The notes under the pieces: generated by a model
What the model was told of the DNA's origin: nothing
Database searches by the model: none
Seen by the model: only the letters and a program-made list of their open reading frames with translations
Source: an uncultured Chloroflexia bacterium
GTDB lineage: Bacteria > Chloroflexota > Limnocylindria > Limnocylindrales > CSP1-4
DNA: 64,000 bases
Assembly (NCBI GenBank): GCA_963707215.1
Contig: CAVPPB010000003.1
Span: 512,001-576,000, forward strand
Direction: 5' to 3'
Translations under genes and position numbers: made by a program
In this document: in pieces, positions 1 to 64,000 of the stretch
Layout: the number at the start of each line of letters is the position of its first letter
Numbering within the stretch: the stretch's first letter is position 1

Positions 1-1350
<1,350 letters not shown>

Positions 1351-1351
1351 G

Positions 1352-2461
1352 GTGGGCGAGCTCGTCGGGGCCGGTCCGTCGCTGGTGGATCCGGCCACGA
1401 CCTATCGAGGCCCGTCTTCCCGGGCCGAGCCCGCGTCCGGTTCCCCCGCCCTGGGCACCGGCCGCGTGCTCGCCCGACCGCTGGGGCCGTTCCAGCTCGA
1501 ATCCGGCCAGGTCATCCCCGACCTCGTCGTCGCCTATCGCCACGACGGCCCGGCTCCCCCGGCGCCGCAGGTCGTGGTCGTCCACGCGCTGACCGGCTCG
1601 GCCGACGCTGCCGGCGACTGGTGGCAGCCGCTCATCGGGCCCGGTCGATCCCTCGACACGCGCGCCGTCGGGGTGCTCTGCGCCAACCTGCTGGGCGGGC
1701 GGTACGGGACCACCGGGCCGACGTCGGTCGACCCTCGGACCGGCCTGCCCTACGGCCAGGCGTTCCCGACGGTCACGACTCGCGACCAGGCTCGGGCCCT
1801 CTGGACGCTCGCCGACGCGATCGGCATCGAGCGGGTCGCCCTCACGACCGGCGGGTCGCTCGGCGGGATGGTGGCGCTCGAGGTGGCCATCGAGCGGCCG
1901 GACCGGGTCGCCGTGGTCGTCCCGCTGGCGGCACCGGCAGCCACCGGAGCGCTCGCCATCGCCTGGAACCACCTCCAGGTCCGGCTGGTCGAACGGCTCG
2001 GCGCCGAGGGCCTCGCCCTCGCCCGGCAGCTGGCGATGACGACCTACCGGAGCGAGGCCGACTTCGAGGAGCGGTTCGGGCGGCGGTCGGAGGCCGACGG
2101 GCTCCCGTCGGTCGTGAGCTACCTCGAGCACCAGGGCCGGAAGCTGGTCGAGCGGTTCGACCCGGAGACCTATCGGGTGCTGGCGCGGGCGATGGACACC
2201 CACGACGTCGGGCGAGCCCGCGGGGGGCGCGATGCGGCGCTCGGACGCCTGGCACGCTCCGGCGTCCGGCTGGTCGGGGTCGGGATCGAGGGCGACATCC
2301 TCTTCGGCCCGGACCAGGTCCGGGCGCTCGTGGACGCAGCCGCCGGGACCGGCGTAGATGCCGCCTACTGGGAGCTCCGCTCGGTCAAGGGGCACGACGC
2401 CTTCCTCGTCGAGTGGGAGCAGCTGGGAGAGGTCCTCGACGGAGCCCTCACGGCAGCCTGA
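1352..2461 (+). CDS. metX: Homoserine O-acetyltransferase (alpha/beta hydrolase)
   Basis: HALTG, nucleophile GGSLGGM, GHDAFL catalytic His; in-frame GTG 1 nt after the metY stop. Confidence 0.9.
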   Translation: MGELVGAGPSLVDPATTYRGPSSRAEPASGSPALGTGRVLARPLGPFQLESGQVIPDLVVAYRHDGPAPPAPQVVVVHALTGSADAAGDWWQPLIGPGRSLDTRAVGVLCANLLGGRYGTTGPTSVDPRTGLPYGQAFPTVTTRDQARALWTLADAIGIERVALTTGGSLGGMVALEVAIERPDRVAVVVPLAAPAATGALAIAWNHLQVRLVERLGAEGLALARQLAMTTYRSEADFEERFGRRSEADGLPSVVSYLEHQGRKLVERFDPETYRVLARAMDTHDVGRARGGRDAALGRLARSGVRLVGVGIEGDILFGPDQVRALVDAAAGTGVDAAYWELRSVKGHDAFLVEWEQLGEVLDGALTAA

Positions 2462-2735
2462 GGCACCACGAGCCGACCTCAGTCGAGGGTCCGGGGTGAC
2501 CGGTACCGTCGCGGGATTGGAGGGCTCGGTCCCGGCGCCTACGGTCGTCCGGTCATGCACTCCACCGCTCGCCACCCGCGCTTCCTGGTGCCGCGTCGTC
2601 TGCTCCACTATCGCCATGCCGAGATCGTCCGCGAGCCCGGGGCCGATGCAAGCGAACCTCCGTCGGGTCCGGTGATCCCCGTCCGCGCCGGCCCGACGGC
2701 CGGACCGCTGTCGCCAGCGCACGAGCCGTCCCGCG

Positions 2736-3293
2736 ATGCTGACCGCCCGTAGCGGCCCAGGCCGACCCGGGCCAACGCCGAGCGGCCTGCCCGTCTGCCT
2801 CCAGTGCGGGGTCCCCGCCGGTCGACCCGGAACAGCGACCTGTCGACGCTGCGGCCTTCCCTATGGGGCGTCACCCCGCGAGTCCGGTGAGCTGGCCGTC
2901 TGTCCGATCTGCTACCGGAGCACCGACGATGACGGGCGGCTGGCATCCCTGGCGGCTATCGGGCGCCGGCTCGACCTCGTCGCCCACGTCGCGGAGCACG
3001 ACCGCTTCCCGGTCGGGGACGACGAGTGGCTGGAGTCGCTCCGGCAGGGCGATCGGATCCGCATCGGTCGCTGGACGGCCGCCTTCGACCTGGTCCGCCG
3101 CTACCTCGTGACCGGCGTCGTCGACGGGGGACGGACACGCCGCGAGCAGCACGACACCCTGATCTTGGCGATGACCCAGCTGGCGCGCTGGGGAGCGCCA
3201 GGCGGCAGCCTCGTCGGCGACCAGCCCGAGTGGGCCGAGGCCCGGGACGCCGTGGCCCAGGCCATGGAGCGGTATCACCGGGGTCGCGCCTAG
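2736..3293 (+). CDS. Hypothetical protein with N-terminal zinc-finger motifs
   Basis: 185 aa; CLQC, CRRC, CPIC...HxxxH; coding-like codon usage. Confidence 0.7.
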   Translation: MLTARSGPGRPGPTPSGLPVCLQCGVPAGRPGTATCRRCGLPYGASPRESGELAVCPICYRSTDDDGRLASLAAIGRRLDLVAHVAEHDRFPVGDDEWLESLRQGDRIRIGRWTAAFDLVRRYLVTGVVDGGRTRREQHDTLILAMTQLARWGAPGGSLVGDQPEWAEARDAVAQAMERYHRGRA

Positions 3294-3484
3294 CAAGGTC
3301 CCTGGGCCGGTCACGGCGTGGCGCGATCACACGGACGGACCCGGCGCCGAAGAAGCCACGCCCCGCCGTGACCGGGGTCCGACCGGACGGCCGAGCGGGT
3401 GCCGAGCGGCCCTCGCCCGGCTCCACCGGCGGCCCTACGTTGCACGGGCGGGCCGGGCGATGCCTTCGGCCCGGGGAGGTGGGC

Positions 3485-4024
3485 GTGAAACGGAACGATC
3501 AATGGGTGGGTGGGGCCGTCCTCATCGCCATCGGGGCCGCGCTCCTGCTGGGCCAATACGTGGGTGACGCCGGGCGGTTCATCCTCCTGGGGCTGGGCCT
3601 CGTCCTGCTGGTCCTCTTCGTCGCCAGCCGCAACCCCGGTGCACTCATCGGCGGCGGGATCGTCACCGGCCTGGGCGTCGGCGTGCTTCTGGCCACCGAG
3701 CTCCAGGACGAGGCCGCCGGTGCCGCGGTCCTGCTTGGCCTCGGCGGCGGGTTCATCGGTGTCTGGCTCGTCGGCACCCTGTTCCGGATGGAGGAGACCC
3801 GGATCTGGCCGCTCATCCCCGGCGCCATCATGATCACCATCGGCCTCGCACTGCTCGCAGGGACCGAGGCGCTCGAGACGCTCGAGTGGCTGTGGCCGGT
3901 CATCCTCATCGGCCTGGGTGTCATCGTCCTGGTCGGGGCGCTCGTCCGACGCGGCCCCAGCCAGGCGGACTCCGGGACCACGGCCGGCACGGACCAGGTC
4001 GGCGGCTCCGACACCTCAGCCTGA
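3485..4024 (+). CDS. Multi-pass membrane protein (LiaF/LiaI-like)
   Basis: GGAGG RBS before GTG 3485; several Gly/Leu-rich TM segments and WP-x-ILI motifs. Confidence 0.75.
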   Translation: MKRNDQWVGGAVLIAIGAALLLGQYVGDAGRFILLGLGLVLLVLFVASRNPGALIGGGIVTGLGVGVLLATELQDEAAGAAVLLGLGGGFIGVWLVGTLFRMEETRIWPLIPGAIMITIGLALLAGTEALETLEWLWPVILIGLGVIVLVGALVRRGPSQADSGTTAGTDQVGGSDTSA

Positions 4025-4109
4025 GCCGATCGCACCCATCCGATGGCCGGGTCGGGCGCCGAGCCCGCCGGGCACCTCTTCGCAGGGCCGCATCCGGCCG
4101 CCGCTGGGG

Positions 4110-4115
4110 TATCAT
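4110..4115 (+). promoter_or_regulatory. Putative -10 element (TATCAT) for tRNA-Gln/glnS
   Basis: TANNNT hexamer 12 nt upstream of the tRNA 5' end. Confidence 0.5.
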
Positions 4116-4127
4116 CCGGCTGGTCGC

Positions 4128-4202
4128 TGGCGCGTGGCTCAACGGTAGAGCACCTGACTCTGGATCAGGGGGTTCCAGGTTCGAATCCTGGCGCGCCAGC
4201 CA
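4128..4202 (+). tRNA. tRNA-Gln (anticodon CTG)
   Basis: Acceptor stem TGGCGCG/CGCGCCA, anticodon arm CCTGA-CTCTGGA-TCAGG, T-loop GTTCGAATC, encoded CCA end. Confidence 0.97.
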
Positions 4203-4276
4203 ACTCCTCCGGGGAGTGTGGTGCGTCCTCCCGTGAGCCGCGACTCCTCCCGCCCAGGTCGCAGGAGCCGCCCGCG

Positions 4277-5999
4277 ATGACCTACGAACCCACCGCCCCG
4301 TCCGCCGACCCGTCCCCCACCCCGGAACGGCGCGACTTCATCCGCGAGATCGTGGCCGCCGACGTCGCGGCCGGTCGGATCGCGGTGCCGGTCACCCGCT
4401 TCCCTCCCGAGCCGAACGGCTATCTCCACATCGGCCACGCCAAGTCGATCTGCCTGAACTTCGGCATCGCCCAGGAGTTCGAGGGGCGTTGCCACCTCCG
4501 CTTCGACGACACGAACCCGGTCAAGGAGGAGCAGGAGTACCTTGACGCCATCGAGGCGGACGTCCGCTGGCTGGGCTTCGACTGGGGCGAGCACCTCTAC
4601 CATGCCTCGGACTACTTCGAGCAGCTCTATGAGTGGGCGGTCCACCTGATCCGGACGGGTCACGCCTACGTGGACGACCTCTCGGCCGACGAGATCCGTC
4701 GGCACCGCGGCACGCTCACCGAGCCCGGCCGGGACAGTCCCTGGCGCGAGCCGGCAGGTCGAGGAGAGCCTCGACCTGCTCGAGCGGATGCGGTCCGGTG
4801 AGTTCCCCGACGGTGCCCGGGTCCTGCGCGCCCGGATCGACATGGCCTCGCCGAACATCAACCTCCGGGACCCCGTCCTCTACCGGATCGTCCACGCCAG
4901 CCATCCGCGGACCGGAGACGCCTGGTGCGTCTATCCGACCTACGACTTCGCCCACGGCCAGTCCGACGCCATCGAGGGCATCAGTCACTCGATCTGCACA
5001 CTCGAGTTCGAGGCCCACCGGCCCCTGTACGACTGGCTCATCGAGCACCTGCCGGTGCCGTCGCGGCCGCGGCAGTATGAGTTCGCCCGGCTCAACCTGA
5101 CCCACACGGTCCTCTCGAAGCGAGTCCTCAAGCGTCTCGTCGACGAGGGGCACGTCCGCGGCTGGGACGACCCGCGGATGCCGACGATCTCAGGCCTGCG
5201 CCGGCGGGGCTTCCCCCCGGAGGGCATCCGCGACTTCGCGGCGACGATCGGGGTGGCCAAGACGGACAGCGTGATCGAGGTCGGAGTCCTGGAGCATGCG
5301 GTCCGCGCCGTTCTCAACCGGACGGCCTCACGGCGGTTCGGCGTGCTCGACCCTCTCAAGGTCGTCATCGAGGACTACCCGGAGGGCCGGGTCGAGCACC
5401 TGGCGGTCCCCAACAACCCGGAGGACCCGACGGCAGGGGCCCGGGAGGTCGCGTTCTCCCGCGAGCTCTGGATCGAGCGCGAGGACTTCATGGAGGAGCC
5501 GCCGCCCAAGTTCTTCCGCCTGGCGCCAGGGCGCGAGGTACGCCTGCGGTCGGCCTACCTCGTCACCTGTCGCGAGGTCGTCAAGGACGAGTCCGGCAGG
5601 GTCGTGGAGCTGCGCTGCACCTACGACCCGGCTACCCGGGGCGGCGACGCTCCCGACGGCCGGCGCCCCAAGGCGACCCTGCACTGGCTGTCGGCGACCC
5701 ACGCGATCCCGGCCGAGGTCCGCCTCTACGGCTACCTGTTCCGCAACCCACTGCCCGGCGCCGACGGCCGCGACCTGTTCGACGATCTTGACCCGGCGTC
5801 GGAGACCGTGATCGAGGGCTGCCTCGTCGAGCCGAGCCTGGCCGAGGTGCCGATCGGCCAGACGGTCCAGCTCGAGCGGCTGGGCTACTTCACCCCCGAT
5901 CCCGATTCGACGCCCGAGCGTCTCGTGCTCGACCGGACGCTGACCCTCAGGGACACCTGGGCCAAGGTCCAGGCGAAGGGCCGCCCCGGGGGACGCTGA
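4277..5999 (+). CDS. glnS: Glutamine--tRNA ligase, interrupted by a +1 C at about 4751 (probable sequencing error)
   Basis: [45 protein letters not shown]; removing one C restores [16 protein letters not shown]. Confidence 0.93.
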
Positions 6000-6254
6000 G
6001 CGCCCGAACCTGACCGACCGTCAGGGTCCCAGGGGCCGAAGGTCCGGGCTGATCCTCGGCGCCAGTGGTTCCCCGCCCGAGGACCCAGCTCGGCAGCCCT
6101 CCGGCCCGACGAGGCCAGCGGCCCTATCCGACGGGGGCCGGTCGGGCCCCGGCCCCCGGGTCGTCCGGCCCTACATCCCCCCTGCCCGGCTGTGGTCAGG
6201 TGTACCTGCGTCCCCAGTCGACGCGCGACTCCGTGCGCGTCCCAACGGGTCGTC

Positions 6255-7031
6255 ATGAAGATCGCCATCTCGGGTAAGGGCGGGGCCGGCAAGACTACGA
6301 TCGCCGCACTCATCGCCGGGGAGCTCGTGCGGCGGGGCTATCGGGTCACCGCGATCGACGCGGACCCGAACCCGACGCTCGCCACCGGCCTGGGCTTCCC
6401 GCCCGAGCCGATCACCCCGCTGTTCGAGATGGCCGACGAGATCGAGGACCGCGTCGGCGGGGACGGGGTCATCCGGCTCAATCCACGGGTCGACGACCTG
6501 GTCGAGCGCATCGCGGTGACCCGCGAAGGTCTCGAGGGCCTCCAGCTGGTCGTCGCCGGCGGGGTCACCCGCGGCGGGGCCGGCTGCGCCTGCCCCCAGG
6601 GGATCCTCCTTCGTCGCCTCCTCGAGCACGTCGTACTGGGCCTGGAAGAGGCCGTGATCATCGACCTCGAGGCCGGCCTCGAGCACCTCGGACGGCGGAC
6701 CGCCCAGGCCGCCGACGCGCTGCTCATCGTCGTCGATCCCACGAACGCGGGGGTCGAGACGGCCGGCCGCATCCGACGATTGGCCGGCGACATCGGCATG
6801 GAGCGCATCGCGCTCATCGCCAACCGGGTCGTCGACCCGTCGGACCTTGCCTTCATCTCGGAGCGGCTGCCCGACCTCGAGGTGGTCGGCGCCATCCCCT
6901 ACAGCCAGGCCGTGCTCGCCGCCGAGCGAGCCGGCGCCCCACTCATCGGACTGGATGGAGCGGTCGGACCGGCGGTCGTCGACCTCGTCGACCACCTGGC
7001 CACCGGAACACGGGAAGAGGTGCGAACGTGA
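6255..7031 (+). CDS. cooC: CO dehydrogenase nickel-insertion ATPase CooC
   Basis: MKIAISGKGGAGKTT, DADPN, Ni-binding CxC (GCACP), DLEAGLEHLGR; GTGA overlap with cooS. Confidence 0.9.
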   Translation: MKIAISGKGGAGKTTIAALIAGELVRRGYRVTAIDADPNPTLATGLGFPPEPITPLFEMADEIEDRVGGDGVIRLNPRVDDLVERIAVTREGLEGLQLVVAGGVTRGGAGCACPQGILLRRLLEHVVLGLEEAVIIDLEAGLEHLGRRTAQAADALLIVVDPTNAGVETAGRIRRLAGDIGMERIALIANRVVDPSDLAFISERLPDLEVVGAIPYSQAVLAAERAGAPLIGLDGAVGPAVVDLVDHLATGTREEVRT

Positions 7032-8989
7032 ACGAGCTCGAATCCCCGCCTTCGCGGACCGACCCAGCCAGCATCGCGATGCGCGAGCGGGCCAAGGCGG
7101 AGGGGGTCGAGACGATCTGGGACCGCTACGCCGCCCTGGGCACCCAGTGCAAGGTCGGCGAGCTGGGCATCTGCTGCACGGTCTGCCACCTGGGACCGTG
7201 CAATCTCGGCCTGCCGGGGAGCAAGCGGCCGCAGGTTGGCGTCTGCGGCGCGACCATCGACACGGTCGCCGCCCGTCGGCTGGCCCGCGACATGGCGGCC
7301 GGCTCGGCCGCCCACTCCGACCATGGTCGGTCGGTGGCCAACCTGCTCCTCAAGGCGGCCCGCGGCGAGGCGCCCGGCTACCGGATCGCCGACGCCGCGA
7401 AGCTCAACGCCCTGGCCGACGAGCTGGGCGTGGCCCGCGACGGAAGGCCGGTCGAGCAGGTCGCCGAGGAGGTCGCGGAGGCCTGCCTCGCGCAGTTCGG
7501 GCAGCAGGAGGGCGCCATCGCCTTCGTCGGCCGGGCGCCCGAGAAGCAGCGCCAGGACTGGGAGCAGCACGACATCACCCCGCGCGGCATCGACCGCGAG
7601 GTCGTCGACGTCATGCACCGCACCAACATGGGCGTCGACGCCGACTACAAGAGCCTGGTCCTGGGTGGCATGCGCAGCACCCTGGCCGACGGCTGGGGCG
7701 GGTCGATGGTCGCGACCGACCTCCAGGACGTCCTGTTCGGGACGCCGAAGCCGATCCGGGCCAAGGTGAACCTCGGGGTCCTCCGGGAGGACGCCGTCAA
7801 CATCCTCATCCACGGCCATGAGCCCGCCCTCGCGGAGGCGATCGTCGACGCGGCGACCGACCCCGAGATGCTCGAGGCCGCCAAGGCCCAGGGCGCCGCC
7901 GACATCAACGTCGCGGGCATCTGCTGCACGGCCAACGAGGTCCTGATGCGCCGGGGCGTGCCGGTGGCCGGGAACTTCCTCCAGCAGGAGCTGGCCATCG
8001 TCAGCGGGGCCGTCGAGGCGATGCTCATCGACGTCCAGTGCATCATGCCGGGCGTCGCCCAGGCAGCCGGCTGCTTCCACACGGAGGTCATCGCGACCTC
8101 CGAGCAGGCCCATTTCCCGGGGACCCGCCACGTCCCCTTCTCCGCCGAGACGGCCTACGAGAGCGCTCACGAGATCGTCAGTCGGGCGGTCGCCAACTTC
8201 GCCCGCCGGGACCGCGCTCGGGTCGCCATCCCGGACCACCAGATGGACGTGGTGGCCGGCTTCACGACCGAGTCGATCACCCGGATGCTGGGCGGGACGT
8301 ACCGCGGCGGCTACCGGCCCCTCAACGACGGGATCATGGCCGGGAGGATCCGCGGCGTCGCCGCGGTCGTCGGCTGCGACAGCCCCAAGCGCGCCCAGGA
8401 CGAGGGCCACCTCGACCTGGTCCTCGAGCTGATCAGCCGCGACGTCCTGGTGGCCCAGACGGGCTGCTCGGCCATCGCCTGTGGCAAGGCCGGGCTGCTC
8501 CGGCCCGAGGCGGCCCTCGAGCACGCTGGGCCCGGCCTCCGCGAGATCTGCGAGGCGGTCGGCATCCCGCCGGTCCTCCACGTCGGCTCGTGCGTCGACA
8601 ACAGCCGCCTCCTGACGGTCTGCATGGAGATGGTCAAGGAGGGCGGCGTGGGCCGCGACTTCAGCGAGCTGCCGGTCGCCGCCGCCGCCCCGGGCTGGTG
8701 GTCGGAGAAGGCCATCGCCATCGGCTTCTACGCCGTGGCCTCGGGACTCCTCACGGTCCTCGGCTCGCCGCTCAACATCCTCGGCAGCGAGGCCGTGACC
8801 CGCTTCGTCACCGAGGAGCTGGAGGACCTGGTCGGCGGGCGGTTCGCCTTCGAGCCGGACGCCGCCAAGGCCGCCGACCTGATCGCCGCGCATCTCGACC
8901 GCAAGCGGGAGGCGCTGAAGCTACGACCGATGCTCTACGAACCGGTGGCGGCCGCCGCCCCGGTCCTCGAGCCGGTCGCAACCGCCTGA
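7028..8989 (+). CDS. cooS: Anaerobic Ni-Fe carbon monoxide dehydrogenase catalytic subunit (CooS/AcsA)
   Basis: D/B-cluster Cys array QCKVGELGICCTVCHLGPC...VCGA; C-cluster ligands HGH, CCT, QC, GC, TGC, GSCVDN; SEKA Lys. Confidence 0.97.
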   Translation: MNELESPPSRTDPASIAMRERAKAEGVETIWDRYAALGTQCKVGELGICCTVCHLGPCNLGLPGSKRPQVGVCGATIDTVAARRLARDMAAGSAAHSDHGRSVANLLLKAARGEAPGYRIADAAKLNALADELGVARDGRPVEQVAEEVAEACLAQFGQQEGAIAFVGRAPEKQRQDWEQHDITPRGIDREVVDVMHRTNMGVDADYKSLVLGGMRSTLADGWGGSMVATDLQDVLFGTPKPIRAKVNLGVLREDAVNILIHGHEPALAEAIVDAATDPEMLEAAKAQGAADINVAGICCTANEVLMRRGVPVAGNFLQQELAIVSGAVEAMLIDVQCIMPGVAQAAGCFHTEVIATSEQAHFPGTRHVPFSAETAYESAHEIVSRAVANFARRDRARVAIPDHQMDVVAGFTTESITRMLGGTYRGGYRPLNDGIMAGRIRGVAAVVGCDSPKRAQDEGHLDLVLELISRDVLVAQTGCSAIACGKAGLLRPEAALEHAGPGLREICEAVGIPPVLHVGSCVDNSRLLTVCMEMVKEGGVGRDFSELPVAAAAPGWWSEKAIAIGFYAVASGLLTVLGSPLNILGSEAVTRFVTEELEDLVGGRFAFEPDAAKAADLIAAHLDRKREALKLRPMLYEPVAAAAPVLEPVATA

Positions 8990-9004
8990 CCGGAGGCAGA
9001 AGAC

Positions 9005-11191
9005 ATGTCCCGGATCATCGCCAGCGCCGCCATCCGAGGCGCCCACGAGTACGTCTCGGAGGCCGAGACCAAGCTGAACGCCATGGCGGAGTCCTCCGGC
9101 GGGGCGACCCGCCTGGAGTTCCCCAACACGGCCTTCTACCTGCCGCTGACCCTCGCCCTCACCGGGTTCGAGGTCAAGACCGTCGACGAGGCCCGCGTGC
9201 CGCTGCAGATCGCCCGCGACCTGCTGGGCCCGGTCCCCACCGACGAGACCTGGCTGCCGTACCTCGGTGACGCCCTCGACGCGGGGGTCGCGACCCTCAT
9301 CGCGGAGGAGATCATCGAGGCCCTCCGCTACGCCGAGGGGACCCAGTCCAACGGCATCTTCCTGGGCTTCACGGACGACGCCATCCTGCGGACCCAGGGC
9401 ATCAAGCTCGTCGACGGGCGGATGCCCGGCTTCGCCGCCTGCGTCGGCGCGCTGCCGACGAACGAGGAGGCGGTCCGCCTTGCCCGCGAGCTCCAGGAGC
9501 GCAACATCCTGGTCTTCATCTCCAGCTCCACCGACGGCCGGAGCATGGCCGAGCAGCTGGCCGAGGAAGGCATCGACATGAGCTGGGACACCTACCTGGT
9601 GCCCTACGGCAAGGAGACCAGCTCCACGGTCCACGCCCTGAACTTCGCCGCCCGCGCGGCGATGACCTTCGGCGGCCTGGTGCCGGGCGATCTCGACAAG
9701 GCCCGCCGGATCCTGCTCTACAACAAGGAGCGGGTCTTCGCCTTCGTCCTGGCCCTCGGCGAGGTCGACGACCGCAAGTACGCGACGGCGGCCGGGGCCA
9801 TCAACTTCGGCTTCCCGGTCGTCGCCGACACCGACATCCCGCAGATCCTGCCCAGCGGCATCTGCACCTACGAGCACGTCGTCAGCAACGTCCCCGGCGA
9901 GCGCATGGTCAACAAGGCCATCGAGGTCCGGGGGCTCAAGCTCAAGATCACCAAGATCCCGATCCCGGTCTCCTACAGCGCCGCCTTCGAGGGCGAGCGA
10001 GTCCGCAAGGAGCAGCTCCACGTCGAGTTCGGTCGCACCCTGACGCCGGCCTTCGAGTACCTCCGCTCGCGCGAGCTGGAGGAGATCGAGGACGGCCACA
10101 TCGAGGTGATCGGGCCGGACCTCGATACGGTCGAGGTCGGCGGGTCGATGCCGCTCGGCCTCCTCATCGAGGTCGCCGGACGCAAGCTCCAGAAGGACTT
10201 CGAGCCGATCCTCGAGCGCCAGGTCCACCGCTTCGTCAACGGCGCGATGGGCGTCATGCACATCGGCCAGCGCGACCTGCCCTGGATCCGGATGTCGAAG
10301 GAGACCTACGACGCCGGCTTCCGGCTCCGCGACTTCGGGGTCATCCTGCATGCCAAGTACCTGGAGGAGTTCCCGGCCATCGTCGACAAGGTCTCGGTGA
10401 AGATCTACTCCGACGCGGCCGAGATCGAGAAGATCCTCGAGGAGGCCCGGGGGGTCTGGGAGGAGCGCGACGCCCGGGTCGCCGGGATGACCGACGAGAC
10501 GGTCGACATCTTCTACTCCTGCACCCTCTGCCAGTCGTACGCCCCCAACCACGTCTGCGTGATCTCGCCGGAGCGGCTGGGGCTCTGCGGCGCCTACAAC
10601 TGGCTCGACGGCAAGGTCAGCCACGAGATCAACCCGAGCGGCCCGAACCAGCCGATCGAGAAGGGCGCCTGCCTGGACCAGAGCCTGGGCCTCTTCAAGG
10701 GCATCAACGACTTCGTCGCCGCCAAGTCGAACAAGACCGTCGACCAGGTCAGCCTGTACTCGATGATGACCGCGCCGATGACCTCGTGCGGCTGCTTCGA
10801 GTGCATCATGGGCGTCGCCCCCGAGGCGAACGGCGTCGTGGTCGTCAACCGCGAGTACCCCGACATGACCCCGCTGGGCATGTCCTTCAGCACCCTCGCC
10901 GGCCTCGTCGGCGGCGGCATCCAGACCCCGGGCTTCCTCGGCGTCGGACGGCTCTACCTGACGAGCCGCAAGTTCATCCCGGCCGACGGCGGCCTGCCGC
11001 GCCTGGTCTGGATGCCGAAGGAGCTCAAGGACGCCCTCCGCGAGAAGCTCACGGCCCGTGGCTCTGAGATCGGCGACCCGGACTTCGTCGACAAGATCGC
11101 GACCGAGGAGGACGCGACCACGACCGAGGAGCTGCTGGCCTTCCTGGAGCGCGTCGGTCACCCGGCCCCGACCATGCCGTCCATCCTCTGA
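9005..11191 (+). CDS. acsB: Acetyl-CoA synthase (bacterial type)
   Basis: 728 aa; A-cluster motifs CTLCQSYAPNHVC...LGLCG and MTSCGCFE; bacterial N-terminal domain FPNTAFYLP. Confidence 0.97.
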   Translation: MSRIIASAAIRGAHEYVSEAETKLNAMAESSGGATRLEFPNTAFYLPLTLALTGFEVKTVDEARVPLQIARDLLGPVPTDETWLPYLGDALDAGVATLIAEEIIEALRYAEGTQSNGIFLGFTDDAILRTQGIKLVDGRMPGFAACVGALPTNEEAVRLARELQERNILVFISSSTDGRSMAEQLAEEGIDMSWDTYLVPYGKETSSTVHALNFAARAAMTFGGLVPGDLDKARRILLYNKERVFAFVLALGEVDDRKYATAAGAINFGFPVVADTDIPQILPSGICTYEHVVSNVPGERMVNKAIEVRGLKLKITKIPIPVSYSAAFEGERVRKEQLHVEFGRTLTPAFEYLRSRELEEIEDGHIEVIGPDLDTVEVGGSMPLGLLIEVAGRKLQKDFEPILERQVHRFVNGAMGVMHIGQRDLPWIRMSKETYDAGFRLRDFGVILHAKYLEEFPAIVDKVSVKIYSDAAEIEKILEEARGVWEERDARVAGMTDETVDIFYSCTLCQSYAPNHVCVISPERLGLCGAYNWLDGKVSHEINPSGPNQPIEKGACLDQSLGLFKGINDFVAAKSNKTVDQVSLYSMMTAPMTSCGCFECIMGVAPEANGVVVVNREYPDMTPLGMSFSTLAGLVGGGIQTPGFLGVGRLYLTSRKFIPADGGLPRLVWMPKELKDALREKLTARGSEIGDPDFVDKIATEEDATTTEELLAFLERVGHPAPTMPSIL

Positions 11192-11222
11192 TCCGAGCCA
11201 TCCCTTCGAGAGGTCGATCGCC

Positions 11223-12581
11223 ATGCCGCTGACCGCCCTGGACATCTACAAGGTCCTTCCGCAGACCAACTGCGGTGAGTGCGGGGTGCCGACCTGCCTG
11301 GCCTTCGCCATGCAGCTGGCCACCAAGAAGGCGGCCATCGACGACTGCCCGTACGCCACCGACGAGGCCAAGGCCGCGCTGGCCGGTGCCGCCGCGCCCC
11401 CCATCCGCCTGGTCTCCGTGGGGCCCGCCGACCAGTGCGTGGTCATGGGCAAGGAGACGGTCCTCTTCCGCCACGAGGAGACCTTCTATCACCCGACGGC
11501 GATCGCCGTCCGCATCCGCACCGACAAGCCGGAGGCCGAGCTCCGGGCGGCCTTCGAGCGGGTGAAGGAGCTGGTCTTCGACCGGGTCGGCCAGTTCGTC
11601 AAGGTCGAGCTCGTCGCCCTGGAGGACCCGGACGACGACGCGGCCCGTTTCGCGGCGGCCGCGAAGCTGGCGAACGAGATGGAACTCGGCCTCGTCCTGG
11701 TGAGCCCGACCCCGGCCGTCATCGAGGCGGCCCTCCCGGCGCTGGCCGGCCGGCGACCGCTCATCGATGGCGCGACGGCCGGGAACTGGGAGGCGATGGC
11801 CGCCCTGGCCAAGGCCAACGACTGCCCGCTCGTGGTCCGGGGCACGGACCTCCAGGATCTCGCAGGACTGACCACCAGGATCGCCGGGCTGGGGCTCACC
11901 GACCTGATCGTCGACAGCGGCGCCCGAGGTCTGGCGGCCACCATCCGTGACCTGACCCAGATCCGGAGGCTGGCCCTGCGGCGCCAGGCCCGCCCGCTCG
12001 GCTACCCGGCCATGGCCGTCGTCACTGCGAGCGACCCGATCGACCAGGTCACCGAGGCGTCGGCCTTCATCGCCAAGTACGCCGCGATCGTCGTCGTCGA
12101 CGAGCTGGAGCCGTGGCAGGCCCTGGCCATGGTCACGGCCCGCCAGAACATCTACACCGACCCGCAGAAGCCGATCCAGGTCGACGCCGGTCTGACGACC
12201 ATCGGCAGCCCCGACGCCTCGTCGCCGGTGCTGGTCACGACGAACTTCTCGCTCACCTACTTCACCGTCGAGGCGGACACCGAGTCCAGCCACGTCCCCT
12301 CATGGGTCGTGGTCGTCGACACTGAGGGCCAATCGGTCATGACCGCCTGGGCCGCCGACAAGTTCAGCGCCGAGACGATCGCCAAGGCCCTGGAGGACTC
12401 CGGGGTGGTCGACAAGGTCGACCACCGGCGCTGCGTCATCCCAGGCGGTGTCGCCTCGCTCAGCGGCAAGCTGGAGGAGCTGAGTGGCTGGGAGGTCCTG
12501 GTGGGACCGCGCGAGTCGGCCGGTATCCCGGTCTTCATGCGGACCCGCTGGCGCCAGCCCGAGCCCGCTGCCGCGAGCTGA
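11223..12581 (+). CDS. acsC: Corrinoid iron-sulfur protein large subunit
   Basis: LPQTNCGECGVPTCLAFA...CP FeS motif; RQNIYTDPQKP, TTNFSLTYF, VGPRES. Confidence 0.96.
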   Translation: MPLTALDIYKVLPQTNCGECGVPTCLAFAMQLATKKAAIDDCPYATDEAKAALAGAAAPPIRLVSVGPADQCVVMGKETVLFRHEETFYHPTAIAVRIRTDKPEAELRAAFERVKELVFDRVGQFVKVELVALEDPDDDAARFAAAAKLANEMELGLVLVSPTPAVIEAALPALAGRRPLIDGATAGNWEAMAALAKANDCPLVVRGTDLQDLAGLTTRIAGLGLTDLIVDSGARGLAATIRDLTQIRRLALRRQARPLGYPAMAVVTASDPIDQVTEASAFIAKYAAIVVVDELEPWQALAMVTARQNIYTDPQKPIQVDAGLTTIGSPDASSPVLVTTNFSLTYFTVEADTESSHVPSWVVVVDTEGQSVMTAWAADKFSAETIAKALEDSGVVDKVDHRRCVIPGGVASLSGKLEELSGWEVLVGPRESAGIPVFMRTRWRQPEPAAAS

Positions 12582-12591
12582 GGGACCTGTC

Positions 12592-14508
12592 GTGCCGCCG
12601 GCCCGAGTGACGTTCCAGCCCGACGCCGCCAGCGCGGTCGTCGAGGAAGGCGCGACCCTTCTTGACGCTGCGTTCGCCGCCGGGTTGCTCCTCGATGGGT
12701 CGTGCGGGGGCCGGGGCATCTGCGGACGCTGCTCGGTCACGGTCGTCGACGGCCCCACGACCGAGCTGGAGGGCGCCGGCGCGGCGATCGACGGGCGGGT
12801 CCTGGCCTGCCGGACGGCCATCGCCGGAGACGTCACCGTCGATGTGCCCGCGTCCTCGCGGATCGAGGGGCTCGAGATCCTCACCGGCTCCGATCGCGCG
12901 ACCGGCATCCTGGCCTCGCCGGAGGAGCTGCCGGTCGGTCCGTTGCCCGACGCCGACCGCTACCCGTTCGACCCGCTGGCCATGGCGGTGCCGCTGGCCC
13001 TCCCCCGCCCCACGATCGACGACGCCACGAGCGACCTCGGGTTGCTCCGCCGCGAGCTGCGTCGGGGACACGCCATCCACGACCTGGCCGTGCCGCTGCC
13101 GATCCTCCGCCAGCTGCCGGAGCGGATCCGCCTGTCCGACCGCCTCGTGACCGCGCTCGTCGGGCGCCGCAACGGCGACCACGAGCTCCTCGATGTCGTT
13201 GCCGGGCGCCAGTCCCGACCGGCCTTCGGGCTGGCCATCGACCTCGGGACGACCACGGTGGTGGTCCACCTGGTCGACCTGCGCAGCGGGATGACCGCGG
13301 GCGTGGCCGCCGCGCTCAACGGCCAGGTCGCCTTCGGCGACGACGTCATCTCGCGGATCATCCACGCCGGCGAGCCGGGCGGCCTCGAGGAGCTCCGGTC
13401 GACGGTCGTCAACGAGATCAACGTCCTCGTCGGCAGCCTGGCCCTCTCCCACCACGTCGACCGCCACGAGATCCTGGCGGCGGTGGTGGCCGGGAACACG
13501 ACCATGGTCCACCTGTTCCTGGGCCTGCCGCCAGCCGAGATCCGCCGCGCCCCGTACGTCCCGGTCGCCACCGCGCTGCCCGTCTACCACGCTGCCGAGA
13601 TCGGCCTGCGCATCCACGGCCGGGCACCGGTGGCCTGCATGCCGGGAGTGGGCAGCTACGTCGGCGGGGACATCACCGCCGATGTCCTGGCGACCGGCAT
13701 GGACCGCAAGCCGGAGCTGGCCATGCTCATCGACGCCGGCACCAACGGCGAGACGGTCATCGGCAACCGCGACTTCCTGGTCTGCTGCGCCTGCTCCGCG
13801 GGCCCGGCCTTCGAGGGCGGCGGGACGTCCTGTGGCATGCGGGCGGCCCGGGGCGCGATCTCGCGGGTGGGCCCGGGCCAGGACGGGGGCCTGGCGATCT
13901 CGACGATCGGTGACGCGCCGGCACGCGGCATCTGCGGATCGGGCCTGGTCGACCTCCTCGCCGAGCTCCTGCGGAACGGCACCCTGGACCGGGCCGGCCA
14001 CCTCCGGACCGATGCGCCGGGAGTCCGCGAGACCGAGGCCGGCCTCGAACTCGTCCTCGCGCCGGAGGAGCGGACCGCCACCGGCGGGCCGATCGCCCTC
14101 ACCAGCGCCGACATCGAGACGCTCCTGCGCTCGAAGGCCGCCGTCTACGCGGGTGCGGCCGTCCTGGCCCGCCGCCTGGGCGTGGCGATGACCGACATCG
14201 AGCGGGTCTACGTGGCGGGCGGGTTCGGCACCTCGCTCGACGTCGAGAAGGCCATCCTCATCGGCCTGCTGCCCGACGTGCCGCCCGACCGGGTGACCTT
14301 CATCGGCAACGGCTCGGTCACCGGGGCCCGGATGGCCCTGCTCTCCCATGCCGCCTGGATGCGGACCGCCGAGCTGGCCGACCGGATGACCTACCGCGAC
14401 CTGAGCGCCGACAACAGCTTCATGGACGAGTACGTCGCCGCGCTCTTCCTGCCCCACACCGACAGCGAGCGCTTCCCCCGCGCGGCGGCGGCGCTCGGGA
14501 TGGCCTGA
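12592..14508 (+). CDS. acsV: Reductive activator of corrinoid protein (RACo/AcsV; 2Fe-2S + ASKHA domain)
   Basis: CGGRGICGRC...LAC ferredoxin; IDLGTTT, FGDDVISRI, DAGTNGE, GICGSG, LPHTD. Confidence 0.92.
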   Translation: MPPARVTFQPDAASAVVEEGATLLDAAFAAGLLLDGSCGGRGICGRCSVTVVDGPTTELEGAGAAIDGRVLACRTAIAGDVTVDVPASSRIEGLEILTGSDRATGILASPEELPVGPLPDADRYPFDPLAMAVPLALPRPTIDDATSDLGLLRRELRRGHAIHDLAVPLPILRQLPERIRLSDRLVTALVGRRNGDHELLDVVAGRQSRPAFGLAIDLGTTTVVVHLVDLRSGMTAGVAAALNGQVAFGDDVISRIIHAGEPGGLEELRSTVVNEINVLVGSLALSHHVDRHEILAAVVAGNTTMVHLFLGLPPAEIRRAPYVPVATALPVYHAAEIGLRIHGRAPVACMPGVGSYVGGDITADVLATGMDRKPELAMLIDAGTNGETVIGNRDFLVCCACSAGPAFEGGGTSCGMRAARGAISRVGPGQDGGLAISTIGDAPARGICGSGLVDLLAELLRNGTLDRAGHLRTDAPGVRETEAGLELVLAPEERTATGGPIALTSADIETLLRSKAAVYAGAAVLARRLGVAMTDIERVYVAGGFGTSLDVEKAILIGLLPDVPPDRVTFIGNGSVTGARMALLSHAAWMRTAELADRMTYRDLSADNSFMDEYVAALFLPHTDSERFPRAAAALGMA

Positions 14509-14517
14509 GGAGGACCC

Positions 14518-15279
14518 GTGTCGTACGTGATCGCCGTGGCGGGCAAGGGAGGGACCGGCAAGACGACCCTGGCCGGCTTGATGGTCCGGGCCCTGACCCG
14601 CGACGGCCGAGGTCCGGTCCTGGCCGTGGACGCCGACCCCAACGCCTGCCTCGACGTCACCGTGGGCCTGGCGGCGACCAAGACGATCTCGGACGTCCTC
14701 GACGAGTCGCACGGGCTGCGCGACGTCCCGGCCAACATGCCGAAGCCGGTCTGGCTCGAGTACCACCTCGAGGACTGCCTGGCCGAGGGCCGTGGCGTCG
14801 ACCTCATCGTCATGGGCCGCCCCGAGGGCGCGGCCTGCTACTGCTCGGCGAACCAGATGCTCCGCAACTACCTCGACCGGATCATCGGCTCCTACCCCAG
14901 CGTCGTCATCGACAACGAGGCCGGCATGGAGCACCTCAGTCGGCGGACGACGCGCGACGTCGACCTTCTCCTGGTCGTCAGCGACGCGACGATGACCGGC
15001 GCACGGGCAGCCCGCCGGATCGCCGACCTCGTCCGGGAGCTCGGGCTGCCGGTGAAGCGGATCGCCGTCGCCGTCAACGAGGCCGACGCGATGGCCGACC
15101 CGGTGGCCGAGGTCCTCTCGAGCGACGGGCTCGAGTTCGCCGGCTTCGTCCCCCATGACCCGTCCATCGTCGAGATGGAGCTGGCCGGGCGACCCGTGTC
15201 GGAGCTGCCGGACGACGCTCCGGCCGTCCGGGCCGTCGCAGCGATCCTGGACCGGCAGTTCGCGGAGGCGACCCGATGA
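14518..15279 (+). CDS. acsF: ACS nickel-insertion ATPase (AcsF/CooC2)
   Basis: AGKGGTGKTT, GRPEGAACYCSAN, DNEAGMEHLSRRTT; GGAGG RBS. Confidence 0.88.
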   Translation: MSYVIAVAGKGGTGKTTLAGLMVRALTRDGRGPVLAVDADPNACLDVTVGLAATKTISDVLDESHGLRDVPANMPKPVWLEYHLEDCLAEGRGVDLIVMGRPEGAACYCSANQMLRNYLDRIIGSYPSVVIDNEAGMEHLSRRTTRDVDLLLVVSDATMTGARAARRIADLVRELGLPVKRIAVAVNEADAMADPVAEVLSSDGLEFAGFVPHDPSIVEMELAGRPVSELPDDAPAVRAVAAILDRQFAEATR

Positions 15280-15902
15280 AGACGTACGCCCAGGCGCTCG
15301 AGCGGCTCCAGACCGAGCTGGCGCGCCACAGCCCCGAGGTCGTCGCCCTGCGGAGCGGCGCCAAGCGCATCGGCGAGGACCGCCTGGAGCTCCGCTGCCT
15401 GGGTCGAGACTACCGGATCGACTTCCCCGATGGCGAGGTGACGACGGCCGACGGCGAGGAGGTCGACGAGCACCTTGCGATCCTGCTGCTCCTGTACCTC
15501 CTGGAGGCCGGCGGGGGCCCGACGCAGGACCACTGGATCGCCTTCGAGCAGATCAGCGGGGGCGCCGGCTACAGCGGCTCGTTCCGCGGCCGCGTCCTGG
15601 GCCCCCTGCTCCGGACCTTCGGATCGGACCCGGGGAAGCTCCGGGCGGCCGCGGTCGAGCTCGATGCGTCGCCGCTCGCCATGGGCGACGCCGCGGTCAG
15701 CATCGCGGCCCTGCCCCGCGTTCCCATCGCGATCGTCCTCTGGGCCGGTGACGACGAGTTCGCCCCCAGCGCGTCGGTCGTCTTCGACGCTTCCATCGAG
15801 GGCTACCTCGATGCCGAGGCCGTGACCGTCCTGGCCGAGCAGGCCACCCGCCGGATGATCGAGGCCGCCCGGCGCGGCCCGAGCGAGGGAGAGACCCGAT
15901 GA
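15276..15902 (+). CDS. DUF3786-like protein
   Basis: 208 aa; ILLLLYL, WIAFEQISGG, LPRVPI..LW.GDDEFAPSASVVFD; ATGA-coupled on both sides inside the acs operon. Confidence 0.8.
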   Translation: MKTYAQALERLQTELARHSPEVVALRSGAKRIGEDRLELRCLGRDYRIDFPDGEVTTADGEEVDEHLAILLLLYLLEAGGGPTQDHWIAFEQISGGAGYSGSFRGRVLGPLLRTFGSDPGKLRAAAVELDASPLAMGDAAVSIAALPRVPIAIVLWAGDDEFAPSASVVFDASIEGYLDAEAVTVLAEQATRRMIEAARRGPSEGETR

Positions 15903-16870
15903 CCATCGAGCTGATGCGCGAGACCTGGCCCGGCAAGATCCAGACCGTCACCATCGGGGCGACCCCCGACGACGGCGGGACCCGGGGCTCGACCGTCACG
16001 GTCGGCGGGAGCGCCGCTCTGCCCTTCCAGCCCGATGACGCGCCGGCCCCGCATCCGCCGGTGGTCGCCCTCCAGGTGTTCGACGTCGTCCCGCCCGACT
16101 GGCCGGATCACCTCAAGGCGCCGCTCGCCGACGTGCTGGGGTCGCCGGCCGACTGGGCCCGCTTCGCCGTCGAGACCTGCGGCGTGGACCTCGTCTGTCT
16201 CAGGCTTATGTCGGTCCACCCCGAGTGGGGCGGCGCAACACCGGACGGGGCTGTCGCCACCGTTCGCTCGGTCCTCGAAGCGGTCGACGTGCCGCTCATC
16301 ATCCTCGGCTGCGGTGACGCCGCCGCCGACAATGATCTCTGGCCGCGCGTGACCGAGGCGGCTCGAGGCGAGCGTTGCCTCGTGGGCGTCGGCGAGCCGG
16401 ACAACTACAAGACCCTGGTCGTCGCCTGCATGGCCGACGGCCACGCAGTCCTCGCCGAGGCACCCATCGACGTCAACATCCAGAAGCAGCTGACGATCCT
16501 GATGACCGAGATGGGCCTGCCGGCCGAGCGGATCGTCCTCCACCCGGGCAACGCCTCGCTGGGCTACGGCATCGAGTACGAGTACTCGATCATGGAGCGG
16601 ATCCGGCTGGCCGGCCTGCAGGGCGACCGGATGCTTGCCCAGCCGGTCATCACCATCATCGGCGAGGAGGCCTGGAAGGCCAAGGAGGCCCGGCTGCCGG
16701 CTGCCGAGATGCCGATCTGGGGCGACGAGGCCAGGCGCGGGCCGGCCTGGGAGGCGACGACGGCAGCGCTCTTCCTGCAGGCCGGGGCCGACATCGTGGC
16801 CCTGCTCCACCCGGACGCGGTGGCGAGCACGAAGCGGACGATCGCAGAGCTGACCGGGACGCCGGCATAG
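15899..16870 (+). CDS. acsD: Corrinoid iron-sulfur protein small subunit
   Basis: LGYGIEYEYSIMERIRLAGLQGD, EAWKAKEA, WEATTA...AGADI..HP. Confidence 0.94.
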   Translation: MTIELMRETWPGKIQTVTIGATPDDGGTRGSTVTVGGSAALPFQPDDAPAPHPPVVALQVFDVVPPDWPDHLKAPLADVLGSPADWARFAVETCGVDLVCLRLMSVHPEWGGATPDGAVATVRSVLEAVDVPLIILGCGDAAADNDLWPRVTEAARGERCLVGVGEPDNYKTLVVACMADGHAVLAEAPIDVNIQKQLTILMTEMGLPAERIVLHPGNASLGYGIEYEYSIMERIRLAGLQGDRMLAQPVITIIGEEAWKAKEARLPAAEMPIWGDEARRGPAWEATTAALFLQAGADIVALLHPDAVASTKRTIAELTGTPA

Positions 16871-16889
16871 CAGGCGGGAGTGAGACGAG

Positions 16890-17699
16890 ATGTTCATCAT
16901 CGGTGAGCGCATCAACGGCATGTTCAAGGTAGTCGCCAAGGCGATAGCCGAGCGGGACGAGGCGACGATCGCCGAGCTGGCCCGGCGCCAGGTCGATGCC
17001 GGGGCCCAGGCCCTCGACATCAACACCGGCCCCACCGAGGGCGACCCGGTCGAGGTGATGCGCTGGCTCGTCGAGACGGCCCAGGCCGCCGTGGACGTCC
17101 CGATGTCCATCGATTCCCCGAAGCTGCCCGTCGTCGAGTCGGGGCTGCGGGCGGCCCGGCGGCCCCCGATCATCAACTCGACGACCGGAGCCAAGGACCG
17201 GCTCGACTCCCTCGTGCCGATGGCCGTGGAGCACGGCGCCAGCCTCATCGCCCTGACCATCGACGAGCGGGGCATCCCGCGCAACGCCGAGGCGCGGTCC
17301 GAGATCGCCCTGACGATCCTGGCCCACACCATGGGAGCGGGCCTGCCGCCCGACCGGCTCTTCCTGGACCCCATCGTGCTGCCGGTCAGCGCGGCCCAGG
17401 ACCAGTGTGCGGCGGCGCTGGAGGCGGTCTCGACGTTCCGGGCCCTGAGCGACCCGGCGCCGCGGATCATCGTCGGCCTCAGCAACGTGTCGCAGGGCAC
17501 CGCCCATCGCAGTCTGGTGAACCGGACCTACCTGGTGATGGGCATGGCCCGGGGCGTCGACGCGGCGATCCTCGACCCCAACGACCGCGACCTGATGGAC
17601 GCGGTCCGGACCGCCGGGATCCTGCTGAACCAGGAGATCTACGCCGAGAACTACCTCGAGTCGACCACGTCCGCGCCCAGGGTCCCCGTCGGAGCCTGA
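16890..17699 (+). CDS. acsE: Methyltetrahydrofolate:corrinoid/FeS protein methyltransferase
   Basis: MFIIGERINGMF, LDINTG, IINST, FLDPIVLPV, GLSNVSQG, GVDAAILDP. Confidence 0.94.
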   Translation: MFIIGERINGMFKVVAKAIAERDEATIAELARRQVDAGAQALDINTGPTEGDPVEVMRWLVETAQAAVDVPMSIDSPKLPVVESGLRAARRPPIINSTTGAKDRLDSLVPMAVEHGASLIALTIDERGIPRNAEARSEIALTILAHTMGAGLPPDRLFLDPIVLPVSAAQDQCAAALEAVSTFRALSDPAPRIIVGLSNVSQGTAHRSLVNRTYLVMGMARGVDAAILDPNDRDLMDAVRTAGILLNQEIYAENYLESTTSAPRVPVGA

Positions 17700-17757
17700 C
17701 GCCGGGGGATCGAGCCGCGCCCCGGGGCCGTAGGGGGGCCGGCTACGATGATCCACG

Positions 17758-18333
17758 ATGCGTGAGCGCGATCGCTACGGCCGCCAGTCGCTGGGCGAGC
17801 GCCTGGGCGAGGCCTGGTCGTGGTTCCGCGGCAACCGGAACGCCCAGATCGTCGTCGGAGCCGTCGTCCTGGGGATGCTGGTGCTGATCGTCCTCACCCC
17901 GGGAACGGTCCGCTTCGACGAGCTCGCCGAGGGCGACTGCCTCTTCGTCCGGACCCGCTCGGCGGTCGATCTCGACACCTCCACGCCCATCGGGGATCCG
18001 TCGACGATCTCGGCCATCCTCCTGGCCGAGGGAGCCGAGCGGACGTCCTGCGACGGGAGCCATGGCCACGAGGTGATCGCCGTCGTCGAGCTTCCGGAGC
18101 CCGTCGGAGCCGCGTACCCGGGCAGCGGCACGCTGAGCGCGGAGCACATCCCGAGCTGCGTGGCGGCATTCGAGCCGTACGTGGGCCGGCCGGCCGAGGG
18201 CTCGATGTACGCGGCCTTCGTGGTGGTCCCCGACGAGGCCCGCTGGACGGCCGGCGCCCGGTCGGTCGCCTGCCTCCTCCAGCGGGTCGACGGCCGGTAT
18301 ATGGATCACGCGGCCCGCGACAGCGGCGAGTAG
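17758..18333 (+). CDS. Membrane-anchored septum-formation-family-like protein
   Basis: One N-terminal TM; GDC, CDGSHGHEV, C...F..YVG, W.AG.RSVAC pattern. Confidence 0.75.
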   Translation: MRERDRYGRQSLGERLGEAWSWFRGNRNAQIVVGAVVLGMLVLIVLTPGTVRFDELAEGDCLFVRTRSAVDLDTSTPIGDPSTISAILLAEGAERTSCDGSHGHEVIAVVELPEPVGAAYPGSGTLSAEHIPSCVAAFEPYVGRPAEGSMYAAFVVVPDEARWTAGARSVACLLQRVDGRYMDHAARDSGE

Positions 18334-18420
18334 CCGACGCCCCTCGACCCGCCCGCAACGCCGCGGACGGTCCGGCGTCACCTTGGCAGACCCGGGGAGC
18401 GCCGGGCGGATGGAGGCAGG

Positions 18421-19743
18421 ATGACGGCCGCCGCTGGGACACCACTTGCGACGACCGCCGAGCCGCGCCGGATCGGTCGGCCCAGCGTCGCCGCCTGGGT
18501 CCTCTACGACCTCGCCAACACGGCCTTCAGCCTCGGGGTCGTGACCCTCTACTTCCCCCAGTTCCTGAAGGCGCGCTTCGGGGCGACCGACGCCCAGGTC
18601 GGCGTCTACGACGCCGTGGCCATGGCCCTCATCTTCGTCTCGGCGCCGGTCCTCGGGGCGATCTCCGACCAGATCCCCCGGCGGATCCCGATGCTGGCGG
18701 TCACCACGCTGCTCTGCGTGACCTGCACCTTCGTCCTGGGCGTCGAGGCCCTGCCGCTGGTGGTCCTGCTCTTCATCGCCGCCAACTACACGTTCCAGGC
18801 GGGCCTCATCGTCTACGACTCGCTGCTGCCCGAGGTCAGCACGGACGAGACCCGCGGGCGGGTCAGCGGCATCGGCGTCGGGGTCGGCTACATCGGCTCG
18901 ATCCTGGCCATCATCGCCGGGAGCCTGATCCTGCCCGAGGACCGGGACGCGGCCACGCCCGACCAGTGGCAGTGGGTCTTCCGGGCCATCGCCGTCACCT
19001 TCCTGGTCTTCGCGATCCCGGCCTTCCTGTTCGTCCGCGAGCGTCGACGGGTCGTTCCGCCCCTGGGACCCGCGGTCGTGACCCGGGCCTTCGGCGACGT
19101 CGCCCGGACCGTGTCGAGGCTGCGCGGCTACCCGGGCCTGCTGCGCTTCCTGCTGGGCCGGGCGATCTACGCCGATGCGGCGAACACGCTGGTCTTCTTC
19201 GTCGCCATCTACGCGACCGACGAGCTCGGCTACTCGATCGGCGAGGCCTCGCGCCTGGCCATCGTCAGCATCGTCTGCGCGGTCCTCGGCGGACTGGCCT
19301 GGGGCGTGGCCGTGGACCGGTTCGGGCCCCGGAGGACCCTGCTGACGGTCCTGGCACTCTGGGTCGCGGTCTTCGCGACGACCGTGGCCATCCCCGTGCT
19401 GGACCTCCCGTCCGAGCTCCTGTACGGCGTCGCCGGCGCTATCGGGATCGCTCTCGGCGGCACCTGGGCGTCGGACCGGCCGTTCATGGCCCGGCTGAGC
19501 CCGCCACGCTACTTCGGCCAGGCCTACGGGCTCTACGCGATGGTCGGGCGCTTCGCAGCGATCGTGGGGCCGCTCCTCTGGGGGCTGGTGGCCGACGTGC
19601 TCGGGTTCGGCCGGCCCGCGGCCGTCGCCACCCTGCTCGTGCTCGTCGTAGCCGCGTTCCTGGTCATCCGTGGGGTCTCCGATGCGCCGCGCGCCTGGCG
19701 GCCGGAGGACCTGCCGGAGCTGGAGCCTGCCGAGGTCGCCTAG
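18421..19743 (+). CDS. MFS transporter (UMF1/ATG22-like)
   Basis: AWVLYDLANTAF, YDSLLPEV...RGRVSGIG.GVGYIG; about 12 TM segments. Confidence 0.88.
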   Translation: MTAAAGTPLATTAEPRRIGRPSVAAWVLYDLANTAFSLGVVTLYFPQFLKARFGATDAQVGVYDAVAMALIFVSAPVLGAISDQIPRRIPMLAVTTLLCVTCTFVLGVEALPLVVLLFIAANYTFQAGLIVYDSLLPEVSTDETRGRVSGIGVGVGYIGSILAIIAGSLILPEDRDAATPDQWQWVFRAIAVTFLVFAIPAFLFVRERRRVVPPLGPAVVTRAFGDVARTVSRLRGYPGLLRFLLGRAIYADAANTLVFFVAIYATDELGYSIGEASRLAIVSIVCAVLGGLAWGVAVDRFGPRRTLLTVLALWVAVFATTVAIPVLDLPSELLYGVAGAIGIALGGTWASDRPFMARLSPPRYFGQAYGLYAMVGRFAAIVGPLLWGLVADVLGFGRPAAVATLLVLVVAAFLVIRGVSDAPRAWRPEDLPELEPAEVA

Positions 19744-19793
19744 GCCACGAGGGTCGCCTGGCTCCATGAGCCTCGCCGAACGTCGGACGTCAC

Positions 19794-21017
19794 CTACTGC
19801 AGCGCGAGCCCCACGAGCTCGACGAGATGGTCGTAGAGCCGGGCGAGCTCGGGGGCGTCCTCGAGACCGATCCCCTCGCGGGCCTCGACGTGGTCGAACA
19901 GCCGGAACTCGGTGACCCGGCGGAGCGAGTCCTCCGGGACGGCCTCCGCCAGCGGCGCCAGGTGGCTCACCGGGATCGCGTCGTCGGTCGCCTCGTGCAT
20001 GAGGAAGACCGGCGCCTCGATCCGGTCCACCCAGACGACCGGCGAGACGGCGGCCAGCGTGGTCCTGCGCTCGGGCCCCAGCTCGATGACCGCCTGCTCG
20101 GCCGTCGCGCGGTCGGCTGCCGTCGCCAGCCGGTAGGCGGCAAGCGCGTCCCCCGACAGCCGCCGGGCGACCCCGGGATCGAACGAGTCATCGGTCGGGC
20201 CCTCGCCGATGACGATCGGCTCCACGATCGCGCGCAGCCCATCCCGCTGCGGACCGTCGGGCACGGCCGCGAGGAGCAACCCCAGGAAGACCTGGCGGGT
20301 CATGGTGCCGGGCGGCCAGGGCTCGACCGCCCCATCGCGGATGACCGTCCGCGTCGCCACGTCCACGAGCAGGGTCGATGCATCAGCGTATGCCCCGAAC
20401 GAGTTCACGTAGGCGACCCGGTCCGCGACTCGAGGGTCGGCCGCCGCGATGAGCGTCAGCGAGCCGCCGACCGAGAAGCCGGCCATCCCGACCCGCTCGG
20501 CGTCCACGCCCGGCAGCCCCGCCAGCCGCTCGAACGCGGCCACCACCCGACCGGGCTCGTCGGCGACCAGCTGGGCGGCGATCAGATCGGCCGAGGATGG
20601 GATGCCGACCACCAGCCCCATCCTGGCCAGGGCTGTGCCGACCCGGATGACCCGGTCGTCGTCGAGCGGCGCCGGACTGATGCCCAGCACCAGGAGGACG
20701 GCCGGTCGCCCGCCCTCCGGCACCGCCTCGCTACCGGGCCGGTAGATGTCCATCCGGTCCGCGTCGGGCCCGTAGGCGACGCTCGTCCGGTCGGGCTCGG
20801 GAGTGGTCGCGGCCAGCACCCGCGGCCCGGATCCCAGCAGCTCGGGGACGAGCAGCGCCACCTGGACCGCGGTTCGGACCGGCGGCACGAGAACGAACGC
20901 CAGGCCGGCGGTGACCAGCACAAGGACGAACCCCATGGCCAGGCGGCGCGGCCAGCGTCGACGTCGCCGCACCCGGGTGCCCGGCGCCCCGACCCGCTGC
21001 GCGCTTGCAGGATCCAC
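19794..21017 (-). CDS. Membrane-anchored alpha/beta hydrolase
   Basis: N-terminal TM, GFSVGG nucleophile elbow, H...DDAIP, FDHV. Confidence 0.75.
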   Translation of the reverse strand: MDPASAQRVGAPGTRVRRRRRWPRRLAMGFVLVLVTAGLAFVLVPPVRTAVQVALLVPELLGSGPRVLAATTPEPDRTSVAYGPDADRMDIYRPGSEAVPEGGRPAVLLVLGISPAPLDDDRVIRVGTALARMGLVVGIPSSADLIAAQLVADEPGRVVAAFERLAGLPGVDAERVGMAGFSVGGSLTLIAAADPRVADRVAYVNSFGAYADASTLLVDVATRTVIRDGAVEPWPPGTMTRQVFLGLLLAAVPDGPQRDGLRAIVEPIVIGEGPTDDSFDPGVARRLSGDALAAYRLATAADRATAEQAVIELGPERRTTLAAVSPVVWVDRIEAPVFLMHEATDDAIPVSHLAPLAEAVPEDSLRRVTEFRLFDHVEAREGIGLEDAPELARLYDHLVELVGLALQ

Positions 21018-21120
21018 GGTCGTCAGTGTCGCCCGGCGCCGCGGTCACCGCCAGTGCCGTCGGTGGGTCTCGTGGCGCGGGGCCATCATCGCGCGAGCCG
21101 CCCACGCGGCCCGCGGGAGG

Positions 21121-23013
21121 TCAGGGCGCCACGACCGTCCGGGTGATCAGGTTGCCGAGATCGTCGCCGACCGCGTCGAGGGCCACGGTGTAGGTCAGCC
21201 CGCTGGCCAGGCAGCCCACCTCGACCTCGCCCGAGCCGGCCGGCCCCTGGGCCTCGATGATGCCGGCCAAGGTCGGGTCGCCGCTGGGCAGGCGGCCGTC
21301 GGACTGCGGGTACGCCCGCACCAGCACGCCGGTCGCCTCGATCCCCTCGAGCTCGTAGGCCACCGTGACCCGGTTGCAGACGCCCTGGAAGGCGGCGGCC
21401 TCGGGCAGGCAGTAGGCGACGTCGCCGAAGTCCACGGTCCGGGCGAGGCAGCTCGCCTCCGGGGAGCCCACGTCCGTCCGGATGAACGGCTGGACGAGGG
21501 CGTCCTGGGCGAGGTGGAGATACGGGGACAGCCCTTCGCCGAGCTCGAATACAGGCTCGGCGGCGACGGCCACGTCAAGGTCGAAGCGGAGTACCCCGCT
21601 GCCGGTCGTGAATGTGCCGACCGGGCTCGAGCTCCCGAAGAGACCACCGCCGGCGACCACCTGGAAGTGGTAGCTCGTCGAGGCGAGGACGTCGAGTCGG
21701 GCGACGATGGTCGTCGCACCAGGGAACGGCAGCGACAGCAGAGACGACGCCGTCTGGATCACCGCCGGCGAACCATCGGCCTCCCAGAACCGGACCTCGG
21801 CCGAGGACGGCGGATCGAGGGTGAAGGCGACCAGGGCGACATTGGGACGATCGGAGTCCACGCCGACGATCTCGATCCGCGGTCCGAAGAGCACCTCGAG
21901 GTCGGGGAACGGGATCTCGAAGACGCCCTCGATGCCGCCGGGACAACCGGGTGGCCTGGGCTCGTCGAGGCAGATCTCGAGGACCGGGATCGCCTCGAGG
22001 TCGCCGATGTCGCTCGGACCGACGACCGGCGGGTCGGACAGCTCGGGCGGCTCGGGTGGGACCTCGTCGCCGGCCTCGGGCGGGGCCGATGAGATGGGAC
22101 TCTCGCCCGGTGCCGGGCTGGCCGGCGCACCGCCGCCCGATGGCGGCAGCGGCAGCACGTCGGGACCCACCACGTCGGGCGGCGTCCCACCGGGCGGGAA
22201 GACCCAGGCGGCGAGGATCCGCGACGAGCCGCTGAAGGCCTGGCCGAACGCGTCGACGATCGAGGCCGGCCACCAGTCGCCCTGGTAGCCGCCGTGGCCG
22301 ATAGGGTCGATGACGTAGTAGGCCGGTGGGGTGATCCCATCGCCAGGGTAGTAGCCGTCGAGGTAGACGGCGTGAGGCCCCGTGAAGCTCGGCTGGAGCC
22401 GGATCGACGCCGGGATCTCGCCATAGATGCCCTGGATGACGGCCCCGTAGCCGGCCGCCAGGAGGCCCTTGAGCTGGCTCGGCGTCACCGCGCCGGTCCG
22501 GATGTCGACGCCGAAGCCGCGGAACAGGGCCTGGTCGAGGTCGTCGAGACCGACGCCGCCGACCTGGTCGTCCTGGAGGGTCCGGAGGATCGAGCCGGTC
22601 GTGACGATACCGAAGCCCAGGCGGGCCAGCATCGCCCCCGACGCGAGCGTGCAGTTGGCCCCCTGGAACGGCCCGCCGTCGAACTGGGTCACCGGCGGGA
22701 TCCTCGGGAAGCCCAAGGGTCGAGTGCCAGCGACAGGCTGGGCGTCGACAAGGGCGGCCGAGGCGAGGGCGAGGTCGGCCGGCGCAAGACCGGGCACGAC
22801 GACCGGCTGCTGCTGGGCATCGATGAGGTCGAAGGCGGCCGGCACCGACTCGAGGCCGGCCTCGGCCATGACGTACTCCGGCGCCTCGCGGGCGGTGGGC
22901 GCGAGCTCCTGCCGCCCGAGGACCGACGCCCCCACGAAGGCTGCCGAGCCGCCGACGACCACGGCGACCAGGAACACGACGAGCTTCGGGAGGAGGCCAG
23001 CAAGGGTGGTCAT
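21121..23013 (-). CDS. Exported protein with a peptidase C39-like domain and beta-sandwich domains
   Basis: Signal/TM segment; Q(FDG)...NC(TLAS)...H(AVYLDG)...ID(P) papain-like order; Pro-rich linker; ATGA overlap with the upstream gene. Confidence 0.75.
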   Translation of the reverse strand: MTTLAGLLPKLVVFLVAVVVGGSAAFVGASVLGRQELAPTAREAPEYVMAEAGLESVPAAFDLIDAQQQPVVVPGLAPADLALASAALVDAQPVAGTRPLGFPRIPPVTQFDGGPFQGANCTLASGAMLARLGFGIVTTGSILRTLQDDQVGGVGLDDLDQALFRGFGVDIRTGAVTPSQLKGLLAAGYGAVIQGIYGEIPASIRLQPSFTGPHAVYLDGYYPGDGITPPAYYVIDPIGHGGYQGDWWPASIVDAFGQAFSGSSRILAAWVFPPGGTPPDVVGPDVLPLPPSGGGAPASPAPGESPISSAPPEAGDEVPPEPPELSDPPVVGPSDIGDLEAIPVLEICLDEPRPPGCPGGIEGVFEIPFPDLEVLFGPRIEIVGVDSDRPNVALVAFTLDPPSSAEVRFWEADGSPAVIQTASSLLSLPFPGATTIVARLDVLASTSYHFQVVAGGGLFGSSSPVGTFTTGSGVLRFDLDVAVAAEPVFELGEGLSPYLHLAQDALVQPFIRTDVGSPEASCLARTVDFGDVAYCLPEAAAFQGVCNRVTVAYELEGIEATGVLVRAYPQSDGRLPSGDPTLAGIIEAQGPAGSGEVEVGCLASGLTYTVALDAVGDDLGNLITRTVVAP

Positions 23014-24017
23014 GTGAGGCAGAGGTCCACGGCCAGCGTGAGAGAGGGCGGACGGACCGGGAACCTGGTGCTGTTGCCCACGCTGTCGTACCCGACGACG
23101 TAGTAGTCGAGATACGGATCCGTCGGCGACCAGCCGATGCTATCCGCCACCGTAGACAGCGAAGCCACCCAGACGCCACCTGCGCCGGCGGCTGGCGCCA
23201 TGGCCTTCTGGTTGAAGGTCGATGCTCCCGGCTTGCGGAAGAAGAGGACCACGCGGGCGACACCCGACGGATCCGATGCTGTCACCGAGATCGTGGCGCT
23301 CGTCGGCCCGCACTGCGACGCTCCGTACCAGATCTTCGACACGCTGGAGCCGAGGTTCGACATGGTTGGGCCCGTCGTGTCGGGCGGCGGGGTCGGCGGT
23401 GGCGGCAGTGTCGGGGTCGCAGTCGGCGCTGGGGTCGGGGTCGGGCGTGGTGTGGCGGTCGGGCGTGGTGTGGCGGTCGGGCGTGGTGTGGCGGTCGGGC
23501 GTGGTGTGGCGGTCGGGGTCACCGCGGGGCTGGACGAGGGCGACGGGGACGGGGACGGGCTCGGCGAGGGCGACGGGCTCGGCTCGAAGCTGCCGACGAC
23601 CGTCAGCGTGGCGGTCGGTTCGGCAGTGGGCGGCGGGCTGCCCGCCTCGCCGCAGTCGACCACCTCGAGGTCCTCGAACGCCCCTGCAAGAGCGAGCGCC
23701 CCGGCCGCGACCCAACCCTCGGTGCGATCCGGGGCCGGGTAGTGGATGCGCAGCCAGGCGCCGTCGGCGGAGCGTCCGGTGACGAGCATCCGCTGCCCGG
23801 CCGGTGCACGGGCGAGGATCGGGCCGGCCTCTGGGCACGGGTAGATCGCCAGCAATTCGCCCGACGGTGACGGCTCGGCCGATGGCCCGATCGCGCCGCT
23901 GACGCCCACTCCAAGGGCCCCGCCGACGAGCAGGCCACCGACGACGATGGCCCCCGCCATCGGGGCCCCACCGAGCGACCCGACGAGCTTCGCGATCCAG
24001 GCGCTCAGCGCACTCAC
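23010..24017 (-). CDS. Membrane-anchored SH3b-like + Pro/Thr linker + Ig-like protein (start approximate)
   Basis: TM GAIVVGGLLVGG; VTGRSADGAWLRI...EGWV; DTTGP...DPSGV..V.L...YYVV..D..GN. Confidence 0.75.
   Translation of the reverse strand: MSALSAWIAKLVGSLGGAPMAGAIVVGGLLVGGALGVGVSGAIGPSAEPSPSGELLAIYPCPEAGPILARAPAGQRMLVTGRSADGAWLRIHYPAPDRTEGWVAAGALALAGAFEDLEVVDCGEAGSPPPTAEPTATLTVVGSFEPSPSPSPSPSPSPSPSSSPAVTPTATPRPTATPRPTATPRPTATPRPTPTPAPTATPTLPPPPTPPPDTTGPTMSNLGSSVSKIWYGASQCGPTSATISVTASDPSGVARVVLFFRKPGASTFNQKAMAPAAGAGGVWVASLSTVADSIGWSPTDPYLDYYVVGYDSVGNSTRFPVRPPSLTLAVDLCLT
23440..23511. repeat. 4 x 18 bp tandem repeat GTCGGGCGTGGTGTGGCG (encodes ATPRPT linker on the - strand)
   Basis: Four exact copies read directly from the sequence. 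Confidence 0.9.
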
Positions 24018-24111
24018 ATCACGGCGCCCTTCCCCGATCCCTCGAGATCGGACCTCAGGGGACGCGCCGCATCGAGCATACGCGCGACGGGTAGCGCTGC
24101 CACATGCATGC

Positions 24112-25179
24112 TCATCCTCCGGGCCGCCCGAACAGGCGGATCTCGCTGATCGCGGCGACGTCGAGCGGGCTGCCGGGCAGGTCCGTCGGCTGGGCTTCGT
24201 AGGTCGAGGCGATCTCGATCCGCACGGTCGTGGGCCCCTCTGAGAGCTCGAGATCGAGCCGCTGTGGCTGCTGCGAGTCCGCAAGCAGGAACGCCGCCGG
24301 TGGCCCGCCATCGACCGAGACGAGGACGTCCTTCGGGCGGAGGAGCCCCCGGAAGGCATCCGCGCTGGCCTGGTCCCCGGAGTAGATGACGACGAAGTCG
24401 AGATCGGCCGCCTCGAAGCTCACCTCGATCCACTCCCCCACCGCCCCGTCTGCACCCTCCTGCCAGGACGTGTCGAGCCGGCCGTCGATGGCCATGTCGG
24501 CGTCGACCGCGGCATCGTCGTCGCGGACGGACGAGGAGCTCGCACCGATCGGCAGGAGCGCCACGCTCTCGTCCTGGCTGGGGGTCGATCCCCCGCTCGG
24601 CGCGAGGGTCGGCGTCAGCGTCGGGGATGGCGGCCCCGGGGCGGACGTCGCCTCGGACGCTGCACCGCCGTCCCCGCCCAGCAGGATGCTCGCGCCGACG
24701 ACCACGAGGCCGACGAGCAGCCCGAGGCCCGCCACCGGCAGCAACCAGCCCGGCAGCCCGCCGGACGACGGGTCCGTACCTCCATGAGAACGGACCGGTG
24801 CGCGGGAGGGCTGCGGCGCGGGTGGGCGTGCCGCGGTCCCACCGGACGACGTCCCGGAAGGGCTCGCCGCCCGGGCGGACGTCGGCGCGGCTGCCGCAGC
24901 GAGGCGCTCGCCGCAGCTCTGGCAGAAGGTCCGGCCGCCCGGGTTCGAGGTCCCGCAGACGCGGCAGTGGATGGCGCCGGCCGTGGCCGTGTCGGGGGCG
25001 CTGGCGACCGTGTCGGGGGTGCTGGCCGCCACCATCGGCGACGCTGGCTCCGACGATGCCTCCCTCGGAGCATCGACCGAGTCGCCCTCCCAGGCGAGGT
25101 AGGCGCCGCATGATCCACAGAAGGTGTCGTCGGGCGCGTTCGCGGTGCCGCAGCGTCGACAGACGATCCGATCGGTCAT
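24112..25179 (-). CDS. Double zinc-ribbon / TM / discoidin-like (NADase-type glycan-binding) protein; CisA-like paralog 1
   Basis: CRRC..N...FCGSCG, CRVC..N...FCQSCG, one TM, AIDG..DTSW.EG...GEWI, RPKDV, AISEIRLF. Confidence 0.85.
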   Translation of the reverse strand: MTDRIVCRRCGTANAPDDTFCGSCGAYLAWEGDSVDAPREASSEPASPMVAASTPDTVASAPDTATAGAIHCRVCGTSNPGGRTFCQSCGERLAAAAAPTSARAASPSGTSSGGTAARPPAPQPSRAPVRSHGGTDPSSGGLPGWLLPVAGLGLLVGLVVVGASILLGGDGGAASEATSAPGPPSPTLTPTLAPSGGSTPSQDESVALLPIGASSSSVRDDDAAVDADMAIDGRLDTSWQEGADGAVGEWIEVSFEAADLDFVVIYSGDQASADAFRGLLRPKDVLVSVDGGPPAAFLLADSQQPQRLDLELSEGPTTVRIEIASTYEAQPTDLPGSPLDVAAISEIRLFGRPGG

Positions 25180-25191
25180 CCCTGCCGCCCC

Positions 25192-27297
25192 CTATCGTCG
25201 CAGGATGACGACCGGCGGCGGATCGCCGAGCCCTCGCTCCACGGGGAACCGCGGAGGCTGCGCCAGCGCAGACACGACGTCGAAGGCGGCCCGGACCTGC
25301 GGGAACGGCGGACCGCCGGCGGGATCGGCGACCAACTCTCGTGGCCCGCGCAGGTCGTTGTGGAACACGAGGACCTGGACCCGGAAGCTGCCGCTCCCGT
25401 CGGCCTCGATGGGCGCCAGCCTCGGCGTGGCACCGCGACTCCAGGTCAGGCTGATCTCGGCACCGGGCGGGAAGCCGGCCCCCGTGGCGATCGTCACGAT
25501 CCCGGGTCGACCAAGGGGAGGGTCGAGGTCCAGGCTCGCCAGCGATCCGCCACCGCGCAGCCGCACCGTCCGGGGCGAACCTGCCGCATCGTCCGCCATC
25601 TGGAGGACAGCGATCCGCTCCCCGGTCACCGTTGGCGTGAAGACCACCGATACCGTGCACGCCTCGGTCCGATAGAGAGAGCGACCGATGCAACCGTCGA
25701 AGACCACCGCGAAGTCGATCGCCGCGGTGCCGGTGATCGCCGAGCCAGCGCCCGTCAGCGGGGCCCAGCCGTCGTTGCGCAGGGTCGCCGCGGCCGGAGC
25801 CGTGGCGACGCCCAGCTGGCCCGACCCGAAGACCAGCTCGGGCGGGTCGATCCGCGGCACCGCCGGGAGGTCGCGTACGAACACGTCGGCTCGGTCGTTG
25901 CCGTCGCCCGCGACGAGCAGGCTCGATGTGGAGGCGAAGGCGACGTACCGGCCACCGCCTCCGATGGCCGGGGTCAGGCTCTGCCCGCCGCCGGGGCCAC
26001 CAGCCAGCGCCTCCGAGATCCGGATCGTCTCGCCGGCGACCAGGTCGCGCGCGTAGACCTCCGACGGACCTCGCAGCAGGGCGGCCGGCACGGCCCCGGG
26101 CACGGCGCTCCGGTCGATCCCCGTCATTGCAGGCGTGAGCCCCGTGCCGGTCGAGGCGAACGCCACGAACCGCCCGTCCCGGCTGATGGACGGCTGACCC
26201 GACGAGCCCGGCACCGGACCGCCATCGACGCTCACCGAGACGAGCGTCGTCGTCCCAGATCGACGATCCCGACGGAACACGTCGAGGGTCCCGACCGGGT
26301 CACCGGGGACGAAGGCCGAGGATGTGGACTCGAAGGCGACGAACCGGCCGTCCCCCGAGATGGCCGGCAGGGTGCTGGGCCCGTCAGCGTTCGTGACATC
26401 GCTGACCGCCTCGGTCACGCTGGTGTCGAGGTCGCGGACGAAGACGTCGACCTGACGGTTGACGTCTTCGCCTACGAGATCCGGGGCGTCGGACTGGAAC
26501 GCCACGACCCGGCCGTCCTGCGAGATGGCCGGCGCGCTGCTGGCGCCGCCGCCCGGACGGCCGACCCGGTTCCCCGAGACCAGAAGCGTCGTGCCGGCCT
26601 GTCGGTCGCGGACGAAGACCTGTTGGGTCCCGGTGGATGACCCTCGCCCAGCCCGGGACGCGAAGGCGACCAGCCGCCCATCACCGGAGACCGACGGCTC
26701 GGTGCTGTCCCGGATGGCCGTGCCGTCGCTCGCCAGCGAAACGATCTCGGTCGTGCCCGACGAGCGGCTCCAGGCCAACACCACCGGCAGCACCGCAAGA
26801 CCGGACGTGGCGCTGCTGGGCGGTCGGTAGACGAAGGCGACCAGGGATCCGTCGGCCGCGATCGACGGGTCGCCGGCCGACGCGCCCGGTGGCACCGGGG
26901 CGCCCCCCGGCAGCGGCAGTCGGATCGTCGTCCCGGCATCGCGGTCTCGGAGGAAGACGTCGACCACGCCGTTGGTGTCGCCGGTGACGAGGTCCGGCGC
27001 GCCCGAGGCGAAGGCGACGAACCGGCCGTCCTCCGAGATGGCCGGTTGGGCCGAGGGGCCGCCGGGCGATCCGCCGCCGACGCGGACCGACTCGCGAGTC
27101 GTGGTCCCCGGCGGTGGCGGGAGGGGGGCGGCGACGGGCGTCCTCGACGGCGGGAGGGCCGGCGGGTCGTTCGCCGGACGGCCGCCCGCACTCGACGGCG
27201 CCACCAGGGAGAGGGCGATCGCGAGGGCGATGGCCCTGGGTGGCCCGCGGCGACCTACGGGCGAAGGTAGCCCGAGTAGAGCACGGCCGGGTTGCAT
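25192..27297 (-). CDS. Secreted TolB-like (PD40) beta-propeller protein with C-terminal Ig-like domains
   Basis: Repeated P.IS.DGRFVAF.S....LV.GD.N...DVFVRD; signal-like RAIALAIALSLVAPSSA after in-frame ATG 27297. Confidence 0.85.
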   Translation of the reverse strand: MQPGRALLGLPSPVGRRGPPRAIALAIALSLVAPSSAGGRPANDPPALPPSRTPVAAPLPPPPGTTTRESVRVGGGSPGGPSAQPAISEDGRFVAFASGAPDLVTGDTNGVVDVFLRDRDAGTTIRLPLPGGAPVPPGASAGDPSIAADGSLVAFVYRPPSSATSGLAVLPVVLAWSRSSGTTEIVSLASDGTAIRDSTEPSVSGDGRLVAFASRAGRGSSTGTQQVFVRDRQAGTTLLVSGNRVGRPGGGASSAPAISQDGRVVAFQSDAPDLVGEDVNRQVDVFVRDLDTSVTEAVSDVTNADGPSTLPAISGDGRFVAFESTSSAFVPGDPVGTLDVFRRDRRSGTTTLVSVSVDGGPVPGSSGQPSISRDGRFVAFASTGTGLTPAMTGIDRSAVPGAVPAALLRGPSEVYARDLVAGETIRISEALAGGPGGGQSLTPAIGGGGRYVAFASTSSLLVAGDGNDRADVFVRDLPAVPRIDPPELVFGSGQLGVATAPAAATLRNDGWAPLTGAGSAITGTAAIDFAVVFDGCIGRSLYRTEACTVSVVFTPTVTGERIAVLQMADDAAGSPRTVRLRGGGSLASLDLDPPLGRPGIVTIATGAGFPPGAEISLTWSRGATPRLAPIEADGSGSFRVQVLVFHNDLRGPRELVADPAGGPPFPQVRAAFDVVSALAQPPRFPVERGLGDPPPVVILRR

Positions 27298-28500
27298 GGT
27301 CCGCCGTCGGTGCAGTTCAGCGACAGGTTGAGGTTCTGGCCTGGGGTGAGGACGATCGGCGTGACGAAGTGGAAGTCGAGATCGCGGAAGTTGGCGAGCT
27401 GGAGCTCCAGCAGCGGCGTCGAGTCCCGGAGCAGGACGATCGCGCCCTCGCGCCCGCTGGGGTTCGAGAACACGAGGTCGGTGATGAAGAGGGTGCCCGT
27501 GGCCGTGATCGACTCGGCGCCTTCCTGCAGCCGGCCATCGACGGGGTTCCCCAGACCCGGGATCATCGGTCCGGCCGGGGTCGGCGTCGGCGTCGGCGGG
27601 GCGACCGACTCGCCCGGCGCCGGGGTCGGCGTCGGGGTCGGTGCGGGCGCTCCACCGCCTGGACCCATGGTCGCCAGCCCGGCCGCCCCGAGCGCATCGT
27701 TCACGTCCTGGCGGAGCTCGGCGACCGGGGAGGCGACCGCCTCGGAGGCAGCCGAATTCGATCGCCGGCCGGAGGACGAAGAGCCAGAGCAGGATCGCGG
27801 CGATGACGAGGACGACCAGGGCGGCGATCGCCCGCCCGAACCACGGCGGCAGGAGCGACTCCTGGACCATCGTCCCGTCGAGCGCGATCGGCTGACCGTC
27901 CCCTGGCTGGACCCGGACCTGGAACGGGCGGGTCTGCGGAGCCCCACGCCAGAAACGCTTGGCCGGGCGGACACGGACCTTCGCGAAATCGGCCATGCCA
28001 GGTTCGATGACGAGCTCAGGCGGCACCACGTCGAGCCGGAGCAGTCGGTCGGCGTCCTCCGCCTCGATGGCGGCACTCAGGCGGACGTTCCCGCGGTTGT
28101 CGACCGCGAGGTCGTGCGTCGCGCTCCGGCTGCCCCGGGAGGTCCGAGGGACCAGCTCGGCGTAGGGCTCCTGGAAGGCCGCGACCTCGACGGTCGCCTC
28201 CTCGACGCTCGAGCCGGCCGGGTCCTCGCGAGATCGGGCCCGGAGCCCGTAGGTCAGGCTGCCTGCGGCGATGGCAGCGGCCCGAGGCGGCCGGAAGACG
28301 ACCCGACCCGACTCCTCCGTGCCGGGGAAGAGCGAGATGGTCGCCGGCTCCACGGTCGCCCACGCGGCCGCGTCACCGAGGACGTCGAGGGTGAACTCGT
28401 CGACAACGGTGCCGTCGTTCCGCAACCGGAACTCGACCGCCGCCTCGCCCCCAGGCTCGACCCCGATGCGCGGTGCCTGAAGCGTGACCGTTGCACCCAC
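27255..28500 (-). CDS. COG1470-like Ig-domain bitopic membrane protein; +1 frameshift at about 27755
   Basis: RLRNDGTVVDEF, DNRGN, TM AIAALVVLVIAAILLWLFVL; removing one T in GAATTCG joins it to the 27255..28076 frame (ESAASEAVA...YSGYLRP). Confidence 0.8.
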
Positions 28501-28570
28501 GGAGCGAGTGTGTCGTTCGATCCGCGTCGAGCGCTAGGTCCGGTAGCACCCTCCAGAGGGGCTTCCGGCC

Positions 28571-28586
28571 TTGCCCGAGAGGGCAG
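28571..28586. promoter_or_regulatory. Palindrome TTGCCC-GAGA-GGGCAG, candidate operator
   Basis: Lies in a divergent promoter region; the same arms occur at 31224-31239. Confidence 0.55.
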
Positions 28587-28713
28587 ACCCGCCCGCCATC
28601 GGTCGCCCGTTAAGCCCACGTGGAGCGCACGAAGAGCATCTCCGGCTATGGTCGGAGAGCGTTCCGCCGACGCGAACGACCCATGGCGGGACCGACAGGG
28701 AGGGGCACCCGTC

Positions 28714-29358
28714 ATGGTCGCCGAACCCGTTCCGATCACCAGCCGAGTCCCCGTCGTCGTCATCGCGACGGATCCCCTGCTCCGGGCCGGCATCGTCAGC
28801 CAGCTGCGGACCGGCCATGGCATCGTCATCGTCGGTGAGAGCGCACCGGAGGGGGCAGTGGGCCTGATCGTCGCCGAGGAGATGGACGAGACGACCGTCT
28901 CCGACATCCGGGCGCTGCGTGCCCGTGGCATCAGCCGGGTCGTCCTCCTGGTCACCCGGCTCGACGACCGGGCGCTGCTGGCAGCTGCCGAGGCCGGCGT
29001 GAGCGGTGTGGTCCGCCGGAGCGAGGCGACGGGACCCGCACTTGCCGGCGCCATCCGGTCGGCCGCAGCGGGCGAGGGCAGCCTCCCCCCTGACCTGCTC
29101 GGACGGCTCCTTCGCCACGTCGGCCAGCTCCAGCGGCAGATCCTCGCGCCGCGTGGGCTCACGCTGTCAGGGCTGACCGAGCGTGAGGCCGACGTGCTTC
29201 GACTGCTCGCGGAGGGGTGCGACACGGCCGAGGTCGGTCGGCGACTCTTCTACTCGGAGCGAACGGTCAAGAACATCATCCACGACGTGACCGCCCGGCT
29301 CGAGCTCCGTAACCGGACCCATGCCGTCGCCTACGCGATCCGCGAGGGCCTCATCTGA
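28714..29358 (+). CDS. LuxR/NarL-family regulator with a degenerate receiver domain
   Basis: LTEREADVLRLLAEG.DTAEVGRRLFYSERTVKN...LRNRTHAVAYAIREGLI; GGAGG RBS. Confidence 0.92.
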   Translation: MVAEPVPITSRVPVVVIATDPLLRAGIVSQLRTGHGIVIVGESAPEGAVGLIVAEEMDETTVSDIRALRARGISRVVLLVTRLDDRALLAAAEAGVSGVVRRSEATGPALAGAIRSAAAGEGSLPPDLLGRLLRHVGQLQRQILAPRGLTLSGLTEREADVLRLLAEGCDTAEVGRRLFYSERTVKNIIHDVTARLELRNRTHAVAYAIREGLI

Positions 29359-29391
29359 GCGAGGCCCGCTCTGGGATACCCAGGCGCCCCG

Positions 29392-30258
29392 TCAGGGCGT
29401 CGGGGCGGGCGCTGGCGCGGACTGGGTGGCTCCAGACGTCGATGTCGACCGTGTCGCGACGTTCGCGTTGATCGTCGTCCCGGCATTCCGACCGTGGTCG
29501 GTGTTCGCGTCGAACTCGGCGTTGGTGGCGGTCGCGGCGTTCTCGATCTGATCGATCCTCGCGTCGGCCGCGGCCTCGGTCAGGCCGACCAGCCTTGTGT
29601 GGATGTTCGCATAGGCCGCCTGGTCGATGGCGACGTGCTGCTGCTCGTGGGCCCGGAGCGCGGCCAGGAACCGGTCCCACTCTGCCTGCTCGGCCGGGCT
29701 GCCCTTGGAGCGATCGGCCCAGGTGGGGAGGGAGACTGTCTCGGTGACGGTGACGTTGGCGTACTTGACCCTACCGGAGGGGGTCGGCGTGTAGGCGATG
29801 TCGGAGAACTGCGAGGTGACGCTGCCGGCCTCGGTCCTCGCGGCGAGCTGGTTGGCGACGCTCAGGAAGTCGCCGCTGACCGAGTAGGTCGTGTTGACGA
29901 CGTTGATGACCGTGCTGCTGGAGGTGGCCGGCTCCTCCTCTTCACTGAGCTCCTCCGCCTCCACATCACCGTCGCCGTCCACCAGCTGGACCGGGACCTG
30001 CCGGGTCGACGCATCGATCGACCGCTGGGCGTGCGCCGGATCTGCCAGCAGGCTCGCGGTGGCCGCGTTGCCGATCCGCGGAGTGAGCCCGTCGACGATC
30101 CGGCGAGCCGACCCGCCGTCCGTGGCACGGACCAGCACGCTCCGGAGGAGGTCGACCCCGGCCTCGAACTCGGTGTCGGGGTCTCGATGGATCGCACCCC
30201 GGGCGCTGTCCGCGAGGTCCCGTGAGGAGGGCGCGCGTCGGTGAGCGCTGGCCTTCAT
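29392..30258 (-). CDS. DUF922-like putative Zn-metallopeptidase, candidate CIS cargo
   Basis: LPTW...EWDRFLAALRAHEQQH...FDANTDHG; ATGA-coupled to the DUF4157 gene. Confidence 0.75.
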   Translation of the reverse strand: MKASAHRRAPSSRDLADSARGAIHRDPDTEFEAGVDLLRSVLVRATDGGSARRIVDGLTPRIGNAATASLLADPAHAQRSIDASTRQVPVQLVDGDGDVEAEELSEEEEPATSSSTVINVVNTTYSVSGDFLSVANQLAARTEAGSVTSQFSDIAYTPTPSGRVKYANVTVTETVSLPTWADRSKGSPAEQAEWDRFLAALRAHEQQHVAIDQAAYANIHTRLVGLTEAAADARIDQIENAATATNAEFDANTDHGRNAGTTINANVATRSTSTSGATQSAPAPAPTP

Positions 30259-31091
30259 GCGTAGAGCTCCTCCTCTTCCGGGATGTCCTGCCGCTGGGCC
30301 GGCAGCAACATCGCGATCTCTTCGTCCTCCTCGTCCTCCTGCCGCTGGGCCGGCAGCGCCTGGAGGAGCTCCTCCTCTTCCGGGATGTCCTGCCGCTGGG
30401 CCGGCAGCATCTGGGCGTACTCCTCGAGTTCCTCGTCGTCCTGACGCTGAGCCGGCAGCATCCGGGCGGCGGCCTGGTCGCCGGCGGCCTGGTCGCCGGC
30501 GGCGGGGGAGGCCATGGCAGCGTCCGCGGTCCGCTCGGCGGCACGCTCGAACTCGTCACCCGGGTCCGACACGCTCAGGCCACCTCCGACCGGCGTCCCG
30601 GCGACCGGCCCCGAGCGTTGCTGGACGACGTGGGCGAGCTCATGGGCCAGGGTCCGCTTGCCCTCGTCCGTGTCGGGCGACCAGCGGTCGGAACGGAAGA
30701 CGACGTCGGAGCCGACGGTGTACGCCTGGGCGGCGATCGAGCGGGCTGATCCACTGGCCTGCGAGTCGTCGTGGACCCGGACGTCGCCGAAGTCGGCTCC
30801 GAGGCGGCCCTCCATCTCGCGGCGGAGACCCGGCTCGAGCGGCCGGCCCCCTCCCGAACCGACCACGTCGAGCACCGACGATCGGTCGCCTTCCTCCTCG
30901 GGGGACAGCAACCGGCTGACGGTGGCATTGCCGGCAAGGCGCTGGAGCTCGAGCACGGCCTGAGCGGTGGTCGAGGCTGGCCCGGCCGATCCGTCCACTG
31001 GACTCGGAGCGGCGGTCTCGTGCTCGACCCGCTCCGGCAGGGGCCCTCGGGTCCGAGTGGACCTCAGGTCCCCTTCCTCGTGCTCACGCAT
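30255..31091 (-). CDS. DUF4157 (eCIS core domain) protein
   Basis: GRPL...MEGRLGADFGDVRVH...AQAYTVGSDVVF...LAHELAHVVQQ, VSDPGDEFERAA. Confidence 0.92.
   Translation of the reverse strand: MREHEEGDLRSTRTRGPLPERVEHETAAPSPVDGSAGPASTTAQAVLELQRLAGNATVSRLLSPEEEGDRSSVLDVVGSGGGRPLEPGLRREMEGRLGADFGDVRVHDDSQASGSARSIAAQAYTVGSDVVFRSDRWSPDTDEGKRTLAHELAHVVQQRSGPVAGTPVGGGLSVSDPGDEFERAAERTADAAMASPAAGDQAAGDQAAARMLPAQRQDDEELEEYAQMLPAQRQDIPEEEELLQALPAQRQEDEEDEEIAMLLPAQRQDIPEEEELYA
30258..30461 (-). repeat. 4 x 51 bp imperfect coding repeat (xLPAQRQ + acidic stretch)
   Basis: MLPAQRQDDEELEEYAQ / MLPAQRQDIPEEEELLQ / ALPAQRQEDEEDEEIAM / LLPAQRQDIPEEEELYA. Confidence 0.9.
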
Positions 31092-31223
31092 CGCGCCGCC
31101 TCCTTCGTCATCCGCCAGGGCACGCTACGGCTCCGGACCGATGGCACCCACCGGGCAAGCCCAGCCTGCGCCGCCGCCCGGACCGCCGCAAGGTCCGTTC
31201 ACGCAGCCGGGCGGCGGACGATG

Positions 31224-31239
31224 TTGCCCCTTCGGGCAG
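31224..31239. promoter_or_regulatory. Palindrome TTGCCC-CTTC-GGGCAG, candidate operator
   Basis: Upstream of the DUF4157 gene; arms identical to 28571-28586. Confidence 0.55.
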
Positions 31240-31275
31240 CCCGTCGGGGTCGCCCGGCCCGGAACGGCTCCGGAC

Positions 31276-31660
31276 TCAGTCGATCTTCGAGCCGACCTCA
31301 CCGATGACCTGCTCGAGGAGCCGCCGGTCGCTGGCCAGACGGTTGTCGTAGCGCCAGGCGTCGACCTCGTCGCGGGCCCGGTACTCGGCGATGGCCCGGC
31401 TCGAGAACCGGCCCCAGGCCCGCTTCATGGTCGTCTCGTGGCTCAACCGGCGGGGCAGGCTGGTGGCGACGATCTGATCGACGAGGCCCGGGCTGAGCCC
31501 TGACGACTTCCACCGGTCGAGGACCGCGGTCGCATCGGCGATCCCGCGACCGCCGCCTCACCGAACGCGGCCGGCTCCTTGCCGTTGAGGCAGGGCGACC
31601 TTGCCCTCGACCTCCGAGCCTTTGGTCCGGGTCGAGATCCTCCTCTGGAACGTCGTCCCT
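31276..31660 (-). pseudogene. Cryptic frameshifted ORF or gene remnant of unknown function
   Basis: Coding-like frame IADATAVLDRWKSSGL...WRYDNRLASDRRLLEQVIGEVGSKID* (31542-31276); upstream part needs frame changes. Confidence 0.5.
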
Positions 31661-31783
31661 AGACGGATCGAACGTCGGAGCAGTGACACCCGGACCCGAC
31701 CTCAGCGGGCTCGACTTGCCCAACGAGATCGGGAGCTCTGGCCTCACGAGCCGGGGCCGCCTCCGTCGGGCCAGGGCCCGCTG

Positions 31784-33967
31784 TCACGTCGGCTGCCGGG
31801 CCAACCGGCCGAAGTGCTCGCCGAACTCCGCCTCGTGGGTCAGCCGGCCGAGCTTCTGGTACTCGCGCTCGGTCGCTCGGACGAGGTCGGTCATCGAGAC
31901 GGGTCGCTCGTCGGCCGCCGCGAGGAAGGCCGCCGCCAGGCACACGTTCCGGATGTTGCCGCCGGAGAGCTTGAAGGCCCGGGCCAGGAACCCGACGTCG
32001 ATGTCGTCCGCGCGGGGCAGGCTCGGTGGCAGGTGGAGCTCCCAGAGTCGACGGCGGTCACCCTCCTCGGGCATCGGGAAGTCGACGATCACGTCGAGGC
32101 GACGCAGGAACGCTTCGTCGAGGTTGGCGCGGAGGTTGGTCGTCAGCACGGCCAGCCCGTCGAAGCGCTCCATCCGCTGGAGGAGGTAGGCGATCTCGAC
32201 GTTGGCGTATCGGTCGCGGGCATCCTTGACCTCGGAGCGCTTGCCGAAGATCGCGTCGGCTTCGTCGAACAGGAGGACCCCGTTGATCCGATCGGCCTCG
32301 GCGAAGATGCGGTCCAGGTTCTTCTCCGTCTCGCCGATGTACTTGTCCACGACCGTGGCCAGGTCGATGACGTAGAGATCGAGCCCGAGGGCCGCTGCCA
32401 CGACCTCGGCCGAGAGGGTCTTGCCGGTCCCGGAGTCCCCGGCGAAGAGGGCCGTCACGCCGCTCCCACGGCCGCCGGACCCGGCCAGGCCCCAGCCGTT
32501 CAGCACCCGCTCGCGATGGCGGACGCGGGCGGTCAGCTCGTGGAGCTGGCTCAGGGGGTCGGGCGGCAGGACGAGGCCGGTCCAAGCGGCTGTCGCCTGG
32601 ACCCGCCGCGCAAGGCGCTCGAGGCCGCCGGCATTCTGTGCTCGGGCACCGGCGGTGAGGTCCGATGCGACGAGCGGTCGCCGCTCGCTCGATGCCGCCC
32701 GCCGGGCCGCGATCGCTGCCCGGCGGATCTGCTCGGGATCGAGGCGGAAGCCGGCCGTCGCGGCCACCGGGTCGAGGTCTGCGACCGCCGCGGCGCCGCC
32801 AGCCCGAGGCTCGTCATCGGGCGGTCCGATGTCGGCTCCGAGGGCGATGTCCCAGGCGGCGCGGCGCTCGGGCTCCGCCAACAGTGGGACCTCAACGACC
32901 AGCGGCACCTCGCGGGACCAGCCGGGATCCCAGCCGCGTGTCCCGATGAGGACCACCTGGCAGGGAGCCTCGGCGAACGCCCGGACGGCGGCGGCGCCGC
33001 GCTCGGCCAGCGGATCGAGGGGCCCGGCCAGGACGACGGCGCCGCGGAGACGAGCCTCCCGGATCACCTCGGCCGCGATGACCGCCGGGTCGTCGCCGCC
33101 GAGTCGCTCCAGGTCGATGCCGAGGGCGGGCTGTCCGACTCCTCGGATGGCCGCGGCGGCGAAGGCGAGCCCGGCCGATCCGGGCCGCTCCCGGAGATAG
33201 CACAGCGGCGTGCCGTCCTCGAGCGACCGGGCCAGCGACTCCGTCCCGTCCGGGCCGGTCGGGCTCGCCTCGAGGGCCAGGGCCTGGAGCTCGGGCTCCG
33301 GCCGATCGTCGCCCAGGAGGTGCGCAGTGACCCGGTCGGGCACTCGCAGGGCCCGGGTAAGGAACGGTCGTGACGGCTCCTCGACGATGACCAGGCCGCC
33401 GCTCACGAGAACCGCTCCGGGGGCGAGCCGTCGTCGTCCGTCCAGGCCACCCGGCGGATCGCCGGCCAGCTCGAGCGCGAGGCCCGCGCTGGCCCGCCGG
33501 CGCGACACGTCGTCGTGGAGGTACGCGTAGAGGCGCTCAAAGCGAGCATCGAGGTCAGGGGCGATCGCCACCAGCAGGATCAGCGTGTCGGCCTCGTCGA
33601 GCCCGAAGGACCGGGCCAGGCGGCGCAGCCGAAGATCGGCGCCACTCCCTTCCGCGTCGGCGGCGCGGGCGTCGAGCCGGGCTCGAGCAGCGGTCGTGTC
33701 AACCGGGTCCGCGTCCGCGGTCCGGGCGGGCCCCTCGAGCAGTTCGTCCACCTGGGCGTCGGAGATGTAGAGCCCCCGGAAGCGGTCGTCGGGCTCTGCG
33801 TCGGCCGCCCGGCGACGGTCGACGGCGGCACGGACCCGGGCCTCGACCAGCGCGACGTGTCCGTACAGGTCGGCCAGCGACGGGTCGTGGCCGGCCGCGG
33901 CGCGCTCCAGGGCCCGCTCCGCGCCAGAGGTCCGGCCGTCCTGGTCGGTGCTCGCGAAGGCGGCCAC
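31784..33967 (-). CDS. CIS AAA+ ATPase (Afp15/Pvc15-like)
   Basis: DDRFRGLYIS N-terminus; ALFAGDSGTGKT, VVDKYIGETEKNL, LLFDEADAIFGKRSEVKDARDRYAN. Confidence 0.93.
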   Translation of the reverse strand: MAAFASTDQDGRTSGAERALERAAAGHDPSLADLYGHVALVEARVRAAVDRRRAADAEPDDRFRGLYISDAQVDELLEGPARTADADPVDTTAARARLDARAADAEGSGADLRLRRLARSFGLDEADTLILLVAIAPDLDARFERLYAYLHDDVSRRRASAGLALELAGDPPGGLDGRRRLAPGAVLVSGGLVIVEEPSRPFLTRALRVPDRVTAHLLGDDRPEPELQALALEASPTGPDGTESLARSLEDGTPLCYLRERPGSAGLAFAAAAIRGVGQPALGIDLERLGGDDPAVIAAEVIREARLRGAVVLAGPLDPLAERGAAAVRAFAEAPCQVVLIGTRGWDPGWSREVPLVVEVPLLAEPERRAAWDIALGADIGPPDDEPRAGGAAAVADLDPVAATAGFRLDPEQIRRAAIAARRAASSERRPLVASDLTAGARAQNAGGLERLARRVQATAAWTGLVLPPDPLSQLHELTARVRHRERVLNGWGLAGSGGRGSGVTALFAGDSGTGKTLSAEVVAAALGLDLYVIDLATVVDKYIGETEKNLDRIFAEADRINGVLLFDEADAIFGKRSEVKDARDRYANVEIAYLLQRMERFDGLAVLTTNLRANLDEAFLRRLDVIVDFPMPEEGDRRRLWELHLPPSLPRADDIDVGFLARAFKLSGGNIRNVCLAAAFLAAADERPVSMTDLVRATEREYQKLGRLTHEAEFGEHFGRLARQPT

Positions 33968-33969
33968 GG

Positions 33970-34845
33970 TCAGGGCCGCGAGATCCCGCGGACACGGACG
34001 ATGCGACCCTCGCCGAACCCAGCGATGTCCGGGGGCGTGCCGGCGACCGGCGGCTCGGCGTCGGCGTCCCTGGTGCCCTTCGTTCGGCGTCGTCGCCCCC
34101 CGGCCGCCTCGTGAGCCGTGGGCGATCCGTCGGTCGTGGTCGGGTGCCGCAAGCCGGTCGCGCCGCCCTGGACGATCTCCTCCTGGAGGGCCGCGTCGCC
34201 GGGCCCGAGCCGTCGAGCTGCCCGACGAGACGGTCGGCCGTGGTCGGAGCCGATCCGCTCGGACGCTCCGTCGGGGGAACCGATCCCGAGCATCGGGCCC
34301 TCGAGGACCGGCGCCGCGACCTCGGCGGTGACGTCCGGGTCGAGCGGCGCGATGGCGATCAGGTCGAGTGACGGCTTCAGCTCCCCGCCGAGCGCCGACC
34401 ACACGTCGGCGACGGAGCGGTCCTGGGGTGGGGGCTGACCGACCAGCAGGTAGACGGGGTATGGGGCGTCAGCGAGGGCCCCGCCAACCAGTTCGACCGG
34501 GATGAACTCGTGACGTACGAGGGTGGCGAGACATGCCGCGAGGAGGCGGTGCTCGTCCTCCGGACGCTGGGTCCATGCCGTGATCAGGTACGACAGCCGG
34601 AAGCGACGTGCCGGCCGGCGTCGTCCGCCGACCAGGCCGGTGGCCGGGTCCCGGACGTCCTCGCGGGCGATCTCGCGGCGGGGCAGGTCCTCACGGATGT
34701 CGTACAGGTACAGGTCGATCGTCGGCGCGTTGCGGCGCGCGACCCACTCCTTGGTCGGTGCATCGAACTGCAGCTCGACCCGGGAGCCGTCGAGCGCCTC
34801 GCGCCGGATGAGGGCCTCGAGCGCCGAATCCACGTCCGGGATCAT
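33970..34845 (-). CDS. DUF4255 protein (Afp16/Pvc16-like cap/terminator)
   Basis: FDAPTKEW...PTIDLYLYDIRED...LSYLITAW...EDEHRLL...WSALGGELKPSLDL. Confidence 0.9.
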   Translation of the reverse strand: MIPDVDSALEALIRREALDGSRVELQFDAPTKEWVARRNAPTIDLYLYDIREDLPRREIAREDVRDPATGLVGGRRRPARRFRLSYLITAWTQRPEDEHRLLAACLATLVRHEFIPVELVGGALADAPYPVYLLVGQPPPQDRSVADVWSALGGELKPSLDLIAIAPLDPDVTAEVAAPVLEGPMLGIGSPDGASERIGSDHGRPSRRAARRLGPGDAALQEEIVQGGATGLRHPTTTDGSPTAHEAAGGRRRRTKGTRDADAEPPVAGTPPDIAGFGEGRIVRVRGISRP

Positions 34846-34914
34846 CGCGTCCAGTCTCGTCCACGGCCCGGAGACGGGACCCTGGCCGGCGGGCAGCCGA
34901 TGGGGCCGCCGAGG

Positions 34915-34930
34915 CTGCCCGAACGGGCCA
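34915..34930. promoter_or_regulatory. Near-match palindrome CTGCCC-GAAC-GGGCCA
   Basis: Lies in the divergent DUF4255/sheath promoter region. Confidence 0.4.
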
Positions 34931-35024
34931 GGCCGGTCGCCCTCTCGCCCGTCCGGCAGGTCCTTGTCGTGCCTCGGCGGCGGTGGGAGCCTCGACCCGT
35001 ACGCACACCGCAAGGAGTCGTCAC

Positions 35025-36541
35025 ATGCCGAACTACCTGTCACCCGGCGTCTACGTGGAGGAGGTGCAGGCCGGATCACGACCCATCGAGGGTGTCGGGA
35101 CCGCGGTCGCGGCATTCGTCGGCCTCGCCGAGCAGGGCCCCTTCAACGAGCCGCGCCTCGTCACCAACTGGGGTCAGTTCACCGGCACCTTCGGCGAGTT
35201 CATCGAGGGGTCGTACCTCGCCCACGCTGTCTACGGGTACTTCCTCAACGGCGGTGGGGCGTGCTACGTCGTCCGCGTCGGCGCTGACGGCTCGATGCCC
35301 GTCGCGCGAGCGGAGCTGCCTTCGGACAAGGATCCAGCGACCGCCGCCATGCGGGTCGTCGCCCTGGAGCCCGGGCCCGCGGGCAACGACATCTCGGTCG
35401 AGGTGGCCGAGGCGAGCGAACCCGGCGAGGGCGTCTTCAAGCTCATCGTCAAGCAGGACGGCAAGCCCGTCGAGACATTCGACAACGTGACGACCGGCCG
35501 CGGCAAGCAGAGCGTCGCCACTGTCGTCAAGACCCAGTCCAAGCTGATCACGCTCGAGGAGGTCGGCAGCGTGGCCCCGGCGGTCGGCGCCAAGATGGCC
35601 CTCGCCGGGGGAGCGACGAGCGTTCCGGCCACGGTCAGCCCCGACGACTACGTCGGCAACGCCGCCGACCGGACCGGCTTCGCCGGCCTCGAGGCGATCG
35701 ACGAGGTCACGATGCTCTGCGTCCCCGACCTCATGGCCGTCTACGAGCAGGGCGGGATCGACCTGGAAGGTGTCCAGGCGGTCCAGATGGCCACGATCGC
35801 GCACTGCGAGCTGATGGGCGACCGGGTCGCCATCCTCGATGCCCCGCCCGGCCTGAACGCCATGCAGATCAAGGAGTGGCGCGAGGAGAAGGCCGGCTAC
35901 GACTCGAAGTACGCCGCCCTGTACTGGCCGTGGATCAAGGTCTTCGATCCGCTCGCTGGACAGGCCCGGTTCGTCCCGCCGTCGGGCCACATGGCCGGGA
36001 TCTGGGCGCGCAGCGATGACGATCGGGGCGTCCACAAGGCCCCGGCGAACGAGGCCGTCCGCGGCGCGATCTCACTGGAGCTCCAGATCACGAAGAGCGA
36101 GCACGACCAGCTCAACCCATCCGGGATCAACGCGATCCGATCCTTCCCCGGCCGCGGCATCCGCGTCTGGGGTGCCCGGACGCTGTCGTCCGACCCGGCC
36201 TGGCGCTACCTCAATGTGCGGCGGCTCTTCAACTACGTCGAGGAGTCCGATCCTCGAGGGGACGCAGTGGGTCGTCTTCGAGCCCAACGACCTGCGCCTC
36301 TGGGAACGGGTCAAGCGGACCATAAACGCATTCCTGCTCGGCGTGTGGCGGGATGGGGCGCTCTTCGGGGCCACGCCCAACGAAGCGTTCTACGTCAAGT
36401 GCGACGCCGAGACCAACCCACCCGACGTCGGTCGACCGCGGTCAGCTCGTCGTCGAGGTCGGGATCGCTCCGGTCAAGCCGGCCGAGTTCGTGATCTTCC
36501 GGATCGCGCAGTTCTCGGGCGGGGCCGCGCTGAGCGAGTAG
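35025..36541 (+). CDS. Contractile tail sheath protein; two +1 C insertions (about 36248 and 36422)
   Basis: MPNYLSPGVYVEE, YWPWI, PPSGH.AG, GVHKAPAN, VWGARTL, YLNVRRLF; then ILEGTQWVVFEPND and GIAPVKPAEFVIFRI in successive frames; AAGGAG RBS. Confidence 0.93.
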
Positions 36542-36581
36542 TCACGACGGTCGAGCCGACCCAGGGAAGGAGAGGCGGTCC

Positions 36582-37037
36582 ATGGCACGAGGTCTTCCGA
36601 GCCTGCCGAACGATGCGATCGGCGGCGCCAACTTCGCCCTCGAATGCGACGGCATCGAGATCAGCCAGTTCCAGGAGGTGACGGGCATCTCGCAGGAGCG
36701 AGAGGTCACCACGGTCAAAGAGAACGGGCCCGACGGCCAGCTCCTCATCAAGCAGCTGCCCGGACCACCCAAGCCGCCGACGATCACCCTCAAGCGGGCG
36801 GCCAACATGGACAAGGCGATCGCCGACTGGTACGAGGAGGCGCGGACCAAGATCGGATCGGCCCGGCGCAACGGCTCGGTCATCGCCTACGACTTCGAGT
36901 ACAACGAGGTGGCCCGCTGGAACTTCCTCGCCGGGTGGCCATCGAAGCTCGAGATCACCGGTCTCAAGGCCGCGGCCAATGAGCCCGCCATCGAGACGCT
37001 GACCATCACGGCGGAGTACATCGAGCGGGTGAAGTGA
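36582..37037 (+). CDS. Tail tube protein (T4 gp19-like)
   Basis: FQEVTGI, KQLPG....ITLKR, RRNGSV, ARWNF..GWPSK, IETLTI. Confidence 0.92.
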   Translation: MARGLPSLPNDAIGGANFALECDGIEISQFQEVTGISQEREVTTVKENGPDGQLLIKQLPGPPKPPTITLKRAANMDKAIADWYEEARTKIGSARRNGSVIAYDFEYNEVARWNFLAGWPSKLEITGLKAAANEPAIETLTITAEYIERVK

Positions 37038-37038
37038 C

Positions 37039-37446
37039 ATGCTCACGGCCGATGCTCCGGCCGCCGCGACGGCCGGGCTGACGACCGAGTTCCCGTTCGT
37101 CCTGCCGCGGGGCTTCGTCGATGACGAGGGGATCGTCCATCGGGACGGCACCATGCGTCTCGCGACCGCTCGCGACGAGATCCTGCCGCAGCGGGACCGC
37201 CGGGTCCAGGAGAACTCGGCCTACCTGACGGTCCTGCTGCTGTCCCGGGTCGTGACCCGGCTCGGCTCGGTCACCCAAGTGACCCCGGCCACGATCGAGA
37301 ACCTGTTCGCGTCGGACCTGGCCTTCCTCCAGGACCTCTATCGGCGCATCAACGCGGAGGGAACGAGCCAGGCGGCTGTCACCTGCCCGTCCTGCAAGCA
37401 CGAGTTCGCGATCGACCTGGCGGGTGGTCCGCCGGGGGGATCGTGA
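37039..37446 (+). CDS. CIS tail assembly chaperone-like protein
   Basis: TEFPFVLPRGFVD..G..HRDG.MRLATARDEI...IENLFASDLAFLQDLYRRIN...CPSC. Confidence 0.85.
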   Translation: MLTADAPAAATAGLTTEFPFVLPRGFVDDEGIVHRDGTMRLATARDEILPQRDRRVQENSAYLTVLLLSRVVTRLGSVTQVTPATIENLFASDLAFLQDLYRRINAEGTSQAAVTCPSCKHEFAIDLAGGPPGGS

Positions 37447-37598
37447 CGTACGCGCCTGAGCGGCTCCTCGAGGAGGTCGCGTACGTCGCCTACCACCTGC
37501 ACTGGCCCCTCGAGGAGCTCCTCGACCTGGAGCACCCGGACCGCCGCCGCTTCATCGAGGAGATCGACCGGCTGAACCGACGAGCCGAGGAGGACTGA
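37443..37598 (+). CDS. DUF6760-like small protein (not in ORF track)
   Basis: 51 aa MTYAPERLLEEVAYVAYHLHWPLEELLDLEHPDRRRFIEEIDRLNRRAEED; GTGA overlap. Confidence 0.85.
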   Translation: MTYAPERLLEEVAYVAYHLHWPLEELLDLEHPDRRRFIEEIDRLNRRAEED

Positions 37599-37606
37599 TC
37601 GAGGCC

Positions 37607-39526
37607 ATGGACCTGGCTGGGATCTGGCATCGGCTCGTCGGCGGCGAGACCCCGCCTGCCGCCGCGGTCGAGCGACCGGCGGGCGACTCTTGGCGCCGCC
37701 TCGAGCCCATCCGGCCGGTGAGCCGACCGCCGCAGCTCGTCGGGCAGCGCCGCCTCCATGCCTCCGACCTGCCGTCGGTGCCGCCGCTCCGGACGGCGCT
37801 CCAGCCGCTCGGCCACGCCCGCTCGCTGGAGGTCCCCCCGGGCCTCGCCGAGGGGCTGGCCCGGCCAGCGGTCCTCGAGCCGGGCGAGCCGCTGCCCGCC
37901 TCGGTCGGATCCGCCGAGCCCTCGCGGGCCGTGGCAGCCGGGCACGCGACCCGCTGGTCGAGCGCCGTGGGGTCGACTGCCGAGCCCGTCGCAACGGCAG
38001 AGCCGTCGGTCGGACCAGAGGACCGGCCCGGACCCCCGGTCGGCGACGGCCCCGCCGCCCTCACGGTCGCCTCGGCTGGGTCGGTCCGCGAGCTGGAACG
38101 ACCGGTCGGCTTCATCGGCCATCCGAGGACGCCTGCGCCCGTCGCGGCGGCGTCGGCCGGGTCCGCCGCCGGCGCCCCCGCCGACCCGGAGGTGATCCCG
38201 GTCGCGGGGGCTGCGACGTCCGCCGACACGCGCGCTGACGCGTCCGTGCCGTCGCCGGACCCGGCAGCGGCTGCGGCGGCGCCGACCACCCGGGGCCGAG
38301 CTGGCCAGGCGAGCGTGCGAGCGGCCACTGCCGGAGCCGCGACCGTCCAGGAGAACCGGTCCGTGACCGAGCCGGCCAGCGCTGCGAAACGGGCTGCCCC
38401 CGGAGCGTCGGGAGCGCAGCCCGGCCCGACCGTCCGGCCCCGCCGGATCCGCATCGGGCTGCCGCTCGGGACCTCGCTCGAGTCGGTCGCAGCGACGGCT
38501 GCCTCGCCCGAGCCGGTCGCCCGCGCCACCGGTGGCGCCGTCCAGCGGCGGGCCGACCTGCCGGAGGTGCCCAGCCTCCGATGGACCGATCCGGGGCGGA
38601 CCATCGCCCCGCCGGAGCTCGAGGTCGTCCGGGGCCGCCTGCTGACAGTCGGCCCCGGCGTCATCAGGCCGCTCGTCGGCGGCCTCACCCCGACGATCGA
38701 CGGCCCGGCGGGCGGTGCACCGGACGCGGAGGGTGGGGCGCCCGACGAGGCGACCGAGCAGTCTCGTCCGCTCGAGGTCATCGGCATGCGCTTCGATCTC
38801 CCTGGGGTCGAAGGCTCCGCAGACCCGGCGACCGCAGCGGTCCGCCCAGGGGTAGCTGGGTGGTCGACCGGGGCCGGCTCTCGGCCAGCGGCTCTCATCG
38901 CTACCTCGACGTCGCAGACCACCCGACCATCCACCGCTGGCACCGGGCCGTTCGCCGGTGGGCCGGGCCCGACGACCGGCGGTGCCAGCAGCCAGCGGTC
39001 GGCCTCGCCTGGGCCGGACCCGATCAGACCACTCGCGGCGGCCGGGCTCCGGCGCTCGCCGGCCGGCCCAGGGCCGCGCCCGGTCCCGTCAACGACGCCT
39101 TTGGCGCCCCGGTCCCGCGCGAGTTCCGTGCGTGTCGGACCAGCGCTCACGGACCGACACGGGACGGCCTCCGTGCCGCCGGTCTCGGCGGGCAGCGCGC
39201 CCGGGACCGGGTCCCCGAGCGAGGTCACCGCGATCACCGGACAGCGTCGGATCGACGGTCCGATCGGGTCGGTCGAGGGTCACGGCGCAGCGGCGGTCGC
39301 GGACCGGACCACGCCTGTCGAGCCACCGGAGACACCGGTCCAGCGGCGCGACGGAGCGGACGCCGGGACGACGCTCTCGGCCGGCTCGGACGCCGGGCAG
39401 CCCGGCTCGGACAGCGAGCTCGACGCACTGGCCGGACGGCTCTACGAGCGGATGCGGCTGCGGCTGCGGTCGGAGCTCTTGGTGGATCGCGAGCGGGCAG
39501 GCGTCCTCATCGACACGGGGCGGTGA
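37607..39526 (+). CDS. Low-complexity Pro/Ala-rich CIS protein
   Basis: 639 aa; C-terminal ELDALAGRLYERMRLRLRSELLVDRERAG; two VQRR motifs. Confidence 0.75.
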   Translation: MDLAGIWHRLVGGETPPAAAVERPAGDSWRRLEPIRPVSRPPQLVGQRRLHASDLPSVPPLRTALQPLGHARSLEVPPGLAEGLARPAVLEPGEPLPASVGSAEPSRAVAAGHATRWSSAVGSTAEPVATAEPSVGPEDRPGPPVGDGPAALTVASAGSVRELERPVGFIGHPRTPAPVAAASAGSAAGAPADPEVIPVAGAATSADTRADASVPSPDPAAAAAAPTTRGRAGQASVRAATAGAATVQENRSVTEPASAAKRAAPGASGAQPGPTVRPRRIRIGLPLGTSLESVAATAASPEPVARATGGAVQRRADLPEVPSLRWTDPGRTIAPPELEVVRGRLLTVGPGVIRPLVGGLTPTIDGPAGGAPDAEGGAPDEATEQSRPLEVIGMRFDLPGVEGSADPATAAVRPGVAGWSTGAGSRPAALIATSTSQTTRPSTAGTGPFAGGPGPTTGGASSQRSASPGPDPIRPLAAAGLRRSPAGPGPRPVPSTTPLAPRSRASSVRVGPALTDRHGTASVPPVSAGSAPGTGSPSEVTAITGQRRIDGPIGSVEGHGAAAVADRTTPVEPPETPVQRRDGADAGTTLSAGSDAGQPGSDSELDALAGRLYERMRLRLRSELLVDRERAGVLIDTGR

Positions 39527-39547
39527 GGGAGGCAGCGGAGGACGACG

Positions 39548-39982
39548 ATGAGCGGGACGGCCGTCTCGACCCGGTTCTTGGTCGAGATCAACGGGACGGA
39601 GGAGGACTGGTCCCTCGGCGAGTGGAACAAGGTCGAGGGGATCGCCGTCGAACGCGACGTCCACGAGCAGCGCGAGGGCGGCCAGAACGACTTCGTCCAC
39701 CGGCTGCCGGGACGGGCCAAGTACCAGAACGTCAAGCTCAGCCGCCCCATCACCCAGGCGACCGCCGACGTGGCCGCCTGGGTGTCGCGGGTCCGAACCA
39801 TCGACCGGGCTACCACCGCCACGATCACCGTGCTCGACTCGGAGGGCGAGGAGGTCACCGCCTGGACGCTCCAGGCCGTCTTCCCGGCCCGATGGACCGG
39901 ACCGACCCTCGAGTCGGGAGCCAACCAGGTGGCCATCGAGGTCCTCGAGCTGGCTCACCACGGCTTCCTGCCGAGCGCCTGA
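39548..39982 (+). CDS. Second tube-like protein (gp19 family)
   Basis: EGGQNDFVHRLPGR.KY.NVKLSRP, W.L..VFP.RWTGP, IEVLELAHHGF. Confidence 0.9.
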   Translation: MSGTAVSTRFLVEINGTEEDWSLGEWNKVEGIAVERDVHEQREGGQNDFVHRLPGRAKYQNVKLSRPITQATADVAAWVSRVRTIDRATTATITVLDSEGEEVTAWTLQAVFPARWTGPTLESGANQVAIEVLELAHHGFLPSA

Positions 39983-39985
39983 GCC

Positions 39986-40672
39986 ATGGGCGAGACGGCG
40001 CTCGAGCGCGCGTTCCTCCGGGTCGTCGAGGGTGACGTCCCGGTGACGGAGATCGAGTTCCAGTTCAACCCGGCCGAGTACACGGTCACGAAGAGCTCGA
40101 ACTGGACCCGGCCCCGGATGAAGGGCGGGAAGAAGACGGGCAAGCCGGAGTTCAACGGCTCGAACCCGCAGACACTCCAGATGGAGATCTTCCTTGACCA
40201 GTCAGCCGGCGGCGTGGACGGCGTCCAGGCGGCCGTCGCCACCCTCCTGACCTGGGTCCTCCCCACCCCGTCCTCGGTCGCCAAGAAGAAGCCGCAGCCA
40301 CCGCTCTGCGTCTTCGAGTGGGGGCACAACGTCGCTCTTGTCGGCTTCCGGGCCTATCTCAAGCAGGTCAACGCCAAGTACCTGATGTTCGACCAGGACG
40401 GCAACCCGACCCGGGCGACGGCGACGATCACGCTCGAGGAGGCGCCGGTCGAGCCCGCCAAGCAGAACCCCACGTCGGGCGCGATCCGGGGCCGCCGGAG
40501 CCATCTGCTGATCGAGGGCGAGGATCTCGCCGGGCTGGCCTGGCGCGAGTACGACGACCCGGGGCTGTGGCGCGGCATCGCCGCCTTCAACGGCATCGAC
40601 GACCCACTCCGGGTGCGGCCGGGTACGCGGATCCTCATCCCGACCGCCGACGAAGCCCGGCGGCTGGCGTAG
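39986..40672 (+). CDS. CIS tube-initiator / LysM protein (Afp7-like)
   Basis: FQFNPAEY, F.WG, Y.MFD.DG.P.RA, QNPTSG, LysM-like WRGIA.FNGIDDP. Confidence 0.9.
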   Translation: MGETALERAFLRVVEGDVPVTEIEFQFNPAEYTVTKSSNWTRPRMKGGKKTGKPEFNGSNPQTLQMEIFLDQSAGGVDGVQAAVATLLTWVLPTPSSVAKKKPQPPLCVFEWGHNVALVGFRAYLKQVNAKYLMFDQDGNPTRATATITLEEAPVEPAKQNPTSGAIRGRRSHLLIEGEDLAGLAWREYDDPGLWRGIAAFNGIDDPLRVRPGTRILIPTADEARRLA

Positions 40673-40682
40673 GACGGGCGCG

Positions 40683-42398
40683 ATGACCGAGGCCTTCTCC
40701 CAGCAGCTCGAGGTCGAGATCGACGGCGGGCCGCTCGATCCCGCGGCCGAGGCCCTGCTCGAGGCGGTCGTGACCGACGACAGCACCCACGTCCCCGACA
40801 TGGTCGTGCTGACCTTCCGTGACGTCGAGCGGACCGTCCTCGAAACGGCCCGTATCCGGATCGGCTCGACGATCCGCATCCGGGCGACGCCGATCGGCGG
40901 CTCGGAGCCGATGTCCATCTTCGACGGCGAGGTGACCAGCCTCGAGGGCGAGTACACCGAGGCCGGGACCCTCGCGATCGTCCGCGGCTACGACCCATCG
41001 CATCGGCTCTTCCGGGGCGGCCACACGACCACGTATCTCGGCATGAAGGACTCGGACATCGCCGGCGATGTCGCTCGGCGAGCCGGTCTACGGGTGGGCA
41101 CGATCGACGATTCCGGACCGGTCCACGATCACGTCTCGCAGCACAACCAGACCGACATGGCCTTCCTCCGCGGGCGCGCCGCGGAGATCGGCTTCGAGGT
41201 CGGGGTCCGTGATGGGACGTTCGAGTTCCGGCGGCCGCAGCGCTCGACCGAGGGTCCGGCCGAGGGCGACTTCGAGTCGGACGACCCGCTCCAGCTGGTC
41301 TTCGGCCGAGATCTCCTCGAGTTCCGGCCCCGGGTGACCTCGTCGGGCCAGGTGAGCCGGGTCCAGGTCCGCGGCTGGGATCCCGGCGCCAAGGAGGGCG
41401 TCGTCGGCGAGGCGGATGCGACCACGACCTCGACCGATGTCCGCGACACGCCGGCCGATCTCGCCGCCGTGTTCGGGAACCCGGTCCTCGTGGCCACCGA
41501 GCGACCGCTCCGGACCCAGGCCGCGGTCGATGCTGCCGCCCAAGCCCTGGCCGAGGTCGTCGGCGGCGTCGCCGTCGAGGCCGAGGGCATCGCCCGTGGC
41601 AACCCGCGGATCAAGCCCGACGCGGCGGTCAGCGTCTCGGTCGTCGGCGAGCCGTTTGCCGGCCGCTACCTCGTCACCGCCGCCACCCACCGCTTCGACC
41701 GCCAGGGCTACCGGACGCGGTTCGTCGTCTCGGGCCGCACGGAGCGCTCGCTGCTCGGCCTGACCGGCGGCAACGGCCACGACGGCCACCTCGGTCGGGT
41801 CGAGGGTGTGGTCTGCGCCCTGGTCACCAACAACGACGACCCCGATCGGCTCGGGCGGGTCAAGCTCAAGTTCCCCTGGCTGTCCGACGACTACGAGTCC
41901 GACTGGTCCCGCCTCGCGACGCCGGGCGCCGGCCCCGACTCCGGCGTGACCTTCCTGCCCCAGGTCAACGACGAGGTCCTCGTCGCGTTCGAGCAGGGCG
42001 AGATCCAGCGCCCGTACGTCCTTGGTGGTCTCTGGAATGGCGTGGACAAGCCACGCCTCGGGGACGGGCTCGTGGACAACGGAGCCATCAACCGCCGCGG
42101 GATCGTCTCCCGGCGCGGGCATCGGTTCGTCCTCTTCGACGGCCAGGGCGACTCGGGGATCGCGCTGCTGACGTCAGACGACCGGCTCAGCATCGCCCTC
42201 CACGAGACCGGGACCGAGATCCATGTCCGCTCCGACGGGACGATCCTCATCGAGGGCACCCGCGACATCACGGTCAAGAGCTCGGCCAACGTGAGCGTCG
42301 AGGCGAGCGGGACGCTGACGCTCAAGGGTCAGGGCGGCGTGACCATCACCTCGAGCGGCGTCGTCGACATCGACGGCTCGGTCATCCAGCTGAACTGA
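40683..42398 (+). CDS. vgrG: VgrG-like spike protein
   Basis: Q.NQTD..FL..RA, OB-fold VTNNDDPDRLGRVKLKFPWL, FLPQVNDEVLVAFEQG...PYVLGGLWNG. Confidence 0.92.
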   Translation: MTEAFSQQLEVEIDGGPLDPAAEALLEAVVTDDSTHVPDMVVLTFRDVERTVLETARIRIGSTIRIRATPIGGSEPMSIFDGEVTSLEGEYTEAGTLAIVRGYDPSHRLFRGGHTTTYLGMKDSDIAGDVARRAGLRVGTIDDSGPVHDHVSQHNQTDMAFLRGRAAEIGFEVGVRDGTFEFRRPQRSTEGPAEGDFESDDPLQLVFGRDLLEFRPRVTSSGQVSRVQVRGWDPGAKEGVVGEADATTTSTDVRDTPADLAAVFGNPVLVATERPLRTQAAVDAAAQALAEVVGGVAVEAEGIARGNPRIKPDAAVSVSVVGEPFAGRYLVTAATHRFDRQGYRTRFVVSGRTERSLLGLTGGNGHDGHLGRVEGVVCALVTNNDDPDRLGRVKLKFPWLSDDYESDWSRLATPGAGPDSGVTFLPQVNDEVLVAFEQGEIQRPYVLGGLWNGVDKPRLGDGLVDNGAINRRGIVSRRGHRFVLFDGQGDSGIALLTSDDRLSIALHETGTEIHVRSDGTILIEGTRDITVKSSANVSVEASGTLTLKGQGGVTITSSGVVDIDGSVIQLN

Positions 42399-42407
42399 GG
42401 GTCCAAG

Positions 42408-42791
42408 GTGGGTTCGCCGGCGATCGTCATGAACGACCGGATCCAGGGGATGTGCGCCCACCAGATCCCCAACCCCGCCTCGGGCATCCCCCAGCCATCC
42501 GGCCCGTTGCCCTTCAGTGCCCCGGTCACCCTGGGAACCCAGGCGACGGTCCTCGTCGGCGGCAGACCCGCCGCCGTCATGGGCTCGTCGGGACTCAACA
42601 CGCCGCCGCACGTCGGTCTCCACGCCAGCGACCCGTACCTGGCCCCGCCGATGCAGGTCGGACGGATCGTCTCGGGCAGCCCGACGGTCCTGGTCGGCGG
42701 CCAGCCGGCCGCGACCGCCAGCTCGTCGGCGACCTGCTGCGCGACGCCGGGCAGCCTCGTCCCCACGGTCACGACCGTGCTCATCGGCTAG
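42408..42791 (+). CDS. PAAR-like spike tip protein
   Basis: TVLVGGRPAA, GSPTVLVGGQPAA, TVLIG; Cys/His ligands. Confidence 0.88.
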   Translation: MGSPAIVMNDRIQGMCAHQIPNPASGIPQPSGPLPFSAPVTLGTQATVLVGGRPAAVMGSSGLNTPPHVGLHASDPYLAPPMQVGRIVSGSPTVLVGGQPAATASSSATCCATPGSLVPTVTTVLIG

Positions 42792-42803
42792 GAGGTGAAG
42801 GAC

Positions 42804-43202
42804 GTGAGCAGCGAGTTCGTCGGCTCGGGCTGGGGCTTCCCGGTCGATGTCGACGCCACTGGCGGGGTCCGCCTCGTCAGCGAGCAGGTCGAGATCGAGC
42901 AGAGCATCCGGCTCATCCTGTCCACCGCCCCCGGCGAGCGACCGATGCGGCCGGAGTTCGGCTGCTCCATCCACGACCACGTCTTCGACAGCGTCGACGG
43001 TCGGACGACCGGGCGCGTCGTCTACGCCGTCCGCGAAGCCCTCCGCCGCTGGGAGCCCCGGATCGACGTCCTCGACATCTCGGTCGGTCGCCATCCGACC
43101 GAGGCGGACGCCGTCCTGCTCGACATCCGCTACACGATCAGCGACTCGAACGATCCCCGGAACCTCGTGTTCCCCTTCTACATCATCCCGGGCGAGGGCT
43201 GA
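42804..43202 (+). CDS. GPW/gp25 baseplate protein
   Basis: GWGFP, IEQSIRLILST.PGER.MRPEFGC, WEPRI, NLVFPFY. Confidence 0.93.
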   Translation: MSSEFVGSGWGFPVDVDATGGVRLVSEQVEIEQSIRLILSTAPGERPMRPEFGCSIHDHVFDSVDGRTTGRVVYAVREALRRWEPRIDVLDISVGRHPTEADAVLLDIRYTISDSNDPRNLVFPFYIIPGEG

Positions 43203-43232
43203 CCCCGCCGGCCACAAGGGAGCGCAGCAACG

Positions 43233-45182
43233 ATGGCCCTGCCCGTCCCGAACCTCGACGATCGCCGCTTCCAGGACCTCGTCGACGACGCCAAGCGGCT
43301 GATCGCCCAGCGCTGCCCCGAGTGGACCGACCACAACGTCCACGACCCCGGCGTCACGCTGGTCGAGCTGTTCGCCTTCATGACCGACCAGCTGCTGTAC
43401 CGGCTGAACCGGGTCCCCGATCGTCAGTACGTCGCCTTCCTCGACCTGCTCGGCGTGCGCCTGTTCCCGCCGACCGCCGCCGGGACCGCGCTGACCTTCT
43501 GGCTGTCGGCCCCGCAGCCGGACACGATCCGGATCCCGACCGGGACCCAGGCGGCCACGATCCGGACGGAGACCGACGAGGCGATCATCTTCGAGACGAC
43601 CGACGACCTCGTGATCCCGAGGACCGAGCTGCGGGTGGTCCGCTCGAGCCTCGACGGCAAGGCCTACCGCGACCATGCCGAGGCGCTCGCTCGCCGCACG
43701 CCCTTCTACTGCTTCGACGACGTGCCGGCACCGGGCAACGCCCTGTACGTCGGCCTGTCCGAGCCGGCCCCGTCGAGCGCGGTGCTGCTCCGCTTCAGCT
43801 GTGACATCGAGGGCGTCGGCGTCGATCCCGAGCGACCGCCGCTGGCCTGGGAGGCCTGGGACGGCGACGAGTGGGTGGCCTGTGAGCTGGAGCGAGATGA
43901 GACCGGCGGGCTCAACCGCGACGGCGACGTCGTGCTCCACGTGCCGCGCGGCCACGCCGCCTCGATGGTCGACCGCGAGCGGGCCGGCTGGATCCGGGCC
44001 CGGGTCGTCGAGGCCGAGGCGGATCAGCCCACCTACAGCGCCTCGCCGTCGATCGGCGGGCTGACCGCGACGACGATCGGCGGGACGGTGACGGCGGTGA
44101 ACGCCCAGCTCGTCGACCTCGACGAGTTGGGCAGCTCCGAGGGGGTGCCCGGGCAGCGGTTCGAGGTCCGGCGTCGCCCGATCGTGCCGGCCGGCAGGCC
44201 CCCGGTCCTCGAGGTCGTCGGCGACGACGGCGAGCCCGTCGAGTGGATCCTCGTCGAGGACTTCGCCTCGTCGGGTCCGACCGATCCACACTTCGCCCTC
44301 GACCCGGTGACCGGCGAGGTCCGCCTGGGACCGGCCGTCCGCGATGTCGACGGCTCGCTCGTCCACTACGGCGCCGTCCCAGCGAAGAACGCGGTGCTGC
44401 GCCTCCGCGGCTACCGGAGCGGCGGCGGGGAGCGCGGCAACGTCGCCGCACGGGCGATCAGCGTCCTGCGCTCGTCGATCCCCTACGTCAGCCGGGTCGA
44501 GAACCGGCGGGCCGCGACGGGCGGCGTCGACGGCGAGCGGATCGAGAACGCGAAGGCCCGGGGACCGATGCTCCTGCGGACCCGCGGCCGGGCGGTGACA
44601 GCGGACGACTTCGAGCACCTCGCCAGGAGCGCCGCTCCCGAAGTGGCCCGGGTCAAGGCGGTGCCGGCCGCCGACCCGGCCGAGGCCGGGGCCGTCCGGG
44701 TGCTGGTCGTGCCGGCGGTCTCCGGCCCGGACGGCCGGCTGGCCTTCGAGCAGCTGGTCCCGCCTGAATCGACGATGCAGCGGATCACCGACCGCCTCGA
44801 GGGGGCCCGGGTCATCGGGACCAGGGTGGTGGTCGAGCCGCCTGTCTACCGCGGCGTGACCGTGGTCGCCAAGCTACGGGCCCGGCCGCGGACCAACCCG
44901 ACCCGCCTGTCCGATCATGCCCTCGAGACTCTCTACCGCTACCTGCACCCGATCGAGGGAGGCCCGGACGGCGACGGCTGGCCGTTCGGTCGGCCCGTCT
45001 CGGCGGCCGAGCTGCACGCGGTGCTGCAGCGGCTACGTGGGACGGAGCTCGTTGACGACCTGCGGCTCTTCGGCGCGGATCCGGTGACGGGGCAGCGCGG
45101 CCAGGCCACGACGCGCCTAGAGCTCGAGCCGACGGCGCTGGTCTTCTCGTACGAGCACCAGGTGCTCGTGGAGGCCGGTTGA
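43233..45182 (+). CDS. Baseplate J-like assembly protein
   Basis: LPVPNLDDRRFQDLVD, PEWTDHNVHDPGVTL, RAVTADDFE, GWPFGR. Confidence 0.94.
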   Translation: MALPVPNLDDRRFQDLVDDAKRLIAQRCPEWTDHNVHDPGVTLVELFAFMTDQLLYRLNRVPDRQYVAFLDLLGVRLFPPTAAGTALTFWLSAPQPDTIRIPTGTQAATIRTETDEAIIFETTDDLVIPRTELRVVRSSLDGKAYRDHAEALARRTPFYCFDDVPAPGNALYVGLSEPAPSSAVLLRFSCDIEGVGVDPERPPLAWEAWDGDEWVACELERDETGGLNRDGDVVLHVPRGHAASMVDRERAGWIRARVVEAEADQPTYSASPSIGGLTATTIGGTVTAVNAQLVDLDELGSSEGVPGQRFEVRRRPIVPAGRPPVLEVVGDDGEPVEWILVEDFASSGPTDPHFALDPVTGEVRLGPAVRDVDGSLVHYGAVPAKNAVLRLRGYRSGGGERGNVAARAISVLRSSIPYVSRVENRRAATGGVDGERIENAKARGPMLLRTRGRAVTADDFEHLARSAAPEVARVKAVPAADPAEAGAVRVLVVPAVSGPDGRLAFEQLVPPESTMQRITDRLEGARVIGTRVVVEPPVYRGVTVVAKLRARPRTNPTRLSDHALETLYRYLHPIEGGPDGDGWPFGRPVSAAELHAVLQRLRGTELVDDLRLFGADPVTGQRGQATTRLELEPTALVFSYEHQVLVEAG

Positions 45183-45183
45183 G

Positions 45184-45831
45184 ATGCGCGGGATGGTGCC
45201 AGGGCTCATCAATCCCCATCCCCTGGGCCGGGGTCTCCCGGGCGTCTACCAGGAAGAGGATCCGTTCACCATGCGGATGACCGAGGCGCTGGACGAGGTG
45301 CTCGCCCCGGTGGTCTCGACGCTCGACAATCTGCCCGCGTACTTCGATCCGCATCTTGCGCCGGAGGACTTCGTGGGATGGCTGGCTGGGTGGGTGGCCT
45401 TCGAGCTCGACGAGACCTGGCCGATCGCGACGCGCCGAGAGGCGGTGGCCCGCGCGGTCGACCTCCTGCAACGTCGCGGCACGGCCGGTGGGCTGGCCGA
45501 CGAGATCACCCTCGTCACCGGTGGCGAGGCCGAGATCGTCGAGAACGGGGGGACCGCCTGGTCCCTCGACCCTGGCAGCGAGATGGTCGGCTCCCGGAAG
45601 CCGTCGCTTCTCGTGCGGGTACGGGTCAAGGATGCGGCCGCGGTCGATGCCGAGCGCCTCGACCGCATCGTCCGGGCGGCCAAGCCCGCCCACGTACCGC
45701 ACCGGGTCGAGGTCATCGGCGGCGATGCCGAGCCGAAGGCCAGGCGCAAGCCGACACCGGACGCGTCGTCGGGCCAGCATGCCAAGGCCGAGCCGACAGC
45801 TCCTCCGCCAGAGGAGGGTGCCGATGGCTGA
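45184..45831 (+). CDS. Phage tail protein (P2 gpI-like baseplate wedge)
   Basis: LPGVYQE, LDNLPAYFDP..AP.DF..WLAGW, RRGTA.GL, KPAH. Confidence 0.9.
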   Translation: MRGMVPGLINPHPLGRGLPGVYQEEDPFTMRMTEALDEVLAPVVSTLDNLPAYFDPHLAPEDFVGWLAGWVAFELDETWPIATRREAVARAVDLLQRRGTAGGLADEITLVTGGEAEIVENGGTAWSLDPGSEMVGSRKPSLLVRVRVKDAAAVDAERLDRIVRAAKPAHVPHRVEVIGGDAEPKARRKPTPDASSGQHAKAEPTAPPPEEGADG

Positions 45832-45964
45832 TGAAGCTGACGGAACGGCAGGCACGCGTCGAGGGCCGCGCTGACGGCGAGGTGCAACGCGTACGCCGGA
45901 CGCCATCGGTGCCCGCACCGATGCGGCTCGGTCACCGTATCCTTGACAGCGACCTCGTGACCGA

Positions 45965-47323
45965 GTGGAGCCAGCCGAGTTGATCGTCTGCGGGAACTGC
46001 GGCCATCGCAACGAGGAGTCCGATGCATTCTGCGGGAGCTGCGGCCAGTTCCTGGAGTGGGTCGGGCGACGTGAAGCTGCCGGCGGGGAGCTGACCGGCC
46101 CGGAGCCGGAGCCGGAGCTAGCGCCCGAGCCGGAGCCTGAACCGGAGCCGGAGCCGGAGCCGGAGCTAGCGCCCGAGCCGGAGCCCGCGCCCGCGCCCGA
46201 GCCGGAGCCTGAACCGGTGCCGGTGCCGGAGCCGGAGCCTGAACCGGAGCCGGAGCCGGAGCCGGAGCCTGAACCGGAGCCGGAGCCGGAGCCGGAGTCG
46301 GCTCTCCGACGCGGGCGGCCCGCCACGGCCGTCGCTATCACGCGTGGTCCAGAGCTTGCGCCCTCGACGGCGCCCCCACCTCCGCCGGACCGCGAGCCTG
46401 GTCTGGTCCGCGAGACGTCCGTCCAGCCGGGCCCTGTCCAGCCCGCCGCCCGTCGCCCCGAGCCGGCGGCCCAGGCGCCGGATCAGCCGGAAGCCCGCAA
46501 GCCGACCGCAGCCGTCGCTGCCCCACCGCGGCCCCGCCCATCGGCGGCGGCGCCCCGCCGCGAGGCGAAGCCCGGCGACCTCATCTGCTCTTCGTGCGCC
46601 GAGCCGAACGACCCGAGCCGCAAGTTCTGCCGGCGCTGCGGGACCAGCCTCGCGACCGCGATCGTCGAGAAGCCGCTGCCGTGGTGGCGGCGGATCTTCC
46701 GTCGCCAGCCGAAGGTGTACGCGGCCGGCGAGCGGACTGGTCGGATGCAGCGCGGCGAACGTCGGTCGGGTCGCCTCGCCACGAGGTCGATCGTCGGGCT
46801 GCTCTTCATCGTCCTGGTCGGTGCCGGCGTCATCGGATTCGTCGCCGTCCCGTCGTTCCGTCAGATGGTCACTGACGCTGTGTCGCCCGCCCTCGATCAG
46901 GTGCGCCGGATCGTGGCGCCTGAGCTCGCGATCGAGCGCCCCGTCTCCGTGGCCAGCGACGACCAGCTGCCCGACCATCCCGTCAGCCTGCTCTTCGACT
47001 CGTTCACGAACACCGATTGGCGGGCAGCTGGCAGCGCTCCGACCGTGGTGGTCGAGTTCGACGAACCGGTCGATCTCGGTGCGATCATCGTCCACTCAGG
47101 CTCATCCGACGGCTTCGTGGACCTTCGCCGACCCGCCGTCTTGACCATCGTGTTGCCCGATGGCGCGACCACCTCTCTGCAGCTCGAGGACGTCCATGAT
47201 CCGCAACGGTTCGACCTGTCGGGCTCGGCGGTCGACCGGCTGGAGATCCGGGTCAGCGAGACGAATGGACCCGCCGGCGCGGCCGTTGCGCTGTCCGAGA
47301 TCGAGTTGTTCGCGCAGCGCTGA
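45965..47323 (+). CDS. Zinc-ribbon / (EP)n / zinc-ribbon / TM / discoidin-like protein; CisA-like paralog 2
   Basis: CGNC..N...FCGSCG.FLEW, CSSC..N...[40 protein letters not shown]. Confidence 0.88.
46100..46297 (+). repeat. Imperfect 6-bp coding tandem repeat (CCGGAG)n encoding a (PE)n tract
   Basis: Read directly from the sequence. Confidence 0.9.
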
Positions 47324-50300
47324 TCAGGAGGCCCCGAGCACGGCATCGGAGACGCCGAGCGCGGCCAGGATCGCCAGGTACTCCTCACGGTCACGACGGG
47401 CGGCCCCGACGTCGCCGGCCTGCTCTCGTGCCTGGATCAGCAACCGCCACAGCCGGTCGTCGTAGCGGTCGTGCTGCAGGCCGATGCGACATGTGCGGAT
47501 GGCATCGGCTGGCTCGTCGCGCAGGAGGGCGTCCTCGGCCAGGCTTCGGGCGGCCTCGACCACGTCGGCGCGGTACCGCTCGCGCCGCTCGACCACCCAG
47601 TCGGCCGGACCGTCCTCGGGCAGGAGCTCGCCCTGGTAGAGCTGGATCGCCCGCTCGAACCCCTCGCGAGGATCCCGTCCGGCCGCCAGCGCCGCCCGGC
47701 CGCGCTCCATCGCATCGTCGAAGCGGACGAGGTCGATGACCGCGATCGGCAGGGCGAGACGGTAGGCATCGCCCTCGCGGATGAGCGACCTGGTCCCCTC
47801 GCCATCGCCGAGCTCGCCGAACCAGGCCCGAAGGCTGGAGACGGCCACGTGCAGGCTGTGGGCCGCCGTGCGCGGATCGACGTCGTGCCAGAGCGCCTCG
47901 AGGATCACGTCGCGATGGACCGGGACGCCGGCCTGGACCGCCAGCAGCCGGAGCAGCGCCCTCGCACGCGGCTTGACCGCGTCAAGCGCGACGGGTCGGC
48001 CGTCCCGCTCGATCGCGAAGCCGCCGAGCGTCCGGATCCGGATCGCCTCGGCGTGTCCCGGCGGTCCGGCTCGCTCCGCGGCCGGGATCGCCCGATGTGG
48101 CGAGTTGCCGCTGCAGACGGTGTCGCCCTGGTCCGGGCATGCCGCGGCGGGTGCCACCAGCCCCGTCTCGTGGGCGACGGCCTCAGCAAGCTCCTCGAAC
48201 TCGATCCGCCGCGACGGGTCCGTGACCGCCAGGGCGCGATAGGCGATAGCCCTGACCCCGGGCGTCCCGGTCGTACGGGCGAAGCTCTCGGCGGCGAAGG
48301 CGGCTTCGCGGGCTCCGTCGAGCCCGGCCTCGGCCTGCCCGAGCGCCAGCAGGCCTCGAGCCCAGGCCTCGAGGACGCCGGTCCCGAGCCGCCGGAACCC
48401 TGCAACGGCACGGCTTGCCGCGTCGATCCGTCGACCGGCACCCGAAGTACCACCGTCGGTCGTTGGCGACCAAGCCTCGAGCAATTCGAGCAGGGCCACA
48501 CCCCACGGATCCTCGTCGATCAGCATCGCCGGCCCGGCGGTCTCCCCTCCCGATCGCGGGGACACCGAGCGGGCGCGGCTGCCGGCGGCAAGGCGGCCCG
48601 TGGCGACTGCCAACCGAGCCAGCCAGGGTGACCCAGATCGCTCTGCCGCGGCGGCGGCCGCGTCGATGAGGGCGGATCCCGTCGGGTCGCCCGACAGGAC
48701 CGCCGCGACCCCGTCGGCCAGGGCGGCCGCCACGGGCAGCGGGCCGGACGCTCGGGCGTCTTCGGCGGCTGCCCCGAGGAGCTCGCGGGCCAGGACCGGC
48801 TCGCCGGCGGCGAGGCGGAGGAGTCCGGCTACGAGCCGAGCCGACGGGTCGTCGTCGCGGGCCGTGACGCGGGCCACCGCAAGGGGCTCGCGCATGAGTC
48901 CCACCCGGAGATCGCGGGTCCGATCGGCCGGGGCCACCGCGAGCGGGTCGAGCCAGGCGGCAAGGACCAGCCGCTCGTGGCGACAGGCGGCCGCGGTCGG
49001 CGCGTCACCGAAGGCAGCCTCGGCCCGGGCGAAGCCCGCGATCGCTGCCGACCAGCGGCCCGAGGCCCGGGCCTGCCGAGCTGCCGCCAGCGCAAGCCAC
49101 GGCTCGTCACGCAGGAGGGACGCGGGCACCGACTCGAGCGCGGTCGATCCACCCGAGGCGAGCCGCTCGCCGTGGCCGCCGGCCAGTCGGCGCACGGCAT
49201 CCCAGTCCTCGGCCCGGCAGTAGGAGGTGAGCGCCTCGGCGATGGCGCCGGCCTCCTCGAGCAGGGAGCCGGCACGGACGTAGCGGTCGCGGGCCGCCGC
49301 CTCTCCGAGTGCCTCGACCAGGCGCCGATCGAGGTACGAGCGGAAGATCTCGTGGAAGCGGTAGCCGCCTTCGTCGTCGTCGATCTCAACGGTGAAGATC
49401 TGGCGCCTGACCAACTCCTCGAGAAGGGCGCTGCTGCCGTGGCGACCCAGCAGACGGTCACACAGGCTCCCGGTCAGGCGGCCGAGCACGCAGGCCTCGA
49501 CCAGGAAGCCGCGCAACTCTTCTGGCAGCTCGGCCATGACATTGGCAGCGAGGTACTCGCGGACGAGACGCCCACTCGGTCCGACCCCGGACAGGATCCG
49601 CCGGCGTTCGTCGGCCGACTTGCCTCGGGTCGCCAGGTGATAGAGCTGCAATCCGGCTGCCCAGCCCTCGGTCCGACGGGCGAGGACGGCCAGGTCGCTC
49701 GGCGGGACCGGGTCGTGGTAGTGATCGCGGAAGAGCTGCTCGACCTCCCATGCTCGGAACCGAAGGTCGTCGGCGCCGACCTCGACCAGATCGTCGGCGA
49801 CGCGAAGTCGGGATACGTTGAAGCCGGGGGCCACCCGGGACCCGACAAGGATCGCCAGCCAGCCGGGTGCGTAGTCGATGAAGCGGGCGAGGACTGCCTC
49901 CGCGTCCGTCCCTTCGAGGGCGTGCAGGTCGTCGACCACCAGCAGGGCCGGTCCGGCCCCGCGAGCATCGAGGGCGGCCGCCGCATCCTCGACCCGAGGC
50001 CACCCGCTCGCGAGGTCCGGCATCGCCGCGCGCAAGGCTCCCTCCAGATGCCGAACGAGCGCAGTCTCGTCGGCGTCCCAGGGCTCCGCCCGGTACCAGG
50101 CGACCGGCGCGGCGCTCGCCGCCGCGAAGTCGGCGAGGAGAGTCGTCTTGCCCGAGCCAGCTGGAGCGACGATGACGCCCAGCCGACGGCCCCAGATGGC
50201 CTCGAGTCGGCGATGGAGTCGTTCGCGACGCAGTCCATCGGCGGACGGGGGCCGGACCTTCGCGGGAACGACCGCGACCAGCGGGCGAGAAGCCCCACCC

Positions 50301-50341
50301 GGCGCGAGCCTCCGACCCCCCGTCGCTCCCTCGCTCGGCAC
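47324..50341 (-). CDS. MalT-like NTPase regulator with C-terminal wHTH + BTAD (SARP) domains (start approximate)
   Basis: APAGSGKTTLL, LLVVDDLH, RTEGWAAGL, YLA.NV, YRFHEIF; IRTLGGF, SLHVAVSSLR, LYQGELL. Confidence 0.88.
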   Translation of the reverse strand: MPSEGATGGRRLAPGGASRPLVAVVPAKVRPPSADGLRRERLHRRLEAIWGRRLGVIVAPAGSGKTTLLADFAAASAAPVAWYRAEPWDADETALVRHLEGALRAAMPDLASGWPRVEDAAAALDARGAGPALLVVDDLHALEGTDAEAVLARFIDYAPGWLAILVGSRVAPGFNVSRLRVADDLVEVGADDLRFRAWEVEQLFRDHYHDPVPPSDLAVLARRTEGWAAGLQLYHLATRGKSADERRRILSGVGPSGRLVREYLAANVMAELPEELRGFLVEACVLGRLTGSLCDRLLGRHGSSALLEELVRRQIFTVEIDDDEGGYRFHEIFRSYLDRRLVEALGEAAARDRYVRAGSLLEEAGAIAEALTSYCRAEDWDAVRRLAGGHGERLASGGSTALESVPASLLRDEPWLALAAARQARASGRWSAAIAGFARAEAAFGDAPTAAACRHERLVLAAWLDPLAVAPADRTRDLRVGLMREPLAVARVTARDDDPSARLVAGLLRLAAGEPVLARELLGAAAEDARASGPLPVAAALADGVAAVLSGDPTGSALIDAAAAAAERSGSPWLARLAVATGRLAAGSRARSVSPRSGGETAGPAMLIDEDPWGVALLELLEAWSPTTDGGTSGAGRRIDAASRAVAGFRRLGTGVLEAWARGLLALGQAEAGLDGAREAAFAAESFARTTGTPGVRAIAYRALAVTDPSRRIEFEELAEAVAHETGLVAPAAACPDQGDTVCSGNSPHRAIPAAERAGPPGHAEAIRIRTLGGFAIERDGRPVALDAVKPRARALLRLLAVQAGVPVHRDVILEALWHDVDPRTAAHSLHVAVSSLRAWFGELGDGEGTRSLIREGDAYRLALPIAVIDLVRFDDAMERGRAALAAGRDPREGFERAIQLYQGELLPEDGPADWVVERRERYRADVVEAARSLAEDALLRDEPADAIRTCRIGLQHDRYDDRLWRLLIQAREQAGDVGAARRDREEYLAILAALGVSDAVLGAS

Positions 50342-50596
50342 TGTCGGTCCCACTATGGTGACGAACCAGGACGGTAATCGTCCCACCGACGATCCGGCGC
50401 GTCCATCCGCCCGACCGTCTCGTGGGCCGAGTCTCCCTCGCGGTCCATCGGATCGCCAGTGCCGGGCGGCTGGGCTGACGTCCCCATCGACCCGAACGAC
50501 CCTTGCCGGGGGGTGGCAGACGGTGCCACCATGCCGCCATCCAGCGGCTGCCCAGCGGCCCACGGGGCCGCAGCCGCGTCACCAAGGAGGGATCCG

Positions 50597-51010
50597 TTGG
50601 CCAAGCCGTTCGGCGCCATCATCCTGGCCGCTTTCTCCTTCGTCCAGGGCCTCTACCAGGCCTACATCGCCGCGGTCTACATGGGCTGGGCGACCTTCGA
50701 GATCATCGGCGTGGACCTGAAGTTCACCGAGCCCCAGTGGGGCAAGGTCATCATGACCGTGGCCGTCGCCCTGATCTACTTCTGGGTCAGCTACGGCTTC
50801 TGGACCGTCCGTCTGTGGGCCTGGCTGTACGGGGTGATCATCTCCGGCTTCAACGTCTTCTGGCTCCTGCTCCTGGTGCTGGGTGACGTCACCCTGGAGG
50901 CGGTCATCGTGCCGGTCCTGATCTCGGGCGGCGTGCTCCTGTACCTGCTCTACCCGGGCACCCGTGACGCCTTCGCGGCCTCCGAGGTTGAGCGGGCCAC
51001 CGGGATCTGA
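50597..51010 (+). CDS. Small four-TM membrane protein
   Basis: AAGGAGG RBS before TTG 50597; four hydrophobic segments. Confidence 0.8.
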   Translation: MAKPFGAIILAAFSFVQGLYQAYIAAVYMGWATFEIIGVDLKFTEPQWGKVIMTVAVALIYFWVSYGFWTVRLWAWLYGVIISGFNVFWLLLLVLGDVTLEAVIVPVLISGGVLLYLLYPGTRDAFAASEVERATGI

Positions 51011-51127
51011 CCCCGGACACAGAGCCTGTCGGCCCGCCCATCGTCGAGCCAGGGCAGCTCTGGTCCCACCGCCGTCGCCCCGGGTCCATCGGGCCGCCCG
51101 TCCCGTGAGCCGGGCAGTGCCCCGGCG

Positions 51128-52540
51128 TCAGGCGGAGGCCGCGGGCGTCCCGACCGATGGCTCGGTCGTCCCCGCCGAAGGCTCGGTGGTCCCGGCCGTC
51201 TGCATCTCCTCGTCGGGCTCGGAGCCGGCCGTTGGCTCCTCGAGCGGCGGTACCAGCGGGGTCCCCGTGATCAGCCTCGTGCCTCGGCCGCTCGTGACGA
51301 AGCTCCAGGCCCAGCGGACGAGGACGATGATCCGGTTGGCGAAGCCGATCAGGTAGAAGATGTGGATGCCGAGCCACAGCGCCCAGGCGATGAAGCCGGA
51401 CCGGCGACCGAGCGGACCGAGCCACGAGATGTTCGTCACGCCCGACAGGCGCCCGATCACCGCCACGTCGCCCTTGTCGCTGTAGCGGAACGGCGGCGTC
51501 GGCCGCCCGTGGACGCGCCGCAGGATGGTCCGGGCGGCGTAGCGACCACCCTGGATGCCGCCCTGGGCCACTCCGGGGACCGGCCGATCCTCGTGCCAGG
51601 GCATCACCGCAGCGTCCCCAACGACGAACAGCTCCGAGAGGCCCGGGATCGTGAGGTCCGGCCCGACGATGACCCTGCCGGCCCGGTCGGTGGCGGCCCC
51701 GGTGGCGGCGGCGACCGTCCGGACGAAGCTCGAGGCCTGGACGCCGGCCGCCCAGAGGACCGTGCGGGCCGGCAGCCGCTCCTCGAGGTCACCGACCCGG
51801 ACCCCGACGCCGCGATCGTCGATCGAAGTGACCAGGGTCCCGGTCCGCACGACGACCCCGAGGCGCTCGAGCTGGCGGCGAGCCGATGCGGACCGGTCGG
51901 GCGGGTAGGTCTGCAGCACGCGGTCGACCGCCTCGATGAGGACGATCCTGGCATCGGGCGGGTTGATCGAGCGGAAGTCGCGGCGGAGCGTGTCGTTGGC
52001 GATCTCGCCCAGGGCGCCGGCCAGCTCGACCCCGGTGGGGCCGCCACCGACGACCACGAACGTCATCCACTCCTCGCGTCGTTCGGGGTCGCCCTCGCGC
52101 TCGGCCGCCTCGAAGGCGATGAGGATCCGGCGCCGGATCTCCGTGGCATCCTCGATGGACTTGAGGCCCGGCGCGACGGCTGCCCAGTCGTCCCGGCCGA
52201 AGTACGAGTGACGGGCCCCCGTCGCGACGACCAGCGTGTCGTACGGGACCGTCGCCCCGTCGCTGAGCCGGACCTCGCGAGCGTCGGGGTCCAGCCCGAC
52301 CGCCTCGCCGAGCAGGACCGTGACGTTGCGCTGGCGACGGAAGATCGAGCGCAGCGGCTGGGCGATGTCGCCCGGCGACACGGCCCCGGTGGCGACCTGG
52401 TACAGGATCGGCTGGAAGAGGTGGAAGTTGCGCCGATCGACGAGGCTGACCGCGACGGCCGGGTCGCGCAGGGTGCGGGCGGCGTAAAGGCCGGCGAAAC
52501 CGCCGCCGACGATGACCACCCGGTGGGGACGCTGGGTCAT
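51128..52540 (-). CDS. ndh: Type II NADH dehydrogenase-family flavoprotein
   Basis: VVIVGGGFAG, FQPILYQVATG, VVGGGPTGVELAG, WAAGV, YSDKG. Confidence 0.88.
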   Translation of the reverse strand: MTQRPHRVVIVGGGFAGLYAARTLRDPAVAVSLVDRRNFHLFQPILYQVATGAVSPGDIAQPLRSIFRRQRNVTVLLGEAVGLDPDAREVRLSDGATVPYDTLVVATGARHSYFGRDDWAAVAPGLKSIEDATEIRRRILIAFEAAEREGDPERREEWMTFVVVGGGPTGVELAGALGEIANDTLRRDFRSINPPDARIVLIEAVDRVLQTYPPDRSASARRQLERLGVVVRTGTLVTSIDDRGVGVRVGDLEERLPARTVLWAAGVQASSFVRTVAAATGAATDRAGRVIVGPDLTIPGLSELFVVGDAAVMPWHEDRPVPGVAQGGIQGGRYAARTILRRVHGRPTPPFRYSDKGDVAVIGRLSGVTNISWLGPLGRRSGFIAWALWLGIHIFYLIGFANRIIVLVRWAWSFVTSGRGTRLITGTPLVPPLEEPTAGSEPDEEMQTAGTTEPSAGTTEPSVGTPAASA

Positions 52541-52644
52541 GGCCCGATGATGGCATCCCGGCCGCCGACGGTCCACGGCGAGCAGGCTTCGAAGCGGTAG
52601 CCGCGGGGTTCGTCCGTCTGCCCGAGGCCGGCGCAGCCCGATGG

Positions 52645-55095
52645 TCAGCGCCCGGCAAGCTCCGTCAGGACCTCGTCCATCTGCTCGACGAGCAGGTCGG
52701 CGTGCTCGCGGCGGAAGACGAGCGGCGGCCGGATCTTGATGACGTTGCCATCGCGTCCGGTCGTCCCGACCAGCACCCCCCGATCCCGGAGCGCTTCGGC
52801 GACGTCGGTGGCGAGCCGCCCGGCCGGCTCCCGACTCGAGCGGTCCGCGACCAGCTCGACGCCGATGAGCAGCCCGGTCCCCCGCACGTCACCGACCGGC
52901 TCGTGGTGCCCGGCGAGCTCGCCGAGCCGTCCCAGGAGGTAGGTCCCGACCGCGGCGGCATTTGCCACCAATCCTTCGTCCTCGATCACGTCGAGCACCG
53001 CCAGGGCGGCCGCGCAGGCCACCGGGTTGCCGCCGAAGGTGCTGAACCACTCGGTCCGCTTGGCCAGGCGGTCGACGATCTCGCCCCGCGTGATGACCGC
53101 GGCCACGGGGAAGCCATTGCCCATCGGCTTCCCGGTCGTGACGATGTCAGGCACGGCGCCGGCCGCGGCGAAGGCCCAGAGGTGCGACCCCGTCCGGCCG
53201 TGCCCCGCCTGGACCTCGTCGGCAACGAACAGCCCACCGGCGACGTGGGTCCGCTCGACGAGTCCGCGGGCGTAGGCGGGAGGCGGCGCCAGGACCCCGT
53301 CGCTCGTCAGCCCACCGTCGAGATAGGCGGCTGCCAGCCGGTGTCCCCGCCCACCGAGTGTCTGCGCCACGTCGTCCAGCGTCGCGGCGTAGCGCTCGGC
53401 CCATCCCGGCTCCTCGCGCCGGTACGGGCCGCGGTAGCCATCGGGCGCGGGGATCGTCTCGATGTGGTCCGGCCGGGTGGCCTCGACCCATTCCTCGGGC
53501 GAGAGGTCGGCGGTCACGGTCGTCACGCCGTGGTAGGCATGCTCGGTCACGACGGCGCCCGACCCGTCGGTCGCCGCGACGGCCAGCCGCCAGGCCAGGT
53601 CGTTCGCCTCGCTGCCCGAGTTGACGAACAGGCAGGTGTCGAGCCCGGGCGGCATCGCCGCGACCAGGCGCTCGGCCAGCTCGACGATGGGCTCGTACAG
53701 GTAGCGGGCGTTCGTGTTGAGCCGGGCCGCTTGGCGAGCGATCGCCTCGACGACCTGGGGATGGCCGTGGCCGACGACCGGCACGTTGTTGTAGACGTCC
53801 AGGTACCGCCGGCCGTCGACGTCGAACAGCCAGACACCCTCACCGCGGTCGAGATGGAGCGGGGTCCGGTAGGTCAGGGGCGAGATCGCCGAGCCCAGCA
53901 CCGTCCGCCGGCGACGGACCAGGTCGGCGGTGGCCGCTCCCGAGGTACCGCGGTCGGTCGCCGACCCGACCGGCCGCCTCCCGAGCTCCATGGCACGCTC
54001 GAACGAGGCCCGGACGCCGCCCGGCCCGAGGGCGTCGAACCGCTCCAGGAGGGGCCAGCCCTCGTCGTCCGAGATCTGGATGTAGGCCGCGTTCTCCGGG
54101 TACATGCGGACTCGCCAGGTCGAGATCGCGACGAGCGCTGTCAGCCGGGTGGCGATGAGGTCCGGCAGCAGATCGAGCTCTTCCGGTTCGAGCCTGGTGA
54201 CCCCGTCGTAGCCTCGGACGATCGCCGCGGCGGCCTCGAACGGATCCCGGCGCCCGCCCATCTGCGATGCCGCGCTGACCGCCAGGTCGATCACCAGGGC
54301 GGTCTGGGCCATGTCCCCGAAGTCGAGGATGCCGACGACCCGCCGCCGTTCGTCGACCAGGACGTTGTCGCACGTCAGGTCGTTGTGGATGACCTGGGCA
54401 CGGAGGCCGGCGAGGGCCGCCTCCACGTGGTCGTCGAACCGGTCGACCACCCGCTCCACCATCGCCCGACGGGCCGGATCGTCGATCTCGGCCAGGAGCG
54501 GGCGGAGATCGCTGCCGTGGCGAACGTCCCAGAGCAGCGCGTTCGAGGCCGCCGGGTGGATCAGTCCGCGGAGCGCACGCCCGGTGCGGGCCACGATCGC
54601 GCCGAAGCCGGGCAGCGCGGTCAGGGGCAGGACACAGACGTGCGGCTGGCCACCCTCCAGGTAGCTCAGCAGGCGGACCGGGTGGGTGAGGCCGTCGGAC
54701 GTCGCCACGGGGACCCAGGACCGGCCATCCGCGGCCGCCATGACGCGGGGGATGGGGAGGCCCGGATCGACCCGGGCGATGTGCTCGAGCGCGGCGACCT
54801 GGAGGTCGATGAAGGCCTCGTCCTCGGCGCTGTTGGCGATCTTGAGGACGTAGGCGTTCCCGTCTGCGATCCGGATCCGGAAGTTGCGGTCGCGCTCGCT
54901 GTCGAGGAGCGCCATGTCCCCACGGATCCCGAACCAACGCTCGGCGATAGCGCCTGCCTCGGCGAGGTCGACGTCGGGCGGGGTCGCGGCGAGCGCCCGC
55001 AGCGACGGGCGCAGCGCGGCGGTCGGTCCATCGGCCTCGCTCCGGACCGTCCGCTCGGGCTGTGGCGCCTCGGCGCTGGTGCCGGACTCGCTCAC
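52645..55095 (-). CDS. APH-like kinase fused to class III aminotransferase (hydroxylysine kinase/phospholyase-like)
   Basis: SERDRNF, IHNDL..DNVL, ILDFGD; YLDVYNNV..VGH, NSGSEAND, ADEVQAG.GRTG, GKPMGNG, KIRPPL. Confidence 0.9.
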   Translation of the reverse strand: MSESGTSAEAPQPERTVRSEADGPTAALRPSLRALAATPPDVDLAEAGAIAERWFGIRGDMALLDSERDRNFRIRIADGNAYVLKIANSAEDEAFIDLQVAALEHIARVDPGLPIPRVMAAADGRSWVPVATSDGLTHPVRLLSYLEGGQPHVCVLPLTALPGFGAIVARTGRALRGLIHPAASNALLWDVRHGSDLRPLLAEIDDPARRAMVERVVDRFDDHVEAALAGLRAQVIHNDLTCDNVLVDERRRVVGILDFGDMAQTALVIDLAVSAASQMGGRRDPFEAAAAIVRGYDGVTRLEPEELDLLPDLIATRLTALVAISTWRVRMYPENAAYIQISDDEGWPLLERFDALGPGGVRASFERAMELGRRPVGSATDRGTSGAATADLVRRRRTVLGSAISPLTYRTPLHLDRGEGVWLFDVDGRRYLDVYNNVPVVGHGHPQVVEAIARQAARLNTNARYLYEPIVELAERLVAAMPPGLDTCLFVNSGSEANDLAWRLAVAATDGSGAVVTEHAYHGVTTVTADLSPEEWVEATRPDHIETIPAPDGYRGPYRREEPGWAERYAATLDDVAQTLGGRGHRLAAAYLDGGLTSDGVLAPPPAYARGLVERTHVAGGLFVADEVQAGHGRTGSHLWAFAAAGAVPDIVTTGKPMGNGFPVAAVITRGEIVDRLAKRTEWFSTFGGNPVACAAALAVLDVIEDEGLVANAAAVGTYLLGRLGELAGHHEPVGDVRGTGLLIGVELVADRSSREPAGRLATDVAEALRDRGVLVGTTGRDGNVIKIRPPLVFRREHADLLVEQMDEVLTELAGR

Positions 55096-55141
55096 GCCAT
55101 CCCTCCTGGCTGAGGCGGTCGTCGTGTCGCCCCGGACGATG

Positions 55142-55765
55142 CTAGCCCGTGACCGCCATCCGGGTCAGCCGGTCCAGGCGGTCGACGAAGATCAGCAGCC
55201 AGGCGCCGGCGATCCCGAACCCGGCAAGCTCCATCGGGGCATAGGCGACGAGATCCACGACGGCCGCCGCGTAGAGCAGCAGGATCGCGGCGATGGCCGC
55301 CAGGGACGCCCGGCCGAACCGGTCTCCCAGAGCGGGGACGGCCAGGCGGGCCGTCAGCATCATGACCAGGAGCGAGATCGGGATGGCATAGGCGGCGGTG
55401 CCGTGGGCGAGCTCGACGAGGGGAGCGACGCCGAGCGGGAAGACCGCGACGCCCGCGAACCCCAGGCCGATCGCCCAGAAGCCGACCCGGTCCAGGACGA
55501 CCCAGCGAGGCCCCATGAGGCCGGTCCGGCCCAGGGACCGCAGCACGGCCCCCATCGCCACCGCCAGCAGGCAGCCGATGATGCCGCAGGCCAGCATCGT
55601 CGCCCGGAACCAGGCGCCGGCGGCCGGATCGGCGCTCAGCTCGCTGACCGTGAGCTGGGTCCAGCCGCTCCCGGACGCCAGCAGCATCGCGCCGGCCGTC
55701 CCTACCCCGCCGACGAGGGCCAGGGCGATCGCGACCCCGGTGGGCCGGAGGATCGGGGCGGTCAT
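55142..55765 (-). CDS. DUF998-like membrane protein
   Basis: TVSELS, GVAVFP, conserved His, about six TM segments; ATGA overlap. Confidence 0.7.
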   Translation of the reverse strand: MTAPILRPTGVAIALALVGGVGTAGAMLLASGSGWTQLTVSELSADPAAGAWFRATMLACGIIGCLLAVAMGAVLRSLGRTGLMGPRWVVLDRVGFWAIGLGFAGVAVFPLGVAPLVELAHGTAAYAIPISLLVMMLTARLAVPALGDRFGRASLAAIAAILLLYAAAVVDLVAYAPMELAGFGIAGAWLLIFVDRLDRLTRMAVTG

Positions 55766-56430
55766 CCGCCGGTCGGCTGCTGGACCCCGGGCCCGGCCAG
55801 CGACCGGTCGAGGTGCCGAGCGAGCGCCAGGAGCCAGCCCCAGCAGATCGCGAAGGCCAGCATCTCCATCAGCGCGTAGGACATGATCCCGGTCACGGAG
55901 AGGACGAACATCCCGACGATCGCCGCGAGGATGACGACCGTCCGTCGCGAGAAGCGCGGGTAGGCTCGCACGGTCCCGGGGCCGATGGTGAGCATCATCG
56001 CCATCACGACCAGCGGGACCAGGAAGCCGGCCACGGTGTGGATGTTCGCGGCCCGCTGGCCCTCGTCGATGCTGAAGAGCCCGACAAGGGCGAAGGCGAG
56101 CGGGATCACGGCCAGCCCGGCGCGGGCCGCGATCGACCACCAGCGGACGGCGAGCCCGGCGGCCGTCGCGTCGCGCAGGAGCTCGTTCATGACGATGGCG
56201 ATCGGGACGAAGCCGATCCCCAGCAGCACCATCGTGACGTTGAAGGCGCGACCGCCGGCGATGTCCGTGCCCAGCGCGCTGGCGCTGACGTCCCACCACC
56301 AGAAGCTGGTAGCCATGGCCATGGCGACGGCCATCCCCAGGAGTCCGACGACCGCCTCGATGGCGAAGGCGTCGCGGATCAGGCGCCCGCGAGACCCGGC
56401 CGAGGGTCCCGCTGGGTCGGACCGGCTCAC
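55762..56430 (-). CDS. DUF998-like membrane protein (paralog)
   Basis: SASALG, FN, VGLF, NIHT..G, MEML; about six TM segments. Confidence 0.7.
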   Translation of the reverse strand: MSRSDPAGPSAGSRGRLIRDAFAIEAVVGLLGMAVAMAMATSFWWWDVSASALGTDIAGGRAFNVTMVLLGIGFVPIAIVMNELLRDATAAGLAVRWWSIAARAGLAVIPLAFALVGLFSIDEGQRAANIHTVAGFLVPLVVMAMMLTIGPGTVRAYPRFSRRTVVILAAIVGMFVLSVTGIMSYALMEMLAFAICWGWLLALARHLDRSLAGPGVQQPTGG

Positions 56431-56446
56431 GTCCGGCTCGGTCCGC

Positions 56447-59230
56447 CTACTTGTCCCGCTCGGCGGCGCCCGTCAGGACGGCCTGGGCCGCCGCAAGGCG
56501 GGCCACCGGGACGCGGAACGGGGAACAGGAGACGTAGTCGAGGCCCAGCCGCTCACACTTGGTGATCGACTCGGGATCGCCGCCGTGCTCCCCGCAGATG
56601 CCGAGCTCGATGGTCGGCTTGGTGGACCGCCCGCGCTCGACGGCGATGCCCATGAGGCCGGCGACCGCGTCGTCCAGGGTCTGGAACGGGTTGACCGGCA
56701 GGATCTGGTCCTCGACGTACTTGAGGAGGAATCCGCCCTCGGCGTCGTCACGGCTGTAGCCGAACGTCAGCTGGGTGAGATCGTTCGTCCCGAAGCTGAA
56801 GAAGTCGGCCTCGCGGGCGATCTCATCGGCGGTCAGCGCCCCGCGCGGGATCTCGATCATCGTCCCGAACTTGTAGTCGACCTCGACGCCGGCGGCAGCC
56901 TCGACCGCCTTGGCCTCGGCCTCCAGGAGGGCACGGGTCGCAGCGAGCTCGTTCACGTGGCCGACGAGCGGGATCATGATCTTGGCGATCGGGTGCCCAC
57001 CGGCCCGCTTGACGGCGATCTGGGCGTTCAGGATCGCCCGGGTCTGGATCTTCACGAAGTCGGGGATCATCAGGCCCAGGCGGCAGCCGCGCAGCCCCAG
57101 CATCGGGTTCTGCTCGTGCATCGACTGGATCGTGGCCAGCAGCTCGCGGTCCTCCTCGCTGGCGGCATCGCCCGCCTTCGTGACCTTGACCAGCTGCTCC
57201 TCCAGGTTCGGGAGGAACTCATGGAGCGGCGGGTCGATGAGCCGGATGACGACGGGGAGGCCGTCCATGGCCCGGAAGATGCCCTCGAAGTCGCCCTGCT
57301 GGAGCCGCTCGAGCTGGGCCATCGCGGCGTCGAAACGAGCGACGATCTCCTGCTCCTCGGCGTCGAGCGAGCCCCCGGACACGGCCCTGGCCTTGGCCCG
57401 GGTGGCGGCGTTGGCGACGAGGATCGCTCCGCGGACGATCTCGAGGCGCTCGCCCTCCCGGAACATGTGCTCGGTCCGGCAGAGCCCGATCCCCTCGGCG
57501 CCATAGGACCGGGCCTGGGCCGCTTCCTCGGGCTTGTCGGCGTTCGTCCAGACGCCCATCCGGCGGATGTCGTCGGCCATCCCGAGGACGCGCTGCAGGT
57601 CGGGCTGCTCCTCGAACCGTGCGGAGACGGTGGGCAAGGCTCCCACGAAGACTTCGCCGGTCGAACCGTCGAGGCTGATCCAGTCGCCCTCGGCGAAGCG
57701 CAGGCCTGACTCGCTGCTCCGGGCGGATCCCGAGGCGTAGTCGACGATCAGCTCGGCGCAGCCGGCCACGCAGGGCTTGCCGATCTGGCGAGCCACGACG
57801 GCGGCATGGGACGTCGCCCCGCCGCGGGCCGTCAGGATGCCCTGGGCGACCGCCATCCCGTGGAAGTCGTCGGGCGAGGTCTCGATCCGCACGAGGACCA
57901 CGCGCTCGCCCCGGTCGACCCACTCGACCGCGCTGTCGGCGGAGAAGACGGCCCGGCCCACGGCCGCGCCAGGCGAGGCGTTGAGGCCCTTGGCGATCCG
58001 TTCCGCGCTGGCACGCGCCTCCGGGTCGAACTGGTCGCGGAGGAGCTGGTCCACCTGGGCCGGCTCGATCCGGGCGACCGCCTCCTCGGGGGAGATGATC
58101 CCCTCGTCCACCATGTCCGAGGCGATCTTCACGGCGGCAGCTGCGGTCCGCTTGGCCGAGCGCGTCTGGAGCATGTAGAGCTTGCCCCGCTCGATCGTGA
58201 ACTCGAGGTCCTGGACGTCGCGGTAGTGGTGCTCGAGACGATCGGCGATGGCCTGGAACTCGGCGTAGACGGCCGGCATCGCCACTTCGAGATGGGCGAT
58301 CTTCTCGGGCGTCCGGATGCCGGCGACCACGTCCTCGCCCTGCGCGTTGGTCAGGTACTCGCCGTAGAGGACCTTCTCGCCGGTGTTGGGGTCGCGGGTG
58401 AAGGCGACGCCCGTGCCGGAGTCATCGCCCATGTTGCCGAAGACCATCGTCACGACGTTGACCGCCGTGCCGAGGTCGTGGGCGATCTTGTTGTAGTCGC
58501 GGTAGTCGCGGGCCCGCTTGCCGAACCAGCTGGCGAAGACCGCCTTGATGGCCAGATCGAGCTGCTCTGCCGGGTCCTCGGGGAACTCGCGGCCTGTGTC
58601 CTCGCGAACGATCCGCCGGTACTCGCCGGCGACCTCGGCCAGGGCCGTCGCGTCGAGCTCGGTGTCGGCATGGACGCCGCGGGCGTGCTTGGCCGCATCG
58701 AAGGCACGGTCGAAGCGCTCCGCGTCGACGCCCATGACGATCCGGCCGAACATCTGGATGAAGCGACGGTAGGCATCCCAGCCGAAGCGGCTGTTGCCGG
58801 TCAGGCGGATCAGGCCCTCGAGCGTCCGTTCGTTGAGGCCCAGGTTGAGGACGGTGTCCATCATCCCGGGCATCGAGAACTTGGCCCCGGAACGGACCGA
58901 CACCAGCAGCGGGTTCTCCGGGTCCCCGAAGCCCTTGCCGGTCTGGACCTCGACGACCCGGACGGCCGCGAGGACGTCCTGCCAGAGGCCCTCCGGCAAC
59001 TGCTCACCGGCGGCGAAGTAGTCGTTGCAGGCCTCGGTCGTGATCGTGAAGCCCGGTGGCACCGGCAGCCCGGCGTTCGTCATCTCGGCCAGCCCGGCCC
59101 CCTTCCCGCCGAGCAGGTCGCGCATCGTCGCGTCGCCATCGGCGCGGCCGTCACCCCAGGCGTAGGTGTAGCGCTTCGACGCGAGATGGGTGGAGCCGGA
59201 CGTGGTCGCGGGGCCGCTGGTATCGGTCAT
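56447..59230 (-). CDS. ppdK: Pyruvate, phosphate dikinase
   Basis: LLGGKGAGL, SVRSGA..SMPGMMDT, phospho-His GGATSHAAVVAR, CRTEHMF, SFGTNDLTQ, GICGEHGG. Confidence 0.97.
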   Translation of the reverse strand: MTDTSGPATTSGSTHLASKRYTYAWGDGRADGDATMRDLLGGKGAGLAEMTNAGLPVPPGFTITTEACNDYFAAGEQLPEGLWQDVLAAVRVVEVQTGKGFGDPENPLLVSVRSGAKFSMPGMMDTVLNLGLNERTLEGLIRLTGNSRFGWDAYRRFIQMFGRIVMGVDAERFDRAFDAAKHARGVHADTELDATALAEVAGEYRRIVREDTGREFPEDPAEQLDLAIKAVFASWFGKRARDYRDYNKIAHDLGTAVNVVTMVFGNMGDDSGTGVAFTRDPNTGEKVLYGEYLTNAQGEDVVAGIRTPEKIAHLEVAMPAVYAEFQAIADRLEHHYRDVQDLEFTIERGKLYMLQTRSAKRTAAAAVKIASDMVDEGIISPEEAVARIEPAQVDQLLRDQFDPEARASAERIAKGLNASPGAAVGRAVFSADSAVEWVDRGERVVLVRIETSPDDFHGMAVAQGILTARGGATSHAAVVARQIGKPCVAGCAELIVDYASGSARSSESGLRFAEGDWISLDGSTGEVFVGALPTVSARFEEQPDLQRVLGMADDIRRMGVWTNADKPEEAAQARSYGAEGIGLCRTEHMFREGERLEIVRGAILVANAATRAKARAVSGGSLDAEEQEIVARFDAAMAQLERLQQGDFEGIFRAMDGLPVVIRLIDPPLHEFLPNLEEQLVKVTKAGDAASEEDRELLATIQSMHEQNPMLGLRGCRLGLMIPDFVKIQTRAILNAQIAVKRAGGHPIAKIMIPLVGHVNELAATRALLEAEAKAVEAAAGVEVDYKFGTMIEIPRGALTADEIAREADFFSFGTNDLTQLTFGYSRDDAEGGFLLKYVEDQILPVNPFQTLDDAVAGLMGIAVERGRSTKPTIELGICGEHGGDPESITKCERLGLDYVSCSPFRVPVARLAAAQAVLTGAAERDK

Positions 59231-59306
59231 CTGGGGGTCGGTCCTCCGGGGCGTGACGCGCGGTCGGCAGGCCCCGACCGCGGGGATGCACGAGGGGTGC
59301 CGGCTG

Positions 59307-59312
59307 ATTGTA
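59307..59312 (-). promoter_or_regulatory. Putative -10 element (TACAAT) of ppdK
   Basis: Near-consensus hexamer about 77 nt upstream of the ATG in a GC-rich background. Confidence 0.5.
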
Positions 59313-59458
59313 GGCGAGGTCACCCGACGACGACTCGCGTGGGCGGCTCGCGTGGGCGGCTCGCGGCGTGCAGCCGCTCGACCGGGTCCGGCAGCGCCCT
59401 GGGTCGCGGACGACGACCGCGGGCATCGGGGCGCCCGCTGCGTCGCTAGACTGCGGCA

Positions 59459-59650
59459 ATGGATACACCGACGCTCATCGGCACCGGGTTCGTCGTCCTC
59501 GGCCTGGTCGTCTGGCTCGTCTGCGCCTACCTCGCCTACCGTTCCGCGCCGCGGTACCACCGCCGGCCGTGGGTCTGGGGCGTGCTGGGGGTCATCTTCG
59601 GCCCGTTCGCCCTGTTCGCCCTCACGCTGCTCCCCAAGCGCCAGGGCTAG
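59459..59650 (+). CDS. Small two-TM membrane protein, probably leaderless
   Basis: 63 aa; RRPWVWGVLGVIFGPFA; TAGACT 6 nt before the ATG. Confidence 0.8.
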   Translation: MDTPTLIGTGFVVLGLVVWLVCAYLAYRSAPRYHRRPWVWGVLGVIFGPFALFALTLLPKRQG

Positions 59651-59778
59651 CCTCGGACGACGACGGCGCCGAGGAGCTCGGTCCGTCGGTCGTACACTGG
59701 GAGCCGGCGCTCCCGGCTGCCGCGTGCCGGGTCCGTGCGCCGACAACGAAGCCACCTGCGACCCTGCGAGGCCAGCCC

Positions 59779-60600
59779 ATGACCCAGCTGCCAGAGGACT
59801 CCCGCGTCATCGCCGAGGACGCCGAGCAGTACAACGCGTCGCTGGTCCGGCGCGTCGACCTGTCCAACGACCTCGCCTACCTGTGGGTCCGCTTCGACGG
59901 GCCCCCGGTCCACTTCGAGCCCGGTCAGTACATGACGATCGGGATCGTCGCCGACGACAAGATGCTCCAGCGGCCGTACTCGGTGGCCTCGGCCCCCAGC
60001 GTGGCCGGGACGGAGGGCTACGAGTTCTTCGTCCGGCTCGTGCCGATCATCCGGTTCACGACGGCGCTGTGGCGCCTGCCGGTGGGTCAGCGGATGCGGA
60101 TGATCGGGCCCAAGGGACGCTTCATGCTCGAGCCGGAGGACGACCGGACGCACCTCTACGTCTCGACCGGGACCGGCATCGCGCCGTTCATCTCGATGAT
60201 CCGCGAGACCCGGGGCCAGGGTCGGCCGCGCAAGACGGTCGTCGTCAACGGGGTCTCGTACGCCGACGAGCTCGGCTACCGCGACGAGCTGGAGGCGTTC
60301 GAGGAGTACGGCGGCTATCCGCTGGCCTACGTGCCGACCGTGTCGCGGCCCGCCGACCCCCGCAACGCTGGCTGGACGGGCCGGACCGGGCGCGTCGAGG
60401 GGGTCATCCGGGACGTCTGCCGCGACCTGAAGCTCCGCCCCGAGAAGACGGTCGTCTACATCTGCGGCAACCCGGAGATGATCCTCAACGTCGAGTCGGT
60501 CCTGATGGACGCCGGCTTCCCCGAGTTCCACGTCAAGAAGGAGCTCTACTGGCCGAAGGGGAAGGCCCCGGCCAAGGCCCCGGCCCCGACCGCCGGCTAG
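59779..60600 (+). CDS. fpr: Ferredoxin--NADP+ reductase family protein
   Basis: FEPGQY, RPYSVAS, STGTGIAPFISM, YICGNPEM, ELYW. Confidence 0.88.
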   Translation: MTQLPEDSRVIAEDAEQYNASLVRRVDLSNDLAYLWVRFDGPPVHFEPGQYMTIGIVADDKMLQRPYSVASAPSVAGTEGYEFFVRLVPIIRFTTALWRLPVGQRMRMIGPKGRFMLEPEDDRTHLYVSTGTGIAPFISMIRETRGQGRPRKTVVVNGVSYADELGYRDELEAFEEYGGYPLAYVPTVSRPADPRNAGWTGRTGRVEGVIRDVCRDLKLRPEKTVVYICGNPEMILNVESVLMDAGFPEFHVKKELYWPKGKAPAKAPAPTAG

Positions 60601-60618
60601 CCGGAATGGGCCGGCGCG

Positions 60619-61557
60619 TCAGGCGCCCGCGCCCCACCAGTCGAGCACCCGCAGCGCGCGAAGGGTGTTCCAGCGGCTCGGGGAGCCGACGCCGCCCTCG
60701 AGGTCGAAGTGGACCTGCCCGGGGTGGACCCGGTCGAGCAGCCAGCGGCCGTCGGGCTGCCGCTTCGATCGCACGACCTCTACGGCCTCGGCCATCCTGG
60801 GGTCACGGTCGGCGCCCGCGGCTCGGAAGTAGTCGAGCGCGCGCAGCAGGTCGTAGTGCCAGTAGTAGGGGAACGCGAAGTCGAGATAGGCGGGATCGGC
60901 GACCTCGCCGGTGCTCCTGCGCCGGAAGAGGCCGCGCTCGAGGAGGTACGCCTCACCGCCATGGCGGGCAGCGCGCACCTCCGCTGACCCGCCGGTCGCC
61001 CGCTCGAACGCCAGCAGTCCGTCGAGCACGTTGATCGTCGTGTCGAAGGACGACCGGACCGAGCCGTTCTCGACCTCGCAGTTCCAGCCGCCGTCGTCGA
61101 GCCGCTCAGCGAGGATCCGCTCGACGATCGGAGCGACGTCCACCCCGAAGACGGCCCCGATCTCGATCGTCCGGCCGTTGATGCACGGCTCCACCTCGCC
61201 GTCGAAGTAGCGCTGCCCGGCGTGCTCCCAGCGCCCGTTCTCGGCGACGAGCCCGATCGCCCGGCGGGCGGACGTCGACGCCGGGTCGAGCCCGCAGAGC
61301 TGCAGCGTCTGGAGCGTGTGCATCGTGGCCGTCCAGGGCTGGCCCGGTCCCCCGCCGTCGAAGTCGGCCGGGAAGCAGGCACCGCCCGCCCAGAGCCCGT
61401 CGGGTCCCTCCAGCGCCAGCAGCCGGGCAGCCCAGCCGTCGCGCTCGACCCGGGCTCGTGCGGCCGCCACGTCCTCCGACGACGCGCGCTCCAGATCGCG
61501 GAGCACCTGCCAACGGATGGCGGGGTCGCCGTCGAGGAGCCAGCCGATGACGTCCAT
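60619..61557 (-). CDS. Prenyltransferase/squalene-cyclase-like alpha-barrel protein
   Basis: WLLDGDPAIRWQV.RDL, EPCING, DGGWNCE, YYWHYDLLRALDY, SRWNTLRALRVL. Confidence 0.8.
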   Translation of the reverse strand: MDVIGWLLDGDPAIRWQVLRDLERASSEDVAAARARVERDGWAARLLALEGPDGLWAGGACFPADFDGGGPGQPWTATMHTLQTLQLCGLDPASTSARRAIGLVAENGRWEHAGQRYFDGEVEPCINGRTIEIGAVFGVDVAPIVERILAERLDDGGWNCEVENGSVRSSFDTTINVLDGLLAFERATGGSAEVRAARHGGEAYLLERGLFRRRSTGEVADPAYLDFAFPYYWHYDLLRALDYFRAAGADRDPRMAEAVEVVRSKRQPDGRWLLDRVHPGQVHFDLEGGVGSPSRWNTLRALRVLDWWGAGA

Positions 61558-61655
61558 CGCGGCAGGGTACCGCGCCGGGCCCGCGGTCCGGGGCGCCCGC
61601 GTGGCGGGACTCCCAGACGCTACCCTCTTGGGGTGAGCGACCGGACCGCGCCCCG

Positions 61656-64000
61656 ATGAGCATCCCTGCTACCCAGAACGGCCGCCTCGTCCCGTACCTC
61701 CCGCGCCTGGCGATCCAGTGGGCGGCAGAGGACCCGGACGCCCGGGTGCGCGAGGAGGACGGGTCCCTCGTCTTCGTGGACATCTCGGGCTTCACGAAGA
61801 TGTCCGAGCGCCTGGCCCGGCACGGCAGGGTCGGCGCCGAGGAGGTCACCGACGTCCTGGGGGCGGTCTTCACCCGGCTGCTCGCGGTCGCCTACGCCGA
61901 GGGTGCCGGGCTCCTGAAGTTCGGCGGCGACGCGCTGCTCCTCTGGTTCGCCGGGGACGACCACCCGGCGCGGGCCGTCCGAGCCGCCCACGGCATGCGG
62001 GCCACGCTCCGCTCCATCGGCGCCGTCGAGACGACGGCCGGCAAGGTCACCCTCCGGATGTCGATCGGGGTCAACAGCGGGCGCTTCCACTTCTTCCTCG
62101 TGGGCGGGTCCCATCGCGAGATGCTGGTGACCGGCCCCGCCGCTACCGAGACGGTCCGCATGGAATCGGCGGCGACGGCCGGGGAGATCCTCCTGAGCCC
62201 GGCGACGGCGGCCCACCTGCCGGAGCGGCTCGTCGGACAGGCCAAGGGACCCGGCCGACTCCTGCGGTCGGCGCCGCCGGGCCTCAGCCGCGAGGGCGCC
62301 GGCTCCGAGATCCTGGCGGGCCTGCCGGACCTGGCGACCTACGTCCCGCTGGCCCTCCGCGAGCCGATCCTGGCCGGGACCGAGCCCGAGCATCGCTCCG
62401 CGACCGTCGCCTTCGTCCACTTCGACGGGACCGACGAGCTCATCGATCGGGAAGGACCGGAGGCGACGGCCGATGCCCTCGACGAGCTGGTCCGCGCCGT
62501 CCAGGAGGCCGTGGACGAGCAGGGCGTCGGCTTCCTGGCCTCGGACATCGACGCCGACGGGGGCAAGCTGATCCTGACCGCCGGCGTGCCCCGGATGGTC
62601 GGCGACGACGAGGAACGGATGCTCCTGGCGCTGCGGCGGATCGTCGAGGTCGAGCGTCGGCTGCCGGTCCGCGTCGGCGTGAACCGCGGTCCGGTCTTCT
62701 CGGGCGACGTCGGACCGAGCTATCGGCGGACCTACACGGTCATGGGCGACCCGGTGAACCTCGCCGCCCGACTCATGGCCAAGGCGGGTCCCGGCCAGGT
62801 CTTCGCGACCGCGGCCGTCCTGGAGAGCTCGGCGACCCGCTTCGAGACGACCGAGCTCGAGCCGTTCATGGTCAAGGGCAAGGCTCGGCCGGTCCAGGCC
62901 TGGGCCGTCGGGCCTCGGATCGGGCGACCGAAGCGAACCGCGGCCGAAGACCTCCCGCTCACGGGGCGCGACGACGAGCTCGGCCTGCTCTCCGAGGCCC
63001 AGGACACGGCCCGGGCCGGACGCCGCCGGACGGTCGTCCTCCAGGGCGAGGCCGGCCTCGGCAAGACGCGGCTCCTCGATGCGCTGCTCGAGCGTGGCGC
63101 GGACTTCGAGGTCTTCGGGGCGACGGGCGAGACATTCACCTCGACGACCCCGTACGTGGCCTGGCGCGACGTGCTCCGCGAGATGATGGGCGTGTCCTGG
63201 GACGACCCGTCCCCGGTCGTGGTCGGCCGGCTGCGCGAGCTGGTCGAGGCGCACGACACCGGCCTCCTGCCGTGGGTTCCACTCATCGCGACCGCCGCGG
63301 ACGCGGACGCGGAGCCGACGCCCGAGGTCGCTGCGCTGGCCCCCGAGTACCGTCGCCCTCGCCTCCACCAGGCGGTCGTCGACCTCCTGCGGGGCCTCCG
63401 GACATCGCCGACCCTGTTCGCCTTCGAGGACGCCCACCTGATGGACGAGGCGTCCGCCGACCTGCTGCGAGCGATCGCCGAGGACCCACGGGAGGACCGG
63501 CCATGGCTCGTCCTCGCCCTCCGGAGGCCCGAGGGCCAGGGCTTCGCTCCGTCCGAGTCGCCCGCGGTCCGGACCCTGGACCTCTCGCCGCTGGGACCGG
63601 AGGCCACCACGGCCCTCGCCCGGATCGTGACCGACGACGCACCGCTCCCCGAGCGGGTCCTGCTCGAGACGATCGACCGATCGGCCGGCAACCCGCAGCT
63701 GCTCCTCGACCTCGTCCACGCAGCACGCTCGGGCGACGGGTCCCTGCCCGAATCGGTCGAGGCCGCGGCGACCGTCCGGATCGACGCCCTCGCCCCGCAC
63801 GACCGACAGCTCGTCCGCCGGGTCTCGGTCTTCGGCCTCGCCTTCCACCCGCGCTTCCTGCCCGACGTCCTCGACGAGGAGGCGCCCCGGCCGACCCGGC
63901 GCACCTGGGACCGCCTGGCCGACTTCTTCGAGGCCGAGGCGGACGGCTACCTGCGCTTCCGGCGGGCGGTCGTCCGGGACGCGGCCTACGCCGGCCTTCC
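61656..64000 (+). CDS. Class III adenylate/guanylate cyclase (tandem domains) + AAA ATPase, runs off the window end (not in ORF track)
   Basis: Hand translation: VFVDISGFTKMSE, LLKFGGDAL, YTVMGDPVNLAARLM, Walker A GEAGLGKT, FEDAH. Confidence 0.9.
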   Translation, partial: MSIPATQNGRLVPYLPRLAIQWAAEDPDARVREEDGSLVFVDISGFTKMSERLARHGRVGAEEVTDVLGAVFTRLLAVAYAEGAGLLKFGGDALLLWFAGDDHPARAVRAAHGMRATLRSIGAVETTAGKVTLRMSIGVNSGRFHFFLVGGSHREMLVTGPAATETVRMESAATAGEILLSPATAAHLPERLVGQAKGPGRLLRSAPPGLSREGAGSEILAGLPDLATYVPLALREPILAGTEPEHRSATVAFVHFDGTDELIDREGPEATADALDELVRAVQEAVDEQGVGFLASDIDADGGKLILTAGVPRMVGDDEERMLLALRRIVEVERRLPVRVGVNRGPVFSGDVGPSYRRTYTVMGDPVNLAARLMAKAGPGQVFATAAVLESSATRFETTELEPFMVKGKARPVQAWAVGPRIGRPKRTAAEDLPLTGRDDELGLLSEAQDTARAGRRRTVVLQGEAGLGKTRLLDALLERGADFEVFGATGETFTSTTPYVAWRDVLREMMGVSWDDPSPVVVGRLRELVEAHDTGLLPWVPLIATAADADAEPTPEVAALAPEYRRPRLHQAVVDLLRGLRTSPTLFAFEDAHLMDEASADLLRAIAEDPREDRPWLVLALRRPEGQGFAPSESPAVRTLDLSPLGPEATTALARIVTDDAPLPERVLLETIDRSAGNPQLLLDLVHAARSGDGSLPESVEAAATVRIDALAPHDRQLVRRVSVFGLAFHPRFLPDVLDEEAPRPTRRTWDRLADFFEAEADGYLRFRRAVVRDAAYAGL

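Follow-up and report, generated by a model that had tools for sequence, protein, structure and literature searches.

Several contractile machines linked to a membrane have been described. In Streptomyces coelicolor, CisA (Sco4242) has been described as the membrane adaptor on which contraction of the contractile injection system (CIS-Sc) depends (Casu et al., 2025), and both CIS-mediated death and firing are reported to require Sco4256-58 together with CisA (PMC10066040, PMC12237407). The Sco4256-4258 family, under the name of a putative toxin, has been recorded in class IId loci of Chloroflexi, and HHpred gave a PapD-type fold for Sco4256 (Vladimirov et al., 2023, PMC10020575). In Anabaena a TM helix, carried by a fibre- or baseplate-region protein, is described as anchoring the CIS to the thylakoid (PMC10020575, PMC12998442). 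The anchor there belongs to the particle itself, whereas the locus that we describe here encodes its membrane proteins in separate genes and adds three more exported proteins. TssJ-TssL-TssM of the T6SS resembles the role that we propose below, being a trans-envelope assembly that fixes the place of a contractile machine in the envelope. However, the TssJ, TssL and TssM families were undetected in all five proteins studied here, the host differs from a classical diderm, and a CIS of class IId floats freely until it is fired. For the CIS of Chloroflexota, contact with the membrane is stated as an open question in PMC12998442.

We have analyzed a window of 64,000 nucleotides (the whole stretch of DNA) from an uncultured Chloroflexia bacterium. 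It contains a complete class IId CIS and, adjoining it, a five-gene module (A-E, 21121-28500), all on the minus strand and divergent from a LuxR/NarL-type regulator. On balance, we favor the reading of A-E as an accessory envelope operon of this class IId (Streptomyces-type, cytoplasmic) CIS, coupling the machine to the membrane and the wall. The ORFs and translations of the window bore out the order and strand of the five genes given in a preliminary description of this DNA, and a TM or signal-like segment in each of A, B, C, D and E upheld its view of the products as membrane or extracytoplasmic proteins. A and B overlap by 43 nt, B and C are separated by 12 nt, C and D by 94 nt, and D and E overlap by 4 nt. 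The features of the locus are the following:

E, 21121..23013, minus strand: N-terminally anchored; probable papain-like (C39_2-like) cysteine peptidase at ~100-275 and two C-terminal FN3 domains at 374-630
D, 23010..24017, minus strand: N-terminally anchored; weak SH3b-like domain, Pro/Thr/Ser linker, C-terminal beta domain
C, 24112..25179, minus strand: CisA-type paralogue with two zinc ribbons (predicted cytoplasmic), one TM and an NADase-type discoidin glycan-binding ectodomain
B, 25192..27297, minus strand: exported PD40 (TolB-like) beta-propeller with C-terminal Ig-like (choice-of-anchor D) domains
A, C-terminal part, 27255..27752, minus strand (other frame): juxtamembrane helix, Pro/Thr linker, extracytoplasmic beta-sandwich of ~100 aa
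A, N-terminal part, 27757..28500, minus strand: two PapD/ASH-like beta-sandwich domains (predicted cytoplasmic), then a single TM helix; Sco4256-4258 family
Palindrome TGCCCGAGAGGGCA, 28572..28585: A/LuxR divergent intergenic region; candidate operator
LuxR/NarL-type regulator, 28714..29358, plus strand: divergent from A; kept in class IId CIS clusters; GerE 6.2e-13
DUF922 protein, 29392-30258, minus strand: cargo-type gene between regulator and CIS
eCIS-core/DUF4157 protein, 30255-31091, minus strand: cargo-type gene between regulator and CIS
Palindrome, second exact copy TGCCCCTTCGGGCA, 31225..31238: upstream of the eCIS-core (DUF4157) gene
CIS core, 31784..45831: two divergent strand blocks (Pfam)
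AAA ATPase and Pvc16 cap, within 31784..45831, minus strand (Pfam)
Sheath, tube, tape measure, tube, LysM-type tube, VgrG, PAAR, gp25, baseplate J and P2-I-like wedge, within 31784..45831, plus strand (Pfam)
Palindrome, one-mismatch copy TGCCCGAACGGGCC, 34916..34929: Pvc16/sheath divergent promoter region
CisA-type gene, 45965..47323, plus strand: tail-fibre slot; zinc ribbon, Glu/Pro-rich linker, zinc ribbon, TM, NADase-type glycan-binding domain
SARP/BTAD-type regulator, 47324..49939, minus strand: closes the island here and in related genomes

The genes of the CIS core had 33-65% identity to those of a Streptomyces plasmid cluster (sheath 59%, BpJ 53%), and the operon itself opens with a gene that has a relative there. 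Gene A is split in this assembly by a one-base insertion near 27753-27775 (GAATTCGG), a +1 frameshift seen in the frame plot and the translations, with the second frame ending at 27255; in 40 of 40 orthologues it is one ORF, with both parts contiguous and in frame. This frameshift had been overlooked in the preliminary description, together with the membership of A and C in families tied to the Streptomyces CIS. The N-terminal Ig-like part of A matched Pfam Cep192_D3 (8.9e-9) and is followed by a TM segment at residues 215-248. The fold was taken from the AF2 model of the L054 orthologue (pLDDT 85), and Foldseek gave matches to the CEP192 SPD-2 domain and the FimC/CsuC chaperones. The comparison was made with the plasmid-borne Streptomyces homologue, not with Sco4256 itself: A had 37% identity (E 2e-57) to this RICIN-domain protein inside the CIS cluster, and by sequence it is a member of the Sco4256-4258 family. 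It shares with the S. coelicolor proteins its location inside a class IId CIS locus and its build, in which a conserved N-terminal PapD/pilus-chaperone-like domain and a single TM are combined with a C-terminal domain that varies. The Streptomyces genes are three and, likewise, A-type genes are found as tandem paralogues in other Chloroflexota. In place of a ricin lectin, A carries a small beta-sandwich as its ectodomain, and it heads an operon of exported proteins. The protein would be single-pass, with its tandem PapD-like domains inside facing the CIS, one TM, and the small beta-sandwich outside.

Homology to Sco4256-4258 is also the starting point of a different explanation, in which A would be a toxin that targets membranes and is carried in or on the CIS, and B-E would mature it, restrain it or assist it after release (e.g., by wall degradation completing cell death), with no docking role. 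Casu et al. (2023, PMC10066040) report that Sco4256-58 are toxic in E. coli and that loss of all three genes leaves the tube lumens empty and gives the same phenotype as deletion of the CIS, and they take these proteins as tube-loaded effectors, not adaptors; Sco4256 was also contained in purified particles (Vladimirov et al., 2023, PMC10020575). The peptidase-like look of E and the cargo-type eCIS-core and DUF922 genes next door point in the same direction. However, a folded tandem beta-sandwich with a TM helix would be an unusual tube cargo, the operon of A also encodes a CisA paralogue and exported proteins, the latter not loadable from the cytoplasm, and in other Chloroflexota the CisA/tail-fibre slot is held by A-type paralogues. 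We therefore consider such effector handling unlikely.

The second link to Streptomyces is CisA. The preliminary description had proposed a scaffold different from CisA, a claim contradicted by the locus itself, in which a CisA-type gene (45965-47323) follows Cis12 and matches the zinc-ribbon protein found after Cis12 in the Streptomyces cluster (E 9e-18, 28% identity over 259 aa). Gene C is its paralogue (BLASTP E 1e-8 over 322 residues), confirming that the operon holds a paralogue of the last CIS gene, so that there are two CisA-type genes in the locus. The domains of C were identified as zinc ribbons and NADase_transloc (1.7e-11) by Pfam and as NADase_discoid by NCBIfam (73.7 bits, cut-off 38), with the TM segment at 141-174. 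Its BLASTP match to the Streptomyces protein was confined to the zinc ribbons, and the combination of zinc ribbon, TM and NADase_discoid is common to C, 45965-47323 and the Streptomyces protein. CisA (Sco4242; Casu et al., 2025) likewise has a Cys-rich zinc-binding region, then a single TM, and a sugar-binding C-terminal domain of ~130 aa. The position of 45965-47323, directly after the Cis12-type wedge gene, is also that of CisA, whereas C lies 21 kb away within the envelope operon. C would be single-pass as well, with the zinc ribbons inside facing the CIS, one TM, and the glycan-binding discoidin domain outside.

The remaining three proteins are predicted to lie outside the membrane. B has a signal-like N-terminus, as do its orthologues, PD40 repeats (Pfam, 1.2e-17), and a choice_anch_D match just below the cut-off (NCBIfam 2.2e-10, 41 bits vs. 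45). It resembles TolB of the Tol-Pal system in its PD40 beta-propeller repeats and its location outside the cytoplasmic membrane, but scored 30.8 bits against the TolB equivalog model (cut-off 343), has added Ig-like domains, and has none of the Tol-Pal partner genes. D had been labeled SH3b-Ig; its N-terminal TM (11-44) stood, but SH3b is only a lead, since the SH3_3 match is weak and below the cut-off (7.6e-4, 20.1 bits vs. 27). As for E, which has an N-terminal TM, the name C39-like finds backing in residues Q110, C121, H214 and D236, invariant across 54 homologues, and in its language-model look-alikes in the atlas, all of them Peptidase_C39_2/C70 (score 0.95), but not in Pfam or NCBIfam, where E had no domain match (a Pfam domain was also absent from all 331 homologues). 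HMM and fold searches gave no significant support for the peptidase assignment, and this region was modelled poorly; the FN3 domains had Z values of about 10. We regard E as a probable C39-like cysteine peptidase, as predicted from sequence. No ATPase, channel or secretin-like component was found in the five genes, so the export function once proposed for them is without support.

D and E stay adjacent even where the pair is 87 kb from the CIS (genus g3), and they are restricted to CIS-positive genomes. Both facts would fit a lysis or release cassette, like the lysis genes that phages and extracellular CIS carry, in which the wall-binding D and the signal-anchored peptidase E, perhaps helped by B, open the wall after CIS assembly or firing, and A and C only share the promoter. 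The N-terminal anchor and papain-like catalytic tetrad of E and the weak SH3b match in D agree with this. Yet the operon is without a holin-like gene, no peptidoglycan-hydrolase family was detected for E in Pfam or NCBIfam, and class IId CIS are described as acting within the producer, with no release (PMC10066040, PMC12998442), all of which makes this explanation quite improbable.

The operon is strongly linked to the CIS in its distribution. Among 151 genomes of the class, E was present in nine and the cap gene Pvc16_N (PF14065) in ten, the same nine plus G092; they span 5-6 genera, with patchy presence within genera. Strong D homologues (E <= 1e-19) appeared only in the nine CIS-positive genomes among the 151, and C-type matches reaching the ectodomain only in CIS-positive genomes. 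At the phylum level 50 genomes had an A-type match, 46 of which also have Pvc16_N, vs. 30 of the 351 that lack such a match; these counts, like those of the class, overstate independence because related genomes are kin. Synteny was followed in 80 species-level loci found with A. CIS structural genes were located within 10 kb in the upstream flank in 44 of the 57 loci with at least 9 kb of it, and ten of the 13 exceptions were checked, all of which have Pvc16_N in the genome (eight at 12-17 kb from A, one at 45 kb and one on an unmatched contig). Of the 59 loci whose downstream flank measured 8 kb or more, 56 had B after A, the gene sets being BCDE (36), BC (14), B (5), BDE (1), C (1) and none (2); G119 is without C.

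The regulator showed full-length similarity to NarL and was 47% identical to its LuxR counterpart in the Streptomyces plasmid CIS cluster, and the divergence of the operon from it, already described for this DNA, was also found in 70 of 75 related loci (within 1.5 kb). The palindrome TGCCC-N4-GGGCA said to be common to the operon and CIS promoter regions was indeed present at 28572 and 31225 (two found vs. 0.14 expected) and recurs in related loci, with 68 exact sites in 1.39 Mb. Thirteen exact sites in the 80 related loci were upstream of eCIS-core, eight of the 68 at LuxR/A, one within a module gene, and another 23 in stretches without annotation; at the sheath/Pvc16 position 15 were intergenic and seven at the Pvc16 N-terminal edge. 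Near the distant D-E pair of genus g3 the exact palindrome was absent. Transcription of A-E probably starts in a promoter region with this candidate operator, which CIS promoters also have. Co-occurrence, synteny and the common operator make A-E a real, conserved companion of the CIS, as the preliminary description had supposed.

The companion is not universal. In the other Chloroflexota families covered, at the f19 (G176, G417), f9 (G515), g85-type (G261), G423 and G492 loci, A had none of B, C, D and E beside it, and the Streptomyces cluster likewise yielded none of the four, so they are dispensable for class IId CIS generally; B, D and E came up in a single Limnocylindrales-like family. Decay of the module may be under way in some genomes, given the frameshift of A here and a broken E in G062. 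Relative to a pyridine-nucleotide oxidoreductase neighbor, E to SARP form a block that is inverted as a whole, and the SARP/BTAD-type regulator also follows the CisA-type gene in G137, G062, G038, G176 and G515. Behavior as a single island, class IId loci without B-E, and the commonness of PD40, SH3 and FN3 among secreted proteins are what would be expected if B-E were ordinary envelope genes hitch-hiking on a CIS mobile island, functionally unconnected to the CIS. This we judge very unlikely, given that D-E are confined to CIS-positive genomes even when far from the CIS, and that the operon opens with a CIS-family gene, holds a CisA paralogue and has an operator in common with the CIS.

Coupling of the cytoplasmic CIS to membrane and wall is the most likely function of the A-E module, which is probably co-regulated with the CIS. 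The canonical CisA-type protein (45965-47323), A and C would jointly supply a membrane address for the free-floating CIS, presumably through contacts with the baseplate. B, with its propeller and Ig-like domains, the anchored, wall-binding-type D, and E, likewise anchored, with its FN3 domains and probable cysteine peptidase, would contact this address from outside and link it to the cell wall, which would be sensed or remodelled. The state of the envelope may in this way set the place and time of CIS docking and firing, as CisA does in Streptomyces. The earlier label of an undescribed module does not hold for A and C, whose families are known from the Streptomyces CIS, and stands for the other three. 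B, D and E are three new candidates for the meeting point of CIS and cell envelope, with A and C being relatives of known Streptomyces membrane partners.

The preliminary description placed five head-to-tail minus-strand genes at 21121-28500, beside a contractile injection system (CIS), and proposed them as a candidate undescribed membrane docking module; both the arrangement and the coordinates are borne out, and the CIS is of class IId (Streptomyces-type). Because the G+C content of the window is 72%, gene calling relied on G+C at third codon positions and on reading-frame plots. The five genes, referred to as A to E, and their neighbors are the following.

Left of the operon: an alpha/beta hydrolase gene and a CO-dehydrogenase/acetyl-CoA-synthase operon
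23013-21121, minus strand: gene E
24017-23010, minus strand: gene D
25179-24112, minus strand: gene C
27297-25192, minus strand: gene B
28500-27255, minus strand: gene A, split by a frameshift
28714-29358, right of the operon and divergent from A: LuxR/NarL-type regulator
Beyond the LuxR/NarL-type regulator: a DUF922 gene, then an eCIS-core (DUF4157) gene
Complete CIS: AAA ATPase, Pvc16 cap, sheath, tube, tape measure, tube, LysM-type tube, VgrG, PAAR, gp25, baseplate J and P2-I-type wedge
45965-47323, in the tail-fibre slot after the wedge: double-zinc-ribbon membrane protein of 452 aa
47324-49939, after 45965-47323: SARP-type regulator

A family search of the locus found no tail-fibre gene after the wedge, and the slot is occupied by 45965-47323; a fibre-less CIS had been proposed. 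The DUF922 protein (29392-30258), located between LuxR and eCIS-core, is present in some related loci only and therefore behaves like variable cargo. The SARP/BTAD-type regulator (ca. 870 aa) ends the CIS island after the 45965-47323 gene in the window and in five sampled genomes (G137, G062, G038, G176 and G515), and thus the island carries two conserved regulators, this one and LuxR/NarL. Among the best conserved products of the locus is a 135-aa protein without family match (37039-37446), 54-79% identical across Chloroflexota and 65% identical to its counterpart in a plasmid-borne Streptomyces CIS cluster that we used as comparator. The CO dehydrogenase/acetyl-CoA synthase (Wood-Ljungdahl) operon to the left is complete (6255-17699) and contains CooC-type ATPases, CODH, the ACS beta subunit, CdhD-type subunits, a RACo activator, DUF3786 and a pterin-binding methyltransferase.

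The reading frame of gene A shifts near 27753-27775 in the window. In every orthologue examined its 248 N-terminal and 165 C-terminal codons run on without a break in one frame, and 40 of 40 orthologues have A as a single ORF of about 410-440 residues; the reading of A as two genes was rejected on these grounds. A Glu/Gln-tRNA synthetase gene is also split (4277-5999), in this case into two ORFs, 4277-4801 and 4788-5999, that overlap and each match tRNA-synt_1c, and this second frameshift is consistent with indel errors in the assembly. Given the second split gene and an assembly rated 84.8% complete in 5 contigs, a real pseudogene is no more likely than a one-base assembly error in A. Public reads yielded no more than short contigs and small shares of words. 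One DNA contig stops fitting at 27756, beside the frame change, and one RNA-library run gave two near-identical 151-nt contigs on A (27783-27933 and 28127-28277), which are no proof of transcription.

The N-terminal part of A matched Cep192_D3 (Pfam, 8.9e-9), and hydropathy gave a TM segment at 215-248. For the closest orthologue with an intact gene (L054), the AF2 model (pLDDT 85) has two N-terminal beta-sandwiches, each in a region with pLDDT >90, then a long helix (219-272) that includes the TM, a disordered Pro/Thr linker and, at the C-terminus, a further beta-sandwich of ca. 100 residues. The N-terminal pair resembled ASH/PapD-type domains in Foldseek, namely the CEP192 SPD-2 domain, FimC and CsuC. 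The lack of a signal peptide and a cluster of basic residues ahead of the TM lead us to infer that the N-terminus of A is inside, in the cytoplasm. By tblastn the first 240 residues matched 28 plasmid records (20 Streptomyces, 2 Streptantibioticus, 1 Kitasatospora and 5 Deinococcus), in genes annotated as hydrolase, hydrolytic protein or RICIN protein. Within a full CIS cluster of Streptomyces, one of these genes has DUF4157 on one side and the AAA ATPase on the other; its product is 37% identical to A over 257 aa (BLASTP, E 2e-57), with the similarity stopping after the TM. This is the architecture described for Sco4256-4258, which share a single TM and a similar N-terminus and vary at the C-terminus, where two have ricin (Casu et al., 2023, PMC10066040), domain 1 of Sco4256 being similar to pilus chaperones by HHpred (Vladimirov et al., 2023, PMC10020575). 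Both traits, the pilus-chaperone (PapD)-like N-terminal domain and the single TM between it and a variable C-terminal domain, are present in A, which we assign to the Sco4256 family by way of the Streptomyces plasmid cluster and the published descriptions, not of Sco4256 itself. Class IId loci with Sco4256 homologues have been reported from Actinobacteria, Cyanobacteria and Chloroflexi (PMC10020575). The Streptomyces proteins are toxic in E. coli and needed for CIS-dependent death, and tube lumens were empty in the triple mutant (PMC10066040). It is next to these data that an effector-handling operon has to be weighed as a rival to docking; as these papers report them, presence in CIS particles, toxicity and the need in CIS-mediated death concern Streptomyces family members only (PMC10066040, PMC10020575).

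Gene C had been described as a paralogue of the last CIS gene, and its product does align with that of 45965-47323 (BLASTP, E 1e-8 over 322 aa). What did not survive is the idea of a scaffold distinct from CisA, since the gene at 45965-47323 itself appears to be of CisA type, and C to be a second such gene. CisA (Sco4242) is a bitopic protein, required for contraction and predicted to bind Cis11 (Casu et al., 2025, PMC12237407), with a Cys-rich zinc-binding stretch before the TM and a carbohydrate-type C-terminal domain of ca. 150 aa (Vladimirov et al., 2023, PMC10020575). The need for CisA was established in Streptomyces, in a study in which particle binding was not demonstrated (PMC12237407). 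Both proteins of the window matched Zn_Ribbon_1/DZR (Pfam) and carry the Cys-rich region ahead of a single TM, at 141-174 in C, which has two zinc ribbons, and at 269-300 in 45965-47323. Both also have the sugar-binding C-terminal domain of the CisA family, here a glycan-binding discoidin domain of the NADase type, above the cut-off of 38 bits in C (73.7), 45965-47323 (43.3) and the zinc-ribbon protein that follows Cis12 in the Streptomyces cluster (77.5). Their positions differ: 45965-47323 lies directly downstream of the baseplate wedge, after the Tail_P2_I gene, as CisA does, whereas C lies in the operon, 21 kb off. In BLASTP 45965-47323 aligned with the Streptomyces protein through zinc ribbon, TM and C-terminal domain (E 9e-18, 259 aa), and C through the zinc ribbons alone (E 5e-6). 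The Streptomyces protein was taken as CisA counterpart from the place of its gene and its domain make-up rather than from an alignment with Sco4242. On the basis of this counterpart and the published descriptions, we identify 45965-47323 as the putative CisA-type gene of the locus and C as a second, diverged one. In Roseiflexus, also a member of the phylum, the CIS is cytoplasmic, and without close cisA homologues its membrane attachment may differ (Gaisin et al., 2026, PMC12998442).

The remaining three products fit their earlier labels in part. Protein B, called TolB-like, has a signal-like N-terminus, PD40 repeats and a choice-of-anchor-D-type Ig-like domain slightly below the cut-off. It is not TolB, as it scored 30.8 bits against the TolB equivalog TIGR02800 (cut-off 343.15) and shares only the PD40 repeats with it. 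D has an N-terminal anchor and, ahead of a beta domain at its C-terminus, a long Pro/Thr/Ser linker; the proposed SH3b domain came down to a weak SH3_3 match below the cut-off. A complex prediction of mature B with the A ectodomain scored 0.00 and, being without controls, weighs neither way.

Protein E consists of an N-terminal helix, a catalytic-looking region of ca. 180 residues and two FN3 domains. Papain-like peptidases have their conserved residues in the order Gln, Cys, His, Asp, and in E the same order is found in Q110, C121, H214 and D236, invariant in 54 homologues. No family model of Pfam or NCBIfam matched E, and Pfam gave nothing significant in the 54 homologues (Peptidase_C39_2 matched one of them, E 0.12). 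The E profile against PDB sequences returned chance-level thioredoxin rows only. The E model has pLDDT <50 across residues 90-168, and fold searches with it returned FN3 domains only. A language-model feature search with residues 90-285 gave Peptidase_C39_2/C70 clusters as all ten best look-alikes (0.95), a lead only. The label C39-like peptidase is thus reasonable but unproven. A lysis cassette is another rival to docking, to be considered together with such a putative peptidase. No match to E was found among plasmid sequences (tblastn). Two variants were seen among the relatives. The E orthologue of genome G062 (L020, 15064-16742) is in four pieces with one in-frame TGA, either decaying or hit by assembly errors. 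In G119 (L018, 13495-17410) two A paralogues flank a shortened E-type gene in the order A, E', A', D, B, with no C, a rearranged operon variant.

The distribution of the operon ties it to the CIS, and a third rival, hitch-hiking, can be set beside these data. In a class-level sample of 151 genomes E matched in nine, all of one family (8/44 there without the genome of the window, 0/106 in other families). The cap family PF14065 (Pvc16_N) was found in ten, these nine and G092, whose CIS is of a distant subtype with no A-E nearby. Within genera the distribution is patchy (3/5, 3/3, 1/9 and 1/5) and the same for E and PF14065. Homologues independent of a CIS, which would speak against the association, were looked for: as with E, strong D matches (E <= 1e-19) were confined to the nine E-positive genomes, weak ones (E >= 4e-14) in 59 further genomes falling mostly onto the low-complexity linker. 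C matched in 14 genomes, eight of them CIS-positive members of the E-positive family and six from another family in which the zinc ribbons alone matched; there was no C match in G119. The D and C tallies are lower bounds, having passed a stricter first step. In one genus (g3) the D-E pair has moved 87 kb from the CIS (G038) or to other contigs, always in CIS-positive genomes.

When 185,579 species genomes were scanned with the A alignment, 258 relatives came up, of which the best 80 loci were studied, all labeled Chloroflexota or Candidatus Limnocylindrales MAGs save one Verrucomicrobiia. Among these best 80, the LuxR gene is divergent within 1.5 kb of A in 70 of 75 loci, as in the window (28714-29358) and as had been proposed. 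The synteny with CIS loci held as well, with CIS structural genes in the 10-kb flank of A in 44 of the 57 loci having at least 9 kb of flank. Ten of the 13 exceptions were looked at, and Pvc16_N is present in each, in eight cases 12-17 kb from A, once at 45 kb and once on an unmatched contig. Where the flank downstream of A was long enough (59 loci), A was followed by BCDE (36), BC (14), B (5), BDE (1), C (1) or none of the four (2). A pyridine-nucleotide oxidoreductase gene follows E in 18 of the 80 loci and lies beyond the SARP gene in the window, so that the E-to-SARP block has been inverted as one unit. Over a wider sample of 401 Chloroflexota genomes the A profile matched 50 and Pvc16_N 76 (G364 included), the cap gene being present in 46 of the 50 A-positive versus 30 of the 351 A-negative genomes. 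The operon is conserved and is part of the CIS island.

Other Chloroflexota have A-type genes in simpler settings. In family f19 A adjoins LuxR and the CIS, but C, D and E are missing and B is matched only weakly, in its Ig-like part; in f9 A abuts the cap gene. Three other lineages (G261, L134; G423, L137-L138; G492, L139-L140) have one to four tandem A-type paralogues with differing ectodomains, which fill the CisA slot directly after the wedge in CIS loci where no gene of CisA type was found. One G261 ectodomain gave a weak beta-propeller signal (PQQ_2, 2.9e-4, below the cut-off). Because of this locus make-up, the joining of B, C, D and E with A in an operon appears to be an elaboration of one family. 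Compared with the Streptomyces plasmid cluster, identity is 33-65% in the CIS structural proteins (sheath 59%, BpJ 53%) and 47% in LuxR.

The palindrome said to be common to the operon and CIS promoter regions, TGCCC-N4-GGGCA, indeed has two copies in the window, one in the A/LuxR intergenic region (28572) and one upstream of eCIS-core (31225), against 0.14 expected; two were reached in 1 of 100 shuffles. A one-mismatch copy lies between Pvc16 and the sheath. The motif was recognized by eye and pattern search; an inverted-repeat search of 28400-28800 gave none at the thresholds used. Across 1.39 Mb of the best 80 of 258 loci there are 68 exact sites: 15 between sheath and Pvc16, seven at the N-terminal edge of Pvc16 matches, 13 upstream of eCIS-core, eight between LuxR and A, 23 in unannotated stretches and two elsewhere. 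No exact copy was found near the relocated D-E pair (G038, G005 and G125). In addition, a conserved AACGGGCA element is present in the A/LuxR region of 50 of 78 loci. The palindrome distribution and this element support co-regulation of operon and CIS, which we consider probable. As the site is palindromic, the LuxR/NarL regulator suggests itself as candidate binder. In the 260 nt upstream of A in related loci the AACGGGCA element goes with a conserved CAGTCAACG...CTTAACGGGCA, and near the A start there is a GCTACACT/GTTACACT box, possibly a -10 region. A promoter/terminator consensus scan was uninformative.

Taken at the level of predicted proteins, A and C would be bitopic, with cytoplasmic parts homologous to Streptomyces proteins required in CIS function, and B, D and E would lie outside the membrane. 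A and C, together with the canonical CisA-type protein, could recruit the baseplate to the membrane, while the ectodomains of A (a small beta-sandwich) and C (the discoidin domain) might touch wall glycans and B, D and E. E would cut wall peptide or a partner protein, and the assembly would couple the envelope state to firing. A bolder version is that Sco4256-type proteins are not tube cargo and make up instead the side of a trans-envelope trigger complex that faces the cytoplasm. In this version A and C span the membrane, B, D and E make a wall-attached platform outside, and the assembly as a whole would sense the integrity of the wall and permit the cytoplasmic CIS to dock and fire; we regard this as speculative and rather improbable. 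If true, Chloroflexota would have a functional analogue of the T6SS membrane complex made of unrelated parts. Unlike that complex, the operon proteins have no match to the TssJ, TssL or TssM families (Pfam, NCBIfam).

The claim of an undescribed module holds in part. The families of A and C are already known. For the five-gene operon, the operator and the CIS-restricted families of B, D and E, no earlier account turned up in the open-access literature searched (main texts). In the same literature no publication joining contractile injection with Limnocylindrales was found, and none on Sco4256/Sco4257 with Chloroflexota beyond the two 2023 papers and a preprint. We consider the locus of moderate to good value to the CIS field. 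One large Chloroflexota lineage has a putative CisA-type gene plus a second copy, the latter in an operon with a Sco4256-type protein and three predicted exported proteins. This provides a concrete parts list for the envelope side of class IId CIS and a genomic argument for Sco4256-type proteins acting at the membrane, and the palindrome with the conserved LuxR/NarL regulator gives a handle on regulation. The locus thereby bears on how class IId CIS reach the membrane and what makes them fire.
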